Part shown: positions 1 through 64,000 of the stretch, piece by piece
How positions within the stretch are numbered: position 1 is the first letter of the stretch
Layout of the letters: each line of letters begins with the position of its first letter
Assembly (NCBI GenBank): GCA_964422925.1
Contig: CAYRDC010000004.1
Span: 19,838-83,837 of the forward strand
Length of the DNA: 64,000 nucleotides
Source of the DNA: an uncultured Chitinophagales bacterium
GTDB lineage: Bacteria; Bacteroidota; Bacteroidia; Chitinophagales; S012-47
Direction of reading: 5' to 3'
Made by a program: the position numbers and the translations under genes
Notes under the pieces: model-generated
The model's input: only the letters and a program-made list of their open reading frames with translations
Told to the model about the DNA's origin: nothing
The model's database searches: none

Positions 1-1
1 T

Positions 2-43
2 ATTAAAGTAGCCGATGCCATGCTGGCCCAGGGGCTTGTCTGA
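2..43 (+). CDS. 3' end of an unidentified CDS that runs off the left edge
   Basis: This is the only frame open from base 2. It reads IKVADAMLAQGLV and stops at TGA 41-43, and a terminator hairpin follows. It is too short to identify. Confidence 0.3.
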   Translation: MKVADAMLAQGLV

Positions 44-73
44 GCATTTGAATGTTATTTCTCTTATTTTTGT

Positions 74-109
74 ATCCGGTTCGGACCTTTCCGAACCGGA
101 TCTTTTTTT
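74..109 (+). terminator. Rho-independent terminator hairpin
   Basis: A 12-bp perfect stem, atccggttcgga (74-85) with tccgaaccggat (90-101), has a 4-nt loop and is followed by C plus T7 (102-109). Confidence 0.65.
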
Positions 110-766
110 ATGAGATACTTGCACAAAGAAGGACGTAAAATTGTATTCCAGCTGTTTTTACTGCTGCTGGCCCTGAATATTATCTGGCAAATGGCCTTTA
201 CCGGAAGGCCTATCGCCTCTACCATGCTCATGGTAGCTTCGGTGGTTACCCTGATGGTGGTAGCGGCCTTTTTCCGAAACCCCACCCGCTATCCCGACCC
301 CGATGACAATAAGGTGATCGCTCCGGCTGACGGAAAAATCGTTGTGATTGAAGAAGTCATGGAAGATGAGTTCTTCAAGGACAAACGCCTGATGGTATCC
401 ATTTTCATGTCTGTGAAGAACATTCATGTAAACCGGAACCCGGTCAGCGGGCAGGTGAAATACATCAAATACCACCCGGGGCGGTACTGGGTTGCCTGGC
501 ATCCGAAATCATCGGAAGAAAATGAACGGACCAGTATCGTGATCAGCAATCATAAACTGGACCTGCTGGTGCGACAGATTGCCGGCAAACTGGCCCGCAG
601 AATTGTCTATTACCTGAAGGAAGGCGACCGCATACTCCAGGGCCATGAATTCGGATTTATTAAATTTGGATCCAGAGTGGACATCTTCCTGCCGCTGGAC
701 ACCCGGCTGAACATCGAATTGGGGCAGCGCGTAAAGGGAGGCGAAACCATAATTGCTTATTTGTAA
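110..766 (+). CDS. psd: Phosphatidylserine decarboxylase family protein (short, membrane-anchored type)
   Basis: 218 aa with N-terminal hydrophobic segments. It has the APADGKIV motif and a C-terminal FGSRVD Gly-Ser self-cleavage motif typical of pyruvoyl PSD proenzymes. Confidence 0.85.
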   Translation: MRYLHKEGRKIVFQLFLLLLALNIIWQMAFTGRPIASTMLMVASVVTLMVVAAFFRNPTRYPDPDDNKVIAPADGKIVVIEEVMEDEFFKDKRLMVSIFMSVKNIHVNRNPVSGQVKYIKYHPGRYWVAWHPKSSEENERTSIVISNHKLDLLVRQIAGKLARRIVYYLKEGDRILQGHEFGFIKFGSRVDIFLPLDTRLNIELGQRVKGGETIIAYL

Positions 767-782
767 CCTACAATCCAGCCGT

Positions 783-1082
783 ATGAAAAAATTCATGCTT
801 TTTATTGCCATCACCGGATTGATAACCGTTATGGCCCAAGCCCAAACCAATTCCCAGAATGAATCAAACATTCCGCAGCAGGAACAGGCAGTTCCCGCGT
901 CACCTAACACGCCCGTGGCCACTCCGGTGGTTCCGGCAACCCAGGGGGCAGCCAATAAAAGTTACTGCCAACCGGGAGTAAAGAAATCGTGTTGCAGCAA
1001 AGGAAAAGGCAAAGCATGTTGTAAAAAGGATAAAGCGAAAGGTAATCAGCCAGAAGAAGGCAAGAATAACGACCCGAATTAG
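783..1082 (+). CDS. Small secreted protein with a Cys/Lys-rich C-terminal tail (hypothetical)
   Basis: ATG at 783 gives the signal peptide MKKFMLFIAITGLITVMAQAQ. A Pro/Thr/Ala-rich linker follows, then CQPGVKKSCCSKGKGKACCKKDK. I do not recognise a family. Confidence 0.5.
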   Translation: MKKFMLFIAITGLITVMAQAQTNSQNESNIPQQEQAVPASPNTPVATPVVPATQGAANKSYCQPGVKKSCCSKGKGKACCKKDKAKGNQPEEGKNNDPN

Positions 1083-1798
1083 TTGTTGGGCAGAAAAATT
1101 TCCAGCAATTCCGGGAGGCTGCTGATCTCATAGGTCGCAGCCTCTTCGTACGTATGGCCCTTTGGATTGTATAACACCTGGCCCATGCCGGCCCTGCGCG
1201 CCCCCAGGATATCCACTTCCCAGTTATCCCCGATGTAAACCGATTCTTCCGCGCGGGCCCCGGCTTCTTTCATTGCAAATTCAAAAATTGCTTTATCAGG
1301 CTTCAGGCATCCCGTTTCCTCTGAAGTCACCACCACCTGGAAATATTTCTCCAAGCCGGTAACCTTTAATTTGGTCCGCTGCACATAATCAAACCCATTG
1401 GTAATCAGGTGGAGTGGATAATGGCGGGCCAGCCGCTCCAGCACTTCAACGGTACCGTCCATCAGGCAGGATTTGCGGGAACAGACATCCAGGTAAGCAT
1501 CAGACAATTCAATGGCCATACCTTTATCCGTGATCCCGAAATCATTCAGTGTCCTGATCCATCGGTTTATGCGCAGGAAATTGCGCGTTATATTCCCTTT
1601 CCGGTAATCATCCCACAGTTTTTCATTGCGGAAATGATATTGTTCAATGAACTTCTTCCGGCTGGGAATTCCCTTGTCCTTTAACCGGAATTTATCATAC
1701 AACTCCTCCAGGGTTTGCAGCGAGCTGGCCGCGAAATCATACAAGGTGTAATCAAGGTCGAAAAACAAATGGCGATATTGAGTTGGCCAATTTTCCAT
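1079..1798 (-). CDS. HAD-superfamily hydrolase, subfamily IA (YjjG-like nucleotidase type)
   Basis: Motif I is FFDLDYTLYDF (DxDxT). ITNG is motif II and YIGDNWEVDILGA is motif IV. 239 aa. Confidence 0.8.
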   Translation of the reverse strand: MENWPTQYRHLFFDLDYTLYDFAASSLQTLEELYDKFRLKDKGIPSRKKFIEQYHFRNEKLWDDYRKGNITRNFLRINRWIRTLNDFGITDKGMAIELSDAYLDVCSRKSCLMDGTVEVLERLARHYPLHLITNGFDYVQRTKLKVTGLEKYFQVVVTSEETGCLKPDKAIFEFAMKEAGARAEESVYIGDNWEVDILGARRAGMGQVLYNPKGHTYEEAATYEISSLPELLEIFLPNN

Positions 1799-2205
1799 TA
1801 TTGTTCTGGCTTATCCTGGCAAAATTCAACCAAAACCCCATGGGTGTCTTTCGGATGCAGGAAATTGATAAGCTTGTCGTCAGCGCCAGGCTGTGCTTTA
1901 GCATATAATAGCCGGAAGCCCTCTGAACGTAAGCGGGAAGCTTCGCCTTCCGCATCAGTTGTGCTGAACGCGATATGGTGAATTCCTTCTCCCCTTTTTT
2001 CCAGGAATTGCTGGACGGGGCTTAACGGATCAGTCGGCTGCAGCAATTCGATCTTCACATTCCCAACATCAAAAAACATAGTCGCAACGGCCTGGCCCGG
2101 GACTTCTTCCGTCTTGTAGGGCGGGCGACCCAGCAGTCGGGTAAACAACTCACCGGCTTTTTCCAGGTCCTGTACGGCAATGCCTATGTGTTCCAGTTTG
2201 TCCAT
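1798..2205 (-). CDS. mce: Methylmalonyl-CoA epimerase / VOC (glyoxalase-fold) family protein
   Basis: 135 aa. It has an N-terminal LEHIGIAVQDLEKA and a C-terminal FLHPKDTHGVLVEF, the typical pattern of methylmalonyl-CoA epimerases. Its stop overlaps the HAD gene start by 1 nt. Confidence 0.75.
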   Translation of the reverse strand: MDKLEHIGIAVQDLEKAGELFTRLLGRPPYKTEEVPGQAVATMFFDVGNVKIELLQPTDPLSPVQQFLEKRGEGIHHIAFSTTDAEGEASRLRSEGFRLLYAKAQPGADDKLINFLHPKDTHGVLVEFCQDKPEQ

Positions 2206-2305
2206 GCGATGCGCTTTGCCCTAAAATTAGAAAAAACCCTTGCACTTCCTGTTGTGTACCCTGTGAACCTGTTCTCGCTTGAAATTGTTTTACCCCTGAA
2301 ACTTG

Positions 2306-2313
2306 TATTTTTG
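2306..2313 (+). promoter_or_regulatory. Candidate Bacteroidota -7 promoter box (TAnnTTTG)
   Basis: tatttttg is an exact match to the TAnnTTTG consensus. It lies 19 nt upstream of the ATG at 2332, in a divergent intergenic region. Confidence 0.4.
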
Positions 2314-2331
2314 CCTTAAAGCCCAAATCCC

Positions 2332-2658
2332 ATGTTATACATCTCTGAAAGCGCCAGGAACCGCGTTTTGCAAATTATGGAACAGGAGCAAAAAGACGAT
2401 AGCTGGTTTGTCCGGGTCAGTGTCACCTCTGGTGGCTGTTCCGGATTCAGCTATCACATGGAGTTCGACAACGAGCTGAAACCGGATGACCAGGTGTTTG
2501 AAGACAAAGGCATACGCCTGGTGACGGATATAAAGAGTGTGTTGTACTTATTCGGGACCACCCTGAATTTCAGTGACGGCCTGAATGGCAAGGGATTTTA
2601 TTTTGAGAACCCCAACGCCAGCCGTACTTGTTCCTGTGGCGAAAGCTTTGCCGTCTGA
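2332..2658 (+). CDS. A-type iron-sulfur cluster carrier (HesB/IscA/ErpA family)
   Basis: 108 aa. The three conserved Cys are present: SGGCSGFSY and a C-terminal CSCGESF. Confidence 0.85.
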   Translation: MLYISESARNRVLQIMEQEQKDDSWFVRVSVTSGGCSGFSYHMEFDNELKPDDQVFEDKGIRLVTDIKSVLYLFGTTLNFSDGLNGKGFYFENPNASRTCSCGESFAV

Positions 2659-2660
2659 TT

Positions 2661-3938
2661 TTACAGCTCAGGATATAACGGGAACCCCTGCATAAATTCA
2701 TTCACTTCGGCCCGCACTGCGCGGATCAGTTCTTCATTTTCCGGATCTGTTACAATGCGGTCGATCCAGTCCACTATTTTCAGCATATCCGTTTCCTTCA
2801 GGCCGCGGGTAGTCACTGCGGCCGTACCGATGCGTATGCCTGAGGTGACGAACGGGGATTTGTCATCAAAGGGAACCATGTTTTTATTGACCGTGATATC
2901 GGCCGCTACCAGGGCATTCTCCGCCTGCTTGCCAGTAATATTTTTTGAGCGCAGGTCGATCAGCATCAGGTGGTTGTCGGTTCCCCCGGAAATCACTTTA
3001 TAGCCTTTCTGTACAAAAGCTTCAGCCATGGTTTTGGCATTGGAGATTACCTGCCGGCAATAAGCGGCAAATTCATCGGTCAGGGCTTCTCCGAAGGCCA
3101 CCGCTTTAGCGGCAATCACGTGCTCCAGCGGCCCACCCTGGGTACCGGGAAACACCGCGCTGTCCATTATGGCTGACATTTTCCGGATCTTTCCCTTGGG
3201 AGTCAGAATGCCCCAGGGATTGTCGAAATTCTGTCCCATCATGAGCATGCCGCCTCTCGGGCCCCGGAGTGTTTTGTGGGTGGTGGTGCTCACAAAATGG
3301 CAATACGGCATTGGATCGTTGAGCAAGCCCTTGGCGATTAAGCCGGCCGGGTGGGCAATGTCCGCCACCAGGAAGGCTCCCACCGAATCGGCTATCTGGC
3401 GGAAGCGCTTGTAATCCCAATCGCGGGCATAAGCCGAAGCCCCGCAGATAATTAGCTTTGGTTTTTCCTTGCGAGCGATTTCTTCCACATGATCCATGTC
3501 AATCATCCCGGTTACCTCCTCCACACCGTAAAACACGGGGCGGTAGAGCTTTCCCGAAAAATTCACCGGGCTGCCGTGAGTCAGGTGCCCGCCATGCGAC
3601 AGGTTGAATCCCAGGATGATATCTCCGGGCTTCAGTACCCCCAGCATAACAGCCGCGTTTGCCTGAGCTCCGCTGTGCGGCTGTACATTGACCCAGGCAG
3701 CTCCGAACAGTTCTTTGGCACGTTCGCGGGCAAGGTCTTCGGTTTTGTCAACCACTTCGCAACCGCCATAATAGCGTCTGCCCGGCAGGCCTTCCGCGTA
3801 TTTATTGGTCAGGCAAGAACCCATGGCTTGCAACACCTGCAGGCTGGTGAAGTTTTCCGAAGCAATCAGCTCAATACCCTTGCGCTGGCGCTCCAGTTCC
3901 TCCTGAATCAAATCAAAAACCAGTGTGTCGCGTTTCAT
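2661..3938 (-). CDS. glyA: Serine hydroxymethyltransferase
   Basis: It carries the [16 protein letters not shown]-lysine motif and is conserved throughout. I prefer the ATG at 3938, because the longer ORF starts at a TTG (3965) that lies inside the predicted -7 box. Confidence 0.95.
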
Positions 3939-3962
3939 ATACCTGTTTTTTGTTCTCCGGCT

Positions 3963-3970
3963 CAAAAGTA
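3963..3970 (-). promoter_or_regulatory. Candidate -7 promoter box for glyA
   Basis: The minus strand reads tacttttg (TAnnTTTG), 25 nt upstream of the ATG at 3938. Confidence 0.4.
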
Positions 3971-4024
3971 TAAAAACCCGTTCGTCCGGTCAGGGACTAT
4001 GCACCAATCCACTGCAGGTTTTTC

Positions 4025-4032
4025 TAAATTTG
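4025..4032 (+). promoter_or_regulatory. Candidate -7 promoter box for the NMO/FabK-like gene
   Basis: taaatttg (TAnnTTTG) lies 16 nt upstream of the in-frame GTG at 4048. Confidence 0.4.
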
Positions 4033-4047
4033 GCGCAAAAGCTGGAG

Positions 4048-4986
4048 GTGAAAAACAGGATTACCCGATTATTTGGTATCGAATACCCGATTAACCAGGG
4101 AGGAATGATCTGGTGCGCTGGCTGGGAACTGGCTGCGGCTGTCAGCAACGCGGGTGCCCTGGGCCTGATCGGGTCCGGGAGCATGTACCCGGATATTTTA
4201 CGCGAACATATCAGGAAGTGCAAGCAGGCCACCAACAAGCCGTTCGGGGTGAATGTGCCCCTGATGTACCCACAGATCAACGACCATATGCAAATTATAC
4301 TGGAAGAAAAGGTACCAATTGTTTTCACCTCGGCCGGCAATCCCAAAACCTGGACTCCCGTACTCAAAGAACAGGGTATCACGGTGGCTCATGTCGTATC
4401 CAGTGTGAAATTTGCCCTAAAGAGCCAGGAAGCCGGGGTGGATGTCGTGGTGGCCGAAGGCTTTGAAGCCGGGGGCCATAACGGGCGGGAAGAAACAACC
4501 ACTTTTTGCCTGGTACCCGCGGTTAGCGATGCCGTGAAGATACCGGTCATAGCCGCTGGCGGCATTGCCACGGGCCGGCAAATGCTGGCCGCCATGGCGC
4601 TCGGAGCTGAAGGCGTGCAGATTGGCACCCGCTTCGTGGCCAGCCGGGAATCGTCAGCCCATGAAGCTTTCAAGCGAAAGGTGCTGGAAATAGGCGAAGG
4701 GGAAACCCAGCTAAGCCTGAAACAACTAGCTCCCGTCCGGTTAATTAAAAACGATTTTTTTAAAAAAGTACGGGAAGCCGAACTGCGCGGAGCCAGTCCG
4801 GAAGAACTGGCCGGTCTCCTCGGGCGGGGCCGGGCCAAAAAAGGCATGTTTGAAGGCGACCTTAGCGAAGGAGAACTGGAAATCGGCCAGGTGTCCGGCA
4901 TGATCCGCGACATCAAACCGGCCGGACAGATTGTCCGCGACCTCTGGAAAGAATACACCGAGGCACGAAATAACCTACTGGAATAG
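4048..4986 (+). CDS. FMN-dependent nitronate monooxygenase / enoyl-ACP reductase II (FabK)-like oxidoreductase
   Basis: The GTG at 4048 gives VKNRITRLFGIEYPINQGGM, a typical N-terminus for this family. GFEAGGH and AAGGIATG motifs are also present. The upstream extension to 3925 overlaps the glyA start and both promoter boxes. Confidence 0.8.
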   Translation: MKNRITRLFGIEYPINQGGMIWCAGWELAAAVSNAGALGLIGSGSMYPDILREHIRKCKQATNKPFGVNVPLMYPQINDHMQIILEEKVPIVFTSAGNPKTWTPVLKEQGITVAHVVSSVKFALKSQEAGVDVVVAEGFEAGGHNGREETTTFCLVPAVSDAVKIPVIAAGGIATGRQMLAAMALGAEGVQIGTRFVASRESSAHEAFKRKVLEIGEGETQLSLKQLAPVRLIKNDFFKKVREAELRGASPEELAGLLGRGRAKKGMFEGDLSEGELEIGQVSGMIRDIKPAGQIVRDLWKEYTEARNNLLE

Positions 4987-5092
4987 CCCGTTAACATTTT
5001 ATATCATCCTTCCCGCTCCTTTCCTGTAACATGCCTCCACCTCCTCCGTATGAATGGGTGTACATTATACACTTATTCCAAAATACCCCTAA

Positions 5093-6229
5093 ATGCTGAA
5101 AAATACCCCAATATTGCTATTGGTATGGTTTTCGTTTATCTCGGTCGGACTCTCTGGACAGAATGATTGCGGAACAGAAATCACTAAAGCCGAATACGAA
5201 TACCTCAGCCACGACCGGGAAGCGCGGAATAATTACATTCCTTCCCGCTACAAAACCTTTGAATCGGTTCCCATAAAAGCACATGTTGTACGTCAATCAG
5301 ACGGAAGGGGTGGTGTAAGTCCCGAACTGCTAATCTATGCCTTACAGGATCTGAACAAGGCCTTCAGCAATTCAGGCATTCATTTCACCTATGTTGGTGA
5401 CATTGACTACATCGACAGCGACACTTACTATAAATTTTCAAAACAGGAAGAGGAAGCACTGGCCTCCGGCCATGACCGGAATGATGCCATCAATGTCTAT
5501 TTCCTGAACAGCATCACCAACAATTCCGGCATACCGATTTGCGGATACAGTTACATGCCGGGGGGTAAGAACCGGTTATTCCTTTCGGCTTCGTGTCTGG
5601 GCAACGGTACCACTTTTGCCCACGAAATGGGTCATTACCTGAGCCTGTACCATACGCATGGCGTAAGTTTCAATCCACCCGAACTGGCTGATGAGTCAAA
5701 TTGCAGCCTTGCCGGTGACGAGCTTTGTGATACACCGGCCGACCCGAACTTGTTGGGCAAGGTGGAAGGCTGTGAATATACAGGAAAAGATTTGGACGTG
5801 GAAGGGAATCCGTATCATCCCGATGTTGAAAATATTATGTCTTATGCCACACCCAGCTGCCGTGTTCATTTCAGCCAGGGACAGATCAACCGGATGCTTT
5901 TCAGCCTCCAGCATGACCGGGCTTTCCTGGCCTTCAGCGATACGGCCAGTTCCTTTGCCGATCAGTTAGCGCCCGGGCCGGTTACCCTGGAAGTTTATCC
6001 CAATCCCAGTCAGGGACAAATTAACATCCGGGTTAAAGAAGAAATATTCAGCGATGCATACATCGCCATATACAATGTTTTTGGAAAGTTAGTGGATCAG
6101 CAGTTATTACCTCAACTGCCAGCCGGTGGAAGTATTCCGCTCGATCTATCAAGGTATGGTAAGGGTATCTATGTGGTTTATTTGAAAAACGGGAGTACGA
6201 CAGCTATGCAAAAAGTAATCTATCAGTAA
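5093..6229 (+). CDS. Secreted zinc metalloprotease (M43 pappalysin/cytophagalysin-like) with T9SS C-terminal sorting domain
   Basis: It has a signal peptide, the HEMGHYLSLYHTH zinc site (HExxHxxxxxH), and the C-terminal LEVYPNPSQGQINI...GIYVVYL type A sorting domain. Confidence 0.75.
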   Translation: MLKNTPILLLVWFSFISVGLSGQNDCGTEITKAEYEYLSHDREARNNYIPSRYKTFESVPIKAHVVRQSDGRGGVSPELLIYALQDLNKAFSNSGIHFTYVGDIDYIDSDTYYKFSKQEEEALASGHDRNDAINVYFLNSITNNSGIPICGYSYMPGGKNRLFLSASCLGNGTTFAHEMGHYLSLYHTHGVSFNPPELADESNCSLAGDELCDTPADPNLLGKVEGCEYTGKDLDVEGNPYHPDVENIMSYATPSCRVHFSQGQINRMLFSLQHDRAFLAFSDTASSFADQLAPGPVTLEVYPNPSQGQINIRVKEEIFSDAYIAIYNVFGKLVDQQLLPQLPAGGSIPLDLSRYGKGIYVVYLKNGSTTAMQKVIYQ

Positions 6230-6281
6230 AGAATTTTTCTGTTTCGTTCATTCCACCAATGGCAGTCTTTTCAAAAGGGAG

Positions 6282-6316
6282 GAAGGCAGGATCGAAAGGT
6301 CCTGCCTTCGTTTTTT
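6282..6316 (+). terminator. Rho-independent terminator
   Basis: The stem pairs gaaggcagga (6282-6291) with tcctgccttc (6300-6309) around a GAAA-containing loop. G plus T6 follows (6310-6316). Confidence 0.65.
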
Positions 6317-6515
6317 GAAAAAGATTGATTTGCTTCTTTCTATCTGTTTTGATATATTCGCATTTATTGGCGGATTCCTGTCCCGATACACCCGGAAAAG
6401 TTTCTATCTGCGATCATAGCAATCTGCTGTCCTGAAACCGGGTATGATTTTTTTTCTGCATAATTCATGAAATAATTGTTCGGGTAAACCATTACCTAAC
6501 CAAAATATATTTAAA

Positions 6516-7467
6516 ATGAGAAAGATTCATTTTTGCGTATTACCCTTAGCCATAGCATTGGCAGCTTGTAGCTCAGGCATTAACGAAGTGGGCCCTCCGG
6601 AAAAAATCCGGGTGGAATCAACGCCTGAGCGACTGGCCCGCGGAGAATATCTGGCCAATCATGTCACATTATGTACCGATTGCCACTCAAAAAGGAATCC
6701 CGAAATATTTGCCCTACCGGTCGTTCCCGGCACGGAAGGTATGGGAGGTGAACACCACGGCAAAGAAATGGGTTTGCCGGGCGATGTGTATGTAGACAAC
6801 ATTACACCGGCTGCTTTAGGCGACTGGACAGACGGGGAACTGATCCGGGACATTACCTGTGGGGTTAGTAAAAATGATAAACCTCTTTTCCCCTTTATGC
6901 CATATTTAGCTTATGGCAAACTGACCAGGGAAGATCTGTATTCCATTGTGGCTTACATCCGAACATTAAAGCCTATCGAAAACAATGTGCCGGAAACTAA
7001 AATAAAATTCCCCGTGAGTATGTTCATGAAAAGCATGCCTCAACCTGCAGATTACACTCCCTCGGTAGATAAAAACAACGCTGTGGAATATGGTAAATAT
7101 CTCACTACCATCGCTTCCTGCAAGGATTGCCATACGCCATTCAAGAAAGGCAAGTATATAGAAGAAGAAGCTTTCTCTGGCGGCCAGGAATTTCCATTAC
7201 GGGGTGGTGCTGTTGTACGGTCAGCTAACATAACCCCCAGATCCTGAAACAGGTTTGGGAATGGGAAGAAAATCATTCATTGAAAAATTTAAAAAATTTG
7301 CCGATCCCGATTATAAAATGGAAAAAGTGGCTCCCGGGGAATTCAACACGTATATGCCCTGGCGGGCTTATGCGGGAATGACGGAAGAAGACCTCGGAGC
7401 TATTTATGACTATCTGCAAACCATCAAGCCGGTTTACAAGCAAGTAACCATATTTGAACACAAGTAG
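6516..7467 (+). pseudogene. Diheme c-type cytochrome lipoprotein, interrupted by a +1 frameshift in a C5 run
   Basis: There are two CxxCH sites (CTDCH, CKDCH) and the signal LAIALAAC. Frame 0 stops at 7245-7247 just after ANITP. The sequence continues in frame +1 from 7234 as PPDPETGLG...MPWRAYAGMTEEDL, so the two ORFs (6516-7247 and 7255-7467) are halves of one gene. Confidence 0.7.
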
Positions 7468-7702
7468 TCAGGTCCCTACTTCCCCTGCTATTGATAGTAC
7501 ATTCTAATACCAGGTGTGTTACGCAAATATATTCACTGTAACACATCTCCCCATGGTGCGGTTTCGCCCTGAAAAGCCGGAACGCGGTCGGCATAGGTTT
7601 GCCATCTGGACCTTTGCCAACCTGGCACCCCGTTCGCTGGCCCACCACCGGTGGTACCACCGGCATTTTTCGGATTACCCATATAGAAAAGCATTGATAC
7701 CC

Positions 7703-7711
7703 TTTATACTC
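7703..7711 (+). repeat. Left copy of the 9-bp direct repeat TTTATACTC
   Basis: This is an exact 9-mer, repeated at 9998-10006 on the other side of the AT-rich islet. Confidence 0.8.
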
Positions 7712-7788
7712 TAGAATCACATATTTTACCTTTTATTCCATAATTATATCTCCTAAAAAACTGTTATTAGGTAGTTTATATATTATTA

Positions 7789-7796
7789 GGGGGGGG
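7789..7796 (+). repeat. Homopolymeric G8 tract
   Basis: gggggggg sits in an otherwise very AT-rich stretch, about 100 nt upstream of the first islet ORF. Confidence 0.9.
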
Positions 7797-7899
7797 TATG
7801 CTTATCACTTTTCCCGGGTTTTTGTTACAAAGACTCTAAATACCAGAACATAATATTGAATTCGTAAACACTTCATTTTGAAACCAAAAATTTCTAAAA

Positions 7900-8394
7900 A
7901 TGTCAAAAACAATCATTTATTTTGCGGCAACCATTTTACTAATGGTATCTTGCAATAAAGTCGAAAAAGATTTCAAAAGTGTTATACTAAACAAAAATCA
8001 GATTCATTCAAAACAGTCTAGTGCAAGTCTAACTTTTGTAATTCTCAACTATGACCCCGATACTGGTGAACCAATATGTGATTGTTTACCACCAGCATGT
8101 ACCTGCATTAAAGAAGTTGTTATTACTGCAGATAAAAATGTTGCTTATAATCAATTCAAGAATTCCGTAAACAACGCCACTAGCAGTTTCTTTACTAATG
8201 GACCATGGAATACCTTATGGCCAAATTTAACTTCTGACGACCTTGCGATTTTGAGGGATACATCCAATACCATTCATTCGTATTTAAATAATGATAGCAC
8301 TATATATTATATTACAGTCCCTAATAATTATGCCTTTGATATCAATAATTTTAATCCGAACGATGCGTTATTTGTATTACCTGTAATTGAATAA
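7900..8394 (+). CDS. Hypothetical lipoprotein (islet ORF A)
   Basis: The signal/lipobox is MSKTIIYFAATILLMVSC. There is a Cys patch, CDCLPPACTC. 164 aa, Asn-rich, with no recognised motif. Confidence 0.6.
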   Translation: MSKTIIYFAATILLMVSCNKVEKDFKSVILNKNQIHSKQSSASLTFVILNYDPDTGEPICDCLPPACTCIKEVVITADKNVAYNQFKNSVNNATSSFFTNGPWNTLWPNLTSDDLAILRDTSNTIHSYLNNDSTIYYITVPNNYAFDINNFNPNDALFVLPVIE

Positions 8395-8408
8395 TCTGTA
8401 CCCAGTTG

Positions 8409-9539
8409 ATGCGTAAACTAATATACTTGCAGGCTATCGCTTTCTTTTTGATATTACAAAGTTGTTTTAGCCATGAGGAATCTGAAAGTTCAAATTTGAT
8501 ATTTAAGTCAGTACTTGATACAATATTATCGATTAGCCCAGAGGATATTATCAGCAGTTACTGCTATTATACAGATTCATCTTCCATTGCTTATTATCAT
8601 AATGGTCTAATTGTTAACAAAAATGTTATAACAAAAAGGAAGAGTACCACCAATATTGAGAAAATCATAACGGAAAACAATATTTATATTTCTAAAATCG
8701 CAAACCGGCAGATATTTAATTCAGACTCAACCCTTCTACTTCTCGATGATATTTCTGGTATATTCTATCTTGCATCCAATAATCCTTTATTAAATTCTGA
8801 TACTCTCATTCACAAATTGACAAATACTAAGTTTCTCTTCTTTAACAACGCGTTTCAACCTCTACTTTACAAAAATGGTAAACTATTTTTATCATGCATT
8901 TTAAAAGATAAAAACCTTATATACCCAGATGATAGGATTGCAATTTTCGAAAGCTCAACAAACGTATGCATTGATTTTCTCCATGACACTATTTTTTACT
9001 ATAAAATCCCTTTCCCAAAAATTTATTACTCAAAGGCAAATTACAACTTTAAGTACCCATTCATCTATACTGATTCAGCCGGTAATATCTATTATTCACT
9101 AAGCCTTTGTGATTCAATTATTACTTTCAATGTTGCAGACAATAGTTACCGGTTCGTAAATATCGCTGCTAAACAAAAACCCAAACATTTTATAAATAAA
9201 CCAGACAGTATTTTTAACATTAAGTATTCCATTCATTCACAACTAAGAGATGAAGGCTATGGACTGATTGCTTTTGACCCTTATAGGTCTTTTTGGTATA
9301 GAATTGTGACATATAAATACAATAATCTAAAAAGAAAAGACCCAAACGTATTTTACAAACCATGGCATTTAATAATTTGCAACCAACAATTTGATAAATT
9401 GGACGAGATCAACTTTTCAGGAGAGTATTACCCAAATAATTTCCTAATTACTCCAAAAGGTTTGATTTTCTTTCGAAAAATGAAAATTGACGGGAAGAGT
9501 AATGTGTTGCTTGAAATGTACCAATATGCCAAAAAATAA
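8409..9539 (+). CDS. Hypothetical lipoprotein, possibly DUF4221 / six-bladed beta-propeller-like (islet ORF B)
   Basis: The ATG at 8409 gives MRKLIYLQAIAFFLILQSC. It is 376 aa and rich in Asn/Tyr/Ile beta-strand-like segments. The family assignment rests on size and sequence texture only. Confidence 0.55.
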   Translation: MRKLIYLQAIAFFLILQSCFSHEESESSNLIFKSVLDTILSISPEDIISSYCYYTDSSSIAYYHNGLIVNKNVITKRKSTTNIEKIITENNIYISKIANRQIFNSDSTLLLLDDISGIFYLASNNPLLNSDTLIHKLTNTKFLFFNNAFQPLLYKNGKLFLSCILKDKNLIYPDDRIAIFESSTNVCIDFLHDTIFYYKIPFPKIYYSKANYNFKYPFIYTDSAGNIYYSLSLCDSIITFNVADNSYRFVNIAAKQKPKHFINKPDSIFNIKYSIHSQLRDEGYGLIAFDPYRSFWYRIVTYKYNNLKRKDPNVFYKPWHLIICNQQFDKLDEINFSGEYYPNNFLITPKGLIFFRKMKIDGKSNVLLEMYQYAKK

Positions 9540-9987
9540 CTTTTTTATAACACTTATTGTCCTCTTAGCGATTTTTTTTGCTTGTAACCAGAAAAATGAT
9601 CGCAACCCAATTAACACATATCTGAAAGATATACTCAATCTAAACCCGAAAAATAACTCATTATATATTTTCGCTCCATCGGTTTCCTGCAAGGGCTGCG
9701 TAAGTATATCACTTAATGAGATTAATGAAAAAGTAGCAGATGATTTGATAAGTAAAATCATTTTCATTACAACTGATACCTTATTGTTTCCAAAAACACT
9801 TCTTCAAAAATCAAAGGTCATTTTAGACACGACACATTACATGGATAGATTAGACGTAAATCTCCCAATTAACAATTTGACACTTTATTATATTGACTCA
9901 TCTGGCAAGGATACAATTATTACATCAAATATTAAAAACAAAACTGATTTTCCAAGTTTAATACGTAATTTTCTACCCAAGAATTAA
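9526..9987 (+). CDS. Thioredoxin-fold-like lipoprotein with a CxxC motif (islet ORF C)
   Basis: The ATG at 9526 gives MPKNNFFITLIVLLAIFFAC. SLYIFAPSVSCKGCV looks like a beta-strand followed by CxxC, and LTLYYIDSSGKD resembles the late thioredoxin-fold strands. It overlaps ORF B by 14 nt. Confidence 0.5.
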   Translation: MPKNNFFITLIVLLAIFFACNQKNDRNPINTYLKDILNLNPKNNSLYIFAPSVSCKGCVSISLNEINEKVADDLISKIIFITTDTLLFPKTLLQKSKVILDTTHYMDRLDVNLPINNLTLYYIDSSGKDTIITSNIKNKTDFPSLIRNFLPKN

Positions 9988-9994
9988 CGAGCAA

Positions 9995-10675
9995 TTATTT
10001 ATACTCATTTAAATTTTCTTTCAGCGCGTTGATTTCTTTTTCGCGCTCTGACAGCTCCTTCTTTTTCTTTTTTTGCTGTTCGTTGTTTTCTTTTAGGTCT
10101 TTTTCTGCCTGCTCAATGCTTTCTTTCCATTTTTTGATATTGTTTTCAAGTGATTTTTGTTCTTTCTCGAATTTGTCAAGCTCGTTTGAGAGGCGCTGAA
10201 ATTCTTTTTGCATTGTTTCCAGCTGTACATTGATAACGGCCCGGGCCTGCTGCACCGCGAAATCGCGAAGCATGTTGTTGGCGGCTTCCCAGGCGTCCGG
10301 ATGGTAAGCCCGGTTCAGATAGGCGCCTCCGAGGTCGAAATAAACGGTCATTTCCACGCCATCTTTTCCGTCCTCGATCTGTGCGTACACATCCACGGTG
10401 TTGGCGCTTAAGGAAGGCAATATGAGGTCATCGCCAAAAAGCTCTTTTTTCACATTGTCTGGTTTGCCCCCATGGTCCTTGATCCATTTCTTCCATTGTT
10501 TGCTCACATCCCTGTCGGAGGCCCCGGGAATGAACACCCGCAGGCCGTACTGCTTGCCCCGGCTCATTTTTTCCTGCACCTGGGTTATTTCAATGCCCTG
10601 TGCGGCAGCCGGCACGCTGTACAGTCCCGCTGCCAGGAAAAGGATGATGAGGCCAAGGGTTTTCATGCATTTCAT
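9995..10675 (-). CDS. Secreted protein with a Lys/Glu-rich C-terminal coiled coil (hypothetical)
   Basis: The ATG at 10675 gives MKCMKTLGLIILFLAAGLYSVPAAAQG. The C-terminal ~80 aa show heptad-like K/E repeats. The longer ORF (to 10735) would overlap the polA stop. Confidence 0.6.
   Translation of the reverse strand: MKCMKTLGLIILFLAAGLYSVPAAAQGIEITQVQEKMSRGKQYGLRVFIPGASDRDVSKQWKKWIKDHGGKPDNVKKELFGDDLILPSLSANTVDVYAQIEDGKDGVEMTVYFDLGGAYLNRAYHPDAWEAANNMLRDFAVQQARAVINVQLETMQKEFQRLSNELDKFEKEQKSLENNIKKWKESIEQAEKDLKENNEQQKKKKKELSEREKEINALKENLNEYK
9998..10006 (+). repeat. Right copy of the 9-bp direct repeat TTTATACTC
   Basis: It exactly matches 7703-7711. It lies in the last three sense codons (EYK) of the minus-strand gene 9995-10675. 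Confidence 0.8.
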
Positions 10676-10697
10676 AGTCGAAGGGTTTGCGTTTTGA

Positions 10698-13496
10698 TCA
10701 ATGGGCAGCCAGCCAGTTGGCCCCGCGTCCCACATCGGCCACCAGGGGCACTTTCAGCTCCACGGCCTTTTCCATGCTTTCGCGGATGAGTGGCACGAGT
10801 TCTTCGGTTTCTTCCTTCACTGCATCGAACACCAATTCGTCATGCACCTGCATGGTCATCACGGAGCGCAGGCCGCGTTTCCGGATTTCCTCCTGCAGCC
10901 TGATCATGGCCACCTTGATGATATCGGCCGCGGTGCCCTGTATGGGAGTGTTGATGGCATTGCGCTCGGCAAAGCCGCGCACGGTGGCATTCTTTGCGTT
11001 GATGTCGGGCAGGTAGCGCCTGCGCCCGAGCAGGGTGGTCACGTAGCCTTTTTCCTTTGCCTGGGCAATGGAGCGGTCCATGTACTGCCTGATGCCCGGG
11101 TATTTTTCAAAATAGGCTTTGATGATGCCGGCAGCTTCTTCGCGCGGAATGCCCAGCCGCTGTCCCAGCCCGTAGGCCGAAATGCCGTAGGCTATCCCGA
11201 AGTTCACCATCTTGGCCCGCCTGCGCATTTCGGGGGTTACCTCCTCGAGGGGCACGTCAAACACCTGTGAGGCCGTGGCTGCGTGAATGTCCAGCCCCTG
11301 GCGGAACGAACGGATCATGTTTTCATCCCCGCTCAGCGAGGCAATGATGCGCAGCTCAATCTGGCTGTAATCGGCCGAGATGATGACATGCTGCTCATCG
11401 GCCGGGATGAAGGCCTTGCGGATTTCCCGCCCCTTGTCGGTGCGGATGGGGATGTTCTGCAGGTTGGGGTTGGACGAGCTCAGGCGCCCGGTTACGGCCA
11501 CCGTCTGGCTGTAATGGGTGTGCACGCGGCCGGTTTTCGGATTCACCAACCCCGGCAGGGCATCCACGTAAGTGCTTTTCAGCTTGGTAAGCTCCCGGTA
11601 TTCCAGCACGAGCCGGGCAATGGGATATTTCGAAGCCAGCCGGGTGAGCACTTCCTCGTTGGTCGAGAACTGCCCCGTCCGGGTCTTGCGCCCCTCGTAG
11701 GGTATTTCCAGCTTGCGGAACAGCACCTCCGAAAGCTGCTTGGGCGAGTCGATGTTGAACGAAACCCCCGCGGCTTCGTGGATCTCGCGGGTAAGCCGGA
11801 TGATTTCCTGCTGCAGCTCCGCGGAATACCGGTTCAGGAACTCCGCATCGAGGGCTACCCCGGCATATTCCATGTCGACCAGCACGCCCATGAGCGGGAT
11901 TTCCACCTCGTAATACAGTTTTTCGAAATCGTGCTCCTTCAGCAGGGGCTCGAATTTCTGGCGCAGCTGCAGGGTGATGTCAGCGTCCTCGGCTGCGTAT
12001 TCCTTGATGACGTCAACGGGCACCTGGCGCATGGAACCCTGGTGCACCCCCCTTTTCCCGATCAGGCTTTCGATGCTTACGGGGCGGTAATTGAGGTAGG
12101 CTTCCGCCAGGTAATCCATGTTGTGTTTTCTTTCCGGCTCCAGCAGGAAATGGGCGATCAGGGTATCGAACATCGGTCCGCGGATTTCCACGCCATGGCA
12201 TTTCAACACCAGCAGATCGTATTTCAGGTTCTGGCCGGTTTTGCCGATGGCCGGGTCTTCGAGCACGGGGACAAACTCCTGCAGCAGGGCCCGCGTGGCT
12301 TCCGGGTTCTCGGGGCAGGGAACATACCAGGCTTCGCCCGGCTCTACGCAGAACGAAAGGCCCACCAGTTCGGCCCGCATGGGATCCAGCCCCGTGGTTT
12401 CCGTGTCGAGGCTGAACGAACCGGCCTGCTCCAGCACGCGGAGCAGCGCCTGCCGGGCTTCGCGGGTATCGGCCAGGTGGTATTCATGAGGGGTGTTTTC
12501 CAGGGTTCGCGTTCCGGCAGGCAGGGATTCCCGGACAGTGCTTCTGGCGGATAAACCGGCATCTTCAGCGCCAAACAGGGTCATCTGGCTGCCGGCAGGC
12601 CGGCCCAGTTCAATTTTGAAATCCTCACCCAGGATACGTCTGCCCAGGGTGCGGAACTCCAGCTCGGAAAACAATTCAGCCAGCTTTTCGCGGTCGGGCT
12701 CACTGACCCGCAAGGCCTTCACGTTATAGTCCACCGGCACATCGGTGATAATCGTGGCCAGCTGCTTCGAAAGGATGGCCTGTTCGCGGTGCTCCTCGAT
12801 GCGTTCCTTCAGCTTCCCCTTCAGCTTGTCGGTGTTTTCAAGCAGGTTTTCCAGCGAGCCGAATTCCTTCATGAGCTTCACGGCTGTCTTTTCGCCCACC
12901 CCCGGCACCCCGGGAATGTTGTCTACCTTGTCGCCCATCAGCCCGAGGATGTCAATCACCTGCGAAACGTCTTTGATGTCCCAGCGGGCCAGCACTTCCG
13001 GTATGCCCATGGTTTCATAGCCTCCGTTCCGGATCAGGGGCTTGTAAATGAAAATGTTTTCGGTAACCAGTTGCCCGAAATCCTTGTCAGGGGTTACCAT
13101 GTACACGGTGAACCCGTCCTTTTCGGCCTTTCGGGCAATGGTGCCGATGATGTCATCGGCTTCGTAGCCGTCCTTTTCCAGCACGGGAATGTTGAAGGCC
13201 CGGGTGATTTCCTTGATATACGGCACCGATTCAATGATGTCCTCGGGCGTTTCCTCCCGGTTGGCCTTGTAATCGGCAAAAGCGGCTTCCCTTTCGGTGG
13301 GCGCGTGGGTGTCGAAGGCCACGGCTATGTGGGTGGGTTTTTCGTTTTCCAGGATATCGTGCAAAGTAGAGACAAAGCCTCTTATGGCCGAAGTGTTCAT
13401 GCCCTTGCTGTTGATGAGCGGGCGCTGGATAAAGGCAAAATACGCCCGGTAAATAAGGGCCATGGCATCAATCAGGAACAGCTTTTTTTCCTCCAT
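10698..13496 (-). CDS. polA: DNA polymerase I
   Basis: 932 aa with a 5'-3' exonuclease N-terminus and a 3'-5' exonuclease domain. Polymerase motif A is DYSQIELR, motif B is RRRAKMVNFGIAYG and motif C is QVHDE. Confidence 0.97.
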   Translation of the reverse strand: MEEKKLFLIDAMALIYRAYFAFIQRPLINSKGMNTSAIRGFVSTLHDILENEKPTHIAVAFDTHAPTEREAAFADYKANREETPEDIIESVPYIKEITRAFNIPVLEKDGYEADDIIGTIARKAEKDGFTVYMVTPDKDFGQLVTENIFIYKPLIRNGGYETMGIPEVLARWDIKDVSQVIDILGLMGDKVDNIPGVPGVGEKTAVKLMKEFGSLENLLENTDKLKGKLKERIEEHREQAILSKQLATIITDVPVDYNVKALRVSEPDREKLAELFSELEFRTLGRRILGEDFKIELGRPAGSQMTLFGAEDAGLSARSTVRESLPAGTRTLENTPHEYHLADTREARQALLRVLEQAGSFSLDTETTGLDPMRAELVGLSFCVEPGEAWYVPCPENPEATRALLQEFVPVLEDPAIGKTGQNLKYDLLVLKCHGVEIRGPMFDTLIAHFLLEPERKHNMDYLAEAYLNYRPVSIESLIGKRGVHQGSMRQVPVDVIKEYAAEDADITLQLRQKFEPLLKEHDFEKLYYEVEIPLMGVLVDMEYAGVALDAEFLNRYSAELQQEIIRLTREIHEAAGVSFNIDSPKQLSEVLFRKLEIPYEGRKTRTGQFSTNEEVLTRLASKYPIARLVLEYRELTKLKSTYVDALPGLVNPKTGRVHTHYSQTVAVTGRLSSSNPNLQNIPIRTDKGREIRKAFIPADEQHVIISADYSQIELRIIASLSGDENMIRSFRQGLDIHAATASQVFDVPLEEVTPEMRRRAKMVNFGIAYGISAYGLGQRLGIPREEAAGIIKAYFEKYPGIRQYMDRSIAQAKEKGYVTTLLGRRRYLPDINAKNATVRGFAERNAINTPIQGTAADIIKVAMIRLQEEIRKRGLRSVMTMQVHDELVFDAVKEETEELVPLIRESMEKAVELKVPLVADVGRGANWLAAH

Positions 13497-13501
13497 AGGG
13501 C

Positions 13502-13846
13502 TTATTGTTCGTTGAGGGCCGTCCAGTATTCGAGGGCTCGCCTGGTGTGCGGAATCACGATGGTGCCGCCAATGAGGTTGGCCATCGCGAATATTTCCAT
13601 GATCTCTTCCGTGCTGATCCTGTGTTCATGGCATTTGCCCAGGTGATAGCGCACGCAATCGTCACACCTTAATACCATGCTGGCCACCAGGCCCAGCATT
13701 TCCTTGGTGCGGGCCGGCAAGGCACCGTCCATGAAGGCATTGGTGTCCAGGTTGAAAATGCGCTTCAGGATCTTGTTATCCTGCTTCAGAAGGGCTTCAT
13801 TCATCTTTTGCCGGTAGGCATTGAAAGCTTCCACTTGCGGGTTCAT
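13502..13846 (-). CDS. Carboxymuconolactone decarboxylase / AhpD-like family protein
   Basis: 114 aa, helical, with CDDCVRYH (CxxC plus His), which is characteristic of the AhpD-like core. Confidence 0.75.
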   Translation of the reverse strand: MNPQVEAFNAYRQKMNEALLKQDNKILKRIFNLDTNAFMDGALPARTKEMLGLVASMVLRCDDCVRYHLGKCHEHRISTEEIMEIFAMANLIGGTIVIPHTRRALEYWTALNEQ

Positions 13847-13881
13847 ACATTGGAATTTTTGGCGTCAGGAACAGGGAATTT

Positions 13882-13889
13882 CAAATATA
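13882..13889 (-). promoter_or_regulatory. Candidate -7 promoter box for the AhpD-like/polA operon
   Basis: The minus strand reads tatatttg, 36 nt upstream of the ATG at 13846. Confidence 0.4.
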
Positions 13890-13909
13890 GGGCATATCCC
13901 CCAAACGCT

Positions 13910-13917
13910 TATATTTG
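13910..13917 (+). promoter_or_regulatory. Candidate -7 promoter box for lemA
   Basis: tatatttg lies 45 nt upstream of the ATG at 13962. The same octamer occurs on the opposite strand 21 nt away. Confidence 0.4.
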
Positions 13918-13961
13918 TGTCAAACACGATAAACACTATTGAACTGTAAATTAAAGCTGTT

Positions 13962-14564
13962 ATGAAAAAAGCACTGAAATGGGTCATTCCTGTAGGTATT
14001 GTCCTGATTCTTTTTATCTGGATTAAGAACGTTTACAACAAGCTGGTAACTATGGATGAGAATGTCATCCAGCAATGGTCGCAGGTTGAGAATGTATACC
14101 AGCGGAAATACGACCTCATCCCCAACCTGGTAAGCGTGGCAAAGAATTACGCGGACTTTGAAAAAGAAACCCTTACCGCGGTGGTGGAAGCCCGGGCAAA
14201 AGCCACCAGCATCACCATTGACCCGGCCAACCTCACAGAAGAAAGCATGGCGCAGTTCCAGGCGGCTCAGGACCAGCTGAACGGGGCCTTGTCGCGCCTG
14301 CTGCTTACTTTTGAACGCTACCCCGACCTGAAGGCAAACCAAAACTACCTGGAACTGCAGGCCGAACTGGCCGGCACGGAAAACCGCATCGCGGTGGAAC
14401 GTAAAAAATTCACCGAAGCGGTGCGTAATTACAACATCACCGTCAGGCGGTTTCCCAATAATATCATAGCCGGAATATTCGGATTTGAGAAAAAAGCCAA
14501 CTTCAAGGCGGAAGAAGCGGCCGAGGGCGGCAAAGTGGACGTGGAAGAATTATTTGATCAATAA
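13962..14564 (+). CDS. lemA: LemA family protein
   Basis: An N-terminal TM helix is followed by YNKLV...E.V...WSQVENVYQRKYDLIPNLV and RKKFTEAVRNYN, the characteristic LemA pattern. Confidence 0.9.
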   Translation: MKKALKWVIPVGIVLILFIWIKNVYNKLVTMDENVIQQWSQVENVYQRKYDLIPNLVSVAKNYADFEKETLTAVVEARAKATSITIDPANLTEESMAQFQAAQDQLNGALSRLLLTFERYPDLKANQNYLELQAELAGTENRIAVERKKFTEAVRNYNITVRRFPNNIIAGIFGFEKKANFKAEEAAEGGKVDVEELFDQ

Positions 14565-15001
14565 TGGCCAGCGCGAGAAATTTTTTCAGTAAGCAGGAAA
14601 AAGAAGAATTGGTTGCCTGTATCCATGAAGCGGAAAGCAACACGTCCGGTGAAATCCGTGTCCACGTGGACGATACGGCTGACGGAGACGTGCTGAAGCG
14701 CGCGTGGCAGGTGTTTGCCAGACTGGGCATGCACAAGACCGCCCAGCGCAATGGAGTGCTCATTTACCTGGCAGTCCGCGACCGGCAGTTTGCCATCGTG
14801 GGCGATGAAGGCATCAACAAGGTGGTGCCGGAAGGCTTCTGGGACGAAACCAAAAACCGCATGGAAGCGGCATTCCGTGAAGGCCGTTTCCTGGACGGGC
14901 TTAAAGAAGCCATCCTAATGGCCGGTGAAAAACTGAAAACCTATTTTCCCCATAAGGAGGATGACGTGAACGAACTGCCTGATGACATTTCCTTTGACTA
15001 A
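14564..15001 (+). CDS. TPM domain-containing protein (short form)
   Basis: 145 aa. SGEIRVHV...RNGVLIYLAVRDRQFAIVGDEGI is typical of the TPM/DUF477 fold. Its start overlaps the lemA stop. Confidence 0.75.
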   Translation: MASARNFFSKQEKEELVACIHEAESNTSGEIRVHVDDTADGDVLKRAWQVFARLGMHKTAQRNGVLIYLAVRDRQFAIVGDEGINKVVPEGFWDETKNRMEAAFREGRFLDGLKEAILMAGEKLKTYFPHKEDDVNELPDDISFD

Positions 15002-15761
15002 ACCATATTTTCGTTTCCTTTTTAGCCTGCTGATGCTGGCGGTCCTCATGCCCCGTGCGCGGGCAGAAACCGAATTCCCCAAACTCAAAGGACTGGTCAA
15101 CGACTTCGGGGAACTGCTCTCCGACCGGGAAGAGGCCGACCTGAACCGGATGCTGCTCGACTATGAAGACAGCACATCCAATCAGTTTACCATCGTCACG
15201 GTACCCACACTCGATGGCTACGATGTCAGCGACTATGCCTGGGAAGTTGCCGAACGCAACGGAATCGGCAAGGATGAAAAAAACAATGGCCTCCTGATTC
15301 TGGTAGCCCGTGACGAGCGAAGGGTTTCCATCCAGGTGGGTTACGGGCTTGAGCCTGTCATCACCGATGGGCGGGCCAAGCGGGTCATTGAAAAAGACCT
15401 GGTGCCGAATTTCCGGAACGGGAAATATTACGAAGGCCTTCGCCAGGGCGTGGAAACCCTCATGAAAATGGCCGCTGGTGAATTCACAGCCGATGAGGAA
15501 GAAAACGTCTCTCCCAAAATACCCGCCTGGTTGATTATACTCGGTATCCTGTTGTTTCTCAGGTTTATTTCGAGGGGCGGAGGAGGTTCTTCCATCGGGG
15601 GCAAGGGCACGAGGCGTTTCCGGGCCTGGCCCTGGCTCATACCTCCCATGATGGGCGGAGGTGGCTTCGGGGGAAGCGGTGGCGGCAGCTTCGGAGGAGG
15701 CGGGTTTGGTGGTTTCGGGGGCGGCAGTTTCGGAGGCGGGGGGGCATCCGGAGGCTGGTGA
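14982..15761 (+). CDS. TPM domain-containing protein (YgcG-like) with TM segment and Gly-rich tail
   Basis: It has a signal peptide and the LVNDFGELLS...NQFTIVTVPTLDG...NNGLLILVARDERRVSIQVGYGLE TPM core. A TM helix follows, then GGGGFGGSGGGSFGGGGFGGFGGGSFGGGGASGGW. Confidence 0.8.
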   Translation: MTFPLTKPYFRFLFSLLMLAVLMPRARAETEFPKLKGLVNDFGELLSDREEADLNRMLLDYEDSTSNQFTIVTVPTLDGYDVSDYAWEVAERNGIGKDEKNNGLLILVARDERRVSIQVGYGLEPVITDGRAKRVIEKDLVPNFRNGKYYEGLRQGVETLMKMAAGEFTADEEENVSPKIPAWLIILGILLFLRFISRGGGGSSIGGKGTRRFRAWPWLIPPMMGGGGFGGSGGGSFGGGGFGGFGGGSFGGGGASGGW

Positions 15762-15771
15762 TGCCATACCT

Positions 15772-16104
15772 CTACTGAAAAGCTTCCGCGGGATCCCAAA
15801 ACAGTTTCCTGAATTCCACAACCCGGTCATTCTCCACCCGGATATCTTCATTTTCCAGTAATTCCTGCATAAGGGTTGGCGTGGGAAAATGATTCTTCCC
15901 GGTCAATAAACCGTTACGGTTTACCACCCTGTGAGCCGGAACAGGCGGATAAGCGCGGTGGCTGGCATTCATGGCCCACCCCACCATCCGGGCCGAGCGC
16001 CCGGTGCCCAGGTATCGCGCAATGGCCCCGTAGGTGGTCACCCTTCCATATGGCACCAGCCGCACCACCTCATATACTTTTTCAAAAAATCCCGCCTGGT
16101 CCAT
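15772..16104 (-). CDS. Alkyltransferase-like (ATL) protein, an MGMT DNA-binding domain lacking the acceptor cysteine
   Basis: The TYGAIARYLG...ARMVGWAM helix-turn-helix is followed by VPAHRVVNRNG where methyltransferases have PCHRV. An alternative upstream ATG at 16125 lies only 12 nt from the -7 box. Confidence 0.8.
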   Translation of the reverse strand: MDQAGFFEKVYEVVRLVPYGRVTTYGAIARYLGTGRSARMVGWAMNASHRAYPPVPAHRVVNRNGLLTGKNHFPTPTLMQELLENEDIRVENDRVVEFRKLFWDPAEAFQ

Positions 16105-16136
16105 AAATATTTTTCCAGAGTGCATAATGCGTAGGT

Positions 16137-16144
16137 CAAAAATA
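16137..16144 (-). promoter_or_regulatory. Candidate -7 promoter box for the ATL gene
   Basis: The minus strand reads tatttttg (TAnnTTTG). Confidence 0.35.
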
Positions 16145-16163
16145 CGGTTTAACGCCAGTTGCT

Positions 16164-16796
16164 GTGCAAAGTCAGCGGCTATGGCCCTCCGGGAATGTTC
16201 TAATTTGCCGGCTGTTGATACTCAAGGGAGGAAATATCCAGTCATTGACCGATGCCCGGTTTTTTGCCAGTTGGGGGGCCGATTGGATAAGTCTGAACCT
16301 GGACCCGGAAACAGGCATTGACACCGGGCTGGCGGGAGAAATCGTATCCTGGCTTTCAGGGCCGCAGATTGCCGGGGAATGGCAAAACCCCGGAAATATT
16401 TCCCCGGAAGCTGTGGCAGACCTGGGCCTGAACGGAGTGCAATGGCCGCTTGGTTCCGGGCCCGGACTGGAACTGCCCGGCATTACCATTTTCCGGGAAT
16501 CAACCCTGCCGGAAGCCGAAAGCATCGGCCCGAAGGCCCGGTTCGACTACCTGGTTTTGAAAACGGATACTCCTCCGGATCAATGGAATAAAGAAGCAGT
16601 GAAAAGCATAATGAAGCTTACCGTAAAATATGAAGTAGTGCTCCAGGCCCCTGTGCAGCCGCAGGCATTGCCCCGCGTGGCGGAGTTTGGTTTTACCGGG
16701 TTGAACCTGGACGCCATCCCGGAAGAGCAAACTGGCTTGAAAGCGTTTGACGACCTGAATGAACTGCTGGAAAAATGGCAGGAACTGTATGGATGA
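16164..16796 (+). CDS. Hypothetical protein, weakly reminiscent of a TrpF-like TIM barrel N-terminus
   Basis: The ORF is open from a GTG at 16164 and the true start is uncertain. LKGGNIQSLTDARFFASWGADWISLNL loosely parallels the KICGI...GAD.iGf opening of phosphoribosylanthranilate isomerases. No catalytic motif is recognised. Confidence 0.4.
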   Translation: MQSQRLWPSGNVLICRLLILKGGNIQSLTDARFFASWGADWISLNLDPETGIDTGLAGEIVSWLSGPQIAGEWQNPGNISPEAVADLGLNGVQWPLGSGPGLELPGITIFRESTLPEAESIGPKARFDYLVLKTDTPPDQWNKEAVKSIMKLTVKYEVVLQAPVQPQALPRVAEFGFTGLNLDAIPEEQTGLKAFDDLNELLEKWQELYG

Positions 16797-18081
16797 ACTG
16801 AACACATATCTTCAAAACAACCGGACCCTGCCGCAACAGTTGCAGGAACCTCCTCCGGACGGTCTCTGGATGGTGGTTGCCATTCCTGCCTGTGCCGAGC
16901 CAAACGTGGTAAATACACTCCAGTCGCTGTGGGAATGCGACCGGCCCAATGCTCCGGTAGAAATAATCATTCTGTTCAACAGCCATGAATACGATGAAGA
17001 CGATGTAGTGGAAATGAACCAAAACATTTACTGGCTGGTCATGGACTGGGCCAGGCGCCATGCAGACCCCAAAATTCATTACCGGTTTCTTCAGCTGCTG
17101 AACATTCCACGCGATAAGGCCACGATAGGCTGGCTGCGTAAAGCCGTAATGGATGAAGCGGCAGGAAGGTTATCTCTGGCCGGCAACCCGGACGGGATTA
17201 TCGTCACCCTTGACGCGGATTGTGAAGTGTCGTCAAATTATCTGACCGGGATCGAGGCCTGGTTTCACCTGCACCCGGAAGCCGAAGCAGCCACTTTGCA
17301 TTTTGAACATCCACTGCACGGGCCGCTGGACAGCAGCTTGTATAAAGGCATTACCCTGCATGAACTGTTTTTACGCTATTATGCCGAAGGAATACGCTAC
17401 AGCGGGTTCCCTTACGGATGGCTTACCCTGGGTTCAGCCATGGCGGTGAGGGCAGCGGCCTATGCCAAAGCAGGGGGTATGAACACGCGCGTAGCGTTTG
17501 AGGATTTCCATTTCCTGAAGCAATTTATGACTCCGGACAGGTTCGGGCAGATCAGTGAAATCACCGTTTATCCTTCTCCCCGTGAATCAACCCGGATTCC
17601 TGCCGGTACCGGGCAGGTTCAGCACCGGTGGATGCGGCAAAAAGATAATTATTACCTTGCTTACGACCCCCGCAGCTTCCGGGATCTGAAAACCTTTGCT
17701 GAACAGATTCCCGGCCTGTATTCGCTGGATAAACCCAATGAATACAACCGGTTTATCATGGAACTGCCGCAAAGCGTTATATCCTGGTTGACTGATTCCA
17801 ATTTTTACGAGCAATTGCTGGAAGTAAAGGCCAGGAGCGACACCCCGGAGTCATTTATACAAGCCTTTTATCAACGTTTCGATGCGTGGTGGGTACGGCA
17901 ATACATTCGCCATTCCCGGGATCATTTTTACCCGGAAATCCGCGTGGAGGAAGCGTCTTCCAGATTGCTGGAATGGATTACAGGACGGGTATTGGGCACA
18001 CCAATCCCGCAAGATCTTTTGGATCTTTTCCGGCTTCGGCAACAACAAAGAGTACGTCAACCTCGCAAAATAGTCGTTTAA
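16789..18081 (+). CDS. Glycosyltransferase family 2 protein
   Basis: VVAIPACAEPNVVNTLQSL and TLDADCEV (DxD-type) mark a GT-A fold. The ATG at 16789 overlaps the upstream stop (ATGGATGA). Confidence 0.75.
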   Translation: MDELNTYLQNNRTLPQQLQEPPPDGLWMVVAIPACAEPNVVNTLQSLWECDRPNAPVEIIILFNSHEYDEDDVVEMNQNIYWLVMDWARRHADPKIHYRFLQLLNIPRDKATIGWLRKAVMDEAAGRLSLAGNPDGIIVTLDADCEVSSNYLTGIEAWFHLHPEAEAATLHFEHPLHGPLDSSLYKGITLHELFLRYYAEGIRYSGFPYGWLTLGSAMAVRAAAYAKAGGMNTRVAFEDFHFLKQFMTPDRFGQISEITVYPSPRESTRIPAGTGQVQHRWMRQKDNYYLAYDPRSFRDLKTFAEQIPGLYSLDKPNEYNRFIMELPQSVISWLTDSNFYEQLLEVKARSDTPESFIQAFYQRFDAWWVRQYIRHSRDHFYPEIRVEEASSRLLEWITGRVLGTPIPQDLLDLFRLRQQQRVRQPRKIVV

Positions 18082-18085
18082 GCAA

Positions 18086-18358
18086 CTAATTCAGGCCGGC
18101 AACCAGGTCTTTGCTGGGTTTGAACTTTACGGTTTTGCGAGCTGGAATATACACCGGTTTACCCGTGTTCATATCCCTCCCCTTACGGGGCCGCTGCTGT
18201 TTCACCGTAAACGTACCCAAACCAATAAGTGCAATCCGCTCTCCTTCCAATAGCCGGCTCCGGCATATTGACAGCATGGATTCCACATACTTTTCAGCCC
18301 TCACTTTGGTTACCCCCAGTTCAGCAGCAATTTCAGCGATCAAATCTTTTTTGTTCAT
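18086..18358 (-). CDS. HU family DNA-binding protein
   Basis: 90 aa. MNKKDLIAEIA...GERIALIGLGTFTVKQQRPRKGRDMNTGKPVYIPARKTVKFKPSK is a canonical HU fold sequence. Confidence 0.9.
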   Translation of the reverse strand: MNKKDLIAEIAAELGVTKVRAEKYVESMLSICRSRLLEGERIALIGLGTFTVKQQRPRKGRDMNTGKPVYIPARKTVKFKPSKDLVAGLN

Positions 18359-18406
18359 ATAATTGCTGTATTAAGGGTGAAATTAATAACAACGAGGGAT
18401 TATGTA

Positions 18407-18414
18407 CAAATATA
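18407..18414 (-). promoter_or_regulatory. Candidate -7 promoter box for the HU gene
   Basis: The minus strand reads tatatttg, 49 nt upstream of the ATG at 18358. Confidence 0.4.
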
Positions 18415-18486
18415 AAAAAATGAACGGGATTAAAAAGCATTTCAGGATTTTTTCTTTAGAATATTAAGGACTCCTGTATAATTCCA

Positions 18487-18494
18487 TATTTTTG
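18487..18494 (+). promoter_or_regulatory. Candidate -7 promoter box for the S8 peptidase gene
   Basis: tatttttg lies 15 nt upstream of the ATG at 18509, which implies a very short leader. Confidence 0.35.
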
Positions 18495-18508
18495 ACAAAG
18501 CACTTGTC

Positions 18509-20110
18509 ATGGTAAGATTTCCGCTTTCATTTATTCTGTTTTGGGGTTATTCCCTCCTGGTTTCAGGACAAATCCAGGAAAAGTATTGGGTGTATTTCAC
18601 GGACAAGGACGGTTGTTCGCTGGACCCTTACCAGTATTTTGATCGGAAAGCCATTGAGCGCAGGCAGAAATGCGGGATACCCCTGGTGGAGTTCACTGAT
18701 CTTCCCGTTCGGACCGATTACCTGGAAGTAATTCGGCAACACGTGGATTCCCTCCTCGGGGCCAGTCGCTGGCTCAATGCAGCTTGGGTCCTGGCCACCG
18801 AACAACAGGCTGTCGGGCTGAACAGTATGCCGGGAGTCCTGCGCGTAGTTCCATCCGGTTCACAGGCATATATGGCCGGCTGGAAAGAGGCCGCTCCTCC
18901 TGATTTTGATATCCCGCTGGCCAGAGGGCAAACCCAGCGCCTGCAGGTCGATTCATTCCGGAACCGGGGCTTGGACGGAAGCCATGTGCGCATTGCCGTA
19001 TTCGATATCGGGTTTCCGGGAGTCGATAAGCATCCTGCTTTCGCACATATCCGGGAGGAAGGACGTATCCTGAAAACTTGGAATTTCATAACCGGTAAAG
19101 AAAACGTATACCGCGGAGTCGGCCATGGACGGATGGTCTTATCCTGCATTGCCGGCATGGCGGATTCGCTCCCCCTGGGGCTGGCCCCGAAAGCGGAATT
19201 TCTGCTGGCTGTTACCGAACGTATGATCTCCGAAAACGCATCTGAAGAAGACAACTGGATACTTGCTGCAGAATGGGCTGATAAAAACGGAGCAGACATT
19301 ATCAGTTCATCGCTGGGATATACCTACGAAAGATATTTCCAGAAAGAAATGGACGGTCATACCGCACCGATCAGCCGGGCCGCTAACCTGGCTGCCCATA
19401 AAGGTATATTGATAGTGCAGGCGGCAGGCAATGAAAACGGAAACCGCTGGGGTACCATTATTGCCCCTGCCGATGCGGACAGTGTGCTTACCGTTGCCGG
19501 AACCAACCCGTGGACGGATTATGCCATCAATTTCTCATCCCACGGACCGGCCGCCAATGGCCATCCCAAACCCAATGTAGCTGCTTATGGAACCGTAGTG
19601 GCTGCCGGCCCTCTCAATAAATACCTCTCGGTAAGCGGCACTTCTTTTTCAACTCCCTTGATTGCAGGGTTTGCCGCTTGTGTCATGCAACTCCATCCCG
19701 ACTGGACCAATATGCAGGTGTTCCATGCCATAGAAAAAGCCGGCCATTTGTATCCATACTATGACTACGCCCACGGATACGGCATTCCCCAGGCCGGGAA
19801 AATACTGCACCCCGGTCTGCCCAAGCCTGCCCCCACTTTCACCATAAAATCAGATGTGGATTCCCTGTACATCTTACCTTCTGACTCTGTCTTTACCAAG
19901 CCGGGACCAAAAAATCTATATCTTGCGGTGTACAATTCAGACCATTTTGTGAAGCGATATATGGCAATCCGGTTGGAGGAAACCGGGCAGGTTTCCTTGT
20001 CAAGATGGGACTTTACATCATTGGAAGGCGCCTCTTATCTGCAGATTCACCTGGAAGGATATACTGAAAAAATAAACTTAAAAGACATACCATGGCGAGA
20101 AGAACCTTAA
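18509..20110 (+). CDS. S8 family (subtilisin-like) serine peptidase
   Basis: It has a signal peptide and all three triad contexts: IAVFDIGF (Asp), GVGHGRMV (His) and GTSFSTPLIAG (Ser). Confidence 0.85.
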   Translation: MVRFPLSFILFWGYSLLVSGQIQEKYWVYFTDKDGCSLDPYQYFDRKAIERRQKCGIPLVEFTDLPVRTDYLEVIRQHVDSLLGASRWLNAAWVLATEQQAVGLNSMPGVLRVVPSGSQAYMAGWKEAAPPDFDIPLARGQTQRLQVDSFRNRGLDGSHVRIAVFDIGFPGVDKHPAFAHIREEGRILKTWNFITGKENVYRGVGHGRMVLSCIAGMADSLPLGLAPKAEFLLAVTERMISENASEEDNWILAAEWADKNGADIISSSLGYTYERYFQKEMDGHTAPISRAANLAAHKGILIVQAAGNENGNRWGTIIAPADADSVLTVAGTNPWTDYAINFSSHGPAANGHPKPNVAAYGTVVAAGPLNKYLSVSGTSFSTPLIAGFAACVMQLHPDWTNMQVFHAIEKAGHLYPYYDYAHGYGIPQAGKILHPGLPKPAPTFTIKSDVDSLYILPSDSVFTKPGPKNLYLAVYNSDHFVKRYMAIRLEETGQVSLSRWDFTSLEGASYLQIHLEGYTEKINLKDIPWREEP

Positions 20111-20784
20111 TCTTGCTGATGTGCCTGGCTTCCCTAGCGCTCACTGCCCAAACAGTGGTGCTCGATGTGAAGACAGACACCACGAAAGACAATTCATACG
20201 GACAAAACAAAAAGAATTTTGTACATACTTTTTTCAGCTATGGATTATTTGCTTCCGGGGGGAACCCGGGTGCAGAGATTATTCCCTGGGCCAGTTATGA
20301 TATGTCATCCGGTCTGCGATATAAGCACAAATGGACGGAAGTGCTGTCTTCCGGGGCAGAAATCGGGTGGCACGGGCAATCTTTTGCGCTAAAACAGCAA
20401 GCCGGCAAGGTGCTTCCAAATACGGCTATAAACCAATCGGAAGACTTGTTTTACAATGCGCTGGAAATTAATATCTACCAGCGGTTTAACTGGGGAAAGC
20501 GCGGAGATATTATCGGTAATTTTATTGACCTGGCTGTCGGTGCCGATTTGTTCGCGGGCCTGCGGCATCATACGGTAAATACCCTGAACAACGGGGTAGT
20601 CCGCGAAGTGACTGACCGCAAACTCAGCTATGGCAGAAAGTATTTTCTGCATGCCATTTTAAGGGCTGGTTTTAACCGGTGGGTGGCTTACGTGAGATAC
20701 CGGTTTACGCCTATCATTGAACCTGCCTCACTCTACCCGGCATTGCCTGCCCTATCCATTGGGGTGCAAATCGGGTTTCACTAA
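20092..20784 (+). CDS. Putative outer-membrane beta-barrel protein (hypothetical)
   Basis: The signal peptide is MARRTLILLMCLASLALTAQT. The rest alternates aromatic/hydrophobic beta-strand patterns. It overlaps the S8 gene end by 19 nt. Confidence 0.5.
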   Translation: MARRTLILLMCLASLALTAQTVVLDVKTDTTKDNSYGQNKKNFVHTFFSYGLFASGGNPGAEIIPWASYDMSSGLRYKHKWTEVLSSGAEIGWHGQSFALKQQAGKVLPNTAINQSEDLFYNALEINIYQRFNWGKRGDIIGNFIDLAVGADLFAGLRHHTVNTLNNGVVREVTDRKLSYGRKYFLHAILRAGFNRWVAYVRYRFTPIIEPASLYPALPALSIGVQIGFH

Positions 20785-20797
20785 ACAGCAAACCGAT

Positions 20798-21823
20798 ATG
20801 AAAGCATGGTACCTGGTAAAAAACGGCAAACCGCAAGAAGCGTTTGAACTGCGGGAAACCGAAGCACCCGTGCCCGGCCCTGAACAGGTTTTAATCAGGG
20901 TGGAGGCTTCGGGATTGAATTTCGCGGATGTTATGGCCCGGCTGGGTTATTATGAAGACGCGCCCGCTATACCCTGTGTGCTGGGCTATGATGTGGCCGG
21001 GGTGGTGAAGGCTTGCGGTTCCAACGCGGATCCCGGGTTGAAAGGCAAGCGTGTGGCAGCCCTTACCCGTTTCGGAGGATATGCCGAATACGCCCTGACG
21101 GACCACCGGGCGCTTGCCGTGCTCCCTGACAATATTTCGTTTTCGGAAGGAACCGCACTGGGAACCCAGTACCTGACCGCATGGTATTCCATGTTCATGC
21201 ATATGCGGCTTATCCCGGGCGATGTGATTCTGGTCCACGCGGCTGCCGGAGGGGTGGGCACCGCACTTACGCAAATGGCCCGGCATATCGGCTGCCAGGT
21301 CATCGGTTTGGTGGGAAGCGATGAAAAAATACCTTACGTGCGGGAAAACGGGGTGGATTACCCGGTCAATTACCGCAAAACGGATTACGAACAGGAAGCG
21401 CTGCGCATCCTGGGCAACAAACGGCTACGGGCTTCCTTCAACCCGGTAGCCGGAAAATCATTCAAAAAGGATATACGCCTGCTTGGAGCCGGAGGGACTT
21501 TGCTGTTGTTCGGAGCCTCATCGCGGGTGGGCAGGCTGGGGAAGGGTCTGGCTTCATTGAAAATGATTTGGGATATGGGTATTTTGCTGCCAATTCTCTT
21601 GGTGGCCAAATCCAAATCCATTGCCGGGGTAAATATGCTGCGCATCGCGGACCATCAACCGCAACTCATTGAATACGCTATGGGCAAGCTCGTCAGATTG
21701 CTCGAAAGAAACCTGATCCGCCCACATATCGGAGCTGTATTTCCCGCGGAAGATCTACCTGCAGCCCATGCGTTGCTCGAAAGTCGGAAATCCATGGGTA
21801 AAATCTGCATTATCTGGTCCTAA
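20798..21823 (+). CDS. Medium-chain dehydrogenase/reductase (quinone oxidoreductase-like)
   Basis: The ATG at 20798 gives MKAWYLVKNGKPQEAFELRE. There is a GroES-like N-terminus and an AAGGVG Rossmann motif. Confidence 0.85.
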   Translation: MKAWYLVKNGKPQEAFELRETEAPVPGPEQVLIRVEASGLNFADVMARLGYYEDAPAIPCVLGYDVAGVVKACGSNADPGLKGKRVAALTRFGGYAEYALTDHRALAVLPDNISFSEGTALGTQYLTAWYSMFMHMRLIPGDVILVHAAAGGVGTALTQMARHIGCQVIGLVGSDEKIPYVRENGVDYPVNYRKTDYEQEALRILGNKRLRASFNPVAGKSFKKDIRLLGAGGTLLLFGASSRVGRLGKGLASLKMIWDMGILLPILLVAKSKSIAGVNMLRIADHQPQLIEYAMGKLVRLLERNLIRPHIGAVFPAEDLPAAHALLESRKSMGKICIIWS

Positions 21824-21835
21824 TTCCGTTTTTCC

Positions 21836-21843
21836 TATATTTG
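21836..21843 (+). promoter_or_regulatory. Candidate -7 promoter box for the 1150-aa T9SS cargo gene
   Basis: tatatttg lies 36 nt upstream of the ATG at 21879. Confidence 0.4.
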
Positions 21844-21878
21844 AATACCCGGTAAGCCCGGCCTAAAATCCATTTATT

Positions 21879-24800
21879 ATGTATCGGTTTATCAAAAAAT
21901 TCAGGCCGCGCCTGAAAAACGCCATGGCCATTTACCTGATGGCCGGCTTCTTTTTACCCGCATCAGCAGGCGATACCATAACCGTACAAACATTTACTTT
22001 CGGGTCGCCACAGGAGGGAACCTTCCTGTTTCCGCCCGATACGGTGCGTTTTGAAAAGATTTTGATGTACTACACCCTGAAATGCAATCCGGCCCAGAAT
22101 CCGGCCTGCGGGGAATGGGATTACCTGACCTACACCTACCTGTTTGACCATACCGGGCAGTACGATTCTATCCTGCAGAGCCATCCGAACTTCACGGTGG
22201 GCGGGCTGACCCCGGATTCGCTCAGCCTGGCTTTCCAGCCTGCCTGGAGCTTCCATCCGTATTTTGAATACTTTATCACCTATACCGATACCCTGAGCCA
22301 GCACCAGGGGCAGGTTGGGAACGGAACCCAGCTAACAGCCATACCCTTCGGTACCAACATACACCAAGCCCGGTCATTTCTGCTTTGGAAGGCCTCTGAA
22401 CTGCAGGCTGCCGGCTTGTCAGCTGGGGATATTACAAATCTGAAAGTTTTCTTTACCCAGCTTGGAATCCCGATGAATCACCTGACTATTCGCATGGCGC
22501 ATACAACGGTGGGCACACTCGACAGTCTGTCCTGGCCATCACCGCCCGGCCTCCAGGAAGTTTATCATCGCAAAACGGACTTCCAGGATACCGGCTGGGT
22601 TACATTCAATCTTACCACCCCGTTTAACTGGGACGGCACCTCCAATATCCTCATGGAGATATGTTTTGACAATCCCTCCACCGGTTTGTCATACAAGGCA
22701 AAAGGAGAAACCACCTCCGGCTTTACTAGTGTTTTAACAGCGTTTGGCAGGGATTACGCCCTGAAGTTCCGCGATGCAGACCATGTGGATGTGCCGGTCC
22801 AGGTTTTCAACGATATTGACAGCGCTATCACGATTGAATTCTGGCAGTATGGCGACCCGGATATCCAGCCGCAAAGCGATATCATCTTTGAAGGGATTGA
22901 TTCGGCAGGTAACCGGGTGCTGAACGCGCACCTCCCCTGGGGCAACGGAAGGGTATACTGGGATGCCGGGAATAACGGTAACAGCTACGACCGCATTGAC
23001 AAAGCCGCCAACCCGGCTGATTACGAAGGCCGGTGGAATCACTGGGCCTTTGTGAAAGATGTTGCAACAGGTAGCATGAAAATTTACCTAAACGGGCAGC
23101 TATGGCATTCCGGCACAGGAAAAAACCGGCTGATGAACGGTATTGTAAAGTTTACCATCGGCTCCGGAGCGCACCTGAACTATTTCTATGACGGGATGAT
23201 AAACGAATTCCGGATTTGGAACATCGCCCTGCCGGATTCCCTGATCCGGGACGGCATGTACCGCAAGATTAACAGCAGTCACCCATTCTGGGACAATTTA
23301 AAAGCCTATTACCGGTTTGACGATGCGGTCAGTAATTGCGCAGCCGATTATTCAGATTATTCCAACCTGGCCACCATGTATGGGGCACCGGAATGGGTGC
23401 GTATCCCGGCCTGTGACCTGTTGTTCAAATCCTACAGCGGGCAAACCAGGCCTAACATGATTTTTGAACAAAACACTTACAACGCCTTTGTGGATTCCAC
23501 CCTGATGGTAGATTCCACGCAGCAAAACCAACTCATGGTGGTGCTTTTTGATGATACGACCCAGCCCACGGTACCCACTGACACGTTATGGGCCTGGCCG
23601 GCCTGGTACCACTACACTTACGACAGTGCCGGGCAGGCAATCGATTCCTCCCTGGCCGGCCTGGATACTACTATTTACCATGTAGAACACTACTATTACG
23701 ACCCGCCTTTCGAAATTGTGAACCGCTATGAACTCGGCCGGTTCATCACTCCGTACGGCATCGGTCTGAGCCTCGGCAATGAAGGCTGGACATGGATTTA
23801 TGACGTAACGGATTTCCGGCCCCTGCTGGCCGATTCCGTGCACTTGAAAGCCGGCAACTGGCAGGAGCTCCTGGACATGAAATTCGTAATGATTAAAGGA
23901 ACTCCACCCCGTGATGTAAAAGACATCCGCAACGTGTGGAACGGCAGCCACATGTACAACGCGGCTATCGAAAATGAATTCCTGTATCCTAAAAAATTCT
24001 TCATACCACCTGATGTGGCGCAGGCGAGGTTGCGGATCAATATCACCGGGCATGGCTTTGGCGGAAACCTGAACTGCTCCGAATTCTGTCCGCGCACCAA
24101 TACCGTCCGCGTAAACGGCCAGTTCAAGGCCCTGCAAAACCTCTGGCGGAACGACTGCGACCTGAACCCCTTGTTCCCGCAAGGCGGCACCTGGATCTAC
24201 GACCGGGCCGGCTGGTGCCCCGGATCGGAAGTAAGGCCTTTCTATTATGACCTGAGCAGCAACATCATCCCGGGCGACAGCGTGGAAGTGGATTTTGATA
24301 TGCAGCCCGGCTATGTCTGGAATGGGCAGGGCTCCACCCCCCATTACCGCATAGAATCGCAACTGGTAACCTACGGGCCGCCCAATTTTACCCTGGATGC
24401 CGCTGTGTCTGAAATCATTGCCCCGACCGACTGGGAATATTACAGGCGTTTTAACCCGATTTGCGACAACGCCATCGTAAAAATCCGGAACACGGGTTCT
24501 TCACCACTCACTTCCCTGGATATCTCTTACGGCCCGCAGCAGGGCAACAAGGCTACCTACCACTGGACGGGTAACCTCGGTTTCCTGGAAGATGAAACCG
24601 TTTATCTGCCCCCGTCTGACTGGGGTTCCTGGACCGGGCCGGATATCTTTGAAGTGACGGTTTCCAATCCCAACGGAGGCAATGACGAATACGCTGACAA
24701 CAACACCATGCGCAGTCATTTTCTTCGGACACCGCTTTACGATAACGACCTGGTGCTGTGGCTGCGAACCAACAACGCGGGTTACGAAACCAGCTATATG

Positions 24801-25331
24801 CTCAAAGACGAAAACGGGAACGTGCTGTATTCCCGCTCCAACTGCTCTAGCAACACGGTGTACAAGGATACTTTCCATCTGGCCAACGGATGCTATACCC
24901 TTACCATCAATGACTCCGGGGAAGACGGATTGTACTTCTTTGCCAACAACGATGGCTCCGGGTGGGCCCGGCTCAGAAAAATGAACGGGGTTATTGTAAA
25001 AAACTTCAAAGCCGACTTCGGATCGAAGATTTCACAGCAATTTACCACGGGCTTCCCGATGGGGACCGAAGAACCCGCACCAGAATCTTTCGTGGAGGTT
25101 TATCCCAACCCGGCCAGCGGACTTTTCAATGTGGACGTGAACCTGGCGGAAACCGAAGACCTGGACCTGACTGTTTACGACCTGACGGGACGGGCACTGT
25201 ATCACACATCCAGGCCCGGCTTTCGCCAGGGTATCATTGAGGTAGACCTTAAAGGGTTCCCGGCTGGAATGTATTTGTGTATAATGCATGCAGGAGAATT
25301 TGTATACACCGGCCGCCTGCTGGTTCAGTGA
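21879..25331 (+). CDS. Large secreted protein: LamG/concanavalin-like domain plus PNGase F-related region, with T9SS type A sorting domain
   Basis: It has a signal peptide. The LamG-like block is ITIEFWQYGD...WNHWAFVKD...MKIYLNGQL...INEFRIWN. GHGFGGNLNCSEFCPRTN resembles the peptide-N-glycosidase F C-terminal family. The C-terminus is VEVYPNPASGLFNV...GMYLCIM. Confidence 0.7.
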   Translation: MYRFIKKFRPRLKNAMAIYLMAGFFLPASAGDTITVQTFTFGSPQEGTFLFPPDTVRFEKILMYYTLKCNPAQNPACGEWDYLTYTYLFDHTGQYDSILQSHPNFTVGGLTPDSLSLAFQPAWSFHPYFEYFITYTDTLSQHQGQVGNGTQLTAIPFGTNIHQARSFLLWKASELQAAGLSAGDITNLKVFFTQLGIPMNHLTIRMAHTTVGTLDSLSWPSPPGLQEVYHRKTDFQDTGWVTFNLTTPFNWDGTSNILMEICFDNPSTGLSYKAKGETTSGFTSVLTAFGRDYALKFRDADHVDVPVQVFNDIDSAITIEFWQYGDPDIQPQSDIIFEGIDSAGNRVLNAHLPWGNGRVYWDAGNNGNSYDRIDKAANPADYEGRWNHWAFVKDVATGSMKIYLNGQLWHSGTGKNRLMNGIVKFTIGSGAHLNYFYDGMINEFRIWNIALPDSLIRDGMYRKINSSHPFWDNLKAYYRFDDAVSNCAADYSDYSNLATMYGAPEWVRIPACDLLFKSYSGQTRPNMIFEQNTYNAFVDSTLMVDSTQQNQLMVVLFDDTTQPTVPTDTLWAWPAWYHYTYDSAGQAIDSSLAGLDTTIYHVEHYYYDPPFEIVNRYELGRFITPYGIGLSLGNEGWTWIYDVTDFRPLLADSVHLKAGNWQELLDMKFVMIKGTPPRDVKDIRNVWNGSHMYNAAIENEFLYPKKFFIPPDVAQARLRINITGHGFGGNLNCSEFCPRTNTVRVNGQFKALQNLWRNDCDLNPLFPQGGTWIYDRAGWCPGSEVRPFYYDLSSNIIPGDSVEVDFDMQPGYVWNGQGSTPHYRIESQLVTYGPPNFTLDAAVSEIIAPTDWEYYRRFNPICDNAIVKIRNTGSSPLTSLDISYGPQQGNKATYHWTGNLGFLEDETVYLPPSDWGSWTGPDIFEVTVSNPNGGNDEYADNNTMRSHFLRTPLYDNDLVLWLRTNNAGYETSYMLKDENGNVLYSRSNCSSNTVYKDTFHLANGCYTLTINDSGEDGLYFFANNDGSGWARLRKMNGVIVKNFKADFGSKISQQFTTGFPMGTEEPAPESFVEVYPNPASGLFNVDVNLAETEDLDLTVYDLTGRALYHTSRPGFRQGIIEVDLKGFPAGMYLCIMHAGEFVYTGRLLVQ

Positions 25332-26353
25332 TCAGTAAACGAAAGCATGGCAAATTCCGGGTGCTCTTTATACAGGGCAGCCGATTCGCGTATGGTTTGC
25401 TCAACCGGGATGAATTCAAAATCCAGCACCTTTTGAATTTTACCGGCATCGTAACGCACGCTTTGGTAGGAACTGCAGACGGTTTCGCGGGTTAACCTGG
25501 GAGTCCTTCCGCTGAAGAAAGAAGCGATTTGATCGCCAACCATGGCCAATACCGCCAGCGCTTTCCCGGCATGGACGTTTGGAGGTCGAACGCCCAGCGC
25601 TTCAGCCATCATCCGGAACAGGTCGCGGTAATACAGGTTTTCTGATGAAACAATAAAGCGCTCGGCCGATATATCCGATTCAAGCAGCATTACCGCGGCA
25701 CGGGCCACATCTCTGACATCCACAAATCCGGTAATGCCGTCCGGATAAAAGCGGAATCCCTGGGCAACCGTTTTAAAAAGCATCAGTGAACTACGATGCC
25801 AATGTCCGGCTCCCAAAATAATGGAGGGGTTGACCATGGCCGCATCCAGCCCTTCCCCGATACCCCGCCATACTTCCATCTCGGCCAGGAATTTGCTCAG
25901 GGAATAAGCTGATTCAAAACTTCCCTCCCCGCCAAATACCTCCTCGTTGATCACTTCGAGGTCACTATGCCGCCCCAGCGCAGAAACAGAACTGATGTAA
26001 ACCAGCTTCCGGATACCCCGGGCAAGGCAAGTGTCTACCACCTGCCGGGTACCCTCCACGTTGACTGCCATCATCCGTTTGTGGTCGCGCCTGAGGAACG
26101 AAACCATGGCCGCGGCATGCACCACATAATCCATCCCCTCCACCGCGGTTTCCAGAGCTGCGATATCCGGAATTTCGGCTTCAAACCAATCCGGTTGCCT
26201 GGAGAAAGCATCGATGATCCGGATATCGCTCCCCGGGCGTTTCATGGCCCGAACCGCATACCCTCGATCCAATAATAAGTGGACTATATAAGTACCCACC
26301 AGGCCGGTGGCTCCTGTTACCAATACGCGGGGTTGCTTTCCGGAAGAGTTCAT
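25325..26353 (-). CDS. NAD-dependent epimerase/dehydratase (extended SDR) family protein
   Basis: VLVTGATGLVG Rossmann motif and YSLSK (YxxxK). Confidence 0.85.
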   Translation of the reverse strand: MNSSGKQPRVLVTGATGLVGTYIVHLLLDRGYAVRAMKRPGSDIRIIDAFSRQPDWFEAEIPDIAALETAVEGMDYVVHAAAMVSFLRRDHKRMMAVNVEGTRQVVDTCLARGIRKLVYISSVSALGRHSDLEVINEEVFGGEGSFESAYSLSKFLAEMEVWRGIGEGLDAAMVNPSIILGAGHWHRSSLMLFKTVAQGFRFYPDGITGFVDVRDVARAAVMLLESDISAERFIVSSENLYYRDLFRMMAEALGVRPPNVHAGKALAVLAMVGDQIASFFSGRTPRLTRETVCSSYQSVRYDAGKIQKVLDFEFIPVEQTIRESAALYKEHPEFAMLSFTDH

Positions 26354-26397
26354 GGACGGGAGCCAAAATTAACAGACTTGCACCGGAAGGCAAGCCC

Positions 26398-27507
26398 TCA
26401 GAGCAATTTCTTGTACCCCTGGTATATACAACCTCCTATGGTATCCATTTTGGCTCCGGTGGCCGAAGAAAGGACATTCACTTCATTTTCTACCCGCAGC
26501 ACACCCATCAGGGCGATTAAAATGGCTTCCTTGAATTCGATGATATCCGGTTCGGGAAGTTCTACCGGAATCGGGGATAAGGCTTCAATACGCTCCACCA
26601 GGTACTTGTTAAATGCTCCACCCCCGGTAAGCAGCATTTTATGGTCTGGGCTTTTTTCCAGCTTTTCCCGTTTATAAATCACATCAATTTCCCGGGCAAT
26701 TTGTTCGGCAATATGTTCACAGGCCGTTTTCAATTTGTCAGTTGTCGGCAGGTCGAACCGGCTGAATATGGGTTTAATCACCTTGGCCACCCAGCCCCCG
26801 CTCAATGATTTGGGATAAAGTTTGTCAAAATACCAGCTACTGTTTAGTTCATCCAACAGCCGTTGGTCAATCATACCCGACCGGGCTATTTTACCATCTT
26901 CATCATAAGGTAAATCCATTTCATCCGCCAGTGCATTCAGCAGCATATTGACCGCGCAAATATCATAACCAATGATACGGTCTTCACTGACCTTGCATTC
27001 AATATTACAAATGCCTCCAAGGTTCAGCAAATGGGAATATTCCTTAAACAGAATCTGATCAGCAACCGGTGCAATAGGGGCTCCCTGACCTCCGGCTGCC
27101 ACATCTGTATTCCGGAAATTGGCAATCACCGGAAATCCCGTCTCAAAGGCAATGGCAGCCGGGTCACCAATCTGGCTGGTAAGTAAATTATCGGGCTGAT
27201 GAAAAATGGTCTGCCCGTGAGAAGCAATGAAATCCAGATTATCAGCAATGCCATTTTTGTCAATAAATTCAGCTACTACCTTGCCGACATAATGGCCGTA
27301 AAAAGTATGTGTTTTAATATAGGTAATGGCATTTTGAAGTGTAAGATTGGCCAATCTCAATTTCCATTTGGTAGGATAAGGAATGACTTCCTTGGCCAAT
27401 AATTCAAAATTCCAGTCTCTTTTTTCACCGGTAAATTTGCAAAATGCCAGGTCAATACCGTCCAATGAACTCCCTGACATGATCCCAATAACATTATAAG
27501 TCTTCAT
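26398..27507 (-). CDS. anmK: Anhydro-N-acetylmuramic acid kinase
   Basis: GIMSGSSLDGIDLA at the N-terminus, GGGAFNKYL, 369 aa. Confidence 0.9.
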   Translation of the reverse strand: MKTYNVIGIMSGSSLDGIDLAFCKFTGEKRDWNFELLAKEVIPYPTKWKLRLANLTLQNAITYIKTHTFYGHYVGKVVAEFIDKNGIADNLDFIASHGQTIFHQPDNLLTSQIGDPAAIAFETGFPVIANFRNTDVAAGGQGAPIAPVADQILFKEYSHLLNLGGICNIECKVSEDRIIGYDICAVNMLLNALADEMDLPYDEDGKIARSGMIDQRLLDELNSSWYFDKLYPKSLSGGWVAKVIKPIFSRFDLPTTDKLKTACEHIAEQIAREIDVIYKREKLEKSPDHKMLLTGGGAFNKYLVERIEALSPIPVELPEPDIIEFKEAILIALMGVLRVENEVNVLSSATGAKMDTIGGCIYQGYKKLL

Positions 27508-27746
27508 AGCCAGTTGGTTTTATAATAGATCACAGATATACCACAACATTTGCTCCAAGAGCGCCTGCTATCGCGTTCTTTAAAACCATTCAAGGACCAG
27601 GTATTCTTCCGGCCAGATGTTTTTTGAGGGTAAGTCTTAAGCGAACTTACAAGATACTAAATATTTTTGAAATAATAGCCGGGAAAATATATTTATCACC
27701 AGCTAATACAATGAATGAGGGGGAACGGGGCGGATTTAAACACTTT

Positions 27747-30104
27747 TTAACGCAACAGGGTAAGATTGCCGCGGTGGTGGATAATGTCTTTCCCGCAGCG
27801 CATCACAATAATATAAACATATACTCCCATTTCCTGGGGTCTTCCTTCAAAAGTACCGTCCCAGGATATTAGCGGGTCGTTCGTTTCAAACACTTTTTCT
27901 CCCCACCGGTTAAATACCTGGAAACTGATTAATTGGTTTTGGCCGAAATCAACCAGTCTTAATTCATCGTTCAACCCATCCCCGTTCGGAGAGAAGGCAT
28001 TGGGTATGTACAATTGGTCACAGATGGGAATCAGCTTTATGGTTACTTCGTCAGAGGCTTTGCAGCCGTTTTGTCCGGTTACCGTAATGGTGTAAGTCAT
28101 GGGTTGGGACGGTAAGGCCCAAGTATTCAGTTGGAACGGGTTTGTGACTAATGGATCCGGCTGCCAGTGATAGGCAACCCCGTTGGTAACAGCCCACAGC
28201 CATACGGAATCGCCATAATAAACCGCGGTATCCGGCCTGGCAGTTACTTCGGGAAGCGGCAAAACGGTTACTGTAACGGTAGCCGTGTCATTGAAGCAAT
28301 CATCCGATACATTTACGGTATAGGTTGTGGTAACCGGAGGCGAAACCCTTGGATTAGGATCGAAAGGTTTTAGCACACCTGCCTGCGGGCTCCATTCGTA
28401 ATAAAGCCCTCCCGAAGCCGAAAGCCTGGCAAAATCCCCGAAGCAAATAGTCGTATCGCTCGACACCGTGGCCTGCACAGGATTCACAATATTCACGGTG
28501 CGGGTAACCGTATCAAGGCATCCGTGATCGGTGCTGACTATCAGCGTGACCTGGTAAGTGCCGGCCTGCGAATAAACATGCGCGGGAAAGGAACCGAATT
28601 CAGGCGGACTCCCATCCCCGAAATCCCATTTCCAACTGGTTATGGTGCCAGAAGAAACCACACTGGCATCAGTGAATGGCAGTGGGGCATTCAAACACGG
28701 TGTGCCAAACTTGAAATCCGCGACCGGTTTCGGATATACTTCCACCTGCCGGGCTATCTGTTCTACACACCCGATGCTATTGGTAACCCGTAAGATCACC
28801 TGGTAGGTGCCGCCCTGCCCGTACGCATGCTGGGGATTGGGTATCGTATCAACCGTTCCATCCCCGAAGAACCATTCATACTTTGTGATTTGCCCGTAGG
28901 TGGTCTGGCTCAGGTCAGTGAATAATACGGGTTCATCCGGACAGGCAGACATTGCCTGAAAATCAGCTGTCAGGCTTGGATACAACTTCAATACCACTGT
29001 ATCCGTGTCAGAACAGATGTAGCCCGGATTGGCAATTAACCGGACAAGATATGTACCGGTATCAGGGTAAGTAAAAGAAGGCTCAAAAAGGTTCGAAGTA
29101 TCTGATTGTATGCCCGGCACGCCAAAATCCCAATGGAAATTGCTGGCCCCGACACTTTGATTGGTGAAACTCACATTAAAGTTACTGCAGTTATAGATCG
29201 TATCCTTGTTTCCGGGAGTCGGAATACTGGCCACCACAAGGGGGTTACAATTGGCAACATTGAACTGAAATTCCCTTCGGTGAATGCCCAGTAACACTCC
29301 GTTCCGGTATTCTTTTACACAAACACCAACCACGTATTGTCCAATCTGAGTGGGTGTACCTGTCAGTAAACCGGTAGCCGGGTCAATGCTCAAAGGAGGA
29401 TTAGCCGGCAGGGGGTTGGTTTCATTATATGGCGCTTGGTAGATCACTTTTGCGTAAGGTGGAGGGCTGGCAGGAATCGGCTGGGGCGCCAATTGGGAAC
29501 CGCCTGTGAAAGGAGCACACAAGCTGTACACCAGGGAATCCCCGTCCGGGTCCGTGGCGCTATGGTCGAAGGTCAGCGGTTCATAGGCACAAATAACGAT
29601 TGGAGGGAAATTATTAAAATAAGGACTGCTATTGCAAACTGCTTTAGCGGGATCCGGAATATGGGCCATGTAGGTCGCCCCTTGTGTATTGGGATTTACG
29701 AGGTTTATGATGGTTGAATTACGGCAGCATCGCTGATACACTGCATAATAACCACCTGTTGAAGGCGGCAGATTCACATTGAACGTGTAAATACCTTCTT
29801 CCACGCAAATATTTGGCGGTGCAATCATACAGGGATTACTGGTATTGACCGGTAGCGATGTGATGGTAGGATTATCCAGCAATTCAATATAGCTTCCACC
29901 AACAGCCGGAAAGATGAAAAGGTGGGCTGGCATATCAAATGGAGCGCCTCCTCCGTTGCAATCGCGGTAAACTTTCAGGGTGATCTGGTAATTATTATTG
30001 CCCGTACACTGGTAGCTGATCTCTCCACCTATGATATGGAAAGCCTCCATACGTGACAGCATGACCTGGGCTAAAATCCAGAAGAAAAAGATTATTCGCT
30101 TCAC
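27747..30104 (-). CDS. PKD-repeat surface protein with T9SS type B (gliding-associated CHU_C) sorting domain
   Basis: It has several WDFGDG / FGDG PKD repeats. The C-terminus is IPNAFSPNGDGLNDELRL...FNRWGEKVFE...WDGTFEGRP. It uses a GTG start. Confidence 0.85.
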   Translation of the reverse strand: MKRIIFFFWILAQVMLSRMEAFHIIGGEISYQCTGNNNYQITLKVYRDCNGGGAPFDMPAHLFIFPAVGGSYIELLDNPTITSLPVNTSNPCMIAPPNICVEEGIYTFNVNLPPSTGGYYAVYQRCCRNSTIINLVNPNTQGATYMAHIPDPAKAVCNSSPYFNNFPPIVICAYEPLTFDHSATDPDGDSLVYSLCAPFTGGSQLAPQPIPASPPPYAKVIYQAPYNETNPLPANPPLSIDPATGLLTGTPTQIGQYVVGVCVKEYRNGVLLGIHRREFQFNVANCNPLVVASIPTPGNKDTIYNCSNFNVSFTNQSVGASNFHWDFGVPGIQSDTSNLFEPSFTYPDTGTYLVRLIANPGYICSDTDTVVLKLYPSLTADFQAMSACPDEPVLFTDLSQTTYGQITKYEWFFGDGTVDTIPNPQHAYGQGGTYQVILRVTNSIGCVEQIARQVEVYPKPVADFKFGTPCLNAPLPFTDASVVSSGTITSWKWDFGDGSPPEFGSFPAHVYSQAGTYQVTLIVSTDHGCLDTVTRTVNIVNPVQATVSSDTTICFGDFARLSASGGLYYEWSPQAGVLKPFDPNPRVSPPVTTTYTVNVSDDCFNDTATVTVTVLPLPEVTARPDTAVYYGDSVWLWAVTNGVAYHWQPDPLVTNPFQLNTWALPSQPMTYTITVTGQNGCKASDEVTIKLIPICDQLYIPNAFSPNGDGLNDELRLVDFGQNQLISFQVFNRWGEKVFETNDPLISWDGTFEGRPQEMGVYVYIIVMRCGKDIIHHRGNLTLLR

Positions 30105-30290
30105 AATTTGCCTGATTCTACGTATTCCCGGTGGAAAAAACAGAAAATGTATTGGCTAAAATACAGAACCGTATCCGTAAAGAATACATTCCAAAAAAAG
30201 AACTCTTTCCGGTTTCACAGCAAATAGCTTGACTATCGGTTTAGAATTTACACAGAATTTACCTAACATTATTCCGAAAAAAACTGTCGT

Positions 30291-31412
30291 ATGGTTGTTC
30301 AGATCGAATCGGTTAAGACCCGGAAACAACTTAAAAAATTCATTTACCTGCCCGAAAAACTTCACAAGAACCATGCGAACTGGCTGCCGCCCATTTACAT
30401 GGACGAATGGAAATTTTACAATCCGCGTAAGAACCATGCCATGGCCCATTGCGATACCACCCTGGCCTTGGCCTATAAGAATGGAGAGCTGGTTGGGAGG
30501 ATTATGGGTATCATTCATTACGCATTTAATGAAACCTGGAACCAAAAAGACGGCCGGTTTTTTAACCTTGATTGCATCAATGACCAGGAAGTAGCCAATG
30601 CGCTGATTAAATATATTGAAGATTGGGCCCGGAGCAAAGGTATGGACCATGTGGTTGGCCCTTATGGTTTTTCTGACAAGGATCCCCAGGGTGCCATGGT
30701 CGAAGGTTTTGACAAACTGCCTGTGATATCGGCTGTCTGCAATTTCGATTACATCCCGGAACTTATCCAAAATGCCGGGTACAAACCCTATATCACCTGG
30801 GTGGAATACAAATTTCCCGTCCCTGACAAACTGCCGGATCTATATTACCGGGTGTATGACCGATTGATGCGACAGGGCAAATTCCAGATAAAAGAATTTA
30901 CCAGCAAGCGGGAACTAAGGCCTTATATCATTCCCGTCTTTCGCCTGATCAATGAGGCCTTTACGCCCTTGTATGGATTTGCAAAGATGAGCGAGGCGGA
31001 GATGAAAGCCCTGGCCCGCCAATACTGGCCGGTACTGGATCCCCGGTTTGTAAAGTTGGTCTTTCAAGAAAATGAGGTGGTGGGGGTGATCATCGGAATT
31101 CCGAACCTGACAGAAGGAATCCGCAAAGCCCGTGGCCGTCTGTTTCCTTTTGGCATTTTCACCATAAAAAAATACATGAAGCAAACCCGCCAGCTTGACC
31201 TCATTATAGGCGCCATTAAGGAAGATCTGCGCGGCCGGGGCATTGACGTCTTGCTGGGGAAACATATACTCGAATCCGCTCAAAAGGCAGGTTTTCTATG
31301 GGTTGACAGCCACCTGGAACTGGAAACCAATGTCAAGATCCGGGCAGAAATGGAACGAATGGGCGGTAAGATTGAAAAGTGGTTCAGGACTTTCCGGAAA
31401 GCAATTCAGTAA
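30291..31412 (+). CDS. Putative GNAT-like N-acetyltransferase family protein
   Basis: The N-terminus IESVKTRKQLKKFIYLPEKLHKNHANWLPPIYMDE matches, from memory, a conserved Bacteroidota family of about 370 aa annotated as N-acetyltransferase. I cannot point to a catalytic motif. Confidence 0.5.
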   Translation: MVVQIESVKTRKQLKKFIYLPEKLHKNHANWLPPIYMDEWKFYNPRKNHAMAHCDTTLALAYKNGELVGRIMGIIHYAFNETWNQKDGRFFNLDCINDQEVANALIKYIEDWARSKGMDHVVGPYGFSDKDPQGAMVEGFDKLPVISAVCNFDYIPELIQNAGYKPYITWVEYKFPVPDKLPDLYYRVYDRLMRQGKFQIKEFTSKRELRPYIIPVFRLINEAFTPLYGFAKMSEAEMKALARQYWPVLDPRFVKLVFQENEVVGVIIGIPNLTEGIRKARGRLFPFGIFTIKKYMKQTRQLDLIIGAIKEDLRGRGIDVLLGKHILESAQKAGFLWVDSHLELETNVKIRAEMERMGGKIEKWFRTFRKAIQ

Positions 31413-32199
31413 AGTCCATAAATGACCGGATGGATTGCAGTGTTTTTGCCGGGTCTTCCAGCATACCCATATGACCCGCCTGTTCCAACCAGGTAAATTG
31501 CACCACCGGGGGCAACGTGCATTGAACCAGGTTCTTGTCCGGGTCAATCAGCTTGTCATACCTGCCAATATGAATTAGTACCGGGCAGGAACAATGTCTA
31601 AGGGCTTCTTCACGGCTTTTGCGGGTTTTCATTGCCTGCAGGTAAGCGATAAAATATTCGGGAGGAACCGCTTCTACACGTTCAACACATTCCCGGACGG
31701 TTTCCGGGTGGGCCGAAGCAAAATGCTGTGAGAACAATCCCGGGATTGATTCTTTCACATAAGGCATGCTGCCATGCTTTTCCAAAAAGGCAATAGTCTT
31801 ATCCCGGTTTTTTTGTTTTCCGGGATCATCCCCAAACGGATGAGAATGGATGAGCCCCACCCCGGAAAGCGTATTCGGGATCAATGACAACAACTCGAGG
31901 GCGATGTATCCGCCCATGGAATGGCCGAGAAACACAGCGTTCTGGCCGGCCACATCATGCACAAATCCGGCAAAAAGCTTCCCCAACCTGGCCATAGTGA
32001 ATTCCTGTTTGAAACCCGGGCTTTCCCCGAAACCGGGCATATCAGGCACTATTACCCGGAAAGAGGTTTCCAGCCCACCCAGTAAGGGATTCCATATATT
32101 GTGGTCCAGGCCGAAACCGTGCAGCAATATCAGGGGCAGGCCATCGCCATAGGTCCGGTAGGCGGTTTCCAATTCGTCCTGCTTATAGATTTTTAACAT
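31384..32199 (-). CDS. Alpha/beta hydrolase
   Basis: LLHGFG oxyanion region and GHSMGG nucleophile elbow. 271 aa. Confidence 0.85.
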   Translation of the reverse strand: MLKIYKQDELETAYRTYGDGLPLILLHGFGLDHNIWNPLLGGLETSFRVIVPDMPGFGESPGFKQEFTMARLGKLFAGFVHDVAGQNAVFLGHSMGGYIALELLSLIPNTLSGVGLIHSHPFGDDPGKQKNRDKTIAFLEKHGSMPYVKESIPGLFSQHFASAHPETVRECVERVEAVPPEYFIAYLQAMKTRKSREEALRHCSCPVLIHIGRYDKLIDPDKNLVQCTLPPVVQFTWLEQAGHMGMLEDPAKTLQSIRSFMDFTELLSGKS

Positions 32200-32262
32200 T
32201 TACTTTTTTAAGCCGCTTGGAAATTCCCGCTAAATTCATGGATCTAAAATAATTCCTTTCTT

Positions 32263-35200
32263 ATGAAACGAATACTTTTCTTTTTCCTGACAATAAACTG
32301 CACCTTATTGGTTCGTTCACAGGGTACTTTCCCATACAACGGAGTGCAGGACATCCGGGATGTCAGTTACGCTTTTGTGCATGCTACGATCATACCCAGG
32401 GCAGGGGAACACCTGGACAACGCCACCCTGCTGGTAAAAAATGGCCTCATCCTGGACCTGGGCACTGATATTGAAATTCCGGAAAACGCGGTTGTCTTTG
32501 ACCTGAGCGGGAAATATATCTATCCTTCCTTTGTGGACCTGTGGTCAGATTACGGAATGCCTCAGCAAAGCAAGAAAAGGAATAAGCCGCGAAGGGGACA
32601 CGGCCGTCCCGGTCCACAACCCCTGAGCAATAAAAAAGGCGCTTTCGGCTGGAACCAGGCCATTAAACCCGAAATCCGCGGAGAAGAACTGTTCCACACA
32701 GATACAGCCAAGGCCGGGCGATACCGAAAAATGGGTTTTGGTACCGTGCTGACCCATGTTCAGGACGGTATTATGCGCGGCACGGGCAGCATGGTATTGC
32801 TGGCCAACCAAAGAGACAATCAAAACCTTATTATACCGGAAGCAGGGGCATTTTTCAGCTTTGACAAGGGAAGCTCCACGCAGAATTATCCTTCATCGCT
32901 CATGGGTTCCATTGCCCTGCTGCGGCAAACATTTTATGACGCTCAATGGTACGAAAAGGCGTCACAGTTGCCCGGGTCCGAGCGGAATCTATCGCTGGAA
33001 GCTTTGCTTCGCATCATGGATTTGCCTGCATTTTTCAGTGTAAAAGATAAATACTCCCTCCTTAGGGCCGATAAGATCGGTGATGAATTCGGTATCCGGT
33101 TCATCATAAAAGGGGCCGGTGACGCCTACCAGCTGGCGGATGCCGTGAAAAAGGCGGACGTGCCAATGATCCTGCCGCTTACTTTCCCAAAACCCTATGA
33201 CGTATCCGATCCGTACGATGCTGACCTGGTCAGCCTGGCGCAAATGAAACATTGGGAGATGGCACCCGCCAACCCCGCACTGCTCAGCCGGGAAGGGATC
33301 ACTTTTGCCCTGACTTCAGCCGGTATACAATCTGCCGGAGAATTCTGGAAAAACCTCCGCAAGGCGGTGCATTACGGGCTGGACCCGGACCTGGCCCTCC
33401 GGGCATTGACCGAAATCCCTGCCAGTCTCGCGCGGGCCGGGCAATACGTGGGTACGCTCGAAAAAGGCAAATACGCGAATTTCCTGATCACCTCAGGAAA
33501 CATTTTCAACCAGGACATCCTGATTTATGAAAACTGGGTCCGCGGGCAGCGCTATGTCATTAATGATATGAACCTGGCCGGCCTGTCCGGACCCTATGAA
33601 CTGACTGTAGCGGAGCAGGAACCTGTGCAGTTTGAACTGAAAATGAAGAAAAACAGGCTGCACGCCACCCTGACCAAGCCGGATACGCTGAAGTGGAAAA
33701 TCAAGGTCAGGGTTTCCGGCACACTGGTAAACCTTACGGTTGACCAGGGAGAAGGCCAGACGCATCATTACCTCCGGTTAAGCGGCTGGATCAAAGGCAA
33801 TGAGTGGGCCGGAACCGGTTCCGGCCCGGACGGGGAAACCTTTTCCTGGACAGCCCGCCAGCTGAGCGTGGCCGACCTGAGCGGCAAGCCGGACGAAAGC
33901 CCTCCGCCAACGCTGGGAGCGGTGTTGCATCCGTTTGTAGCGCACGGATGGACAGAACCGCCCAAACCGGAAACCATTCTATTCAAAAACGCTACCGTCT
34001 GGACCAATGAGGAGGAGGGCATCGTGGAGCATACAGACGTACTGGTGTCGGGCGGCAAGATACAGGCAGTTGGGCAGAACCTCGATGCCCCGGGGGCACG
34101 GGTTATTGATGCCACCGGCCTGCACCTGACCAGCGGCATTATTGATGAGCACAGCCATGTGGGTATTGCCGGGGGCGTGAATGAAGGCACCCAGGCCAGC
34201 AGTGCTGAAGTGCGTATTAAGGATGTGATTGACCCCTCAAATATCAATATTTACCGGGCACTGGCCGGTGGGGTCACCGCCCTGCATGCCCTGCATGGTT
34301 CGGCAAACCCCGTGGGCGGGCAAACCCAGCTGATAAAACTGCGCTGGGGCAGGCTGCCGGATGAGATGATTTTCAGCCAGGCTCCCCCTTTTATAAAATT
34401 TGCCCTGGGGGAAAATGTAAAACAATCCAACTGGGGCGACCAGTTTACCCAGCGCTATCCACAGACCCGGATGGGTGTGGAACAGGTTTATACAGACCTG
34501 TTTACCCGGGCCAGGGAATATGAAAAAGCCTGGCAGGCATACAACAACCTGCCGCGGAAGGAAAAGGAAAAGGCCATACCACCCCGCAAAGACCTGGAAC
34601 TGGAAGCCCTGCTCGAAGTACTGAACGGACAACGGTTCATTACCTGCCATTCCTACGTGCAATCGGAAATCAATATGCTGATCAAAGTGGCTGAACGCTT
34701 CGGTTTCCGGGTAAATACGTTTACACACATCCTGGAGGGCTATAAAGTGGCTGATAAAATTAAAGCGCATGGCGCGGGAGCCTCTTCCTTTTCGGATTGG
34801 TGGGCTTACAAGTATGAAGTGATTGAAGCCATTCCTTACAATCCGTCCATACTGGATAAAGTGGGGGTCATCACAGCCGTCAATTCGGATGACGCTGAAA
34901 TGGGGCGCAGGCTGAACCAGGAAGCGGCCAAAGCCATGAAATACGGGGGCCTGAGCCGCGAGGAAGCCTGGAAACTGGTTACCCTGAACCCGGCCAAGCT
35001 GATGCATGTCGACCAGTACACCGGCAGCATCCGGCCAGGCAAGGATGCCGACCTGGTGTTATGGTCCGATGATCCGCTTTCCGTGTACGCCATACCGCTT
35101 ATGACCCTTGTAGACGGAATCGTGTACTTTGATCGGGAACGGGAAAAACAAATGGAAGAATACATCCGGGCCGAACGGCAACGGCTCATAAACAAGATGT

Positions 35201-35298
35201 TGGCCGAACTGGCCAAAGGCACACCCGGGCAAAAACCAAAGCCGCTATTTCACCCGGAATATCATTGTAACGACATTGAAAGCGATTTTACGTGGTAA
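32263..35298 (+). CDS. Amidohydrolase family protein (large, 1011 aa, secreted)
   Basis: It has a signal peptide and the IIDEHSHVGIAGG HxH metal site. The C-terminus GSIRPGKDADLVLWSDDPL...VDGIVYF is typical of amidohydrolases. Confidence 0.8.
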   Translation: MKRILFFFLTINCTLLVRSQGTFPYNGVQDIRDVSYAFVHATIIPRAGEHLDNATLLVKNGLILDLGTDIEIPENAVVFDLSGKYIYPSFVDLWSDYGMPQQSKKRNKPRRGHGRPGPQPLSNKKGAFGWNQAIKPEIRGEELFHTDTAKAGRYRKMGFGTVLTHVQDGIMRGTGSMVLLANQRDNQNLIIPEAGAFFSFDKGSSTQNYPSSLMGSIALLRQTFYDAQWYEKASQLPGSERNLSLEALLRIMDLPAFFSVKDKYSLLRADKIGDEFGIRFIIKGAGDAYQLADAVKKADVPMILPLTFPKPYDVSDPYDADLVSLAQMKHWEMAPANPALLSREGITFALTSAGIQSAGEFWKNLRKAVHYGLDPDLALRALTEIPASLARAGQYVGTLEKGKYANFLITSGNIFNQDILIYENWVRGQRYVINDMNLAGLSGPYELTVAEQEPVQFELKMKKNRLHATLTKPDTLKWKIKVRVSGTLVNLTVDQGEGQTHHYLRLSGWIKGNEWAGTGSGPDGETFSWTARQLSVADLSGKPDESPPPTLGAVLHPFVAHGWTEPPKPETILFKNATVWTNEEEGIVEHTDVLVSGGKIQAVGQNLDAPGARVIDATGLHLTSGIIDEHSHVGIAGGVNEGTQASSAEVRIKDVIDPSNINIYRALAGGVTALHALHGSANPVGGQTQLIKLRWGRLPDEMIFSQAPPFIKFALGENVKQSNWGDQFTQRYPQTRMGVEQVYTDLFTRAREYEKAWQAYNNLPRKEKEKAIPPRKDLELEALLEVLNGQRFITCHSYVQSEINMLIKVAERFGFRVNTFTHILEGYKVADKIKAHGAGASSFSDWWAYKYEVIEAIPYNPSILDKVGVITAVNSDDAEMGRRLNQEAAKAMKYGGLSREEAWKLVTLNPAKLMHVDQYTGSIRPGKDADLVLWSDDPLSVYAIPLMTLVDGIVYFDREREKQMEEYIRAERQRLINKMLAELAKGTPGQKPKPLFHPEYHCNDIESDFTW

Positions 35299-35312
35299 AA
35301 AACAATTACCAA

Positions 35313-36599
35313 ATGAACAAGCATAAAATATTTTCCATAACTGCTTTGGCCGCTTTCCTGTTTTTGGCAACCCAGACCCGGTCCCAGGAGAAGCCGTTGA
35401 TCCTTTACGGAGGCACAGCCCATATCGGAGACGGCCGGGTAATAGAACATGCGGCCATTGGCATCGAAAACGGAATAATCACTTTTGTTGCGGATGCCAC
35501 CACCATCCGCATTGACACCAACAAAGCGAGTGTAATTGACGTGACCGGACAACAGGTGTACCCGGGGCTGATCGCCCCGAACACCACTTTGGGGCTGACC
35601 GAAATTGATGCGGTCCGGGCTACGCACGACTACCAGGAAACCGGAACCTACAATCCGAATGTCAGGAGCCTGATCGCCTATAATACCGACAGTAAAATCA
35701 TTCCCACGGTCCGGTCCAACGGCATTTTGCTGGCACAGGTATGCCCCACAGGAGGACGCATTTCAGGGACTTCATCCATCATGGCCCTGGACGGCTGGAA
35801 CTGGGAAGATGCCGCCTTTAAGGCGGACGATGGCATACACCTGAACTGGCCATCCCGTTTCCGGTTTACCGGCTGGTGGGCTCAGCCCGGAGGGATAGAG
35901 CCCAATGAGAAATACGACCAGCAGGTGGCCAACCTGGAGCGTTTTTTCAGTGAAGCCAGGGCTTATGCCGGAACCGCCAGCCACGAGGTAACGAATCTGA
36001 AATTCGAGGCCATGCGCGGCCTGTTCGACCACAGCAAGAAATTGTATGTTCACGTAAACCAGGCGCGGGAAATCCTCGCGGCCGTGGATTTTGCCCAGCG
36101 CTACGGCCTGGACCTGGTGCTGGTGGGAGCCCGGGATGCCTGGAAAGTGGCCGACCAATTAGCCAAAGCAAAGGTACCCGTGATCCTGGCGCCTGTGTTC
36201 CGGATTCCGGCCACAGCCGATGAGGATTATGACCAGCCCTATAAAACAGCCGCGATGCTGCAAAAAGCCGGTGTGCTGTATTGTTTAAGCCTGAAAGGAA
36301 GCTGGGAACAACGCAACCTGATGTTTGAAGCCGGAATGACCACCAACTGGGGCCTGAGCCGGGAAGAGGCGCTGGCTTCCGTCACGTCCAACACGGCCCG
36401 GATACTGGGCATTGACGACCTGACCGGGACCCTGGAAGAAGGCAAGCAAGCCAACATTATCGTTTCCACAGGCGACCTGCTGGATATGAAAACCAGCCAG
36501 GTTACCCTGGCATTTATCCGCGGGGAGGCCATTGACCTGTGGACTCACCAGAAAGAGCTCAACCGGATATACTTGGAAAAATACGGCCTGGATAAATAG
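35313..36599 (+). CDS. Amidohydrolase family protein (paralogue, about 428 aa, secreted)
   Basis: The ATG at 35313 gives a signal peptide. The C-terminus GTLEEGKQANIIVSTGDLLDMKTSQVTLAFIRGEAI has the amidohydrolase pattern. I did not see an HxH motif. Confidence 0.7.
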   Translation: MNKHKIFSITALAAFLFLATQTRSQEKPLILYGGTAHIGDGRVIEHAAIGIENGIITFVADATTIRIDTNKASVIDVTGQQVYPGLIAPNTTLGLTEIDAVRATHDYQETGTYNPNVRSLIAYNTDSKIIPTVRSNGILLAQVCPTGGRISGTSSIMALDGWNWEDAAFKADDGIHLNWPSRFRFTGWWAQPGGIEPNEKYDQQVANLERFFSEARAYAGTASHEVTNLKFEAMRGLFDHSKKLYVHVNQAREILAAVDFAQRYGLDLVLVGARDAWKVADQLAKAKVPVILAPVFRIPATADEDYDQPYKTAAMLQKAGVLYCLSLKGSWEQRNLMFEAGMTTNWGLSREEALASVTSNTARILGIDDLTGTLEEGKQANIIVSTGDLLDMKTSQVTLAFIRGEAIDLWTHQKELNRIYLEKYGLDK

Positions 36600-36600
36600 G

Positions 36601-36627
36601 AAAAGCCACCTTTTCCCGGTGGCTTTT
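36601..36627. terminator. Bidirectional rho-independent terminator between convergent genes
   Basis: A 10-bp stem pairs aaaagccacc (36601-36610) with ggtggctttt (36618-36627) around a 7-nt loop. The A4/T4 arms give a U-tract in either direction. Confidence 0.65.
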
Positions 36628-36654
36628 CTATGGGCCGTCTGAGGGTGAGGCCTG

Positions 36655-38763
36655 TCATCGCATGATGAGGAATGAACGGGCCTGGTTTCCTTCCGCGCTA
36701 TGAATAATCATCCAGTACATGCCATCTTCCAGCTTGCTCGCATCAAATTCGATATGATGAGGCCCTTTCGACAGGAATCCTTCATATACTGTAGCCAGAA
36801 TACGCCCACTGATGTCAGTAACCTGCATGGCCACCTGGCCGGGATCTGCAACAGAAAAATCAATTTTCAACTGGTCGGACACCGGATTCGGATAAAGGAC
36901 CAACTCACCGATAGATGCTCCCAAGGGATCTATTCCGCTGCTTACCACGTGAAGCGTATCGCAATAGGTATCCATGCACATGGTAGCTGAATCGGTAATT
37001 GCCAGGCAAACTACATAGATACCCGGATTTTGATAAAGGTGCACCGGGTTTTCAAGGATGCTGAAATTCCCGTCCCCGAAATACCAGAGGTAGTAGAGGT
37101 TATTCCCGGTGGATTGGTTGGTAAAGGTAGCAATCATACCGTTGAGTGAATAGGTGAAATCAGCCTGACAACTCCCGCCTCCGACATGAACTGTATCGCA
37201 ATAGGTATCAACACAACTGTCAATGGTGGTCATGGTCAGGCATACCAAATACGAACCGCTCTGGGAATATGTGTGCCACGGATTGGGCATATTGCTGGTT
37301 GAGCCGTCTCCGAAATCCCAGTGGAAGGAAGGCATGATGCCCGTGGATTTATTAATGAAGTGTACCGCATTGCCAAAGGTGAAGTAATGGAAATCGGCAT
37401 GACAGCCCGTACCTCCGCCAACAGGCACCATATGGCACCAGGTACTGGTACAGCTGTCGTCCGTGATAATGGTCAAACAAACATGATACATTCCCGGTTG
37501 ACTGTAGGTATGTGCCGGATTCTGCTGAGTGGAAGTATCCCCGTCCCCGAAGTCCCAGTGCCAGCTTACAATGTTTCCGGTAGCAACTGATTGATCGTGG
37601 AAATGCACCATAAAACTGCCGGGAGTGAGCTGGAAGCTGAATTTCGCGTGGCATATGGCCGGGTTGCTGTTGCATGGACCTGGGGTCCAGCTTGTTACTC
37701 CGTGGTAATGCATGGCAATGCAGGCATTCTGGTAGGTAACACTGTCACAGCCGCACACCGGCATATACACAGCCGGGCAGGAAACGGTGGTATCAATCAG
37801 GCTGCTGTCAATGCATTGCTGCTGTCCCGTAGTGACGGTTATGGTGTCGCAATAGGTGTCCTGGCAGCCGGCAGAATCGTCTATGCTCAGGCAAACCACA
37901 TAGGTACCGGCCTGTGAGTATGTATGCCACGGGTTGGGCACATGGCTCGTAGTGCTGTCCCCAAAGTCCCAGGTATAATGCAGGTCATACCCCGAACTCA
38001 TGTTATTGAAATGAACATTCAGCCCGTTGCTCCACGAAGTGAAAAAAGCATTGCAGGGCTGGTTCTGTCCTACCGTCACTGAATCGCAGAAGGTGCTCGT
38101 GCAGCTGTCAGTAGTCTGAATGGTGAGGCAAACCAGGTAAGTGCCCGGGCTGCTGTAATGATGGAACGGGTTTTTCATGTGCGAGCTGTCCCCGTCCCCA
38201 AAATCCCAGTGCCAGGAGGTAATATATCCCGAGGCAGTTGACTGATCGATAAAATGCACTCCGCTCTGGAAAATCTGATAGGTAAAATCTGCCTGGCAGG
38301 AGCCGCTTCCGGTACAAGGCCCCGGGGTCCAGGTTGTAACCCCATGCCAATTGTAGGCTTCACAGGCATTGTTGTAAGTAACCGAGTCGCAGCCGCATAC
38401 CGGCATATATACCATCGGGCAGGCTACCGTAGTGTCAATGATCGAACTGTCAATACATACATTGGATGTGCCTACTGCAATGGTGTCGCAAAAGGTATCC
38501 TGGCAACCTGCATTATTCGAGATGGTCAGACACACGACATACGTGCCGGATGCCGAATACATGTGTACAGGATTCTTGAAATAGGAATGGGTTCCGTCTC
38601 CGAAATCCCAGAACCAGTGCACCCAGTTATTGTAAGTCGACTGGTCGGTGAAATGCACGATTTGCCCGTTGACGCTGTAGCTGAAATCGGCCTGGCAGTT
38701 AGCTTGGGCTATTGCGAAATGTGCCAGGGTAAGAAACGGTAGTAAAACAATCAATCTCTTCAT
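36655..38763 (-). CDS. T9SS cargo protein: six PKD repeats interleaved with two Kazal-like cysteine modules
   Basis: It has a signal peptide and six roughly 80-aa repeats with W(D/Y)FGDG. Two modules read CP.VYMPVCGCDSVTY.NAC...WTPGPC. The C-terminus is LVLYPNPVSDQLKI...GMYWMII. Confidence 0.8.
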   Translation of the reverse strand: MKRLIVLLPFLTLAHFAIAQANCQADFSYSVNGQIVHFTDQSTYNNWVHWFWDFGDGTHSYFKNPVHMYSASGTYVVCLTISNNAGCQDTFCDTIAVGTSNVCIDSSIIDTTVACPMVYMPVCGCDSVTYNNACEAYNWHGVTTWTPGPCTGSGSCQADFTYQIFQSGVHFIDQSTASGYITSWHWDFGDGDSSHMKNPFHHYSSPGTYLVCLTIQTTDSCTSTFCDSVTVGQNQPCNAFFTSWSNGLNVHFNNMSSGYDLHYTWDFGDSTTSHVPNPWHTYSQAGTYVVCLSIDDSAGCQDTYCDTITVTTGQQQCIDSSLIDTTVSCPAVYMPVCGCDSVTYQNACIAMHYHGVTSWTPGPCNSNPAICHAKFSFQLTPGSFMVHFHDQSVATGNIVSWHWDFGDGDTSTQQNPAHTYSQPGMYHVCLTIITDDSCTSTWCHMVPVGGGTGCHADFHYFTFGNAVHFINKSTGIMPSFHWDFGDGSTSNMPNPWHTYSQSGSYLVCLTMTTIDSCVDTYCDTVHVGGGSCQADFTYSLNGMIATFTNQSTGNNLYYLWYFGDGNFSILENPVHLYQNPGIYVVCLAITDSATMCMDTYCDTLHVVSSGIDPLGASIGELVLYPNPVSDQLKIDFSVADPGQVAMQVTDISGRILATVYEGFLSKGPHHIEFDASKLEDGMYWMIIHSAEGNQARSFLIMR

Positions 38764-38786
38764 GGCTATTGGGTTTTAGTTTTAGT

Positions 38787-39890
38787 CTATTGAATACTAA
38801 TTTTCCGGGCGCTCCAGGCATTCCCGGCCAATACATGAACCAGGTAAATGCCTGGTGAAATATCTTGCAAGGAAATCGTTGCTTCGTTGATCAAATAGGT
38901 AACCGGAACGGTAACTAACCTGCCACAGAGATCCAATAGTTGAACCTCCTGAATATTGCTCCCGCTGATTGTAAGCATCTGCCGGGCAGGATTGGGATAA
39001 ACCCGTACTGGTGTTTCTTTTTTAACCGGGGGTAAATCCGCTGACGGGTCCACCACAATGAAGGAAACCGAATCGGCATATACCGGGATAGGCACTTCCG
39101 CACTGTCAATCAGGACGACATTCGCGAAACTGATGGTCAGGGTATCGATAGCATCCAGGTTCTTGCCCGCGATGTTTTGCTCCATGATAAAGCTGATCCG
39201 GGCAATCGGACCATTGCCATAGCTGTTTTGATGGTTCAGCTTAGTGATAGCTGCCGTAAAACTTCCCTGCTGGTAAAAATCTTTGTCAAAGGTCAGCAGG
39301 GCAGAAGGAACCCCAATCCAAGTACTGCTGTCAAGTGTCATGTGAACGGAGCCCGAATCGATAAGGCTGCTGGTATAGCGCAAAGTAAAAGCCAGGCCAT
39401 AAAAATTGGTTGGCATACCCATTTGTCCCAGAATTAAGGTAAGGGTAAGGGTGTCTGATACATGCAAAGTGTCCTGAATTACCGGCATAAACCTAAGCCA
39501 CGGATTGCCCATTGTGCCGGGAATCATCGGGTACATATTGGAGGAAAGGGCAGCCGTATCATGGGTTTTTCCAATGTTATGATGAATGGCCACCAGATCG
39601 CCCAGGTTCACAATGCCGTCACCGTTGCAATCTGCATGGCTGGTGGGTATTCCGTTCCAGAGGGTATCAGTTCCCCAATTGGGCGCGGGTTCTCCCTGCC
39701 AGTTGATGGTGGCATTGGGTCGCACCGGCCCGGAATGGCCGAATTTTATGCCCAGGGTCAGGATATCAAAAATATCCGCATGTCCGTCATGATTAGCATC
39801 ACCGGGCCACACGATCTCCGTTAACTGAGCCTGTACGAAGGGAAGGCCGGTAAAAAACAACAATGCAAAAACGGTTAAAAATCTTTTCAT
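38787..39890 (-). CDS. T9SS cargo protein with dockerin-like repeats and a cohesin-like module
   Basis: The ATG at 39890 gives a signal peptide. GDANHDGHADIFDILTL and DCNGDGIVNLGDLVAI are dockerin-type Ca-binding repeats. A roughly 150-aa beta-rich module with YGLAFTLRY and GNGPIARISF follows. The C-terminus is VRVYPNPARQMLTI...GIYLVHV. Confidence 0.7.
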   Translation of the reverse strand: MKRFLTVFALLFFTGLPFVQAQLTEIVWPGDANHDGHADIFDILTLGIKFGHSGPVRPNATINWQGEPAPNWGTDTLWNGIPTSHADCNGDGIVNLGDLVAIHHNIGKTHDTAALSSNMYPMIPGTMGNPWLRFMPVIQDTLHVSDTLTLTLILGQMGMPTNFYGLAFTLRYTSSLIDSGSVHMTLDSSTWIGVPSALLTFDKDFYQQGSFTAAITKLNHQNSYGNGPIARISFIMEQNIAGKNLDAIDTLTISFANVVLIDSAEVPIPVYADSVSFIVVDPSADLPPVKKETPVRVYPNPARQMLTISGSNIQEVQLLDLCGRLVTVPVTYLINEATISLQDISPGIYLVHVLAGNAWSARKISIQ

Positions 39891-40063
39891 AGCCGGCAGG
39901 TTCACTAATCGACTAAAGCAAAAATCACCATTCTATTTTATAGAAACCAGTACAATTTTCTTTATTTTCCGGATACTTTTCTTACTATTTTTTCAGTTCA
40001 TTTATTCCCAGACAAGACTTTTGTTATTGATTTTGTTTATTTTGTAGCCTATTTTAAGAAAAA

Positions 40064-40071
40064 TATTTTTG
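40064..40071 (+). promoter_or_regulatory. Candidate -7 promoter box
   Basis: tatttttg lies 36 nt upstream of the ATG at 40107. Confidence 0.4.
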
Positions 40072-40106
40072 TACCTATATCTTGATTTTCCAAACCTACA
40101 ATAAAA

Positions 40107-41537
40107 ATGCATAAGGGTAAGCTGATTTCAGTATGCCGGTTGCTTACGCACAGTGAAATGCGTCAACTCTGTTTATTTGTTCAATCTCCCTTTCATAACC
40201 GTGATCCGCTGGTTAGGAAACTGGTAGAATACTTATTCAGCCTTTCTCCCAAATATACTGATCATGCACTGAACCGCAAGATTATCTTTAGTCAGTTATT
40301 CCCGGGAGACCCCTATGATGAAAAGCGCTTAAGTTATATCGTTTCTGCTACGCTGAAGCTGATGGAAGACTTCCTGTTTATCCGGGAAAAGAAGAAAGAT
40401 GCTTTTGATAAAACATTGGCGCTGCTCCGGTTTTACAGCCGCAATAAGCTGGATAAGCACTTTCATTCTGTAGAGCAAAAAGCCCGGAAGCTTTCCGAAA
40501 AGATGGACTGGCCCGATGCGGGATATTTCTATAACCTTTACCGCCTGAATGAAGTCCTGAACGAAAGGTTTGAGCAAACCAGGAAACGGGTCTATGATGA
40601 AAGCCTGCAATCGCTGATGGACCACCTCGACCGGTTTTATGTGCTCAATAAGCTGAAGTACAGCTGTGAAATGATAAACCGGAAAGCGGCTGTGTCGGGG
40701 GAATATGAAATGCGGCTGTTGGATGAAATCCTTAGCCTGGCCCAAAGGGATCCGGCTCTGGATTACCCAAGCCTGACCGCCTATTATCATGTCCTGCAAA
40801 TGCTGAAAGACCCTGATAAGGTGGATGCCTTTAAATCTCTACGCCAGTTGTTGCAGCAGTATGCGGCACGGTTTCCGGTACAGGAAGCCCGCGATTTATA
40901 TACCTATGCCCTCAACTATTGTATCATCCAAATCAACAAGGGAGAAACCGGGTACCTGGAAACGGTATTTGCCCTTTACCGCGAAATGCTTGAAAAGAAG
41001 ATTATTTTCATTGATGGGGAAATATCTCCCTGGAGTTTTAAAAACATTGTATCCGTTGCCCTGCGGTTGGAACAACTGGAATGGGCAGAGTCTTTTGTAA
41101 GCCGGTATATCCGGTATCTTGCGCCCACGTTCAGGCCGAATGCCTATGCCTATAATATGGCCAGTATTATGTACAGGCGGCAGCAGTACAAAAAGGCGCT
41201 GTTGCTCTTGCAACAAGTCCGGTTCACGGATATTTATTATTCACTGGATACCCGCTCCCTGCTCCTGAAAATCTATTATGAACTGAATGAGCGGGAAGCA
41301 TTGCTTAACCACCTAGAGACTTTCAGGGTTTATCTCATACGTAACAAACTGATTTCCGATAATATGCGCAGGGTTTATCAAAACCAGGTGCGGTGGCTTC
41401 GAAGGTTATTGCGGACGCGTTCCGTTGAAAAAACCAAATGGCTGCTTTCTGAGCTGGAGCAAACGGGACAGGTGGCAGATAAAAGTTGGTTGCTTGCCAA
41501 ATTCCGGGAACAATGCCTGGAGCAGGCCGTTCAGTAG
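40107..41537 (+). CDS. Hypothetical all-helical (TPR-like) protein
   Basis: 476 aa, with no signal peptide. It is Leu/Tyr/Arg-rich with a helical repeat texture, and I recognise no catalytic motif. Confidence 0.6.
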   Translation: MHKGKLISVCRLLTHSEMRQLCLFVQSPFHNRDPLVRKLVEYLFSLSPKYTDHALNRKIIFSQLFPGDPYDEKRLSYIVSATLKLMEDFLFIREKKKDAFDKTLALLRFYSRNKLDKHFHSVEQKARKLSEKMDWPDAGYFYNLYRLNEVLNERFEQTRKRVYDESLQSLMDHLDRFYVLNKLKYSCEMINRKAAVSGEYEMRLLDEILSLAQRDPALDYPSLTAYYHVLQMLKDPDKVDAFKSLRQLLQQYAARFPVQEARDLYTYALNYCIIQINKGETGYLETVFALYREMLEKKIIFIDGEISPWSFKNIVSVALRLEQLEWAESFVSRYIRYLAPTFRPNAYAYNMASIMYRRQQYKKALLLLQQVRFTDIYYSLDTRSLLLKIYYELNEREALLNHLETFRVYLIRNKLISDNMRRVYQNQVRWLRRLLRTRSVEKTKWLLSELEQTGQVADKSWLLAKFREQCLEQAVQ

Positions 41538-41580
41538 CCAAGTTCCCAAAGCTTTTTATATTTAAGCCAAAGGGTGACGG

Positions 41581-43395
41581 ATGGCAATAATGGCGGCCAT
41601 ATTGGTTTTGGGTATTTTTGGCCAGTGGCTGGCCTGGCGCATTAATGTGCCTGCTATTTTGCCTTTGATAATCATCGGCCTGATTGTCGGGCCCATCATT
41701 TCACTTGACCTGTTCCTCGGCTACAAGTTGATCGATCCAAATGAATTAATGCCCAGCGTTACGCTGAATCATTTCATATCGCTTTCGGTAGGGGTTATTT
41801 TGTTTGAGGGAGGGCTGACCCTGCGCCTCAAGGAAGTGCGCCATGTGGCATCCACCGTTCGTAACCTGATCCTTATCGGCCCTTTGATCACCCTGGCAGG
41901 CAGCAGCCTGGTTGCCCATTTTGTCCTGGGCATGGACATTCGCATCGCCCTGTTATTCGGCTCCCTGATTATTGTAACCGGCCCAACGGTTATCGGGCCT
42001 ATTTTGCGGAGTGTACATCCCAACAAAAGAGTGGCTACGGTGCTGAAATGGGAAAGCATACTGATCGATCCCATCGGTGCCCTGGTAGCCGTGCTTATGT
42101 ATGAATTCTTCCGCAGCGGTGCCGGGTTTGCCTTTACTTTCACTGCCCTGCTTACTTTCGGAAAAGTGGTGCTGGCAGGAGTTGTCACAGGCATATTCAC
42201 AGCCTGGCTGCTCTACCTCATGCTAAAACGCCACTTGATCCCTGATTACCTGATCAATACCATGGCTTTGGCTTTTGTTATGCTGGCTTTCGCGGGAGCC
42301 GAACTGATCAGCCCGGAGTCCGGCTTATTGTCAGTTACACTGATGGGAATCCTGCTGGCCAACATGAATATCCCCGAACTGAAAAATATCCTGAACTTCA
42401 AGGAGAGCCTGACCATTTTACTGATTTCCATATTGTTCATCATCCTGGCAGCTGAAATAGAACCGGCACAGCTGCAACTGCTGGGCTGGAAAAGCCTGGT
42501 GGTTTTTGCCATTGTGATCCTGCTGATCAGGCCCTTAAATGTCTTTATCAGCAGTATAGGATCCGCCCTGAAGCTAAACGAAAGGCTGTTTATTTCCTGG
42601 ATCGGCCCACGGGGTATAGTGGCCGCGGCCATTGCTTCCATCTTCAGCATGAACCTGCTGAACATGGGGACTTTAAGCCCACAGGAAATGCGGGATGTGC
42701 AATTATTGGTTCCGCTGACTTTTCTGATCATCCTGGGGACGGTGGTCATCCAGGGATTAAGCGCCAAAAAGGTCAGCGAGTGGCTGGATGTGATCAAAAA
42801 GAATCCCGAAGGATTCCTGTTGCTGGGGGCTCATGACGCGGCCCGTAAAATCGCAGCGTACCTCCAGAAAGAGGGAATGGAAGTGGTATTGGTAGATACT
42901 TCCCACACTAACGTGAAGGAAGCCCGTTCCAGCGGATTAAAAGTGATTGAACATAACATTCTGTCAGAAGATATGGCCGATGAACTGGAAACATTTGACA
43001 TCGGCACGTTTATGGCGCTCACCTCCAATAATGAGCTGAATATTTTTTCCTGCCGCAAATTCAAAAGGGAACTGGCTGAAAACAGAAACTACCGCCTGAT
43101 AACGCGCCATGAAATCAAGTTCAACTCCCTGGTCAGGCCTAAGTACATCCTGTTTGGAAACAATGCCGATTTTTACAAGCTGATTGATGTTTCGAGGCGG
43201 TATCCGGAAATCAAGGAATTAAAACTGTCCAGCACTGATGAATTTCAGCAAGTAATGGATAACCTGCCGGCAGACATGATTCCTCTTTTCCTGAAAACCC
43301 GGGAGAAACATTTCAAGGTCATTCTGGCAGATGGGAATACCCGGTGGGAAGATGGAGATATTTTAGTGTATATGGGTCCTGAATGGAAAGCCTGA
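41581..43395 (+). CDS. Cation:proton antiporter (Na+/H+ exchanger family) with C-terminal TrkA-like regulatory domains
   Basis: Ten or more TM helices are followed by LLLGAHDAARKIAAYLQKEGMEVVLVD (Rossmann-like TrkA-N) and a TrkA-C-like end. Confidence 0.85.
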   Translation: MAIMAAILVLGIFGQWLAWRINVPAILPLIIIGLIVGPIISLDLFLGYKLIDPNELMPSVTLNHFISLSVGVILFEGGLTLRLKEVRHVASTVRNLILIGPLITLAGSSLVAHFVLGMDIRIALLFGSLIIVTGPTVIGPILRSVHPNKRVATVLKWESILIDPIGALVAVLMYEFFRSGAGFAFTFTALLTFGKVVLAGVVTGIFTAWLLYLMLKRHLIPDYLINTMALAFVMLAFAGAELISPESGLLSVTLMGILLANMNIPELKNILNFKESLTILLISILFIILAAEIEPAQLQLLGWKSLVVFAIVILLIRPLNVFISSIGSALKLNERLFISWIGPRGIVAAAIASIFSMNLLNMGTLSPQEMRDVQLLVPLTFLIILGTVVIQGLSAKKVSEWLDVIKKNPEGFLLLGAHDAARKIAAYLQKEGMEVVLVDTSHTNVKEARSSGLKVIEHNILSEDMADELETFDIGTFMALTSNNELNIFSCRKFKRELAENRNYRLITRHEIKFNSLVRPKYILFGNNADFYKLIDVSRRYPEIKELKLSSTDEFQQVMDNLPADMIPLFLKTREKHFKVILADGNTRWEDGDILVYMGPEWKA

Positions 43396-43411
43396 TAACG
43401 CGCACTTTGGT

Positions 43412-44104
43412 ATGAGTAAAGGGAAACTACAAAAGTTTGCCGAGCTGGCTACTTTTCCGAATGTATTCCAGAATTTCAGCCATCACCAGCCGGAGCTGAT
43501 CAATTACCGGTCTGAAAAAGCAGATCTCAAAGGCCGGTGGAATCAATTTTTCGGCAATAAACATCCCATTACCCTTGAATTAGCCTGCGGCCGGGGCGAA
43601 TACACCCTTGCCATGGCCCGCAGGACACTAACCGGCAATTTCATCGGAGTGGACATAAAAGGCGCCCGCATCTGGAAAGGAGCCAAAACCGCACTGGAAG
43701 AAAACCTGAGAAATGTAGCCTTTGTCCGGACGGAAATTGAATTTCTGGATCACTTTTTCGCTTCGGGGGAAATTGCCGAAATATGGATTACCTTCCCGGA
43801 CCCTTTTCCCCGGAAAAGCCGCTCGGGCAAACGCTTAACCAGCCCGCGCTTTCTGGACATTTATCAAAAAATTTTACAGCCGGGGGGCTTCATTCATCTG
43901 AAAACCGACTCCGAACTGTTGTTTGACTTTACCCTTGAGATGATACGCGACAGAAAATTAAAAATCCATCAGCTGGTAAGGGATGTATATTCGGAGCCGC
44001 ACGGCAATGACCTGCTGTATGTAAAAACCTACTACGAAAACCTGCACCTGGCCGAGGGGCACATTATAAGATATGTGCGCTTTTCCCTGGAAAAGGATAG
44101 CTGA
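43412..44104 (+). CDS. trmB: tRNA (guanine-N7)-methyltransferase
   Basis: LELACGRGEYT SAM-binding motif and WITFPDPFPRKSRSGKRL. Confidence 0.85.
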   Translation: MSKGKLQKFAELATFPNVFQNFSHHQPELINYRSEKADLKGRWNQFFGNKHPITLELACGRGEYTLAMARRTLTGNFIGVDIKGARIWKGAKTALEENLRNVAFVRTEIEFLDHFFASGEIAEIWITFPDPFPRKSRSGKRLTSPRFLDIYQKILQPGGFIHLKTDSELLFDFTLEMIRDRKLKIHQLVRDVYSEPHGNDLLYVKTYYENLHLAEGHIIRYVRFSLEKDS

Positions 44105-45658
44105 TCAGGAAACATCAATTTCCTCATTGTCCTTATTGAAGAAGTGGTATTCCACCAGTTGGAAATCATTGTTTTTATACAGCTTCACCCAACGCTGGTA
44201 TTTCCAGAACCATTTGAGCTGCCTGGACACCACGCCTTCTTTCAGGTAGGAATAAAGGAAGGGATGCACATGCAGTTTCAGTAAAGGCAGGTTTTGGTTC
44301 TTGAACAGGTAATCGATTTTGCGTTCAATTTCATCCACGATGAGGATGGTCGGTCCGATTTTGCCCGTGCCATGGCAGGTTGGACACAATTCTGAAGTAA
44401 CGATATTGAGTTCCGGCCTGACCCGCTGGCGGGTAATCTGCATAAGCCCGAATTTGCTTATAGGCAAAATGGTATGTTTTGCCCGGTCAGTTTCCATGGC
44501 CTTCCGGATGGTCGCCAGCAACTTCCGTTTATTGGCGGGGTTTTTCATGTCAATGAAATCAATGATGATGATTCCGCCCAGGTCGCGCAGGCGCAGTTGC
44601 CGGGCAATTTCAAAAGCAGCCTCTTCATTGACCTGCAGGGCATTGGTTTCCTGGTCAACTGAATTGTCGGTCCGCGGGCCGCTGTTCACATCGATCACGT
44701 GCATGGCTTCGGTATGTTCGATCACCAGGTAAGCGCCACTGGGCAGGGTGACGGTTTTCCCGAACAAGGATTTTACCTGCCGTGTAATCCCATAGGCATC
44801 AAAGATGGGTGCCCGCCCTTTGTGCAGGGTGACGATATTTTCTTTGCCCGGGGCAATTTTTGAAACAAAGGTTTTTATATCGTTCAGAAGGGGCTTCTCG
44901 TTGACTACGATCCGGGTAAACGATTCATTGAGCAGGTCGCGCAGCAGGCCGCTGGTGCGGTCCAGCTCGCCCATGATTTTTTTGGGTGGTTGTTTCCCCG
45001 ACAGTTTTTTACTGACTTTTCCCCATTTCTCCATCAGGGCATTTAGGTCTTCGTGCAAGTCGGCCACTTTTTTGCCCTGAGCTACGGTCCGTATCACGAT
45101 GCCGAAATTGGCCGGTTTGATGCTTTCCACCAGGCGGACCAGCCTTTTGCGTTCTTCAGCAGAAGCAATTTTGCGGGATATCCCTATTGATTTGCCAAAA
45201 GGCACCAGCACAAGGTAACGCCCGGCCAGGGTTATTTCGCAGGTCAGCCGCGGCCCTTTGGTGGAAATAGGCTCTTTCAGTATTTGAACCAGAATCGGAT
45301 TCTTCTTGGAAATGGCATTATTTATCCGGCCGGTTTTGACAATTTTTGGCTCAAACGGAAAATTATCCAGTCGGGCGTATTTATGGTTACCCGCTATGGA
45401 CAAGCGGGTAAACTTCAGCAAAGACCGGATGTTGGGGCTTAAATCGGTATAATGCAGAAAGGCATCGCGTTTATAGCCTACATCCACGAAGGCAGCGTTC
45501 AGCCCGGGATTAATGCGTTTAACCCGCCCCAGGTAAATATCGCCTACGTTGAACCGGCTGTCTTCACTTTCCTGATGCAGTTCTACCAGCCGGTGGTCTT
45601 CCAATAAAGCAATTTCAACCCCGCTGGGGGTTGCCCGAATAATTAATTCTTTTTCCAC
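44105..45658 (-). CDS. rng: Ribonuclease G/E family endoribonuclease
   Basis: S1 domain GDIYLGRVKRINPGLNAAFVDVG, catalytic IIIDFIDM and Zn-link CPTCHGTG. I prefer the GTG at 45658 (VEKELII...). An upstream ATG at 45724 lies inside a hairpin. Confidence 0.9.
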   Translation of the reverse strand: MEKELIIRATPSGVEIALLEDHRLVELHQESEDSRFNVGDIYLGRVKRINPGLNAAFVDVGYKRDAFLHYTDLSPNIRSLLKFTRLSIAGNHKYARLDNFPFEPKIVKTGRINNAISKKNPILVQILKEPISTKGPRLTCEITLAGRYLVLVPFGKSIGISRKIASAEERKRLVRLVESIKPANFGIVIRTVAQGKKVADLHEDLNALMEKWGKVSKKLSGKQPPKKIMGELDRTSGLLRDLLNESFTRIVVNEKPLLNDIKTFVSKIAPGKENIVTLHKGRAPIFDAYGITRQVKSLFGKTVTLPSGAYLVIEHTEAMHVIDVNSGPRTDNSVDQETNALQVNEEAAFEIARQLRLRDLGGIIIIDFIDMKNPANKRKLLATIRKAMETDRAKHTILPISKFGLMQITRQRVRPELNIVTSELCPTCHGTGKIGPTILIVDEIERKIDYLFKNQNLPLLKLHVHPFLYSYLKEGVVSRQLKWFWKYQRWVKLYKNNDFQLVEYHFFNKDNEEIDVS

Positions 45659-45778
45659 AATAGCGCTTCTACTTTCCAGTGATGGTATAGCACAAACCCG
45701 TTCAAATAGCAGGTGCCAAGGCACCTTTACCTGTAAAGCGCAGCAGAAAAGTAACTGAAGGCAGGGGGAAAAATACGG

Positions 45779-45874
45779 TTACTTATTCTTTTTCTTATGC
45801 CTGTTCTTCCTTAACCGTTTTTTCCGTTTATGGACAGCTATTTTATGTCTTTTTCTTTTTTTACCGCAAGGCAT
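45779..45874 (-). CDS. 31-aa highly basic protein, bS22 / AURKAIP1-COX24-like small ribosomal-type protein
   Basis: It is absent from the ORF track because it is too short. ATG 45874 to TAA 45779 encodes MPCGKKRKRHKIAVHKRKKRLRKNRHKKKNK. It sits 13 nt after the TPR gene stop, on the same strand as rng. Confidence 0.55.
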   Translation of the reverse strand: MPCGKKRKRHKIAVHKRKKRLRKNRHKKKNK

Positions 45875-45887
45875 TTTTTACACTATT

Positions 45888-46652
45888 TTATTTTAACAAT
45901 TGGAGTATTTCGTTTTTTCTGTATCGCACTTTTTCCAGGGTCAAAGCCTGTAAAAGATAATCCGTAGCCCCGGCCGTATCTCCTGTATCCATTAAAGCTT
46001 TCCCCATGCCGGTCATTGCCCGGCTGTTGAGTGAATCCACTTCCAGCACTTTTTGATACCGTTCAATGGCCTTATTATATTGCCCGGACATCAGCGAAAA
46101 ATCGCCCAGTTGCAACAGGGCCTCAATGTTAGTGGGATATTCTTCCACCACTGCCAAAAGTGTCTGAATCCCCTGCATAGCCGGCCCTTTCCCATTTACC
46201 AGGCAGGTAGCGATGCCGGTTTGCGCATCCGGGTTTGCGGGATCCTCCTGCAATACCTTGTCAAAACTCTGGTATGCAATTTCCAGGAAGTAATCAAACA
46301 TATCCTGGTGGGTACCGGTTTTCTCAATGAACGTAAAAGCATTGATACCCAGTTTTCCTGCCCGTAACCAGGCATCCCGGGTTTCCCTTCTTCTGGCTTC
46401 CCGGTAGGCGTAAATTCCAGCAATCAGCGGATTTTGCTGCTCTTCCCAAAATACGGACAACTCGGCCCAGGCTTTTTCATCTTGCTGAAGGAGCCTGTCC
46501 AACCTGGCTGCATCTTCCGGAACCAGTGTATTACGGACTTCTTCCGTGAGCCGTTCTAAAGCTGATCCCCCTCCGGTAGTGGTTGGCAGGGCATTTAACC
46601 CGATAACCAACCCGATTCCCGCAAGGATAACTATCAGCACATGACGCTTCAC
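45888..46652 (-). CDS. Tetratricopeptide repeat protein with N-terminal membrane anchor
   Basis: It has an N-terminal hydrophobic helix and TPR-like pairs (AIERYQKVLEVDSLNSRAMTGMGKAL). It uses a GTG start that overlaps the HU stop by 1 nt. Confidence 0.7.
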   Translation of the reverse strand: MKRHVLIVILAGIGLVIGLNALPTTTGGGSALERLTEEVRNTLVPEDAARLDRLLQQDEKAWAELSVFWEEQQNPLIAGIYAYREARRRETRDAWLRAGKLGINAFTFIEKTGTHQDMFDYFLEIAYQSFDKVLQEDPANPDAQTGIATCLVNGKGPAMQGIQTLLAVVEEYPTNIEALLQLGDFSLMSGQYNKAIERYQKVLEVDSLNSRAMTGMGKALMDTGDTAGATDYLLQALTLEKVRYRKNEILQLLK

Positions 46653-46957
46653 TACTTGCTAAGGGTTGCTTTCAGAACCTTGCTGTTCTTTACGTTGTCT
46701 ACGAAAATCTTAGCAGGCTTAAATGCAGGTATATAATGTTCAGGTATTTCAATTGCCACATTCTTTTTGATGTTGCGACCGATTTTCTTTGCCCGCTTCT
46801 TAATTACAAAACTGCCGAATCCCCTTACATACACATTTTCACCATTTTCAAGGGCTTCTTTTACTTCTTTGAAAAATGCTTCCAGAGTCACTAATACATC
46901 CACTTTGGGAACTCCGGTCTTCTCTGCAATTTCAGCAATTAAGTCTGCTTTTCTCAT
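46652..46957 (-). CDS. HU family DNA-binding protein (second paralogue)
   Basis: MRKADLIAEIAEKTG...VYVRGFGSFVIKKRAKKIGRNIKKNVAIEIPEHYIPAFKPAK. Confidence 0.9.
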   Translation of the reverse strand: MRKADLIAEIAEKTGVPKVDVLVTLEAFFKEVKEALENGENVYVRGFGSFVIKKRAKKIGRNIKKNVAIEIPEHYIPAFKPAKIFVDNVKNSKVLKATLSK

Positions 46958-47195
46958 GAGTTATCGTATTTACGTTATCTGATTAAAAATCAATAATTCT
47001 TTACTCGGTGATTTTCGAGAGCGAGGCAAATTTCAAAATTTATTTTCAAACCTTAAAGCTTTTGAGGCAAAATATCTGTTCTAATCCCTGATTTTTAGCA
47101 GAATAGCCGGAAATCATTGTCTACCGGGTCCGTAAACCGTCTGATTCATCCGGGGAAATCCCATAACTTTATACTTGCCTGAAAGGATAGCACTC

Positions 47196-49064
47196 ATGAA
47201 AAGATGCATTTTCTGGTTTTCCCTGCTGATACTTTCCGGTTTCAATCTGGAAGCCCAGGAATATAAATGGCAGGCGGAACACTTTACCATTCCCCCGGTA
47301 GCCACTGTTCATGCCGGGCAAATCCGCACAGACTGGATGCCCGTTTTGCAAAACCTGGAAATGCCGGCTCCTGGCGGAAAATCCTGGCGGGCCCATCTTA
47401 TTGAACTGAAAAAAGAAAGAGCCAAAAAAAGCGCACCGGAGTGGCAGGAAGGAACCCACCAGCCGGGCGAAGGTGCGCCATTACCGATACTTGGCCTTAA
47501 TTTCAAGGGTAACGGATATAACGGTCATGCCCCAAACGATAATTACTGCGCTATATCCAATGACGGTATCCTGATTTCGGTGATCAACACCACCATCTGG
47601 ATGTATGACACCCGGCAGGATTCCCTGCTCAAAAACGTATCGCTCAATGCCTTTTCAGACACGCTTGGATTAAATGGGGTAAAGTTTGATCCGAAAATTT
47701 TGTACGATCCTGAAGCCGACCGTTTCATCATGATCTTTCTGAACGGTTTCCTGGATTCCACTACGCGGATAATTGTCGGATTCAGCCAGACGGCAGACCC
47801 CACAGGTTTATGGAACCTATACAGCCTCAATGGCAATCCATTGAACAACGGCACCTGGTCTGATTATCCCAGCATTGGAATTTCGGGCACAGACCTGTTT
47901 ATAGGCGTGAATACCTTTACCAACGGCTCGGTGAACAACAGCGGGTTTACCGAATCAGTTTTCTGGCAGATCAGCAAAAGCGATGGCTACCAGGGGCAGG
48001 CGCTTACGGCAGATTACTACCACGGGCTAACCCTGGCCGGAAAACCTTTTTTCAACATCGCTCCGATTAACGGTGGTTCAGGTCCATACGGAGACAGTAT
48101 GATTTTGCTTTCGAACCGGAACCTTGACACCCTGTTCAATGACTCCATTTTTATTTTCCGGGTCACGGGTCCGGCAGGCAATGCAACCCTTGACATTGTT
48201 ACCTGCCATGCGGATGTGCCATACAGCCTGCCTCCACAGGCAAGGCAGCCGAAAGGCAATGAATTTGATACAAACGATTCCAGGATACTGGCCGGGTTTT
48301 ATGAAAACGGAACCGTGCAGTTCACAGCCTGCACTCTGGCGCCCACGACCGGGTATGCCGGTATTTATCACGGACTTATTAAAGATCCCTTCGGGCCGGC
48401 TCCCGGTTGCCGCGCCAATATCCTGGCAGATTCGGCTCTTGATCTGGGTTACCCGAACATAAGCTATTCCGGGAAAGATTCCTTTGACCAAGAATCCATC
48501 ATCAGCTTTAATTTCACCAGCCCTTCTGTTAATCCGGGTTGCGGTGCGGTGTATTTCAGCAATGAGGGAACCTATTCTTCCATTTTGAAAGTTCAGGAAG
48601 GCACTGATTTCGTAGATTTGGTTTCCGGGGCTTATGAACGCTGGGGCGATTACACGGGCAGCCAGCGTAAATACAACGAGCCGGGCGTGGTGTGGATGTG
48701 CGGCTCATACGGCAGGAAAAGGAATCAGTTTCCGCGGCATATCAGCAGCACCTGGATTGCCGAACTCAAAAGCCCCGATTCATTGCACCAACATATTCGG
48801 GTGCCTGAGCCCGGGGTCACGGTTTTTCCGAATCCGTTCCGGGATATGGTGTATTTCAGCTTTTCCCTTCCGGCCGATGCTGTGGTGTCGGCTTCCGTAT
48901 ATGACATACAGGGCAGGCTGGTCAAACGCCTGGTGGAGGATTTTGCCAAAAGCGGTTTGAATACCATTGGTTTCAACACGCAACCCCTGTCCCGGGGCAC
49001 TTACATCCTGGAAGTCAGAAGCGGTGAGTCCGTATTGCTCTCCGAAAAAATCATCAAGCAGTAA
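47196..49064 (+). CDS. Hypothetical secreted protein with T9SS type A sorting domain
   Basis: The ATG at 47196 gives the signal MKRCIFWFSLLILSGFNLEAQ. The C-terminus is VTVFPNPFRDMVYFSF...GTYILEV. The body is unassigned. Confidence 0.65.
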   Translation: MKRCIFWFSLLILSGFNLEAQEYKWQAEHFTIPPVATVHAGQIRTDWMPVLQNLEMPAPGGKSWRAHLIELKKERAKKSAPEWQEGTHQPGEGAPLPILGLNFKGNGYNGHAPNDNYCAISNDGILISVINTTIWMYDTRQDSLLKNVSLNAFSDTLGLNGVKFDPKILYDPEADRFIMIFLNGFLDSTTRIIVGFSQTADPTGLWNLYSLNGNPLNNGTWSDYPSIGISGTDLFIGVNTFTNGSVNNSGFTESVFWQISKSDGYQGQALTADYYHGLTLAGKPFFNIAPINGGSGPYGDSMILLSNRNLDTLFNDSIFIFRVTGPAGNATLDIVTCHADVPYSLPPQARQPKGNEFDTNDSRILAGFYENGTVQFTACTLAPTTGYAGIYHGLIKDPFGPAPGCRANILADSALDLGYPNISYSGKDSFDQESIISFNFTSPSVNPGCGAVYFSNEGTYSSILKVQEGTDFVDLVSGAYERWGDYTGSQRKYNEPGVVWMCGSYGRKRNQFPRHISSTWIAELKSPDSLHQHIRVPEPGVTVFPNPFRDMVYFSFSLPADAVVSASVYDIQGRLVKRLVEDFAKSGLNTIGFNTQPLSRGTYILEVRSGESVLLSEKIIKQ

Positions 49065-49069
49065 GGGAT

Positions 49070-50128
49070 ATGCACAGCGCCACCTGGTTCAGGAAGCAAT
49101 TGATGCAATGGTTCCGGCATGCCCACCGGCCCATGCCGTGGAAAGGGGAAAAGGATCCTTACCGGATCTGGCTGTCCGAAGTCATCCTGCAACAAACACG
49201 GGTTCAGCAGGGATGGGATTATTATGAAAGATTCATCCGAACCTTCCCGACCGTCCTCGCACTGGCGCAATCCACTGAAGAAGAAGTAATTATTCTTTGG
49301 GAGGGCCTGGGATACTATTCCAGGGCGCGTAACCTGCACCGGGCCGCCCGGATCATTATCAATGAATTCAACGGCAAACTACCGGATGATTATAACCTTT
49401 TAAAAACGCTGCCCGGTATCGGGCCTTACACTGCGGCCGCGATCGCCTCTTTCGCGTTTAGCCAACCTGTTCCGGTAATTGACGGGAATGTGGTGCGCAT
49501 TTTGTCCCGGTATTTCGGCATTGAAAAACCATTCGGTTCTGCCAACGAGCGGAAAACTTACCAGAGCCATGCGGAAGCTGTCTTGGACCCGAGGCAGCCC
49601 GGTACTTTCAATCAGGCGATTATGGATTTCGGGGCATTGGTTTGCATACCTGCCGGCCCGCGCTGCGCGCACTGCCCGGTTCATGCCCGGTGTTTTGCCT
49701 TTGCCAATAACCTGGCAGACCGGTTGCCTCCCCGGCCGGCCAGAAAACCCAGGAAATCCCGGTATTTCCATTACGTGGTAATGCTCCGGAACGGCTACAC
49801 TTACATCCGCAAACGTACGGGGAACGACATCTGGAAACACCTTTGGGAATTCCCGCTTATTGAAACGGATCGGCTCCTGGATGATGAAGCGCTAAAGCGG
49901 GATGCGCGCATCCGGGAATGGCTGAACGACAACGCCCATTGGGAAGAAATATACGGCCCGTACCGGCAGGTATTAACACACCAGAAAATTACCGCTACCT
50001 TTGCCGTAGCGCGGGTTACCAGCGCCCCGGGAGGAGACCTGGTGGCTGTCAAAACGGACCGCTTGCATGAATTTGCATTTCCCAAAACCATTCATGCATT
50101 TTTATCCGGCAAAGTGTTACATTTATAG
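49070..50128 (+). CDS. mutY: A/G-specific adenine DNA glycosylase
   Basis: HhH LPGIGPYTAAAI, the 4Fe-4S cluster CIPAGPRCAHCPVHARC, and a NUDIX-like C-terminal domain. Confidence 0.9.
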   Translation: MHSATWFRKQLMQWFRHAHRPMPWKGEKDPYRIWLSEVILQQTRVQQGWDYYERFIRTFPTVLALAQSTEEEVIILWEGLGYYSRARNLHRAARIIINEFNGKLPDDYNLLKTLPGIGPYTAAAIASFAFSQPVPVIDGNVVRILSRYFGIEKPFGSANERKTYQSHAEAVLDPRQPGTFNQAIMDFGALVCIPAGPRCAHCPVHARCFAFANNLADRLPPRPARKPRKSRYFHYVVMLRNGYTYIRKRTGNDIWKHLWEFPLIETDRLLDDEALKRDARIREWLNDNAHWEEIYGPYRQVLTHQKITATFAVARVTSAPGGDLVAVKTDRLHEFAFPKTIHAFLSGKVLHL

Positions 50129-50157
50129 TTATGTTTTGTAATCAAACCAATTGAACA

Positions 50158-50574
50158 ATGGTCAACAAAGTTATTCTCATCGGACGCCTGGGCAAGGACC
50201 CGGATGTAAGGCACCTGGAAGGTGGGTCAACGGTTGCCAATTTCACCCTGGCCACCTCTGAAACTTACAAAGACAAAGCAGGCAACCGCCAGGAACTCAC
50301 CGAATGGCATAACATCGTGGTATGGCGCAGGCAGGCTGAAATTGCCGAACAGTACCTGCATAAAGGCAGCCTGATTTACCTGGAAGGAAGGTTAAGGACC
50401 CGCTCATGGGAGGATAAGGATGGCAACAAACGGTACACCACCGAAGTAGAGGCACAAACCTTTAAAATGCTGGACCGGAAAAGCGATCAGGAACCAGCCA
50501 GTGCGCCACCACCTCCTGAACCCGAAAGAAAGGATGTGATTGAAGAAAACCCGGATGATGACCTTCCGTTTTAA
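50158..50574 (+). CDS. ssb: Single-stranded DNA-binding protein
   Basis: OB-fold N-terminus [18 protein letters not shown]...TEWHNIVVW and an acidic tail DDDLPF. Confidence 0.95.
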
Positions 50575-50604
50575 TCCGGATTTGCTAACTAATCAGCATA
50601 TACT

Positions 50605-51957
50605 TTGGAAACAATCCCCGGGGAGTCGGTTGTAATTATTCATTCAATTTCCAATTGGATCCCAGCCGGGATACAGCCTGTCAACTGGGAAACGGCCATT
50701 GCCCTGGGGGTTGTATTGATTTTGCTGCTGATCTCCGCCCTTATCAGCGGTTCGGAAGTGGCTTTCTTTTCGCTGGGGCCTTCAGTTTACAAAGAGCTCC
50801 GGCAAAGAAAGACCCGGAAGAGCAAACTGATCCTGAAACTGCTGGAGAAACCCAGGTACCTGCTGGCCACTATTTTAATTACCAACAACCTGGTAAATAT
50901 CGGTATCATCATTCTCAGCTATTTCATCATACGGCAGGTATTTACGTTTGAATCCACCCTGGCTGCTTTCCTGATTAATGTGGTTTTGGTAACGCTGTTG
51001 CTGGTCTTGTTTGGAGAAGTAATGCCAAAGGTATATGCCAACGTGCACAACCTCACTTTTGCCAGCCGCATGGCACGGCCTCTTTATATCCTGCGCCAGC
51101 TTTTTAAACCGCTCAGTTATTTGCTGGTTCATTCAACTGCCCTGGTTGACCGCAGAATTGTCCGGCACCATCCCGAACAGGCTACCCGCGATGAAATAGA
51201 CCAGGCCATTGACATTGCTGCCGGGAAATCAGCTACAGAGGAAGAACTCTCCATGCTGAAAGGAATTGTTCAATTTGGGAACATTACGGTAAGGCAGATC
51301 ATGCGCTCGAGGGTGGACACCGTGGCCATTGACTTAAACAGCAATTACGAGGAGGTGTATCGCATTGTCAATGAATCGGGTTTTTCACGGTTTCCGGTTT
51401 ACAGGGATGACCTGGACCACGTGGAAGGTTTTCTGTACGCCAAAGACATGCTGCCTTACCTGGATGAAGGGAAAGACTTTGCCTGGCAACAACTGATCCG
51501 CCCGCCCATTTTTGTGCCTGAAAACAAAAAAATCGATGACCTGCTCTTTGAGTTCCAACAAAAAAAGATTCACCTGGCCGTGGTAGTGGACGAATATGGC
51601 GGCACTTCCGGTATTGTTTCCCTGGAAGACATACTGGAAGAGATTTTCGGGGAGATCAAGGACGAATTTGATTACCAGACTGAAATTGAATACGAGCAGC
51701 TCGATGAAAACACCTATGTGTTTGAAGGGAAGACCCTGATCAATGACGTTTGCAAGGTACTGGACCTGCCAGGTGACTATTTTGACGAAGTCCGGGGCGA
51801 ATCGGATTCTGTGGCAGGCCTTGTGCTGGAGATTAACGGAAAATTTCCCGCTCCCGGGGAGGCCGTTGTATACAAAAACTTCCGTTTTTCTGTTGTATCG
51901 GCTACCAAAAGGCGAATTAAAAAAATTAAGCTCACGATTTTGCATGATAACCTCTAA
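50605..51957 (+). CDS. gldE: Gliding motility-associated protein GldE (CNNM/DUF21 + CBS pair + CorC_HlyC)
   Basis: Four N-terminal TM helices, CBS-pair region and a C-terminal transporter-associated domain. The position ssb-gldE-gldD matches Flavobacterium synteny. The start is a TTG as tracked and is uncertain. Confidence 0.8.
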   Translation: METIPGESVVIIHSISNWIPAGIQPVNWETAIALGVVLILLLISALISGSEVAFFSLGPSVYKELRQRKTRKSKLILKLLEKPRYLLATILITNNLVNIGIIILSYFIIRQVFTFESTLAAFLINVVLVTLLLVLFGEVMPKVYANVHNLTFASRMARPLYILRQLFKPLSYLLVHSTALVDRRIVRHHPEQATRDEIDQAIDIAAGKSATEEELSMLKGIVQFGNITVRQIMRSRVDTVAIDLNSNYEEVYRIVNESGFSRFPVYRDDLDHVEGFLYAKDMLPYLDEGKDFAWQQLIRPPIFVPENKKIDDLLFEFQQKKIHLAVVVDEYGGTSGIVSLEDILEEIFGEIKDEFDYQTEIEYEQLDENTYVFEGKTLINDVCKVLDLPGDYFDEVRGESDSVAGLVLEINGKFPAPGEAVVYKNFRFSVVSATKRRIKKIKLTILHDNL

Positions 51958-52546
51958 ACTCAAAATCAGCCTCCTTTTCCTGATTGCTTATTTATGGCTG
52001 GGCTGCAACCCGAACTACACGCCCCGGCCGAAGGACTATCCCTACATCGACCTGCCGGAAAAAATTTACCGGGAATACAACTCGGAAGAGTGCCCTTTTA
52101 CTTTTGAATATCCCGTCTATGCTGAAGTGGTAAAAGACAGTTTTTTCTTTAACGAACCGATAAAAGACCCCTGCTGGCTCAATATCCGCTTTCCGGGGCT
52201 CAATGCCACGATTTATATCAGCTATAAACCCATTGGAGAAGAATACTCGTTGCAAAAACTGGCCGATGATGCCTACCGGCTTACTTTTAAACATGCCGAA
52301 AGAGCCGATTATATCGAACCCGAAACCCTGGAAACGCCCAACGGAGTGTATGGCCTGATGTACTTTGTAGGCGGTAATGCTGCTTCATCCACCCAGTTTT
52401 TCCTGACCGATACTGTTTCTCATTTTCTTCGTGGAGCACTTTACTTTGGGAATGAACCCAATGTCGATTCCCTGGCCCCTGCCATTAAATTTGTCAACGA
52501 AGACATCATGCATCTGATCGAAACGCTGCGATGGAAAAATTCCTGA
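51944..52546 (+). CDS. gldD: Gliding motility lipoprotein GldD
   Basis: The ATG at 51944 gives MITSKLKISLLFLIAYLWLGC (lipobox). PRPKDYPYIDLPEKIY...CPFTFEYPVYA matches the GldD N-terminal pattern. It overlaps gldE by 14 nt. Confidence 0.65.
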   Translation: MITSKLKISLLFLIAYLWLGCNPNYTPRPKDYPYIDLPEKIYREYNSEECPFTFEYPVYAEVVKDSFFFNEPIKDPCWLNIRFPGLNATIYISYKPIGEEYSLQKLADDAYRLTFKHAERADYIEPETLETPNGVYGLMYFVGGNAASSTQFFLTDTVSHFLRGALYFGNEPNVDSLAPAIKFVNEDIMHLIETLRWKNS

Positions 52547-52594
52547 ACTCCAAACAGGGACATTTCCTAAATTCATCAATGCAAATCCACAGGT

Positions 52595-54706
52595 GTGCCG
52601 GAAAAAAATCTACTTGATACAGCCATAGAATATCTGAAAGGGGTGGGCCCGGCCCGGGCGGAAATCCTGAAAAAAGAAGCTGGCATTTTCACTTTTCAGG
52701 ACCTTTTGTATTATTTCCCCTTTCGCTATGTGGACCGTTCAAAAATCCACACCATTGCATCCATCCGCTCTGACCTGGCTTATGTGCAGGTAAAAGGCAC
52801 ACTGGTTCGATGGGAAGAACTTGGTGAAGGCCGCAAAAAACGGCTGGCAGCCTACATCGCAGACGATACCGGAACCCTGGAACTGGTTTGGTTCAAGGGA
52901 ATCCGGTGGATCAAAACATCGCTGGAAACCGGCACGGAATACCTGGTGTTCGGAAGGCCGCAGGTATTCAAAGGCAGGGTAAACATTCCCCACCCGGAGA
53001 TGGAAAAAACCGCTGCCATTGCCGGCCAGCCTAGGGGCAAATTCGAAGCCGTTTACCCGAGCACTGAAAAGCTCAAGGCTCGGGGCCTGAACAGCAAGGG
53101 TTTCCTGAAGCTGGTCCGGAACCTGTTTGACAAGTTATCCCCGGAGAATCTGCCGGAAAATATTCCCGGCAATATCCTCACCCGGTATAAACTGGCCGGC
53201 AGGTTCGAAGCCCTGAAGAACATTCATCTTCCGGAAAACGAACCGGCCCTCAAGGAAGCCAGAAGGCGCCTGAAGTTTGAAGAGCTTTTCATTCTCCAGG
53301 TAAAAATCCTGGGTGCCAAATGGGAAAGAACCAAACTGGTCCGCGGGCTGCCCATGCCCAATGTGCAGGGAGTGTTTCTGAGGTTTTACCAGGAACATCT
53401 TCCCTTTCAGCTGACCAATGCCCAGAAAAGGGTGCTTAAGGAAATCAGGAGGGATTTGCTGTCGGGCAGGCAGATGAACCGGCTGCTCCAGGGAGACGTG
53501 GGCAGCGGGAAAACCATAGTGGCGCTGATGACCATGCTCATGGCCTGCGACAATGGTTTCCAGGCCGTGTTAATGGCCCCCACCGAGATCCTGGCACAGC
53601 AGCATTTCAGCAGTATTTCCAGGCTGCTGGAACCCCTCCATATCCCCGTAGCTCTGCTTACCGGCAGTGTCAAAGGGGTACAAAGAAGGAAAATACTGGA
53701 GGGCCTCAAGGACGGCCGGATCAGCATTTTGATCGGCACCCACGCACTCATCGAGGAGCAAGTTGACCTCAAAAATCCCGGGCTGGTGATCATCGATGAA
53801 CAGCATCGTTTCGGGGTAGCGCAGCGGGCACGGTTAGCCGCCAAATCATCGAGCCCCCCGCACATCCTCGTGATGACCGCCACGCCCATACCCCGCACCC
53901 TGGCCATGACCGTTTATGGCGACCTGGACGTTTCAGTGATTGATGAGATGCCTCCCGGCCGGAAACCAGTTACTACCGTACACCGCACGGAAAGGCAAAG
54001 GCCGCGGGTGTATTCATTCATTCGTAAAGAAATTGAAAAAGGGCACCAGGTCTACATCGTTTACCCGCTGATCAGCGAATCAGCCAAACTGGAATACAAA
54101 GCCCTGATGGAGGGATACGAAACCGTGGCCGGGTTTTTCCCGCCCAACCAATACCGCTTGGGGGTGTTGCACGGCCAAATGAAACCCCGGGACAAGGAAA
54201 TGGAGATGCAGCGATTCACGGAGGGCAAAACCCAGATTCTTATTTCCACCACGGTCATTGAAGTGGGCGTGGATGTACCCAATGCCACGGTAATGCTTAT
54301 CGAGAGCGCTGAACGTTTCGGCTTGTCACAATTGCATCAGCTGCGGGGGCGCATAGGCCGCGGAGCAAGCCAATCCTTGTGCATTTTGCTTACCCCGGAA
54401 AAAATCTCACACGAAGCCCGCAGGCGTATGCAGGTAATGGCCGGCACAAGTGACGGGTTTAAAATCGCTGAAGTGGATTTGGAGCTTCGGGGACCGGGTG
54501 AAATTGAAGGCACCCTCCAAAGCGGCCACCTGCGTTTTGCCATCGCAGACCTGAAAACCGACCATAATATCCTGGTAGCCGCCCGTGATGCGGCCAAGGA
54601 ACTCATCAAAAACGATCCGGAATTGCTCCGCTTGGAGCACAAGGGATTGAAAAAATTTCTGGAAACCAAATACAGGGGGAAAACAGCCTGGGGCCGCGTG
54701 GCCTGA
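52595..54706 (+). CDS. recG: ATP-dependent DNA helicase RecG
   Basis: Wedge domain, Walker A GDVGSGKT, DEQH box and QLRGRIGRG motif VI. It uses a GTG start. Confidence 0.95.
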   Translation: MPEKNLLDTAIEYLKGVGPARAEILKKEAGIFTFQDLLYYFPFRYVDRSKIHTIASIRSDLAYVQVKGTLVRWEELGEGRKKRLAAYIADDTGTLELVWFKGIRWIKTSLETGTEYLVFGRPQVFKGRVNIPHPEMEKTAAIAGQPRGKFEAVYPSTEKLKARGLNSKGFLKLVRNLFDKLSPENLPENIPGNILTRYKLAGRFEALKNIHLPENEPALKEARRRLKFEELFILQVKILGAKWERTKLVRGLPMPNVQGVFLRFYQEHLPFQLTNAQKRVLKEIRRDLLSGRQMNRLLQGDVGSGKTIVALMTMLMACDNGFQAVLMAPTEILAQQHFSSISRLLEPLHIPVALLTGSVKGVQRRKILEGLKDGRISILIGTHALIEEQVDLKNPGLVIIDEQHRFGVAQRARLAAKSSSPPHILVMTATPIPRTLAMTVYGDLDVSVIDEMPPGRKPVTTVHRTERQRPRVYSFIRKEIEKGHQVYIVYPLISESAKLEYKALMEGYETVAGFFPPNQYRLGVLHGQMKPRDKEMEMQRFTEGKTQILISTTVIEVGVDVPNATVMLIESAERFGLSQLHQLRGRIGRGASQSLCILLTPEKISHEARRRMQVMAGTSDGFKIAEVDLELRGPGEIEGTLQSGHLRFAIADLKTDHNILVAARDAAKELIKNDPELLRLEHKGLKKFLETKYRGKTAWGRVA

Positions 54707-54892
54707 TCATCGCATCATTTTTTTTGGAAACAAATCCTGGTTCGACCTCCTGTGGCTACGCTTGAATTTATATTGCCCTGTTTTCTTATTGTATGTGGCC
54801 GGACAACCGGATTTCCGGTTGCAGGACGTGGGCACACTTACAAGGAATACTGCCACGGTAAGCATTGTCAGATAGGTTAGAATCCTTTTCAT
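54707..54892 (-). CDS. Small lipoprotein with basic tail (hypothetical)
   Basis: 61 aa. MKRILTYLTMLTVAVFLVSVPTSC is followed by NRKSGCPATYNKKTGQYKFKRSHRRSNQ. It has its own -7 box upstream. Confidence 0.45.
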   Translation of the reverse strand: MKRILTYLTMLTVAVFLVSVPTSCNRKSGCPATYNKKTGQYKFKRSHRRSNQDLFPKKMMR

Positions 54893-54937
54893 ACAAACGC
54901 TTTAACGGATTTCCGGGATACATGTTTTTGGAAGGTT

Positions 54938-54945
54938 CAAATATA
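54938..54945 (-). promoter_or_regulatory. Candidate -7 promoter box for the small lipoprotein gene
   Basis: The minus strand reads tatatttg, 46 nt upstream of the ATG at 54892. Confidence 0.35.
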
Positions 54946-54950
54946 AGGAA

Positions 54951-54976
54951 AGCCCGCGCCAAACCGGGCGCGGGCT
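54951..54976 (-). terminator. GC-rich terminator hairpin downstream of the vWA gene
   Basis: A 10-bp stem pairs agcccgcgcc (54951-54960) with ggcgcgggct (54967-54976) around a 6-nt loop. On the minus strand a T-rich run (ttccttatattt) follows. Confidence 0.55.
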
Positions 54977-55024
54977 CACACCATGAAAACCAACCGTCAA
55001 TCAAAACTCATCAAATAGTCCCCG

Positions 55025-57004
55025 TTATTTACTGACGACAATCTGCAGGCAGGATTGCACCAGCTGAATAAATTCCGCCCGGTAACCGTTCAGGTCAGGT
55101 CCCTGGGCTTTCTTGGCTAGTTCAAGCACCTGGGCGTAGCTGCCATTGCCTTTGTATTGTGAATCGCGCAACAGGAGGCCGAATTCAGTCACAGCCGCGG
55201 CCCACCGAAAATCATCAGTGCTTTGGTCCAGGGGACGGTAATTGAACTTCACCGGGAAGGACAACAGGCAGCTTTTATCTCCGTCAGGCTGCTTATAGCG
55301 CATTTTCAGGGTCATAATCTCCCCGCTTTCATAGGCTTCGGGCTTGATGCGCTGTTCCTGGTATTTCAGCCCGCCAAACATATCAGGCTGTGAAGACTGC
55401 TTGCCGGGATCCGACTGCATGCCTTCCAGCGCGGCTTTCGTGGGAATTATTTCATACATCGCGGTCACCGTATGCCCGGCTCCCAGTTCCCCGGCATCTT
55501 TTTGATCGTTATCGAAATCCTCGTTGTTCATCACTCGATTTTCATAACCCACCAGGCGGTATTCCTTGACTATGGCCGGGTTGAACTCAACCTGCAGTTT
55601 TACATCTTTGGCAATGGTGAAAAGCGTGGCCCGCATATCGGTCACAAACACTTTGTCGGCTTCATTTTCATTGTCGATGTAGAAATAATTGCCGTTGCCC
55701 TTGTCAGCCAGCTTTTCCATTTTTGAATCCTTGTAATTCCCCATTCCGAAACCGCAAACGGTCAGGAACACTCCGGATTCCCTTTTTTCTTCAATTAGCC
55801 GTACCATTTCAGCATCTGAAGAAGCGCCTACGTTGAAATCTCCATCCGTAACGAGGATTACACGGTTATTCCCTTCTTCAATAAAATTCTCCAGAGCCAC
55901 CTTGTAGGCCAGTTTTATGCCGGCCCCTCCGGCCGTTGAACCTCCGGCACTCAGCCGGTTGATGGCATTCTTGATGGTTTTTTTCTGATTGCCCGGTGTG
56001 GAAGGCAGCACCAGCCCGGCAGCACCCGCGTACACCACGATCGCCACGTGGTCGCTTTCCTGCAATTGGTCCACCAGTTTACTGAGAGCGGTTTTCACCA
56101 GCGGCAATTTTTGCGGATGCTCCATTGATCCGGACACATCAATCAGGAACACCAGGTTGCTGGGTTGCAGGTTCTCATAATCCACATCTTTTCCCTGCAA
56201 GCCGATATGCAACAGGTAGGCTTGCGGATTCCAGGGGCAATCAGACAATTCGGTATAGACTCTGAAAGGCACATCATCTTCCGGCTGCAAATAATCGTAG
56301 TCAAAATAGTTAACCAGTTCTTCCACCCGGATGGCATCGGCCGGGGGCATCTGGCCCATAGTCAGGAACCTGCGCATATTGCTATAGGAAGCATTGTCCA
56401 CGTCAATACTGAAAGTGGACAGGGGTTCATTCAAGGCTTTTTTGAAATTGTTTTCATAAATCCGGTCGTATTCTTCCGTATTGAAACCGGTTTCACTGTA
56501 ACCGTCATACATCCATGAAGCCGTTCCCGCATTGCCCATGATGCCATAGGCTGATTTTGCCATAGACCGGGGCGGTGCATAGCCAACCAATTCTTCAGCT
56601 TCGCTAATTGAATCCATCAGGAGAACGGGTTCCTGGTCTGCCTTAATGTTTGGATCAGGCTTTAGCAAAACATCCAAACGATTCAGGGAATTTCCATGCA
56701 TGATAAAATGCTCGATAGTTTGCCGGATAAAACCGGCCTTGCTAATACGGATGGTATACTCTCCTTCCGGGATCATGCCTATGGAAAAATGTCCGAGCGA
56801 ATCAGTAACCGCCTTCCGGCCAAGTTCAACAATAAAGATTTCCGCGTGGTTAAGAGGAATCCGGCTTTCTGAATGGCTTACCGTACCACTCAGGGTACAG
56901 GTAACCGGTAATTCATTATGCTTTAAAACCCAGGCATTGACACTCAGGAAAATGGCGGTTAATACAGCCAGCGATAAGGACAAATTCAGTGCTTTTTTCA
57001 TCAT
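55025..57004 (-). CDS. von Willebrand factor type A domain protein (YfbK-like) with N-terminal CarboxypepD_reg-like domain
   Basis: It has a signal peptide and a carboxypeptidase-regulatory-like beta-sandwich (GTVSHSESRIPLNHAEIFIVELG). The MIDAS motif is FLIDVSGSM. 659 aa. Confidence 0.85.
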   Translation of the reverse strand: MMKKALNLSLSLAVLTAIFLSVNAWVLKHNELPVTCTLSGTVSHSESRIPLNHAEIFIVELGRKAVTDSLGHFSIGMIPEGEYTIRISKAGFIRQTIEHFIMHGNSLNRLDVLLKPDPNIKADQEPVLLMDSISEAEELVGYAPPRSMAKSAYGIMGNAGTASWMYDGYSETGFNTEEYDRIYENNFKKALNEPLSTFSIDVDNASYSNMRRFLTMGQMPPADAIRVEELVNYFDYDYLQPEDDVPFRVYTELSDCPWNPQAYLLHIGLQGKDVDYENLQPSNLVFLIDVSGSMEHPQKLPLVKTALSKLVDQLQESDHVAIVVYAGAAGLVLPSTPGNQKKTIKNAINRLSAGGSTAGGAGIKLAYKVALENFIEEGNNRVILVTDGDFNVGASSDAEMVRLIEEKRESGVFLTVCGFGMGNYKDSKMEKLADKGNGNYFYIDNENEADKVFVTDMRATLFTIAKDVKLQVEFNPAIVKEYRLVGYENRVMNNEDFDNDQKDAGELGAGHTVTAMYEIIPTKAALEGMQSDPGKQSSQPDMFGGLKYQEQRIKPEAYESGEIMTLKMRYKQPDGDKSCLLSFPVKFNYRPLDQSTDDFRWAAAVTEFGLLLRDSQYKGNGSYAQVLELAKKAQGPDLNGYRAEFIQLVQSCLQIVVSK

Positions 57005-57131
57005 ACAGCAATTTAAGTGGTTAATTCAACAGAATAAGTCTGACAGCAATAGTCATCAGTCAGGATGCAGACCACCCCTGGGTTTCCATAAACAGCACTG
57101 AATAATTGATTGAGGAAAATTGCCGGAAAGG

Positions 57132-57887
57132 CTATGGATTCAGGATCTTTTGCCAGCCAATGCCGGATTGTACAAGCGACCTGGCTGCTTCCTCCACATT
57201 GAGGTAAACGGAGGAATGCAAATATTTTTCATCGTGATAATAGGCAAATACACAAGTTCCTCCCTTAATGTAATCGATCACTTGTTTGTAAATATCCTGT
57301 GGAATGGCCGGGCAGCCCCAGCTTCGTCCAATGCGACCGGTTTCCGCTAATCCGGGATCCACATAATCGGCCTGGTGTATTACAATGGAACGCCTGCGAG
57401 CATTATCATTAAACCCATTATCCAGCCCTGTAAGGATGAGGGAATAACCATTTTGCCCGACATAGGTACTGCCGGTCACGTAAAAACCCAAGCTGGATTG
57501 ATGAGAATTCAACCGGTTTGAAAAATACCGGGCATATTCCAGCCCGCTATTGGAACCGTGAGCCACGAGGGTATGAAACACTACCTGTTTTTTATCCAGG
57601 TCAATGGTAAAAAAACGATCCTGCCGGGAGGACAGGCTGTAGTCAATAATGGTGATGACGTTTTTTTCAGAAAGCTGGCCCGCATTTTTCAAATTAAGAT
57701 ATCCCATTAAAGCATAGCTGAACGCTTCGTAAGATAGATGGTATTTTTCCAATTCCAGATCGGCATACAAGGTTGCCGCATAATGGTCAAACAACGCCCG
57801 GGCGTTTTTCACGTCAGGCTCGTTGGCATGTACGCGCATCGGCATTACCAGCAATACAATTCCTATTAGCAGAGATACAACTCGCAT
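57132..57887 (-). CDS. L,D-transpeptidase catalytic domain family protein (YkuD_2 type)
   Basis: It has a signal peptide, HGSNSG and the GRSWGCPA active-site Cys context. Confidence 0.8.
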   Translation of the reverse strand: MRVVSLLIGIVLLVMPMRVHANEPDVKNARALFDHYAATLYADLELEKYHLSYEAFSYALMGYLNLKNAGQLSEKNVITIIDYSLSSRQDRFFTIDLDKKQVVFHTLVAHGSNSGLEYARYFSNRLNSHQSSLGFYVTGSTYVGQNGYSLILTGLDNGFNDNARRRSIVIHQADYVDPGLAETGRIGRSWGCPAIPQDIYKQVIDYIKGGTCVFAYYHDEKYLHSSVYLNVEEAARSLVQSGIGWQKILNP

Positions 57888-58114
57888 AAATCCGTAACCA
57901 TCGGTTTCCTTAAAAACAATAGAGATACTCTTTGAGTGGGCGGTAGCAGTAGCATTATAACTACGAAATAATCCGGATTAGGTTGTTGGCCGGAGCAATT
58001 ATAGGAGTTTTTCGGCAGAAATAACAATAATCTGAACAGCCAATTACCTCTCTGAGTAGTTTTTTAAGATTTTTTAATCCCCCCGGTCGAAGATCCGGCT
58101 TTGATTTTCTTTAT

Positions 58115-58122
58115 TAGATTTG
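58115..58122 (+). promoter_or_regulatory. Candidate -7 promoter box for the arginase-family gene
   Basis: tagatttg (TAnnTTTG) lies 17 nt upstream of the ATG at 58139. Confidence 0.35.
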
Positions 58123-58138
58123 TTGACCTCCCAAGTAT

Positions 58139-59092
58139 ATGAAAACGATTCGGCTCATAGAAGTACCTTCGGAGCTGGGTGCCGGAACACGAGGCGCCAG
58201 CCTGGGGATTGAAGCTATAAAATTGGCTTCCCTGAGTTTCAACAGCAAATTATTCCAGGGATTGAAAAACCACCGGGTAGAAACCGAGAACGAACTGCTG
58301 TTTGAAATGGATCAATTTCCTTGGGCGCACCGCATCAACGGGATTGTAGAAGTGTGCCGCAGGCTGGCTGATACGGTAAGCGATACCCTGCTGGCCGGAG
58401 AATTCCCTATTGTGCTTACCGGGGATCACAGCAATGCCATTGGAACAATAGGCGGTATCAAGAAGGCATTTGCGGATCAGCGGTTGGGAATAATCTGGAT
58501 TGATGCCCATGCCGACTTGCACACGCCATATACCACACCATCCGGCAATGTACACGGGATGCCATTGGCCTGTGCTCTTCATACGGATAATGCGGAAAAA
58601 CAAAACCGCATTCCTTCTGAAAAAACCATAGCTCTATGGTCAGAACTGAAGAATACGGGCACCAGCCAACCTAAAGTTTTACCGCAAGACATCGTATTCA
58701 TTGGCTTGAGGGATTTTGAGGAGGAAGAGGATTATCTGATTAAAAAATACAACATCCAGGTTATCGATATGGCCCTGGTTCATGAACATGGCGCGGAAGC
58801 CATGGTCGGCCGGGCCCTGCAACATCTAGAGGAATGTGATATCGTGTATGTTTCCTTCGATGTGGACAGTCAGGATCCCGCTTTCTCAAGGGGCACCGGC
58901 ACTCCGGTACCCGGAGGGTTTTCAGAAGACGAAGCCATCAGCCTGGTAACCAACCTGATGACTGACGAACGTGTAAAATGTTTTGAAATTTCAGAAGTGA
59001 ATCCATTGCTGGATAACATGAATCAAACCGGGAAAAATGCCTTCAAAATCCTGGACCAGACTGTTTTGTCCCTCAAACCCAGGCTTAATTAA
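58139..59092 (+). CDS. Arginase/ureohydrolase family protein
   Basis: The Mn-binding motifs are LTGDHSNAIG, WIDAHADLH and SFDVDSQDP. Confidence 0.85.
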   Translation: MKTIRLIEVPSELGAGTRGASLGIEAIKLASLSFNSKLFQGLKNHRVETENELLFEMDQFPWAHRINGIVEVCRRLADTVSDTLLAGEFPIVLTGDHSNAIGTIGGIKKAFADQRLGIIWIDAHADLHTPYTTPSGNVHGMPLACALHTDNAEKQNRIPSEKTIALWSELKNTGTSQPKVLPQDIVFIGLRDFEEEEDYLIKKYNIQVIDMALVHEHGAEAMVGRALQHLEECDIVYVSFDVDSQDPAFSRGTGTPVPGGFSEDEAISLVTNLMTDERVKCFEISEVNPLLDNMNQTGKNAFKILDQTVLSLKPRLN

Positions 59093-59997
59093 TAATACAT
59101 CAGTTTCAGGCAAGCCACACTGCCGCCTGATTTGAGAAACTCCGAAGTATCCAGCTCATAAACTTTATAGCCGGCAGATTCCAGGTAAGATACCACAGAC
59201 TCACCGTTTTTGGGTACAATTCCAATCGGTTTCGGATCGGTAGGGATGAGATGGGCGTTTAATGAAAAGGATTGAATGGCTTCCCTTTCAGGTACATAAA
59301 TCAATTCTTTGAAAACCCGTTGCAGGCAGATAAGGGAATCTTCAGAAAAAGCATTCGGGCAAATAATGGCCAATTCATCGCTGACCGGCAGGAAACATGT
59401 GTCCAAATGATAAAAATATTCTGAGACCAGTTCTACGGCTACGATATCAATATCCAGCAGGCGGGCAGCCTCTTCCAGACCTACCAGTGTGGACCTTTGC
59501 CCATATCCTCCTATTACCAAATCACGTCCGGGAACCGGAATAAGATCGCCCATGCCTTCCAGAACGACTCCTGAATTCGGGCGCAGGATCTTGTATTCTT
59601 TTTCCCGGTAAAATTGTTCAAAATACGGGACTTCCTTTTGTCGCTGCCCATATTTCATCCGGCTCATCAAAGCCATTAACTCACCCTTCCGGTTCCGCCA
59701 GGGAAAACTTTGGTTTGCAGCAAAAACCATATCATCCAGTCCTTCCATAGGAGGCAAAATACGGATCTCACCTATGAGATGTTCATCCTGTAATTCTTTG
59801 TACAGAGTAAATAGTTTCTGCCATTGTTTCCGGGCCTGGGAAATGTTTACTGGTTCATCTTTTTGCATGTAGGGGTTATAATCGCCCCGAACCTGGTAAT
59901 AAGCCGGGTTACACAGCAAAACATTAAGCGGTTCTTTTCTCTCAGCATATTCGCCAACCGAAAAAGAGGATTTAATATGTTCCGGTAAAAGCAACAT
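59089..59997 (-). CDS. Amidinotransferase-fold protein (arginine deiminase-related / citrulline-utilisation hydrolase-like)
   Basis: The ATG at 59997 gives about 302 aa. The C-terminal SGGSVACLKLMYY has the Cys context typical of the guanidino-modifying enzyme superfamily. This is a family-level guess only. Confidence 0.6.
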   Translation of the reverse strand: MLLLPEHIKSSFSVGEYAERKEPLNVLLCNPAYYQVRGDYNPYMQKDEPVNISQARKQWQKLFTLYKELQDEHLIGEIRILPPMEGLDDMVFAANQSFPWRNRKGELMALMSRMKYGQRQKEVPYFEQFYREKEYKILRPNSGVVLEGMGDLIPVPGRDLVIGGYGQRSTLVGLEEAARLLDIDIVAVELVSEYFYHLDTCFLPVSDELAIICPNAFSEDSLICLQRVFKELIYVPEREAIQSFSLNAHLIPTDPKPIGIVPKNGESVVSYLESAGYKVYELDTSEFLKSGGSVACLKLMYY

Positions 59998-60008
59998 ACT
60001 GATATTAA

Positions 60009-60791
60009 TTAGAAATCTCTTTTTACGGCTTTCCGCAAGTACCAAACCAACGGTAATACAATCCAAACGACCAGGAAAAAAGCGCTTATGGCCGCCCCGG
60101 CAGTAGTACCAAAAAATTCCCGGAATACCGCCCCGGTATATCCCATCATTGCGGAATAATCCAGCCGGAGCATCAGAAATATCCTGGACAGGTCAATTGG
60201 ATTGGCAATACTCATCCATAAAGCCAACTTTTCGGTAGGATAGTCATTAAACCAAACCAAAAGCAACAGGATAAGCCCATCATAAACCAGCGCCATAAAC
60301 AACCATACCAGTATAGCCAGGCCAAAACCCTTGATCCGGTCGTTATGATGAATAACAATCAGTGCTGCCAAGGCCGTGAAAATCATAAGCAGCGCCATGC
60401 CAGTCAGCAGCATTGGGAAAAAATGATGAACCAGTGTTGGGCTGAAAACCCCAAAGATCAGGAACGGTACGGTTAGCCCAGCCGCAAAACCCAATGCCAG
60501 AGAAAGCGATAACCCGAAATACTGGCCGGCAAAAACGGCACGCCTCCGGATGGGCAGTGCCAGCAACCACTCCGTAAAATCGCGGTTATTGTAAAAAAAC
60601 ATCACCCCCAATATCATCCCAAGCAGTGGATTCAGGATAATCACAATATTCATCAGGCTCAGGACTGCTTTCTCGGGCCTTCCGGCAAAGTAAATCAGCG
60701 AACCCGCCACCAGGGCATAAAACAGGAAAAGAATAATCATCCACCGGCTCCTGACCAGGTCTGCCAAGCTATATTTCAATACCTTCATCAT
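60009..60791 (-). CDS. nosY: ABC-2 type permease, NosY
   Basis: Six predicted TM helices. It is the last gene of the nosDFY block, and its start overlaps the nosF stop by 4 nt. Confidence 0.75.
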   Translation of the reverse strand: MMKVLKYSLADLVRSRWMIILFLFYALVAGSLIYFAGRPEKAVLSLMNIVIILNPLLGMILGVMFFYNNRDFTEWLLALPIRRRAVFAGQYFGLSLSLALGFAAGLTVPFLIFGVFSPTLVHHFFPMLLTGMALLMIFTALAALIVIHHNDRIKGFGLAILVWLFMALVYDGLILLLLVWFNDYPTEKLALWMSIANPIDLSRIFLMLRLDYSAMMGYTGAVFREFFGTTAGAAISAFFLVVWIVLPLVWYLRKAVKRDF

Positions 60792-61531
60792 GAGCCTTTC
60801 ACAATTTTCAATGTACCGGATTTCCGGGATTCATTAGTCTCCAAAATAGCAGCAATCGCCTGTTCTATATGGGTTGCCTGGTACTTGTTACGCAATTCCT
60901 CCACGGTTCCTGAAAACCAAACTTTTCCTTCCAGCAGGAAAATAACATCATCTGCCAGTTCATCTACCAATGACATGATATGCGAAGTGAATACAATAGT
61001 TGTACCGGCTGCCTTTCGCTCTTTCAGCAATCTTTTCAAGCGGGTCAGTGCAACGGGGTCAAGGCCGGCCGTGGGTTCATCAAGGATCAGAATTGGGCTG
61101 TCAAACATCAGGGAAAGCAGCAGGTTAACCTTTTGTTTCATCCCTCCTGACAACACCCTGATCTTTTTTCGAAGAAAAGGTTCTATCTGGAACAGTTCCA
61201 CCAGCGGGGCTTCATCCGCATCCACTTCCCGGAGGTCTTTGATCATATGGATCAACTCGCTGACCCGTAAATTTTCCGGAAACCGCGCCACTTGGGGCAG
61301 GTAGTCCAGTTCATGGCGGTAGGCATGCTGACCCAGGATAGATTTACCGCCCAGGCAAATATCTCCGGCATCCGGAATTACCATTCCCAGAATACATTTC
61401 AGCAAGGTAGTTTTGCCCGACCCGTTTGGCCCCAGGATAGCGGTTATACGCCCGGGCTGCAAGATCAAATCGATGCCCCGCAGTACAGGTAGTTTTCTGA
61501 ATTTCTTATACAGGCTTTTTACTTCAATCAT
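60788..61531 (-). CDS. nosF: ABC transporter ATP-binding protein, NosF
   Basis: Walker A GPNGSGKTT, signature LSGGMKQK and Walker B ILILDEP. Confidence 0.85.
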   Translation of the reverse strand: MIEVKSLYKKFRKLPVLRGIDLILQPGRITAILGPNGSGKTTLLKCILGMVIPDAGDICLGGKSILGQHAYRHELDYLPQVARFPENLRVSELIHMIKDLREVDADEAPLVELFQIEPFLRKKIRVLSGGMKQKVNLLLSLMFDSPILILDEPTAGLDPVALTRLKRLLKERKAAGTTIVFTSHIMSLVDELADDVIFLLEGKVWFSGTVEELRNKYQATHIEQAIAAILETNESRKSGTLKIVKGS

Positions 61532-62775
61532 GTGGCTTTCATTTTGGGCTTTGTGTCCAAAAGATACTCCGGTGTGATGGCTGGAATTATTTTTTCTGAA
61601 AAATCAAGCAATTTCATTAACGGACTGTGCATCAGGATAATGGAAGGAGGGAATTGTTCCACCAGGTAAGCAAACAACTTCACGGGCCGGTATGGAACAT
61701 CCCCAATGCCATCTTTGTCGAGATCATAGCCGGCATAATGATCCCAGTAATTGTATGCGTAGTCATTAAAATTATTCCTGGTATTGGTAGCAAGGTCAAA
61801 CGAATTGGAATAAAAATCATTGGCTATGATACGGTTGTGGGTGGAACTGCCCAGCATCTTTATGCCCCAACCATTGAGAATGAATTCATTGCCGACAATT
61901 ACCGTACGGGTGGCGCTTTCGGCATACAAGGCAATGGTATTTTCCTGAAAACGGTTGAACCCAATCCGGCATTCCGTCATTTCCTTTAACAGAAGCCCAT
62001 ATGCAGCTCCGCCCCAATTCTGCTGAAATGTGTTCCGGAACATAGAAATATTCCGGGAATACATTACTGCTACCCCAACCCCATTGCTTTTGAATACATT
62101 GTTCAGATACACATCATGATCCGAAAACATAAAGTGCATCCCGTACCGGATATTCCGGTAACTTACGTTATAGGCAATCAAACTGTTTTCGACAAATTCA
62201 AAATAAATTCCGTCCCGGTGGCCGGTAGCCATGTTATGCGTAATCCTCAGGTCGTGGCAATACCAGGCATGGATGGCGTTACCGCTGGAGGTTTCATCCA
62301 CGGCCTCTCCGGCTATAAGGTTCCGGGTAACCAGCACATGATGCGCATGTTCCAGGTAAATGCCGAAAAAAGTATTTTTCAAAACATTATGGTGCACCTT
62401 CACCCACTTAGCTGATTTGACTTTAATGCCCGCCCAGTCCTCTACATAACTTGTTCCCACGTTTTGGACAATAAATCCGGCCAATTCCACGCTATCAGCA
62501 GTGATGGTGAAAATTTCGCCCTGGTTACGGCCGTCTACAACAGGCTGTCCCAGTCCAATGAGAACCAGGGGTTTATTCACCAGGATGTTATTACTGTAAT
62601 AATGCCCGCGTTTCACCAGCAAAGTATCCCCCGGAGAAGCCTTGTCTATGGCCTTTTGCAACACATTTTTCTCTCCGTCAGGGTAAATGATATGTATAGC
62701 CCCAAACCCCGGATTCACCGGCAATAGCCAGGCCACCAGCCACAGGATAATGATATTTATTCTTTTGCCTTTCAT
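61528..62775 (-). CDS. nosD: Nitrous oxide reductase maturation protein NosD (periplasmic parallel beta-helix)
   Basis: It has a signal peptide and repeated beta-helix turns (N.I..N..GI). 415 aa, located between nosL and nosF. Confidence 0.85.
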   Translation of the reverse strand: MKGKRINIIILWLVAWLLPVNPGFGAIHIIYPDGEKNVLQKAIDKASPGDTLLVKRGHYYSNNILVNKPLVLIGLGQPVVDGRNQGEIFTITADSVELAGFIVQNVGTSYVEDWAGIKVKSAKWVKVHHNVLKNTFFGIYLEHAHHVLVTRNLIAGEAVDETSSGNAIHAWYCHDLRITHNMATGHRDGIYFEFVENSLIAYNVSYRNIRYGMHFMFSDHDVYLNNVFKSNGVGVAVMYSRNISMFRNTFQQNWGGAAYGLLLKEMTECRIGFNRFQENTIALYAESATRTVIVGNEFILNGWGIKMLGSSTHNRIIANDFYSNSFDLATNTRNNFNDYAYNYWDHYAGYDLDKDGIGDVPYRPVKLFAYLVEQFPPSIILMHSPLMKLLDFSEKIIPAITPEYLLDTKPKMKAT

Positions 62776-63206
62776 TTCCTTGGTTCCAGGTGAATGGAAT
62801 CATCAATACTCCACAGGGTGCCTCCGGTTTCCCTGGCCTTATCAATAGCTCCCTCGCAGGAAGAAAAAGCGGCAAGTCCTTCTCCCATTGGGCTTCGTAT
62901 GCTGTCGCTTTTCACTACACAAACGTCCAGGATATCAGAAAATTTCCCGGGATTGTCATAGGTCATCACTAACCGGTATTTGAATTCGGTGTTATGCTGT
63001 TCCTCCGCATAATGGAGCATACATTCCACAGCGTCAAAAACGTAGACCTTTCCCTTACTGGTTACCAATTCAGCGGCAAAGCGTTTATCCATAACCGTCA
63101 TCTTGCACCAGGCACAACCGTCTTCCCCGAACCGGATTTCTTTTGGCTCTACCCGGCAGGCAACCAGTGTAGCAATCAATAGCCCAATGATGGTTGTCTT
63201 TTTCAT
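62772..63206 (-). CDS. nosL: NosL copper-chaperone lipoprotein
   Basis: The ATG at 63206 gives MKKTTIIGLLIATLVAC (lipobox). CAWCKM is followed by the FDAVECMLHY pattern. Confidence 0.8.
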   Translation of the reverse strand: MKKTTIIGLLIATLVACRVEPKEIRFGEDGCAWCKMTVMDKRFAAELVTSKGKVYVFDAVECMLHYAEEQHNTEFKYRLVMTYDNPGKFSDILDVCVVKSDSIRSPMGEGLAAFSSCEGAIDKARETGGTLWSIDDSIHLEPRK

Positions 63207-63790
63207 TTCAGGTGTTTTTTGATTTTCCTGGACCAATACCAGGAAACAAATCCCCCGATTATGGACAATCCGAACATAATGGCACCCAAAGCCGGCCATG
63301 AATAAGCGGTAAAGTTCAACAGTGTTTTCTTACCGATTAATGGTGGTTGATAAGCCATTCCCTCGATTTTAATAGGCGCTTCAGGGTTCAGGTTATGCCC
63401 ATAAATATATTCCCAGTGGTAAAAGTCATACAAGCCCATGACTGCAAGGATGACTATGATCAAAAACCAGGCAAGATAGACCTTCGGTCGGTTTATCAGT
63501 GCCGACAGCAAACCAGTCGCTGCCAAGCCAATGATAATGTATGGGAAATACGATAATTCCGGGAACCCACAGGGCTCAATCCGGGACATCCCGACATAAT
63601 GGTTCAGGAGGTTAATATTTTGCAATGTACTGGGTGTGTCGCCTGTCATTTTATTGATCCAGATGTACATAGTGATCCCGTTGGGATATTGAGGTGCCTG
63701 CAGGGTTATACTCCAGATCGGAAAGACAAATAGCAGTAACAAAATCAGGGAGGCGACAAGCATCAATACTACAGGACCCTTCTTCCTCAT
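63203..63790 (-). CDS. Four-TM membrane protein directly downstream of nosZ (nosB-like)
   Basis: 195 aa with four hydrophobic helices. The position immediately after nosZ is that reported for nosB in clade II clusters. There is an ATGA overlap with nosL. Confidence 0.55.
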   Translation of the reverse strand: MRKKGPVVLMLVASLILLLLFVFPIWSITLQAPQYPNGITMYIWINKMTGDTPSTLQNINLLNHYVGMSRIEPCGFPELSYFPYIIIGLAATGLLSALINRPKVYLAWFLIIVILAVMGLYDFYHWEYIYGHNLNPEAPIKIEGMAYQPPLIGKKTLLNFTAYSWPALGAIMFGLSIIGGFVSWYWSRKIKKHLK

Positions 63791-63811
63791 ATTTTCATTT
63801 TTTTAAAAAGA

Positions 63812-63846
63812 ACAGGGGCAACACATCAAATTCACATTGCCCCTGT
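63812..63846 (-). terminator. Stem-loop between nosZ and the accessory genes (partial terminator/attenuator candidate)
   Basis: A 10-bp stem pairs acaggggcaa (63812-63821) with ttgcccctgt (63837-63846) around a 15-nt loop. On the minus strand tctttttaaaaaaa follows. Confidence 0.5.
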
Positions 63847-63885
63847 CACCTTTGGATGATCAATATTTAAACAAACACAGCCTAT

Positions 63886-64000
63886 CTACTCTTCATCTGT
63901 AGCACCAACCCACCATTTCAAGGGAACATTGGCATTGGACTCCGATACTCTGACATATCCCTGCATTTCCTGGTGAAGCGCGGAACAGAAATCACTACAA
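63886..64000 (-). CDS. nosZ: Nitrous oxide reductase NosZ, C-terminal CuA end (partial, runs off window)
   Basis: The minus-strand translation is CSDFCSALHQEMQGYVRVSESNANVPLKWWVGATDEE, stopping at 63886-63888. C-x3-C-x3-H-x2-M is the CuA ligand motif. Confidence 0.85.
   Translation of the reverse strand, partial: CSDFCSALHQEMQGYVRVSESNANVPLKWWVGATDEE

Follow-up and report, generated by a model that had tools for sequence, protein, structure and literature searches.

We confirm an AT-rich islet in a 64,000-nt stretch of DNA from an uncultured Chitinophagales bacterium (hereafter the window) and find that it carries a strongly diverged version of an uncharacterised three-gene cassette that recurs in Bacteroidota. 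The islet encodes a Cys-rich predicted lipoprotein (ORF A), a divergent DUF4221 beta-propeller lipoprotein (ORF B) and a CxxC lipoprotein of an unclassified, putatively thioredoxin-like family (ORF C). The chances appear evenly balanced that it is, more specifically, a horizontally acquired accessory cassette forming a single operon, with an exported Cys-rich protein or peptide, a DUF4221 lipoprotein and a TlpA-like CxxC lipoprotein as its products.

The islet was originally recognized by a collapse in composition between its flanking genes, a split cytochrome c gene on one side and a coiled-coil gene on the other, and this collapse is pronounced. G+C is 30.5% in positions 7700–9994 of the window and 49.9% across the remaining window (z=−6.1, relative to 2.3-kb windows outside the islet with mean 50.0%, sd 3.2 and minimum 45.1%). 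The tetranucleotide L1 distance of the islet to the rest is 0.67, compared with 0.22±0.04 (maximum 0.40) for other segments. GC3 is 0.26, 0.30 and 0.29 in ORFs A, B and C, respectively, and 0.57±0.06 in the 42 other long ORFs of the window, none of them under 0.43. As for the predicted limits (7683–9994), the AT-rich block is real, with a 300-nt profile of 27–34% G+C across approximately 7750–10150 against 41–54% in the left flank and a climb to 51–61% in the right flank, but the right edge is blurred. There, low G+C persists for approximately 150 nt past 9994, where the convergent coiled-coil gene ends in a Lys/Glu-rich 3′ stretch, so this compositional edge is not a clean boundary. On the left, a pattern scan located a terminator-like hairpin (CCGGTGGTACCACCGG with a T-rich tail; 7648–7673, + strand; a consensus match only) 3′ of the split cytochrome c gene. 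G+C drops from 45% to 29% directly after this hairpin, which is the last native-composition DNA ahead of the islet.

All three ORFs lie on the + strand at the predicted coordinates, with a 14-nt gap between A and B and a 14-nt overlap between B and C; ORFs of such length are not expected by chance in DNA of 30% G+C. The lipobox-like Cys claimed for each (LLMVSC, LILQSC and IFFAC) are all present and conserved within each family alignment. Upstream lies an AT-rich non-coding leader (7683–7899, + strand), judged from its sequence to be a putative promoter region, with a G8 run at 7789–7796 whose length an independent Logan assembly reproduces. The + strand within 7700–7899 holds no exact match to the Bacteroidota −7 motif (TAnnTTTG), so the cassette promoter is a presumed one; promoter and terminator pattern scans gave results at chance level.

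ORF B (8409–9539, + strand; 376 aa; lipobox Cys19 at 8463–8465) is a divergent DUF4221 beta-propeller, in line with the family suggested for it from its length and residue texture. It starts at the ATG at 8409, with a TTG at 8406. Although ORF B itself scores 21.7 bits against PF13970, under the gathering cut-off of 23.4 (E=1.7e−4, residues 145–333 only), 34 of its 35 aligned remote homologues match this model (best E=3e−37), and the family profile (alignment A1) matches PDB 3s9j with E=3.7e−52. The structural model of ORF B (pLDDT 80.9, pTM 0.81, N-terminal third poorly modelled) likewise has 3s9j as its top Foldseek match (E=3.5e−15, TM 0.69/0.71), followed by generic propellers with query-normalised TM of 0.27–0.45. 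The family motif FDPYRSFWYRIV lies at residues 289–300 (9273–9308), and ORF B has the DUF4221 C-terminal motif (Y..DPYR..YYR, KPW..I), with Y284, D290, Y297, R298, E333 and G351 conserved. Compared with DUF4221 proteins such as 3s9j (BVU_1028 of Bacteroides vulgatus), ORF B shares the length (approximately 370–390 aa for DUF4221 lipoproteins), lipoprotein signal, propeller fold and YDPYR..YYR-type motif, but no sequence found exceeds 28% identity to it, and it falls below the Pfam gathering score. A word-indexed homology search returned only ORF B itself. The lipobox Cys, kept in at least 90% of 36 DUF4221 sequences, is the only conserved Cys of the alignment, so ORF B does not stand out as a thiol substrate. 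In the literature on DUF4221, NVEALA, DUF5128, DUF4934 and BVU_1028, we found no functional work.

ORF C (9526–9987, + strand; 153 aa, or 161 aa from an alternative ATG at 9502) has its lipobox Cys20 at 9583–9585 and a CxxC (C55-K-G-C58, 9688–9699) following the hydrophobic strand YIFAPSVS. The CxxC is invariant in 19 C-like sequences, in which the lipobox Cys is kept in at least 90%, and again in 18 mature domains; the pattern occurs in 22 sequences. ORF C had been described as thioredoxin-like, a claim that gains support and stays short of proof. The C-family profile aligned to five TlpA-like PDB sequences over 97 columns with the CxxC in register (hhalign probability 79.8%, E=1.4e−5), and its best PDB match, across the entire domain, was to the thiol-disulfide isomerase 3hcz, at a sub-threshold E of 0.08. 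Alignments to single sequences were weak (E. coli thioredoxin, 0.4%; a 3hcz fragment, 25.6%), no Pfam or NCBIfam model, thioredoxin models included, matched the family at threshold, and the word-indexed search returned only ORF C itself. An assignment to the TlpA/ResA type is suggested by the profiles and not proven, because the single-sequence AlphaFold model failed (pLDDT 38.6, no usable fold). Like TlpA/ResA/DsbE-type oxidoreductases (3hcz, 2lrn, 3gl3, 3ewl and 3eur), C has a CxxC after a hydrophobic strand and a predicted membrane anchor, and the profile alignment extends over the full domain, Pro-containing loop included. Unlike them, the C family varies in the residues between its Cys (KG, NS, SG and others, where xPC is usual) and is systematically coupled to propeller genes; we found no TlpA-like proteins among the fetched loci. 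Near the CxxC, the C profile also gives weak PDB matches to the metal-binding domains of copper ATPases, which raises the alternative that C binds metal as an HMA-like (GMxCxxC-type) lipoprotein of a metal-handling cassette and does not act as an oxidoreductase. We consider this highly improbable and rejected the HMA identity: hhalign aligns no more than the motif (21 columns, probability 3.6%), as against the 97 columns of the TlpA-like match, and an HMA domain is half as long as the C domain of approximately 130 aa.

ORF A (7900–8394, + strand) encodes a predicted lipoprotein of 164 aa with lipobox Cys18 at 7951–7953 and, as originally noted, the Cys patch CDCLPPACTC (C60, C62, C67 and C69; 8077–8106). 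A word-indexed search of a database of 5.8e9 clusters returned only ORF A itself, and a PDB profile search found nothing. It has no Pfam match at E≤1, and hence is not an NVEALA (PF14055) peptide. Its sole detectable homologue, in locus L098 (1674–2150), is 24% identical over 144 aa (E=3e−9), also sits upstream of a DUF4221 gene, and conserves C62-x6-C69, with C18 present in both sequences. C-x6-C loops occur in the upstream peptides of other loci as well. The apparent kinship of ORF A with these short peptides consists of position and the C-x6-C loop, and could partly be chance.

We surveyed B–C adjacency in 29 metagenome loci, scanning them with a smaller alignment (A2), as A1 was too diverse. 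ORF C alone had seven homologues at E<1e−3 among 916 ORFs, six of them directly downstream of a DUF4221 gene and the seventh one gene further (L088). With the C-family profile, a C-like gene came next after approximately 23 of 31 non-redundant DUF4221 genes with downstream room, mostly with a 4-nt overlap, a count that is partly circular since the profile was built from downstream ORFs; 80 control PolA loci (1.5 Mb) gave only two marginal C-like matches. The C-like domain is also found fused to a DUF5128 propeller (L083), and a further C-like domain, joined to approximately 320 aa that have no Pfam match (L090), is probably a second such fusion. DUF5128 propellers occur within cassettes of the same type in L083 and L105, and L110 holds a tandem array of at least nine DUF4221 genes. 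Upstream, a signal-bearing Cys-rich ORF preceded 13 of 25 DUF4221 genes and 4 of 573 control genes (p=6.5e−17). Two of these ORFs, preceding a DUF4221 gene in L093, are Pfam NVEALA peptides (E=1.9e−12 and 7.1e−14). The complete A-B-C trio is present in one other locus, L098.

The case for the trio as a system is strengthened by the conserved and often overlapping B–C pair, the upstream Cys-rich ORFs and the trio in L098. None of the three proteins falls into a characterised family, and the original statement that they could be tied to no characterised activity therefore stands. It is possible, if unlikely, that B and C alone form the functional pair, a propeller enzyme or binding protein needing a dedicated reductant, with A an unrelated neighbour. 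The evidence for B–C pairing and for the fusions is much stronger than that for the link to A, and approximately half of the DUF4221 genes have no detectable upstream Cys-rich ORF. TlpA-family proteins are, moreover, usually reductants, with TlpA-type members serving the maturation of cytochromes or copper centres. However, a reductant for B would meet no conserved DUF4221 Cys besides that of the lipobox, the enrichment of exported Cys-rich ORFs upstream is very strong, and L098 keeps the A-B-C order at approximately 24% identity.

The foreign origin claimed for the islet fits its composition (GC3 approximately 0.30 versus 0.57) and its absence from the only syntenic relative found (L003). In this distant relative, whose PolA is 62% identical, the order LemA-PolA-M43-NMO is conserved and a spacer of just 61 nt separates PolA from the M43 peptidase gene. 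ORFs A, B and C each form a single-member cluster and were seen only in assemblies of the same organism (an NCBI/JGI record and two runs); exact-protein look-ups returned only this organism, from the two runs, and no strain-level variants. The 80 loci kept from a scan of species representatives did not include this genome. Of the genomic-island criteria, the islet shows deviant composition and codon usage. In agreement with the earlier observation that no mobility gene is present, we found no integrase, transposase, tRNA, Rfam match or meaningful direct repeat, and no flanking repeat. A viral-contig scan, a plasmid tblastn and a phage blastn were all negative, and PADLOC and PHROGs models gave no defence or phage match, with only a chance-level PHROG value of 0.024 for ORF A.

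The missing mobility gene, tRNA and flanking repeat would suit a long-resident islet with low G+C caused by a bias intrinsic to the family (proteins rich in Asn/Ile/Lys/Tyr, weak expression, relaxed codon selection), an explanation we regard as improbable. In 10 of the 12 other loci measured, GC3 is lower in the DUF4221 module than in the genes around it, so low G+C may be partly a property of the family and not a sign of recent transfer. GC1, GC2 and GC3 of the cassette are also all flat at approximately 0.3, where a fresh import from a genome of 30% G+C would have very low GC3. Nevertheless, amino-acid content has little influence on GC3, which here lies 4.5 sd under that of all 42 other long ORFs; L003 has no such segment at its syntenic site; and all three single-member clusters are confined to this organism.

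We propose that A, B and C would be co-transcribed from the AT-rich leader and translationally coupled through the short gap and overlap, and that their lipoboxes would direct all three products to export and lipid anchoring in the envelope. On sequence grounds, the likeliest arrangement is that C makes or shuffles the disulfides of A and that B is A's partner. The CxxC of C would form or isomerise the disulfide(s) of the A Cys patch, notably that of the C62-x6-C69 loop. This role is suggested because B has no conserved non-lipobox Cys, because gene order is conserved and fusions occur, and because the bacteroidetocins offer a precedent. B might bind A once it has folded, serving as its partner, scaffold or immunity protein, or might modify A, and we speculate that the cassette probably serves a niche-specific function in the envelope or between bacteria.

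In bacteroidetocin (class IIf) loci, a peptide with four Cys is encoded with a dedicated thiol oxidoreductase that is required for activity, as Bacteroides lacks general disulfide-forming machinery (PMC6671954). These loci share with the islet a Cys-rich exported product and a co-encoded thiol oxidoreductase, the latter predicted here. They bear on a further alternative, that of a bacteriocin-like peptide-toxin module in which A or a small peptide is the effector, C the disulfide catalyst and B an immunity or export partner. The upstream peptides are indeed hypervariable, Cys-rich and signal-bearing, and include NVEALA members; the cassettes are accessory, AT-rich and patchy in distribution; and the L110 array of DUF4221 genes also favours such a module. 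Even so, we hold this reading to be doubtful, if conceivable. A is a 164-aa lipoprotein and no short peptide, and no toxin, defence or phage family was matched. Bacteroidetocin loci carry a GG-leader peptide, a C39 ABC exporter and a 5-TM protein and have no propeller, whereas the islet has Sec/lipoprotein signals, a propeller and no exporter. With three ORFs only, none of which has C39, GG-leader or 5-TM features, the islet was rejected as a bacteroidetocin-type locus.

Bacteroidota are important in gut, soil and water, and DUF4221 and its sister six-bladed propeller families are large, paralogous and uncharacterised. Our results place such propellers in a three-part cassette with a CxxC lipoprotein of apparent thioredoxin type and an exported Cys-rich product. 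This offers a testable hypothesis for the DUF4221/six-bladed propeller families, the disulfide-dependent maturation of a co-encoded partner. The C family, in addition, would be a thioredoxin-like family that no Pfam or NCBIfam model captures above threshold. For this genome, the islet would be a compact and clear-cut case of gene gain with no visible mobility machinery.

Among known loci, the clusters of NVEALA and six-bladed beta-propeller (DUF5128, DUF4934) proteins in Bacteroidales likewise have a small exported Cys peptide upstream of a propeller lipoprotein. They differ in that ORF A is a 164-aa lipoprotein and no NVEALA protein, and those clusters are uncharacterised too. The methylamine dehydrogenase set comprises the propeller heavy subunit MauB, the disulfide-rich light subunit MauA and the thioredoxin-like maturation factor MauD. 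This set, and also AssT-DsbL/DsbI of E. coli, has by analogy the same architecture, a propeller with a small Cys-rich partner and a thioredoxin-fold protein. We found no specific similarity, however: none of the 50 listed Foldseek matches of B is described as methylamine dehydrogenase, and the islet shows neither MauE/MauG-like genes nor evidence for a quinone cofactor. We entertain, as a rather unlikely proposal, that the cassette is a previously undescribed envelope system of Bacteroidota, in which the dedicated oxidoreductase would lock either an effector with a hypervariable disulfide loop or a small subunit bearing a cofactor, and the locked protein would work together with the DUF4221/DUF5128-type propeller in a complex. 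If so, the cassette would represent a new class of peptide effector or partner system, or else an envelope enzyme of two subunits on the plan of methylamine dehydrogenase, and the window copy, with its lipoprotein-sized A, would be a distinct sub-type.

The AT-rich islet carries three intact, closely packed genes on one strand, each with a lipoprotein signal: ORF A (7900-8394, + strand), ORF B (8409-9539, + strand) and ORF C (9526-9987, + strand), with a 14-nt gap between A and B and a 14-nt overlap between B and C, all as given in the original prediction. The lipobox-type signal peptides and the cysteine patch CDCLPPACTC of ORF A (8077-8106) that it described were both found in the sequence. 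Public annotation starts ORF C at an alternative ATG at 9502, giving 161 aa. All three proteins are singletons in a database of 5.8 billion clusters, with no homologues there beyond themselves. The reported collapse in composition is real and large: G+C is 30.5% at 7700-9994 versus 49.9% in the remainder of the 64-kb window (z = -6.1), whose lowest other 2.3-kb segment has 45.1%. Computed against the window, tetranucleotide and codon statistics are both deviant. The tetranucleotide distance to the remaining window is 0.67 for the islet and 0.22 ± 0.04 for other segments, and GC3 of ORFs A, B and C (0.26-0.30) lies so far below that of the window's 42 other long ORFs (mean 0.57 ± 0.06, minimum 0.43) that the deviation must lie in codon choice, beyond amino-acid content alone. 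A pattern scan found a terminator-like hairpin directly left of the G+C drop (7648-7663); at the right edge, ORF C and a convergent coiled-coil gene have their stops 7 nt apart, and low G+C extends to ~10150 through the latter's Lys/Glu-rich 3' end. Amid this 30% G+C DNA, ~100 nt 5' of ORF A, is a run of eight G (7789-7796), equally long in the sole other assembly covering it (L001, from Logan), which could be a slipped-strand phase-variation tract of the promoter region.

By homology and modelled fold, ORF B (376 aa) is a divergent DUF4221 beta-propeller lipoprotein, the type originally proposed, though alone it scores slightly below the Pfam threshold (21.7 bits, cut-off 23.4). An exhaustive HMMER scan yielded 46 remote relatives of like length (best 28% identity, E 1.4e-16); 34 of the 35 aligned with ORF B matched DUF4221, and the family profile retrieved PDB 3s9j ("member of DUF4221 family", BVU_1028) with E 3.7e-52. 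The same structure was closest to an AlphaFold model built from the relatives' alignment (pLDDT 80.9, pTM 0.81; match E 3.5e-15, TM 0.69/0.71), the remaining matches listed being generic beta-propellers with query-normalised TM 0.27-0.45. The only family-conserved Cys is that of the lipobox; D106, P203, Y284, D290, Y297, R298, E333 and G351 are further conserved residues.

ORF C, a 153-aa CxxC lipoprotein without a family match in Pfam or NCBIfam, had been called thioredoxin-like, and we consider this fold likely. Across 19 C-family sequences, whose members were drawn from metagenome loci retrieved with the DUF4221 alignment, the two Cys of the CxxC are the only invariant residues; a hydrophobic strand precedes them, and at least 90% of the sequences also keep the lipobox Cys and a single Asp. 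Comparison of the family with five TlpA-like PDB sequences by hhalign gave 79.8% probability (E 1.4e-5, 97 columns). The best full-length PDB match of the profile, 3hcz ("possible thiol-disulfide isomerase"), aligns CxxC on CxxC and also matches a Pro-containing loop, with an E of only 0.07-0.08, and a single-sequence structure model reached only pLDDT 38.6. A heavy-metal-binding (HMA) domain was rejected (hhalign 3.6%, motif columns only). Judged from its sequence, ORF C may work like a TlpA-type oxidoreductase while belonging to no curated family.

ORF A (164 aa) is assigned to no family: it had no match in Pfam, NCBIfam, PDB or PADLOC and no meaningful PHROG match. Its sole detectable homologue, likewise a lipoprotein (L098 1674-2150; 24% identity over 144 aa, E 3e-9), keeps C62-x6-C69 (CLPPACTC in ORF A, CFPGAHDC in the homologue). 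Counting same-strand ORFs within 400 nt that have a signal peptide and at least three Cys in the mature part, we found one upstream of 13/25 DUF4221 genes versus 4/573 controls (Fisher p = 6.5e-17). Several share a four-Cys pattern with a final Gly/Pro-rich C-x6-C loop (CAGAHRDC, CSGAPNHC, CYGPESDC) resembling the loop in ORF A, and two, both in L093, are Pfam NVEALA peptides. Directly 5' of DUF4221 genes we observed a small family of secreted four-Cys peptides with no Pfam or NCBIfam match, in which a signal peptide is followed by C-x14-20-C-x14-16-C-x6-C with a Gly/Pro-rich last loop (L085 7340-7582, L089 319-624, L087 6943-7155, L090 1764-1985).

The three genes do travel together elsewhere. 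One surveyed locus, L098, has the complete trio, with an A-like, a DUF4221 and a C-like gene ordered as in the window, and B-C pairing is common across the 29 metagenome loci found by scanning with the DUF4221 alignment. With ORF C alone as query, seven homologues (E < 1e-3) emerged among 916 ORFs, six of them directly 3' of a DUF4221 gene; in the seventh case, L088, one gene intervenes (6762-8054), which codes for a Ser/Thr protein kinase ending in a TonB_C domain. The family profile placed a C-like gene after ~23 of 31 non-redundant DUF4221 genes with downstream room, mostly with a 4-nt overlap, a count that is partly circular since the profile derives from such downstream ORFs; 80 control PolA loci (1.5 Mb) gave two marginal matches only. 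Single proteins join a C-like domain to a DUF5128/DUF4934 "6-bladed propeller" (L083 1776-3383) or to a ~320-aa unclassified region (L090 3160-4503). A 388-kb metagenome contig (L110 1-16456) bears, within 16 kb, nine or more DUF4221 genes in tandem, among which lie genes for thioredoxin-like CxxC lipoproteins and small Cys-rich ORFs with signal peptides. The C-like CxxC family is genetically coupled to propellers, fusions included, and exported Cys-rich products are enriched upstream. L099 (1853-3379, 5063-6589, 8623-9606) has propeller lipoprotein genes in alternation with two DUF6734 genes, and its DUF4221 gene is followed by one for a DDE_5 transposase, the sole mobility gene observed beside any cassette.

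The islet was probably gained by horizontal transfer, as its deviant composition and its absence from a relative suggest. Among 185,579 species genomes, the best PolA relative is the Chitinophagales MAG L003, only 62% identical (the scan kept 80 loci, the source genome itself not among them). Gene order LemA-PolA-M43 peptidase-NMO is conserved there, the trio is absent from the corresponding site, and the M43 gene and polA lie tail to tail 61 nt apart (5375-5435) without an AT-rich stretch. In the window 4.47 kb separates them (6230-10697), made up of the trio with a split cytochrome c gene on one side and the coiled-coil gene on the other; the entire segment is missing from L003, the sole syntenic relative, and the trio alone deviates in composition. 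The M43-polA intergenic site is a variable spot. No tRNA, Rfam element or flanking repeat was found at the islet, nor any viral, plasmid or phage match. GC3 of DUF4221 cassettes is below that of the surrounding genes in 10 of 12 other loci, which agrees with a mobile accessory gene set but also means that low G+C by itself cannot date a transfer. Left of the islet, the di-haem cytochrome c gene (6516-7467) lies in two frames, 6516-7247 and 7255-7467, the latter encoding the C-terminus of the second haem domain; the Logan assembly shows this split too, so the gene is either a pseudogene or affected by an assembly error common to both. On the right, 9995-10735 (- strand) encodes a protein that carries a signal peptide and a long coiled-coil tail rich in Lys and Glu; the gene has native-like GC3 (0.60), is missing in L003 and has one weak homologue only (L055, 23% identity).

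We propose that the trio is co-transcribed and translationally coupled, that its products would all be located in the envelope, and that C may form or isomerise disulfides of the ORF A Cys patch: a CxxC partner requires a thiol substrate, and B has no conserved Cys for it whereas the co-encoded upstream product does. Bacteroidetocin loci offer a precedent: they encode a 4-Cys peptide together with a thiol oxidoreductase needed for its activity, and the authors of that study remark on the absence of general disulfide machinery from Bacteroides (PMC6671954). More speculatively, B might bind or modify folded A, and the output might be interbacterial antagonism or another niche function. A search of one literature collection on the DUF4221, NVEALA and 6-bladed-propeller (DUF5128, DUF4934) families found no functional study, and the cassette gives a concrete, testable hypothesis for this sizeable group of DUF families. 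Its architecture recalls, speculatively, methylamine dehydrogenase, which has a propeller subunit, a disulfide-rich small subunit and the thioredoxin-like MauD; the Foldseek matches listed for ORF B include no specific similarity to that enzyme. The islet is a genuine, very divergent and probably acquired copy of a known but uncharacterised kind of cassette. This kind overlaps the annotated but unstudied NVEALA/6-bladed-propeller clusters and differs from bacteroidetocin loci in having a propeller instead of a GG leader and C39 exporter, and the window copy is distinguished by a lipoprotein-sized Cys-patch protein instead of the short peptide.

What the first reader, a model, noticed from the sequence alone, without database searches (positions are those of the whole stretch)
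36655..38763. T9SS cargo built from six PKD repeats interleaved with two atypical Kazal-like modules
The 702-aa protein reads signal peptide, PKD1, Kazal-like 1 (nt 38314-38457), PKD2, PKD3, Kazal-like 2 (nt 37672-37815), PKD4, PKD5, PKD6, then the T9SS sorting domain. The two inserted modules are CIDSSIIDTTVACPMVYMPVCGCDSVTYNNACEAYNWHGVTTWTPGPC and CIDSSLIDTTVSCPAVYMPVCGCDSVTYQNACIAMHYHGVTSWTPGPC. They reproduce the Kazal core spacing: C2-x7-C3, then x10 to C4, with P-V-C-G-x-D-x-x-T-Y-x-N-x-C. They lack the canonical C5 (C4-x2-C5). Instead they carry an extra Cys two residues after C3, which could pair with C1. Kazal inhibitors are mainly known from eukaryotes. A surface-displayed, duplicated, re-wired version in a T9SS substrate suggests a secreted protease inhibitor or decoy. 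At the DNA level the two modules are diverged, roughly 70% identical by eye, so the duplication is old and has been maintained.
Basis: partly seen in the sequence, partly recalled or inferred. Interest (0 to 1): 0.65.

Follow-up and report, generated by a model that had tools for sequence, protein, structure and literature searches.

The report
Re-wired bacterial Kazal modules in T9SS cargo
A secreted surface protein of an uncultured Bacteroidota bacterium carries two copies of a Kazal-type protease-inhibitor domain with one disulfide bond moved; this variant proves to be common across the phylum, is named from profile matches in sequence databases, and I found no study of it.

Summary
ORF 36655-38763 (-) encodes 702 aa: signal peptide, PKD1, Kazal-like 1, PKD2, PKD3, Kazal-like 2, PKD4-6, T9SS type-A sorting domain.

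Both modules pass Pfam Kazal_1 (31.5 and 32.3 bits; cut-off 21). Module 1 folds confidently (pLDDT 92.4), and its top 50 PDB matches are all Kazal or follistatin-type Kazal domains. The best is the non-classical leech inhibitor LDTI.

Cys covariation over about 900 related modules supports retained C2-C4 and C3-C6 bonds. The C1-C5 bond is replaced by a bond between a Cys on an N-terminal extension and the Cys in 'CGCD'.

The variant is not rare. A two-module profile hit 5,971 cluster representatives. At least 501 loci were confirmed in species-representative genomes, almost all Bacteroidota. It occurs as ~75-aa single-module secreted proteins, as tandem arrays with a T9SS tail, or between PKD domains.

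Inhibition is untested. In its favour, recently diverged modules differ most at P1 and P4, and no catalytic domain is fused. Against it, P1 is often Thr, Asp or Glu, and no protease gene is a conserved neighbour.

Verdict: a new variant of a known kind, of moderate interest.

The parts
36655..38763 (-). Whole gene: 702-aa T9SS cargo protein (SP, PKD1, Kaz1, PKD2, PKD3, Kaz2, PKD4, PKD5, PKD6, CTD). Its 36 Cys fit 6x4 (PKD) plus 2x6 (Kazal).
38704..38763 (-). Signal peptide, aa 1-20 (MKRLIVLLPFLTLAHFAIAQ). Assigned by inspection: basic n-region, hydrophobic core, AxA-like end.
   Evidence: sequence; no signal-peptide predictor was available
38458..38703 (-). PKD domain 1 (aa 21-102; boundaries approximate)
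38314..38457 (-). Kazal-family module 1 (aa 103-150). Predicted P1 is Met117 and P1' is Val118. Inferred disulfides: C103-C125, C115-C134, C123-C150.
38053..38313 (-). PKD domain 2 (aa 151-237)
37816..38052 (-). PKD domain 3 (aa 238-316; motif WDFGDS)
37672..37815 (-). Kazal-family module 2 (aa 317-364). Predicted P1 is Ala331 and P1' is Val332. Inferred disulfides: C317-C339, C329-C348, C337-C364.
37408..37671 (-). PKD domain 4 (aa 365-452)
37171..37407 (-). PKD domain 5 (aa 453-531)
36919..37170 (-). PKD domain 6 (aa 532-615)
36658..36918 (-). T9SS type-A C-terminal sorting domain (Por_Secre_tail / TIGR04183; matched at aa 623-699)
36600..36628 (-). Terminator-like 11-bp stem-loop, 27 nt after the stop codon, between this gene and the convergent amidohydrolase gene
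38787..39905 (-). Upstream gene on the same strand, 23 nt away (possibly co-transcribed): 372-aa T9SS cargo with a sub-threshold dockerin-like repeat. Listed as context; membership of the same functional unit is not shown.

Best explanation
The gene encodes a beads-on-a-string surface or secreted protein.

Export (inferred from domain matches and from general knowledge of T9SS, not shown here): Sec takes the protein across the inner membrane. Its 18 predicted disulfides form in the periplasm. The type IX secretion system carries it across the outer membrane by way of the type-A C-terminal domain. That domain is then cleaved and the protein is anchored to the surface or released.

Roles of the parts: the six PKD (Ig-like) domains act as spacers. 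The two inserted modules are true members of the Kazal superfamily and belong to a Bacteroidota-wide subfamily with a re-wired disulfide set. C2-C4 and C3-C6 are kept. The C1-C5 bond that ties the N-terminus to the helix is replaced by a bond from a Cys on a conserved 12-residue N-terminal extension to the Cys in 'C-G-C-D', at the start of the beta-hairpin.

Most likely function: each module is a standard-mechanism (Laskowski-type) canonical-loop inhibitor of serine endopeptidases. It would present the C2-x7-C3 loop with P1 = Met117 (module 1) or Ala331 (module 2). That would make the protein a two-headed inhibitor aimed at subtilisin-, chymotrypsin- or elastase-like enzymes, shielding the cell surface and other exported proteins from extracellular proteases in a dense microbial mat.

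What is shown: the architecture, Kazal homology, the predicted fold, the Cys co-variation, the distribution, and contact-site hypervariability.

What is inferred: the exact disulfide partners, the secretion route, inhibitory activity, the target class and the ecological role.

The confidence of 0.5 is for the inhibitor mechanism. Confidence that these are Kazal-family domains with the described Cys re-wiring is about 0.9.
For: Homology and fold:
- Kazal_1 passes its curated cut-off for each module alone.
- phmmer and profile matches to solved inhibitors include LDTI at 5e-11 over positions 14-53, plus SPINK1, OMTKY3 and the subtilisin-bound CrSPI-1 entry 3qtl.
- The AF2 model has pLDDT 92.4, with strand 23-25, helix 34-40 and strand 46-48.
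- The Foldseek top 50 are all Kazal or follistatin-type Kazal domains. Best is 1an1_I: probability 0.99, TM 0.73, 2.4 A.

Disulfides:
- The GCD Cys and C5 are mutually exclusive (770 modules against 6; Fisher 1e-45).
- The GCD Cys co-occurs with a far N-terminal Cys (1e-49).
- C2 and C4 are lost together (1e-35).
- 766 of 784 GCD modules have an N-terminal Cys, and 778 of 784 lack C5.

Function:
- The loop scaffold is conserved: Asn at P15' in 96%, Tyr at P2', and P-V-C-G.
- Canonical contact positions are the most variable. Entropy is 2.89 against 1.85, p = 0.004.
- In 2,423 close module pairs, P1 and P4 are the two positions that differ most. Contact positions differ at 0.53 against 0.28, p = 0.0013.
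- The two window modules differ at P4, P1, P14' and P18'.
- Of 85 diverse carriers, none has a catalytic domain. 51 have a T9SS tail, and several are almost pure tandem arrays.
- About 75-aa single-module secreted or lipoprotein forms exist, so the module is a functional unit on its own.
Against: - No activity data exist.
- The P1 spectrum across the family is T, A, D, E, L, Q, with only 3% Lys or Arg. From my knowledge of the OMTKY3 P1-variant series, beta-branched and acidic P1 residues bind most serine proteases poorly.
- The single-module subfamily has a conserved loop, 'CIEIYQPVC' with P1 Glu in 91 of 117. That fits one conserved partner of unknown type rather than an arms race.
- No protease gene is a conserved neighbour in 80 loci.
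- Kazal-like domains in agrin, follistatin and SPARC keep the same motifs without being established inhibitors.
- The hypervariability statistics are not phylogenetically independent, and the contact positions are exposed loop residues anyway.
- The disulfide partners rest on covariation.
- Foldseek E-values are weak (0.08 or worse). This is possibly because the domain is only 54 residues, but I did not test that.
Confidence: 0.5

Rival explanations
1. The modules are non-inhibitory Kazal-like domains. They would serve as rigid, disulfide-stapled spacers or ligand-binding units in an adhesin-like surface protein, as the follistatin-type Kazal modules of agrin, follistatin and SPARC do in animal extracellular-matrix proteins. 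The variable loop would bind something other than a protease active site.
For: - The PKD-rich, adhesin-like architecture, and fusion partners elsewhere that are Ig-like, cadherin-like or SprB repeats.
- P1 residues are often Thr, Asp or Glu.
- There is no conserved protease neighbour.
- Agrin is the top sequence hit in the PDB.
- The conserved loop in the single-module subfamily suggests a fixed partner.
Against: - Proteins made only of a signal peptide, modules and a sorting tail, and ~75-aa single-module proteins, have nothing to space apart.
- Variability is concentrated at exactly the canonical protease-contact positions, with P1 ranked first.
- The canonical C2-x7-C3 loop length and the Asn at P15' are retained.
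- The best structural match is a true inhibitor, LDTI.
Confidence: 0.33
2. The modules regulate the bacterium's own exported peptidases. They would act as a tethered inhibitor holding self-made T9SS or periplasmic serine proteases inactive until release, comparable in role to the inhibitors of secreted proteases that I recall being described in Tannerella. Defence against foreign proteases would not be the main job.
For: - The same organism exports peptidases: the S8 at 18509-20110 has a signal-like N-terminus, and the M43 at 5093-6229 has a T9SS tail.
- The conserved P1 Glu in the single-module lipoprotein-like forms suggests a conserved endogenous partner.
Against: - There is no operon or neighbourhood link to any peptidase, either in the window or in 80 related loci.
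- There is no fusion to a peptidase domain in 85 carriers.
- Hypervariable P1 in the multi-module forms fits diverse external targets better.
- M43 is a metallopeptidase, which is not a Kazal target class.
Confidence: 0.12
3. The Kazal resemblance is a chance or convergent Cys-rich motif, and the segments are merely linkers between PKD domains.
For: The Pfam match covers only profile positions 7-29 of 49. Foldseek E-values are above 0.05.
Against: - Scores exceed the curated cut-off.
- The LDTI alignment reaches the last Cys.
- The AF2 model is confident, and all 50 top structural hits are Kazal or follistatin-type Kazal domains.
- Hundreds of homologous modules have invariant PVCG and TYxN motifs.
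- The 20:9 ratio of synonymous to non-synonymous codon differences indicates maintenance by selection.
Confidence: 0.02

Closest known systems
Classical Kazal serine-protease inhibitors (MEROPS family I1; Pfam PF00050), such as turkey ovomucoid third domain and SPINK1
   Same: - Profile match above the cut-off.
- The predicted core of a helix plus a small beta-sheet.
- Spacing C2-x7-C3 and C3-x10-C4.
- The P-V-C-G-x-D-x-x-T-Y-x-N-x-C motif and Asn at P15'.
- A loop much like SPINK1's (CPMVYMPVCG here, CTKIYDPVCG there).
- Multi-headed tandem use, and hypervariable contact residues.
   Different: - There is no C5, so the C1-C5 bond is absent.
- A new Cys two residues after C3 pairs (by inference) with a Cys on a 12-residue N-terminal extension.
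- The host is bacterial, and export is through T9SS.
- The P1 spectrum is poor in Lys and Arg and rich in Thr, Ala, Asp and Glu.
- No activity has been demonstrated.
Non-classical Kazal inhibitors, chiefly leech-derived tryptase inhibitor LDTI (PDB 1an1, 1ldt, 2kmo)
   Same: - It is the best structural and full-length sequence match: TM 0.73, 2.4 A, and E = 5e-11 over profile positions 14-53.
- It shares the short C-terminal half and Pro at P2.
- An 8-Cys subset of the bacterial family ('NCICP...C-HGV') keeps the LDTI-type C1-x-C2 and C4-x3-C5 pair.
   Different: - The window modules lack both LDTI-type Cys residues. They have the extension-to-GCD pair instead.
- LDTI has no N-terminal extension.
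- LDTI has P1 Lys and is a free single domain from an animal.
Atypical oomycete Kazal-like effectors EPI1 and EPI10 of Phytophthora infestans
   Same: They are secreted microbial Kazal-like proteins with several modules that inhibit a subtilisin-like (S8) protease, tomato P69B (cited in PMC9904509). From memory, not tested here: some of their domains lack a canonical disulfide and still inhibit.
   Different: They are eukaryotic. As I recall, their deviation is the loss of a bond rather than its relocation. They have no T9SS or PKD context.
Follistatin-type Kazal-like modules in agrin, follistatin, SPARC and RECK
   Same: They are Kazal-like modules set in large multidomain extracellular proteins and interleaved with other domains. 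Agrin is the top PDB sequence hit.
   Different: They are animal proteins with a different Cys layout (C4-x6-C5 in the non-GCD modules). They are mostly not established as protease inhibitors. This is the model for the main rival explanation.
Other bacterial periplasmic or surface protease inhibitors, such as ecotin (I11) and bacterial alpha-2-macroglobulin (I39)
   Same: The proposed ecological role is the same: protecting the cell envelope from exogenous proteases. PMC9904509 says this of ecotin. One GCD-module carrier also has a bacterial alpha-2-macroglobulin MG3 domain.
   Different: The folds and mechanisms are unrelated. These are analogous in function only.

Membership tests
Kazal domain (Pfam PF00050 Kazal_1 / MEROPS I1) | Profile score above the curated gathering cut-off | tested here: met
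   The modules score 31.5 and 32.3 bits alone and the whole protein 38.2, against a cut-off of 21. Kazal_2 is borderline: 25.3 for the whole protein, 20.6 and 22.4 for single modules, cut-off 22.8. The match covers only profile positions 7-29 of 49.
Kazal domain (Pfam PF00050 Kazal_1 / MEROPS I1) | Kazal fold: a central helix packed against a small three-stranded sheet | tested here: met
   This rests on a predicted structure only. AF2 gives pLDDT 92.4 with E23-25, H34-40 and E46-48. The Foldseek top 50 are all Kazal or follistatin-type Kazal domains, the best at TM 0.73 and 2.4 A.
Kazal domain (Pfam PF00050 Kazal_1 / MEROPS I1) | Disulfides C2-C4 and C3-C6 | tested here: met
   Both Cys pairs are present at canonical spacing. 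C2 and C4 are lost together in 27 modules (Fisher 1e-35). C6 is present in 773 of 773 GCD modules. Pairing is inferred from covariation, not measured.
Kazal domain (Pfam PF00050 Kazal_1 / MEROPS I1) | Disulfide C1-C5 (N-terminal segment to helix) | tested here: not met
   There is no Cys within 7 residues after C4 in either window module. 778 of 784 GCD modules lack C5. It is replaced by a pair between the extension Cys and the GCD Cys.
Kazal domain (Pfam PF00050 Kazal_1 / MEROPS I1) | Canonical reactive-site loop (C2-x7-C3, P1 at C2+2) supported by a conserved Asn at P15' | tested here: met
   The loops are CPMVYMPVC and CPAVYMPVC. Asn at P15' is present in both modules and in 96% of the family.
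Kazal domain (Pfam PF00050 Kazal_1 / MEROPS I1) | Tight, substrate-like inhibition of a serine peptidase | not testable with these tools
   This needs biochemistry. The only indirect support is hypervariability at contact positions.
Non-classical (LDTI-type) Kazal | C1 immediately before C2 (C-x-C) and C5 four residues after C4 | tested here: not met
   The window modules read V-A-C-P / V-S-C-P and C-E-A-Y-N / C-I-A-M-H, with no such Cys. The feature is present only in an 8-Cys subset of homologues.
T9SS type-A cargo | C-terminal sorting domain (TIGR04183 / PF18962) above the cut-off, at the extreme C-terminus | tested here: met
   Scores are 35.9 bits (cut-off 23) and 43.1 bits (cut-off 27), at aa 623-699 of 702.
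T9SS type-A cargo | N-terminal Sec signal peptide | tested here: inconclusive
   MKRLIVLLPFLTLAHFAIAQ looks like a signal peptide by inspection. No predictor was available.
T9SS type-A cargo | T9SS machinery in the same genome, and actual secretion | not tested
   I did not look for core T9SS genes. At least five other genes in the window carry T9SS sorting tails, which implies the system is present.
PKD domain (PF18911 / PF00801) | Profile matches above the cut-off, six copies | tested here: met
   PKD_4 scores 276.6 bits with 6 stretches. PKD scores 186.5 bits with 6 stretches.

The most novel reading that the evidence does not exclude
Bacteroidota possess a large family of surface-displayed and secreted Kazal inhibitors that has not been studied experimentally. 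The family has its own disulfide topology: an extension-to-hairpin staple in place of C1-C5. Its reactive-site residues are diversifying under an extracellular protease arms race between bacteria, or between bacteria and grazers, phages or hosts. The window protein would be a two-headed member presented on a PKD stalk. This would add a major bacterial branch, and a new structural subtype, to a family treated in the literature as essentially eukaryotic. It would also reopen the question of where Kazal domains originated.
Probability: 0.35. Interest if true: 0.7.

Novelty: new variant of a known kind. Interest (0 to 1): 0.5.

Why it matters
Kazal inhibitors are among the best-studied protein protease inhibitors, but the experimental literature I know of deals with animals, apicomplexans and oomycetes.

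This work shows that one re-wired variant is abundant in Bacteroidota. A profile of the window's two modules hit 5,971 cluster representatives. At least 501 loci were confirmed in species-representative genomes. Most carriers examined have a T9SS sorting tail.

If the modules inhibit, they would be a widespread, unexplored layer of extracellular protease control in environmental Bacteroidota from mats, freshwater and marine plankton. They would also be a natural experiment in how far the Kazal scaffold tolerates moving a disulfide, which is relevant to engineering small inhibitors.

If they do not inhibit, they become a bacterial counterpart of the follistatin-type structural and binding modules of animal matrix proteins.

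Either result is cheap to obtain, because ~75-82-aa single-module versions exist in cultured strains (Hymenobacter actinosclerus DSM 15310, Echinicola marina).

Tried and rejected
- A word-indexed search with one 55-aa module found nothing, because the query was too short for the index. The whole-protein, exhaustive-profile and 96-module-alignment searches replaced it.
- Literature searches pairing Kazal with type IX secretion, T9SS, Bacteroidetes plus PKD, Flavobacteri*, prokaryotes plus MEROPS, and bacterial genomes found no paper on a bacterial or T9SS Kazal family. One search was mis-specified, because Kazal was optional, and was useless. The library lacks most subscription journals, so absence there is not proof of absence.
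- Transcription evidence: the only metatranscriptome from the source sample is tiny and kept as contigs, and it shows nothing over the gene. This is uninformative.
- A conserved-neighbour search in 80 loci found only clade-level synteny with housekeeping genes (MscS-type channel, deoxyhypusine synthase, Arg/Orn decarboxylase) and no protease.
- A link to the S8 peptidase at 18509-20110 was considered and rejected for lack of any positional or architectural connection.
- Direct reading of disulfide geometry from the AF2 model was not possible, because coordinates are not exposed. I used Cys covariation instead.
- I first read an extra C-terminal Cys ('C-x-C' at the module end) as a compensating partner for modules lacking the N-terminal Cys. 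I rejected this: in tandem arrays that Cys is simply the first Cys of the next module.
- Occurrence outside Bacteroidota: loci labelled Comamonadaceae (L019, L058) encode proteins with Bacteroidota-style features, and L058 ends in a 'YPNP...' T9SS-like tail. They are probably mis-binned. The Nitrosopumilus-labelled L028 is unresolved.
Full report
**1. Observation.**

The ORF at 36655-38763 on the minus strand is real. It starts with ATG and encodes 702 aa.

Pfam finds six PKD_4 stretches (E = 6.2e-84). It also finds a Por_Secre_tail at aa 623-699 (43.1 bits, cut-off 27) and two Kazal_1 stretches (38.2 bits, cut-off 21). NCBIfam TIGR04183, the T9SS type-A sorting domain, scores 35.9 bits against a cut-off of 23.

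The domain order is SP, PKD1, Kaz1, PKD2, PKD3, Kaz2, PKD4, PKD5, PKD6, CTD.

All 36 Cys are accounted for: four per PKD domain and six per module.

The modules are 70.8% identical in DNA (102/144) and 71% in protein. Twenty codons differ synonymously and nine non-synonymously. So the duplication is old and the peptide sequence has been maintained.

The window has no other Kazal core.

**2. Are the modules Kazal domains?**

Each module alone passes the curated Kazal_1 cut-off, at 31.5 and 32.3 bits. The match covers only profile positions 7-29 of 49, which is the reactive loop through to C4.

Against the sequences of solved structures, the hits are all Kazal or Kazal-like proteins: agrin, ovomucoid, SPINK7, SPINK1, rhodniin and the subtilisin-bound CrSPI-1. 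The leech tryptase inhibitor LDTI, a 'non-classical' Kazal, aligns from C2 to the last Cys. With a 96-module profile its E-value is 5e-11 over positions 14-53.

AlphaFold2 on module 1 with a 96-sequence alignment gave mean pLDDT 92.4. The model has a strand at 23-25, a helix at 34-40 and a strand at 46-48.

In Foldseek against the PDB, all 50 listed matches are Kazal or follistatin-type Kazal domains. The best is LDTI (1an1_I: probability 0.99, TM 0.73 normalised to the target, 2.4 A over 39 columns). E-values are weak, 0.08 or worse. The 54-residue domain size may explain that, but I did not test it.

No solved structure has a Cys at the 'GCD' position, and none covers the N-terminal extension.

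**3. Disulfide re-wiring.**

I could not read coordinates from the model, so I used Cys covariation across homologous modules.

In 626 full-length modules aligned to a family HMM, Cys occupies profile positions 3, 15, 23, 25, 34 and 50 in 97-100% of cases.

The associations on raw sequences are:
- The GCD Cys (position 25) and a canonical C5 are nearly mutually exclusive: 770 modules have GCD without C5, and 6 have both (Fisher 1e-45).
- The GCD Cys co-occurs with a far N-terminal Cys (1e-49).
- C2 and C4 are lost together in 27 modules (1e-35).
- 766 of 784 GCD modules have an N-terminal Cys 12-23 residues before C3, and 778 of 784 lack C5.
- In proteins with no GCD module, 133 of 140 modules have C5.

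A small subset ('NCICP...C-HGV', for example in P0127 and P0133) has eight Cys. It combines the LDTI-type C1-x-C2 and C4-x3-C5 pair with the position-3/25 pair.

So the position-3 Cys is best seen as a new Cys on a conserved extension (C-I-D-x-S-x-I-D-x-x), not as the classical C1. The new staple most probably arose alongside the C1-C5 bond before replacing it.

There are two sub-layouts. The N-terminal Cys lies 12 residues before C2 in the majority, including both window modules, and 7 before C2 in the minority.

These counts are not phylogenetically independent. The pairings are inferences.

**4. Distribution.**

The whole-protein search returned 120 listed relatives. Thirty-eight of them carry 99 'PVCGC[D/N]' modules. 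These lie mostly between PKD domains, or as a single module just before the sorting tail.

An exhaustive HMMER scan of 1.84 billion cluster representatives with the two-module profile found 5,971 proteins at E <= 1e-3, 1,912 at <= 1e-10 and 282 at <= 1e-30. This total includes canonical eukaryote-type Kazal proteins. Among the best 150, 133 of the 142 newly retrieved proteins carry GCD modules.

Nearly all are Bacteroidota: Flavobacteriales including Crocinitomicaceae, Saprospiraceae, Chitinophagales, Lewinellaceae, Sphingobacteriales and Hymenobacter. The few loci labelled otherwise look mis-binned or are unresolved.

Among 85 diverse carriers, all match Kazal_1. Fifty-one have Por_Secre_tail and 13 have PKD domains. 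The rest carry Ig-like, cadherin-like or SprB-type repeats, and none has a catalytic domain. Some are almost pure tandem arrays, such as P0122 with 14 modules in 907 aa.

The 96-module profile also retrieved 731 proteins. The top 120 are 50-94 aa long (mostly about 75) and carry a single module behind a signal or lipoprotein-type leader. Most of them (89 of the 118 with a GCD core) have exactly the window modules' six-Cys layout, and the rest differ slightly in spacing or carry an extra Cys. NCBI names some of them 'Kazal-type serine protease inhibitor family protein', for example in Echinicola marina and E. salinicaeni.

Hymenobacter actinosclerus DSM 15310 encodes an 82-aa version with P1 Met.

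**5. What the gene sits in.**

The window is a chromosomal stretch of an uncultured Bacteroidota bacterium from microbial-mat and hydrothermal-vent metagenomes.

The upstream gene, 23 nt away on the same strand, is another T9SS cargo with a sub-threshold dockerin-like repeat. Downstream, two convergent amidohydrolase genes end at 36599. An 11-bp stem-loop lies between the convergent genes.

The window holds at least five other T9SS cargo genes, including an M43 metallopeptidase.

The S8 peptidase at 18509-20110 is real (Peptidase_S8, 121 bits) and has a signal-like N-terminus. It has no T9SS tail, lies about 16.5 kb away on the other strand, and shows no link to this gene.

Across 80 related loci, no neighbour family recurs in more than 11. 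Those that recur are housekeeping genes.

**6. Function.**

In favour of true inhibition:
- The canonical loop length (C2-x7-C3) is kept. So are the scaffold residues known from classical Kazals: Asn at P15' in 96%, Tyr at P2', and P-V-C-G.
- Positions equivalent to the protease-contact residues of ovomucoid third domain are more variable than the rest (entropy 2.89 against 1.85, p = 0.004).
- In 2,423 module pairs that are 65-95% identical, P1 and P4 are the two positions that differ most often (71% each). Contact positions differ at 0.53 against 0.28 (p = 0.0013).
- The window's own modules differ at nine positions. Four of these are P4 (A/S), P1 (M/A), P14' (N/Q) and P18' (E/I).
- Contact-residue hypervariability is the classic signature of inhibitory Kazal domains. 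That statement comes from my knowledge of the Laskowski ovomucoid work and was not tested here.
- Single-module and module-only proteins show that the module is a functional unit in itself.

Against it:
- P1 across the family is mostly T, A, D, E, L or Q, with 3% K or R. From my knowledge of the OMTKY3 P1 series, Thr, Asp and Glu are poor P1 residues for most serine proteases.
- The single-module subfamily has a fixed loop, 'CIEIYQPVC'.
- No protease is a conserved neighbour.
- Animal follistatin-type Kazal modules keep the same motifs without established inhibitory activity.

The window modules themselves carry P1 Met and Ala. These are compatible with subtilisin-, chymotrypsin- or elastase-type targets.

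I put the inhibitor mechanism at about 0.5, a non-inhibitory binding or spacer role at about 0.33, and self-protease regulation at about 0.12.

**7. Comparison with what is known, and novelty.**

The modules are members of the Kazal superfamily by profile, predicted fold, two of the three disulfides and the loop. They fail one defining feature of the classical family, the C1-C5 bond. They also fail the LDTI-type Cys definition.

Sequence databases already flag such proteins from profile matches. The window protein's own relatives are labelled only 'PKD domain-containing protein'.

I found no paper describing a bacterial Kazal family, its T9SS association or the relocated disulfide. The searchable library omits most subscription journals. 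From memory only, reviews of prokaryotic inhibitors mention scattered, uncharacterised family-I1 homologues in bacteria.

I therefore rate it a new variant of a known kind.

**8. Verdict.**

Rarity is not upheld, and inhibition and the S8 link are not shown.

Interest is moderate, at 0.5. It is a clean, cheaply testable lead into a large family that nobody appears to have studied experimentally, but it is not a categorically new kind of system.

Noticed in passing
window 8001-10000: GC content drops to 0.307 against about 0.5 in the rest of the window. ORFs 7900-8394, 8406-9539 and 9487-9987 match no Pfam family above its cut-off; the only hit is a weak DUF4221 match. This may be a foreign island.
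   Followed up: partly
window 5093-6229, 21879-25331, 27747-30104, 38787-39905, 47175-49064: The window is dense in T9SS cargo genes: an M43 metallopeptidase, a PNGase-F-like/LamG protein, a PKD protein with a CHU_C tail, a 372-aa protein with a sub-threshold dockerin-like repeat, and a 629-aa protein with no other recognised domain.
   Followed up: partly
window 36600-36628: An 11-bp G+C-rich stem-loop (GAAAAGCCACC-GGGAAAA-GGTGGCTTTTC) lies between the convergent Kazal-PKD and amidohydrolase genes. It is probably a bidirectional terminator.
   Followed up: partly
L019 3938-5041, L058 3104-4402, L028 3591-4826: In other carriers, GCD-Kazal modules alternate with a second Cys-rich repeat of about 60 aa ('C[IL]DL..IDFG.C.M.MG...G.C..SGCGW..G.DYS.Y.F...DC..C'). 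It may be Pfam DUF6970, which matched 3 of 85 carriers. Its function is unknown.
   Followed up: no
proteins P0127 and P0133: These carry eight-Cys GCD modules ('NCICP...C-HGV') that combine the LDTI-type C1-C5 pair with the new extension-to-GCD pair. They may be an evolutionary intermediate between non-classical Kazal domains and the six-Cys bacterial form.
   Followed up: partly
L070 3923-4171 (Hymenobacter actinosclerus DSM 15310): An 82-aa lipoprotein-like protein with a single GCD-Kazal module and P1 Met, in a cultured type strain. It is a convenient experimental handle.
   Followed up: partly
proteins P0263-P0382: Single-module proteins of about 75 aa, many apparently from marine Flavobacteriaceae by their source names, have a strongly conserved reactive-site loop 'CIEIYQPVC' with P1 Glu in 91 of 117. 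This contrasts with the hypervariable loop of the multi-module proteins and hints at one conserved partner.
   Followed up: partly
L019, L058, L028 (record titles): Contigs binned as Comamonadaceae or Nitrosopumilus encode GCD-Kazal proteins. L058 ends in a Bacteroidota-style T9SS-like tail, so these MAG assignments look like binning errors.
   Followed up: partly
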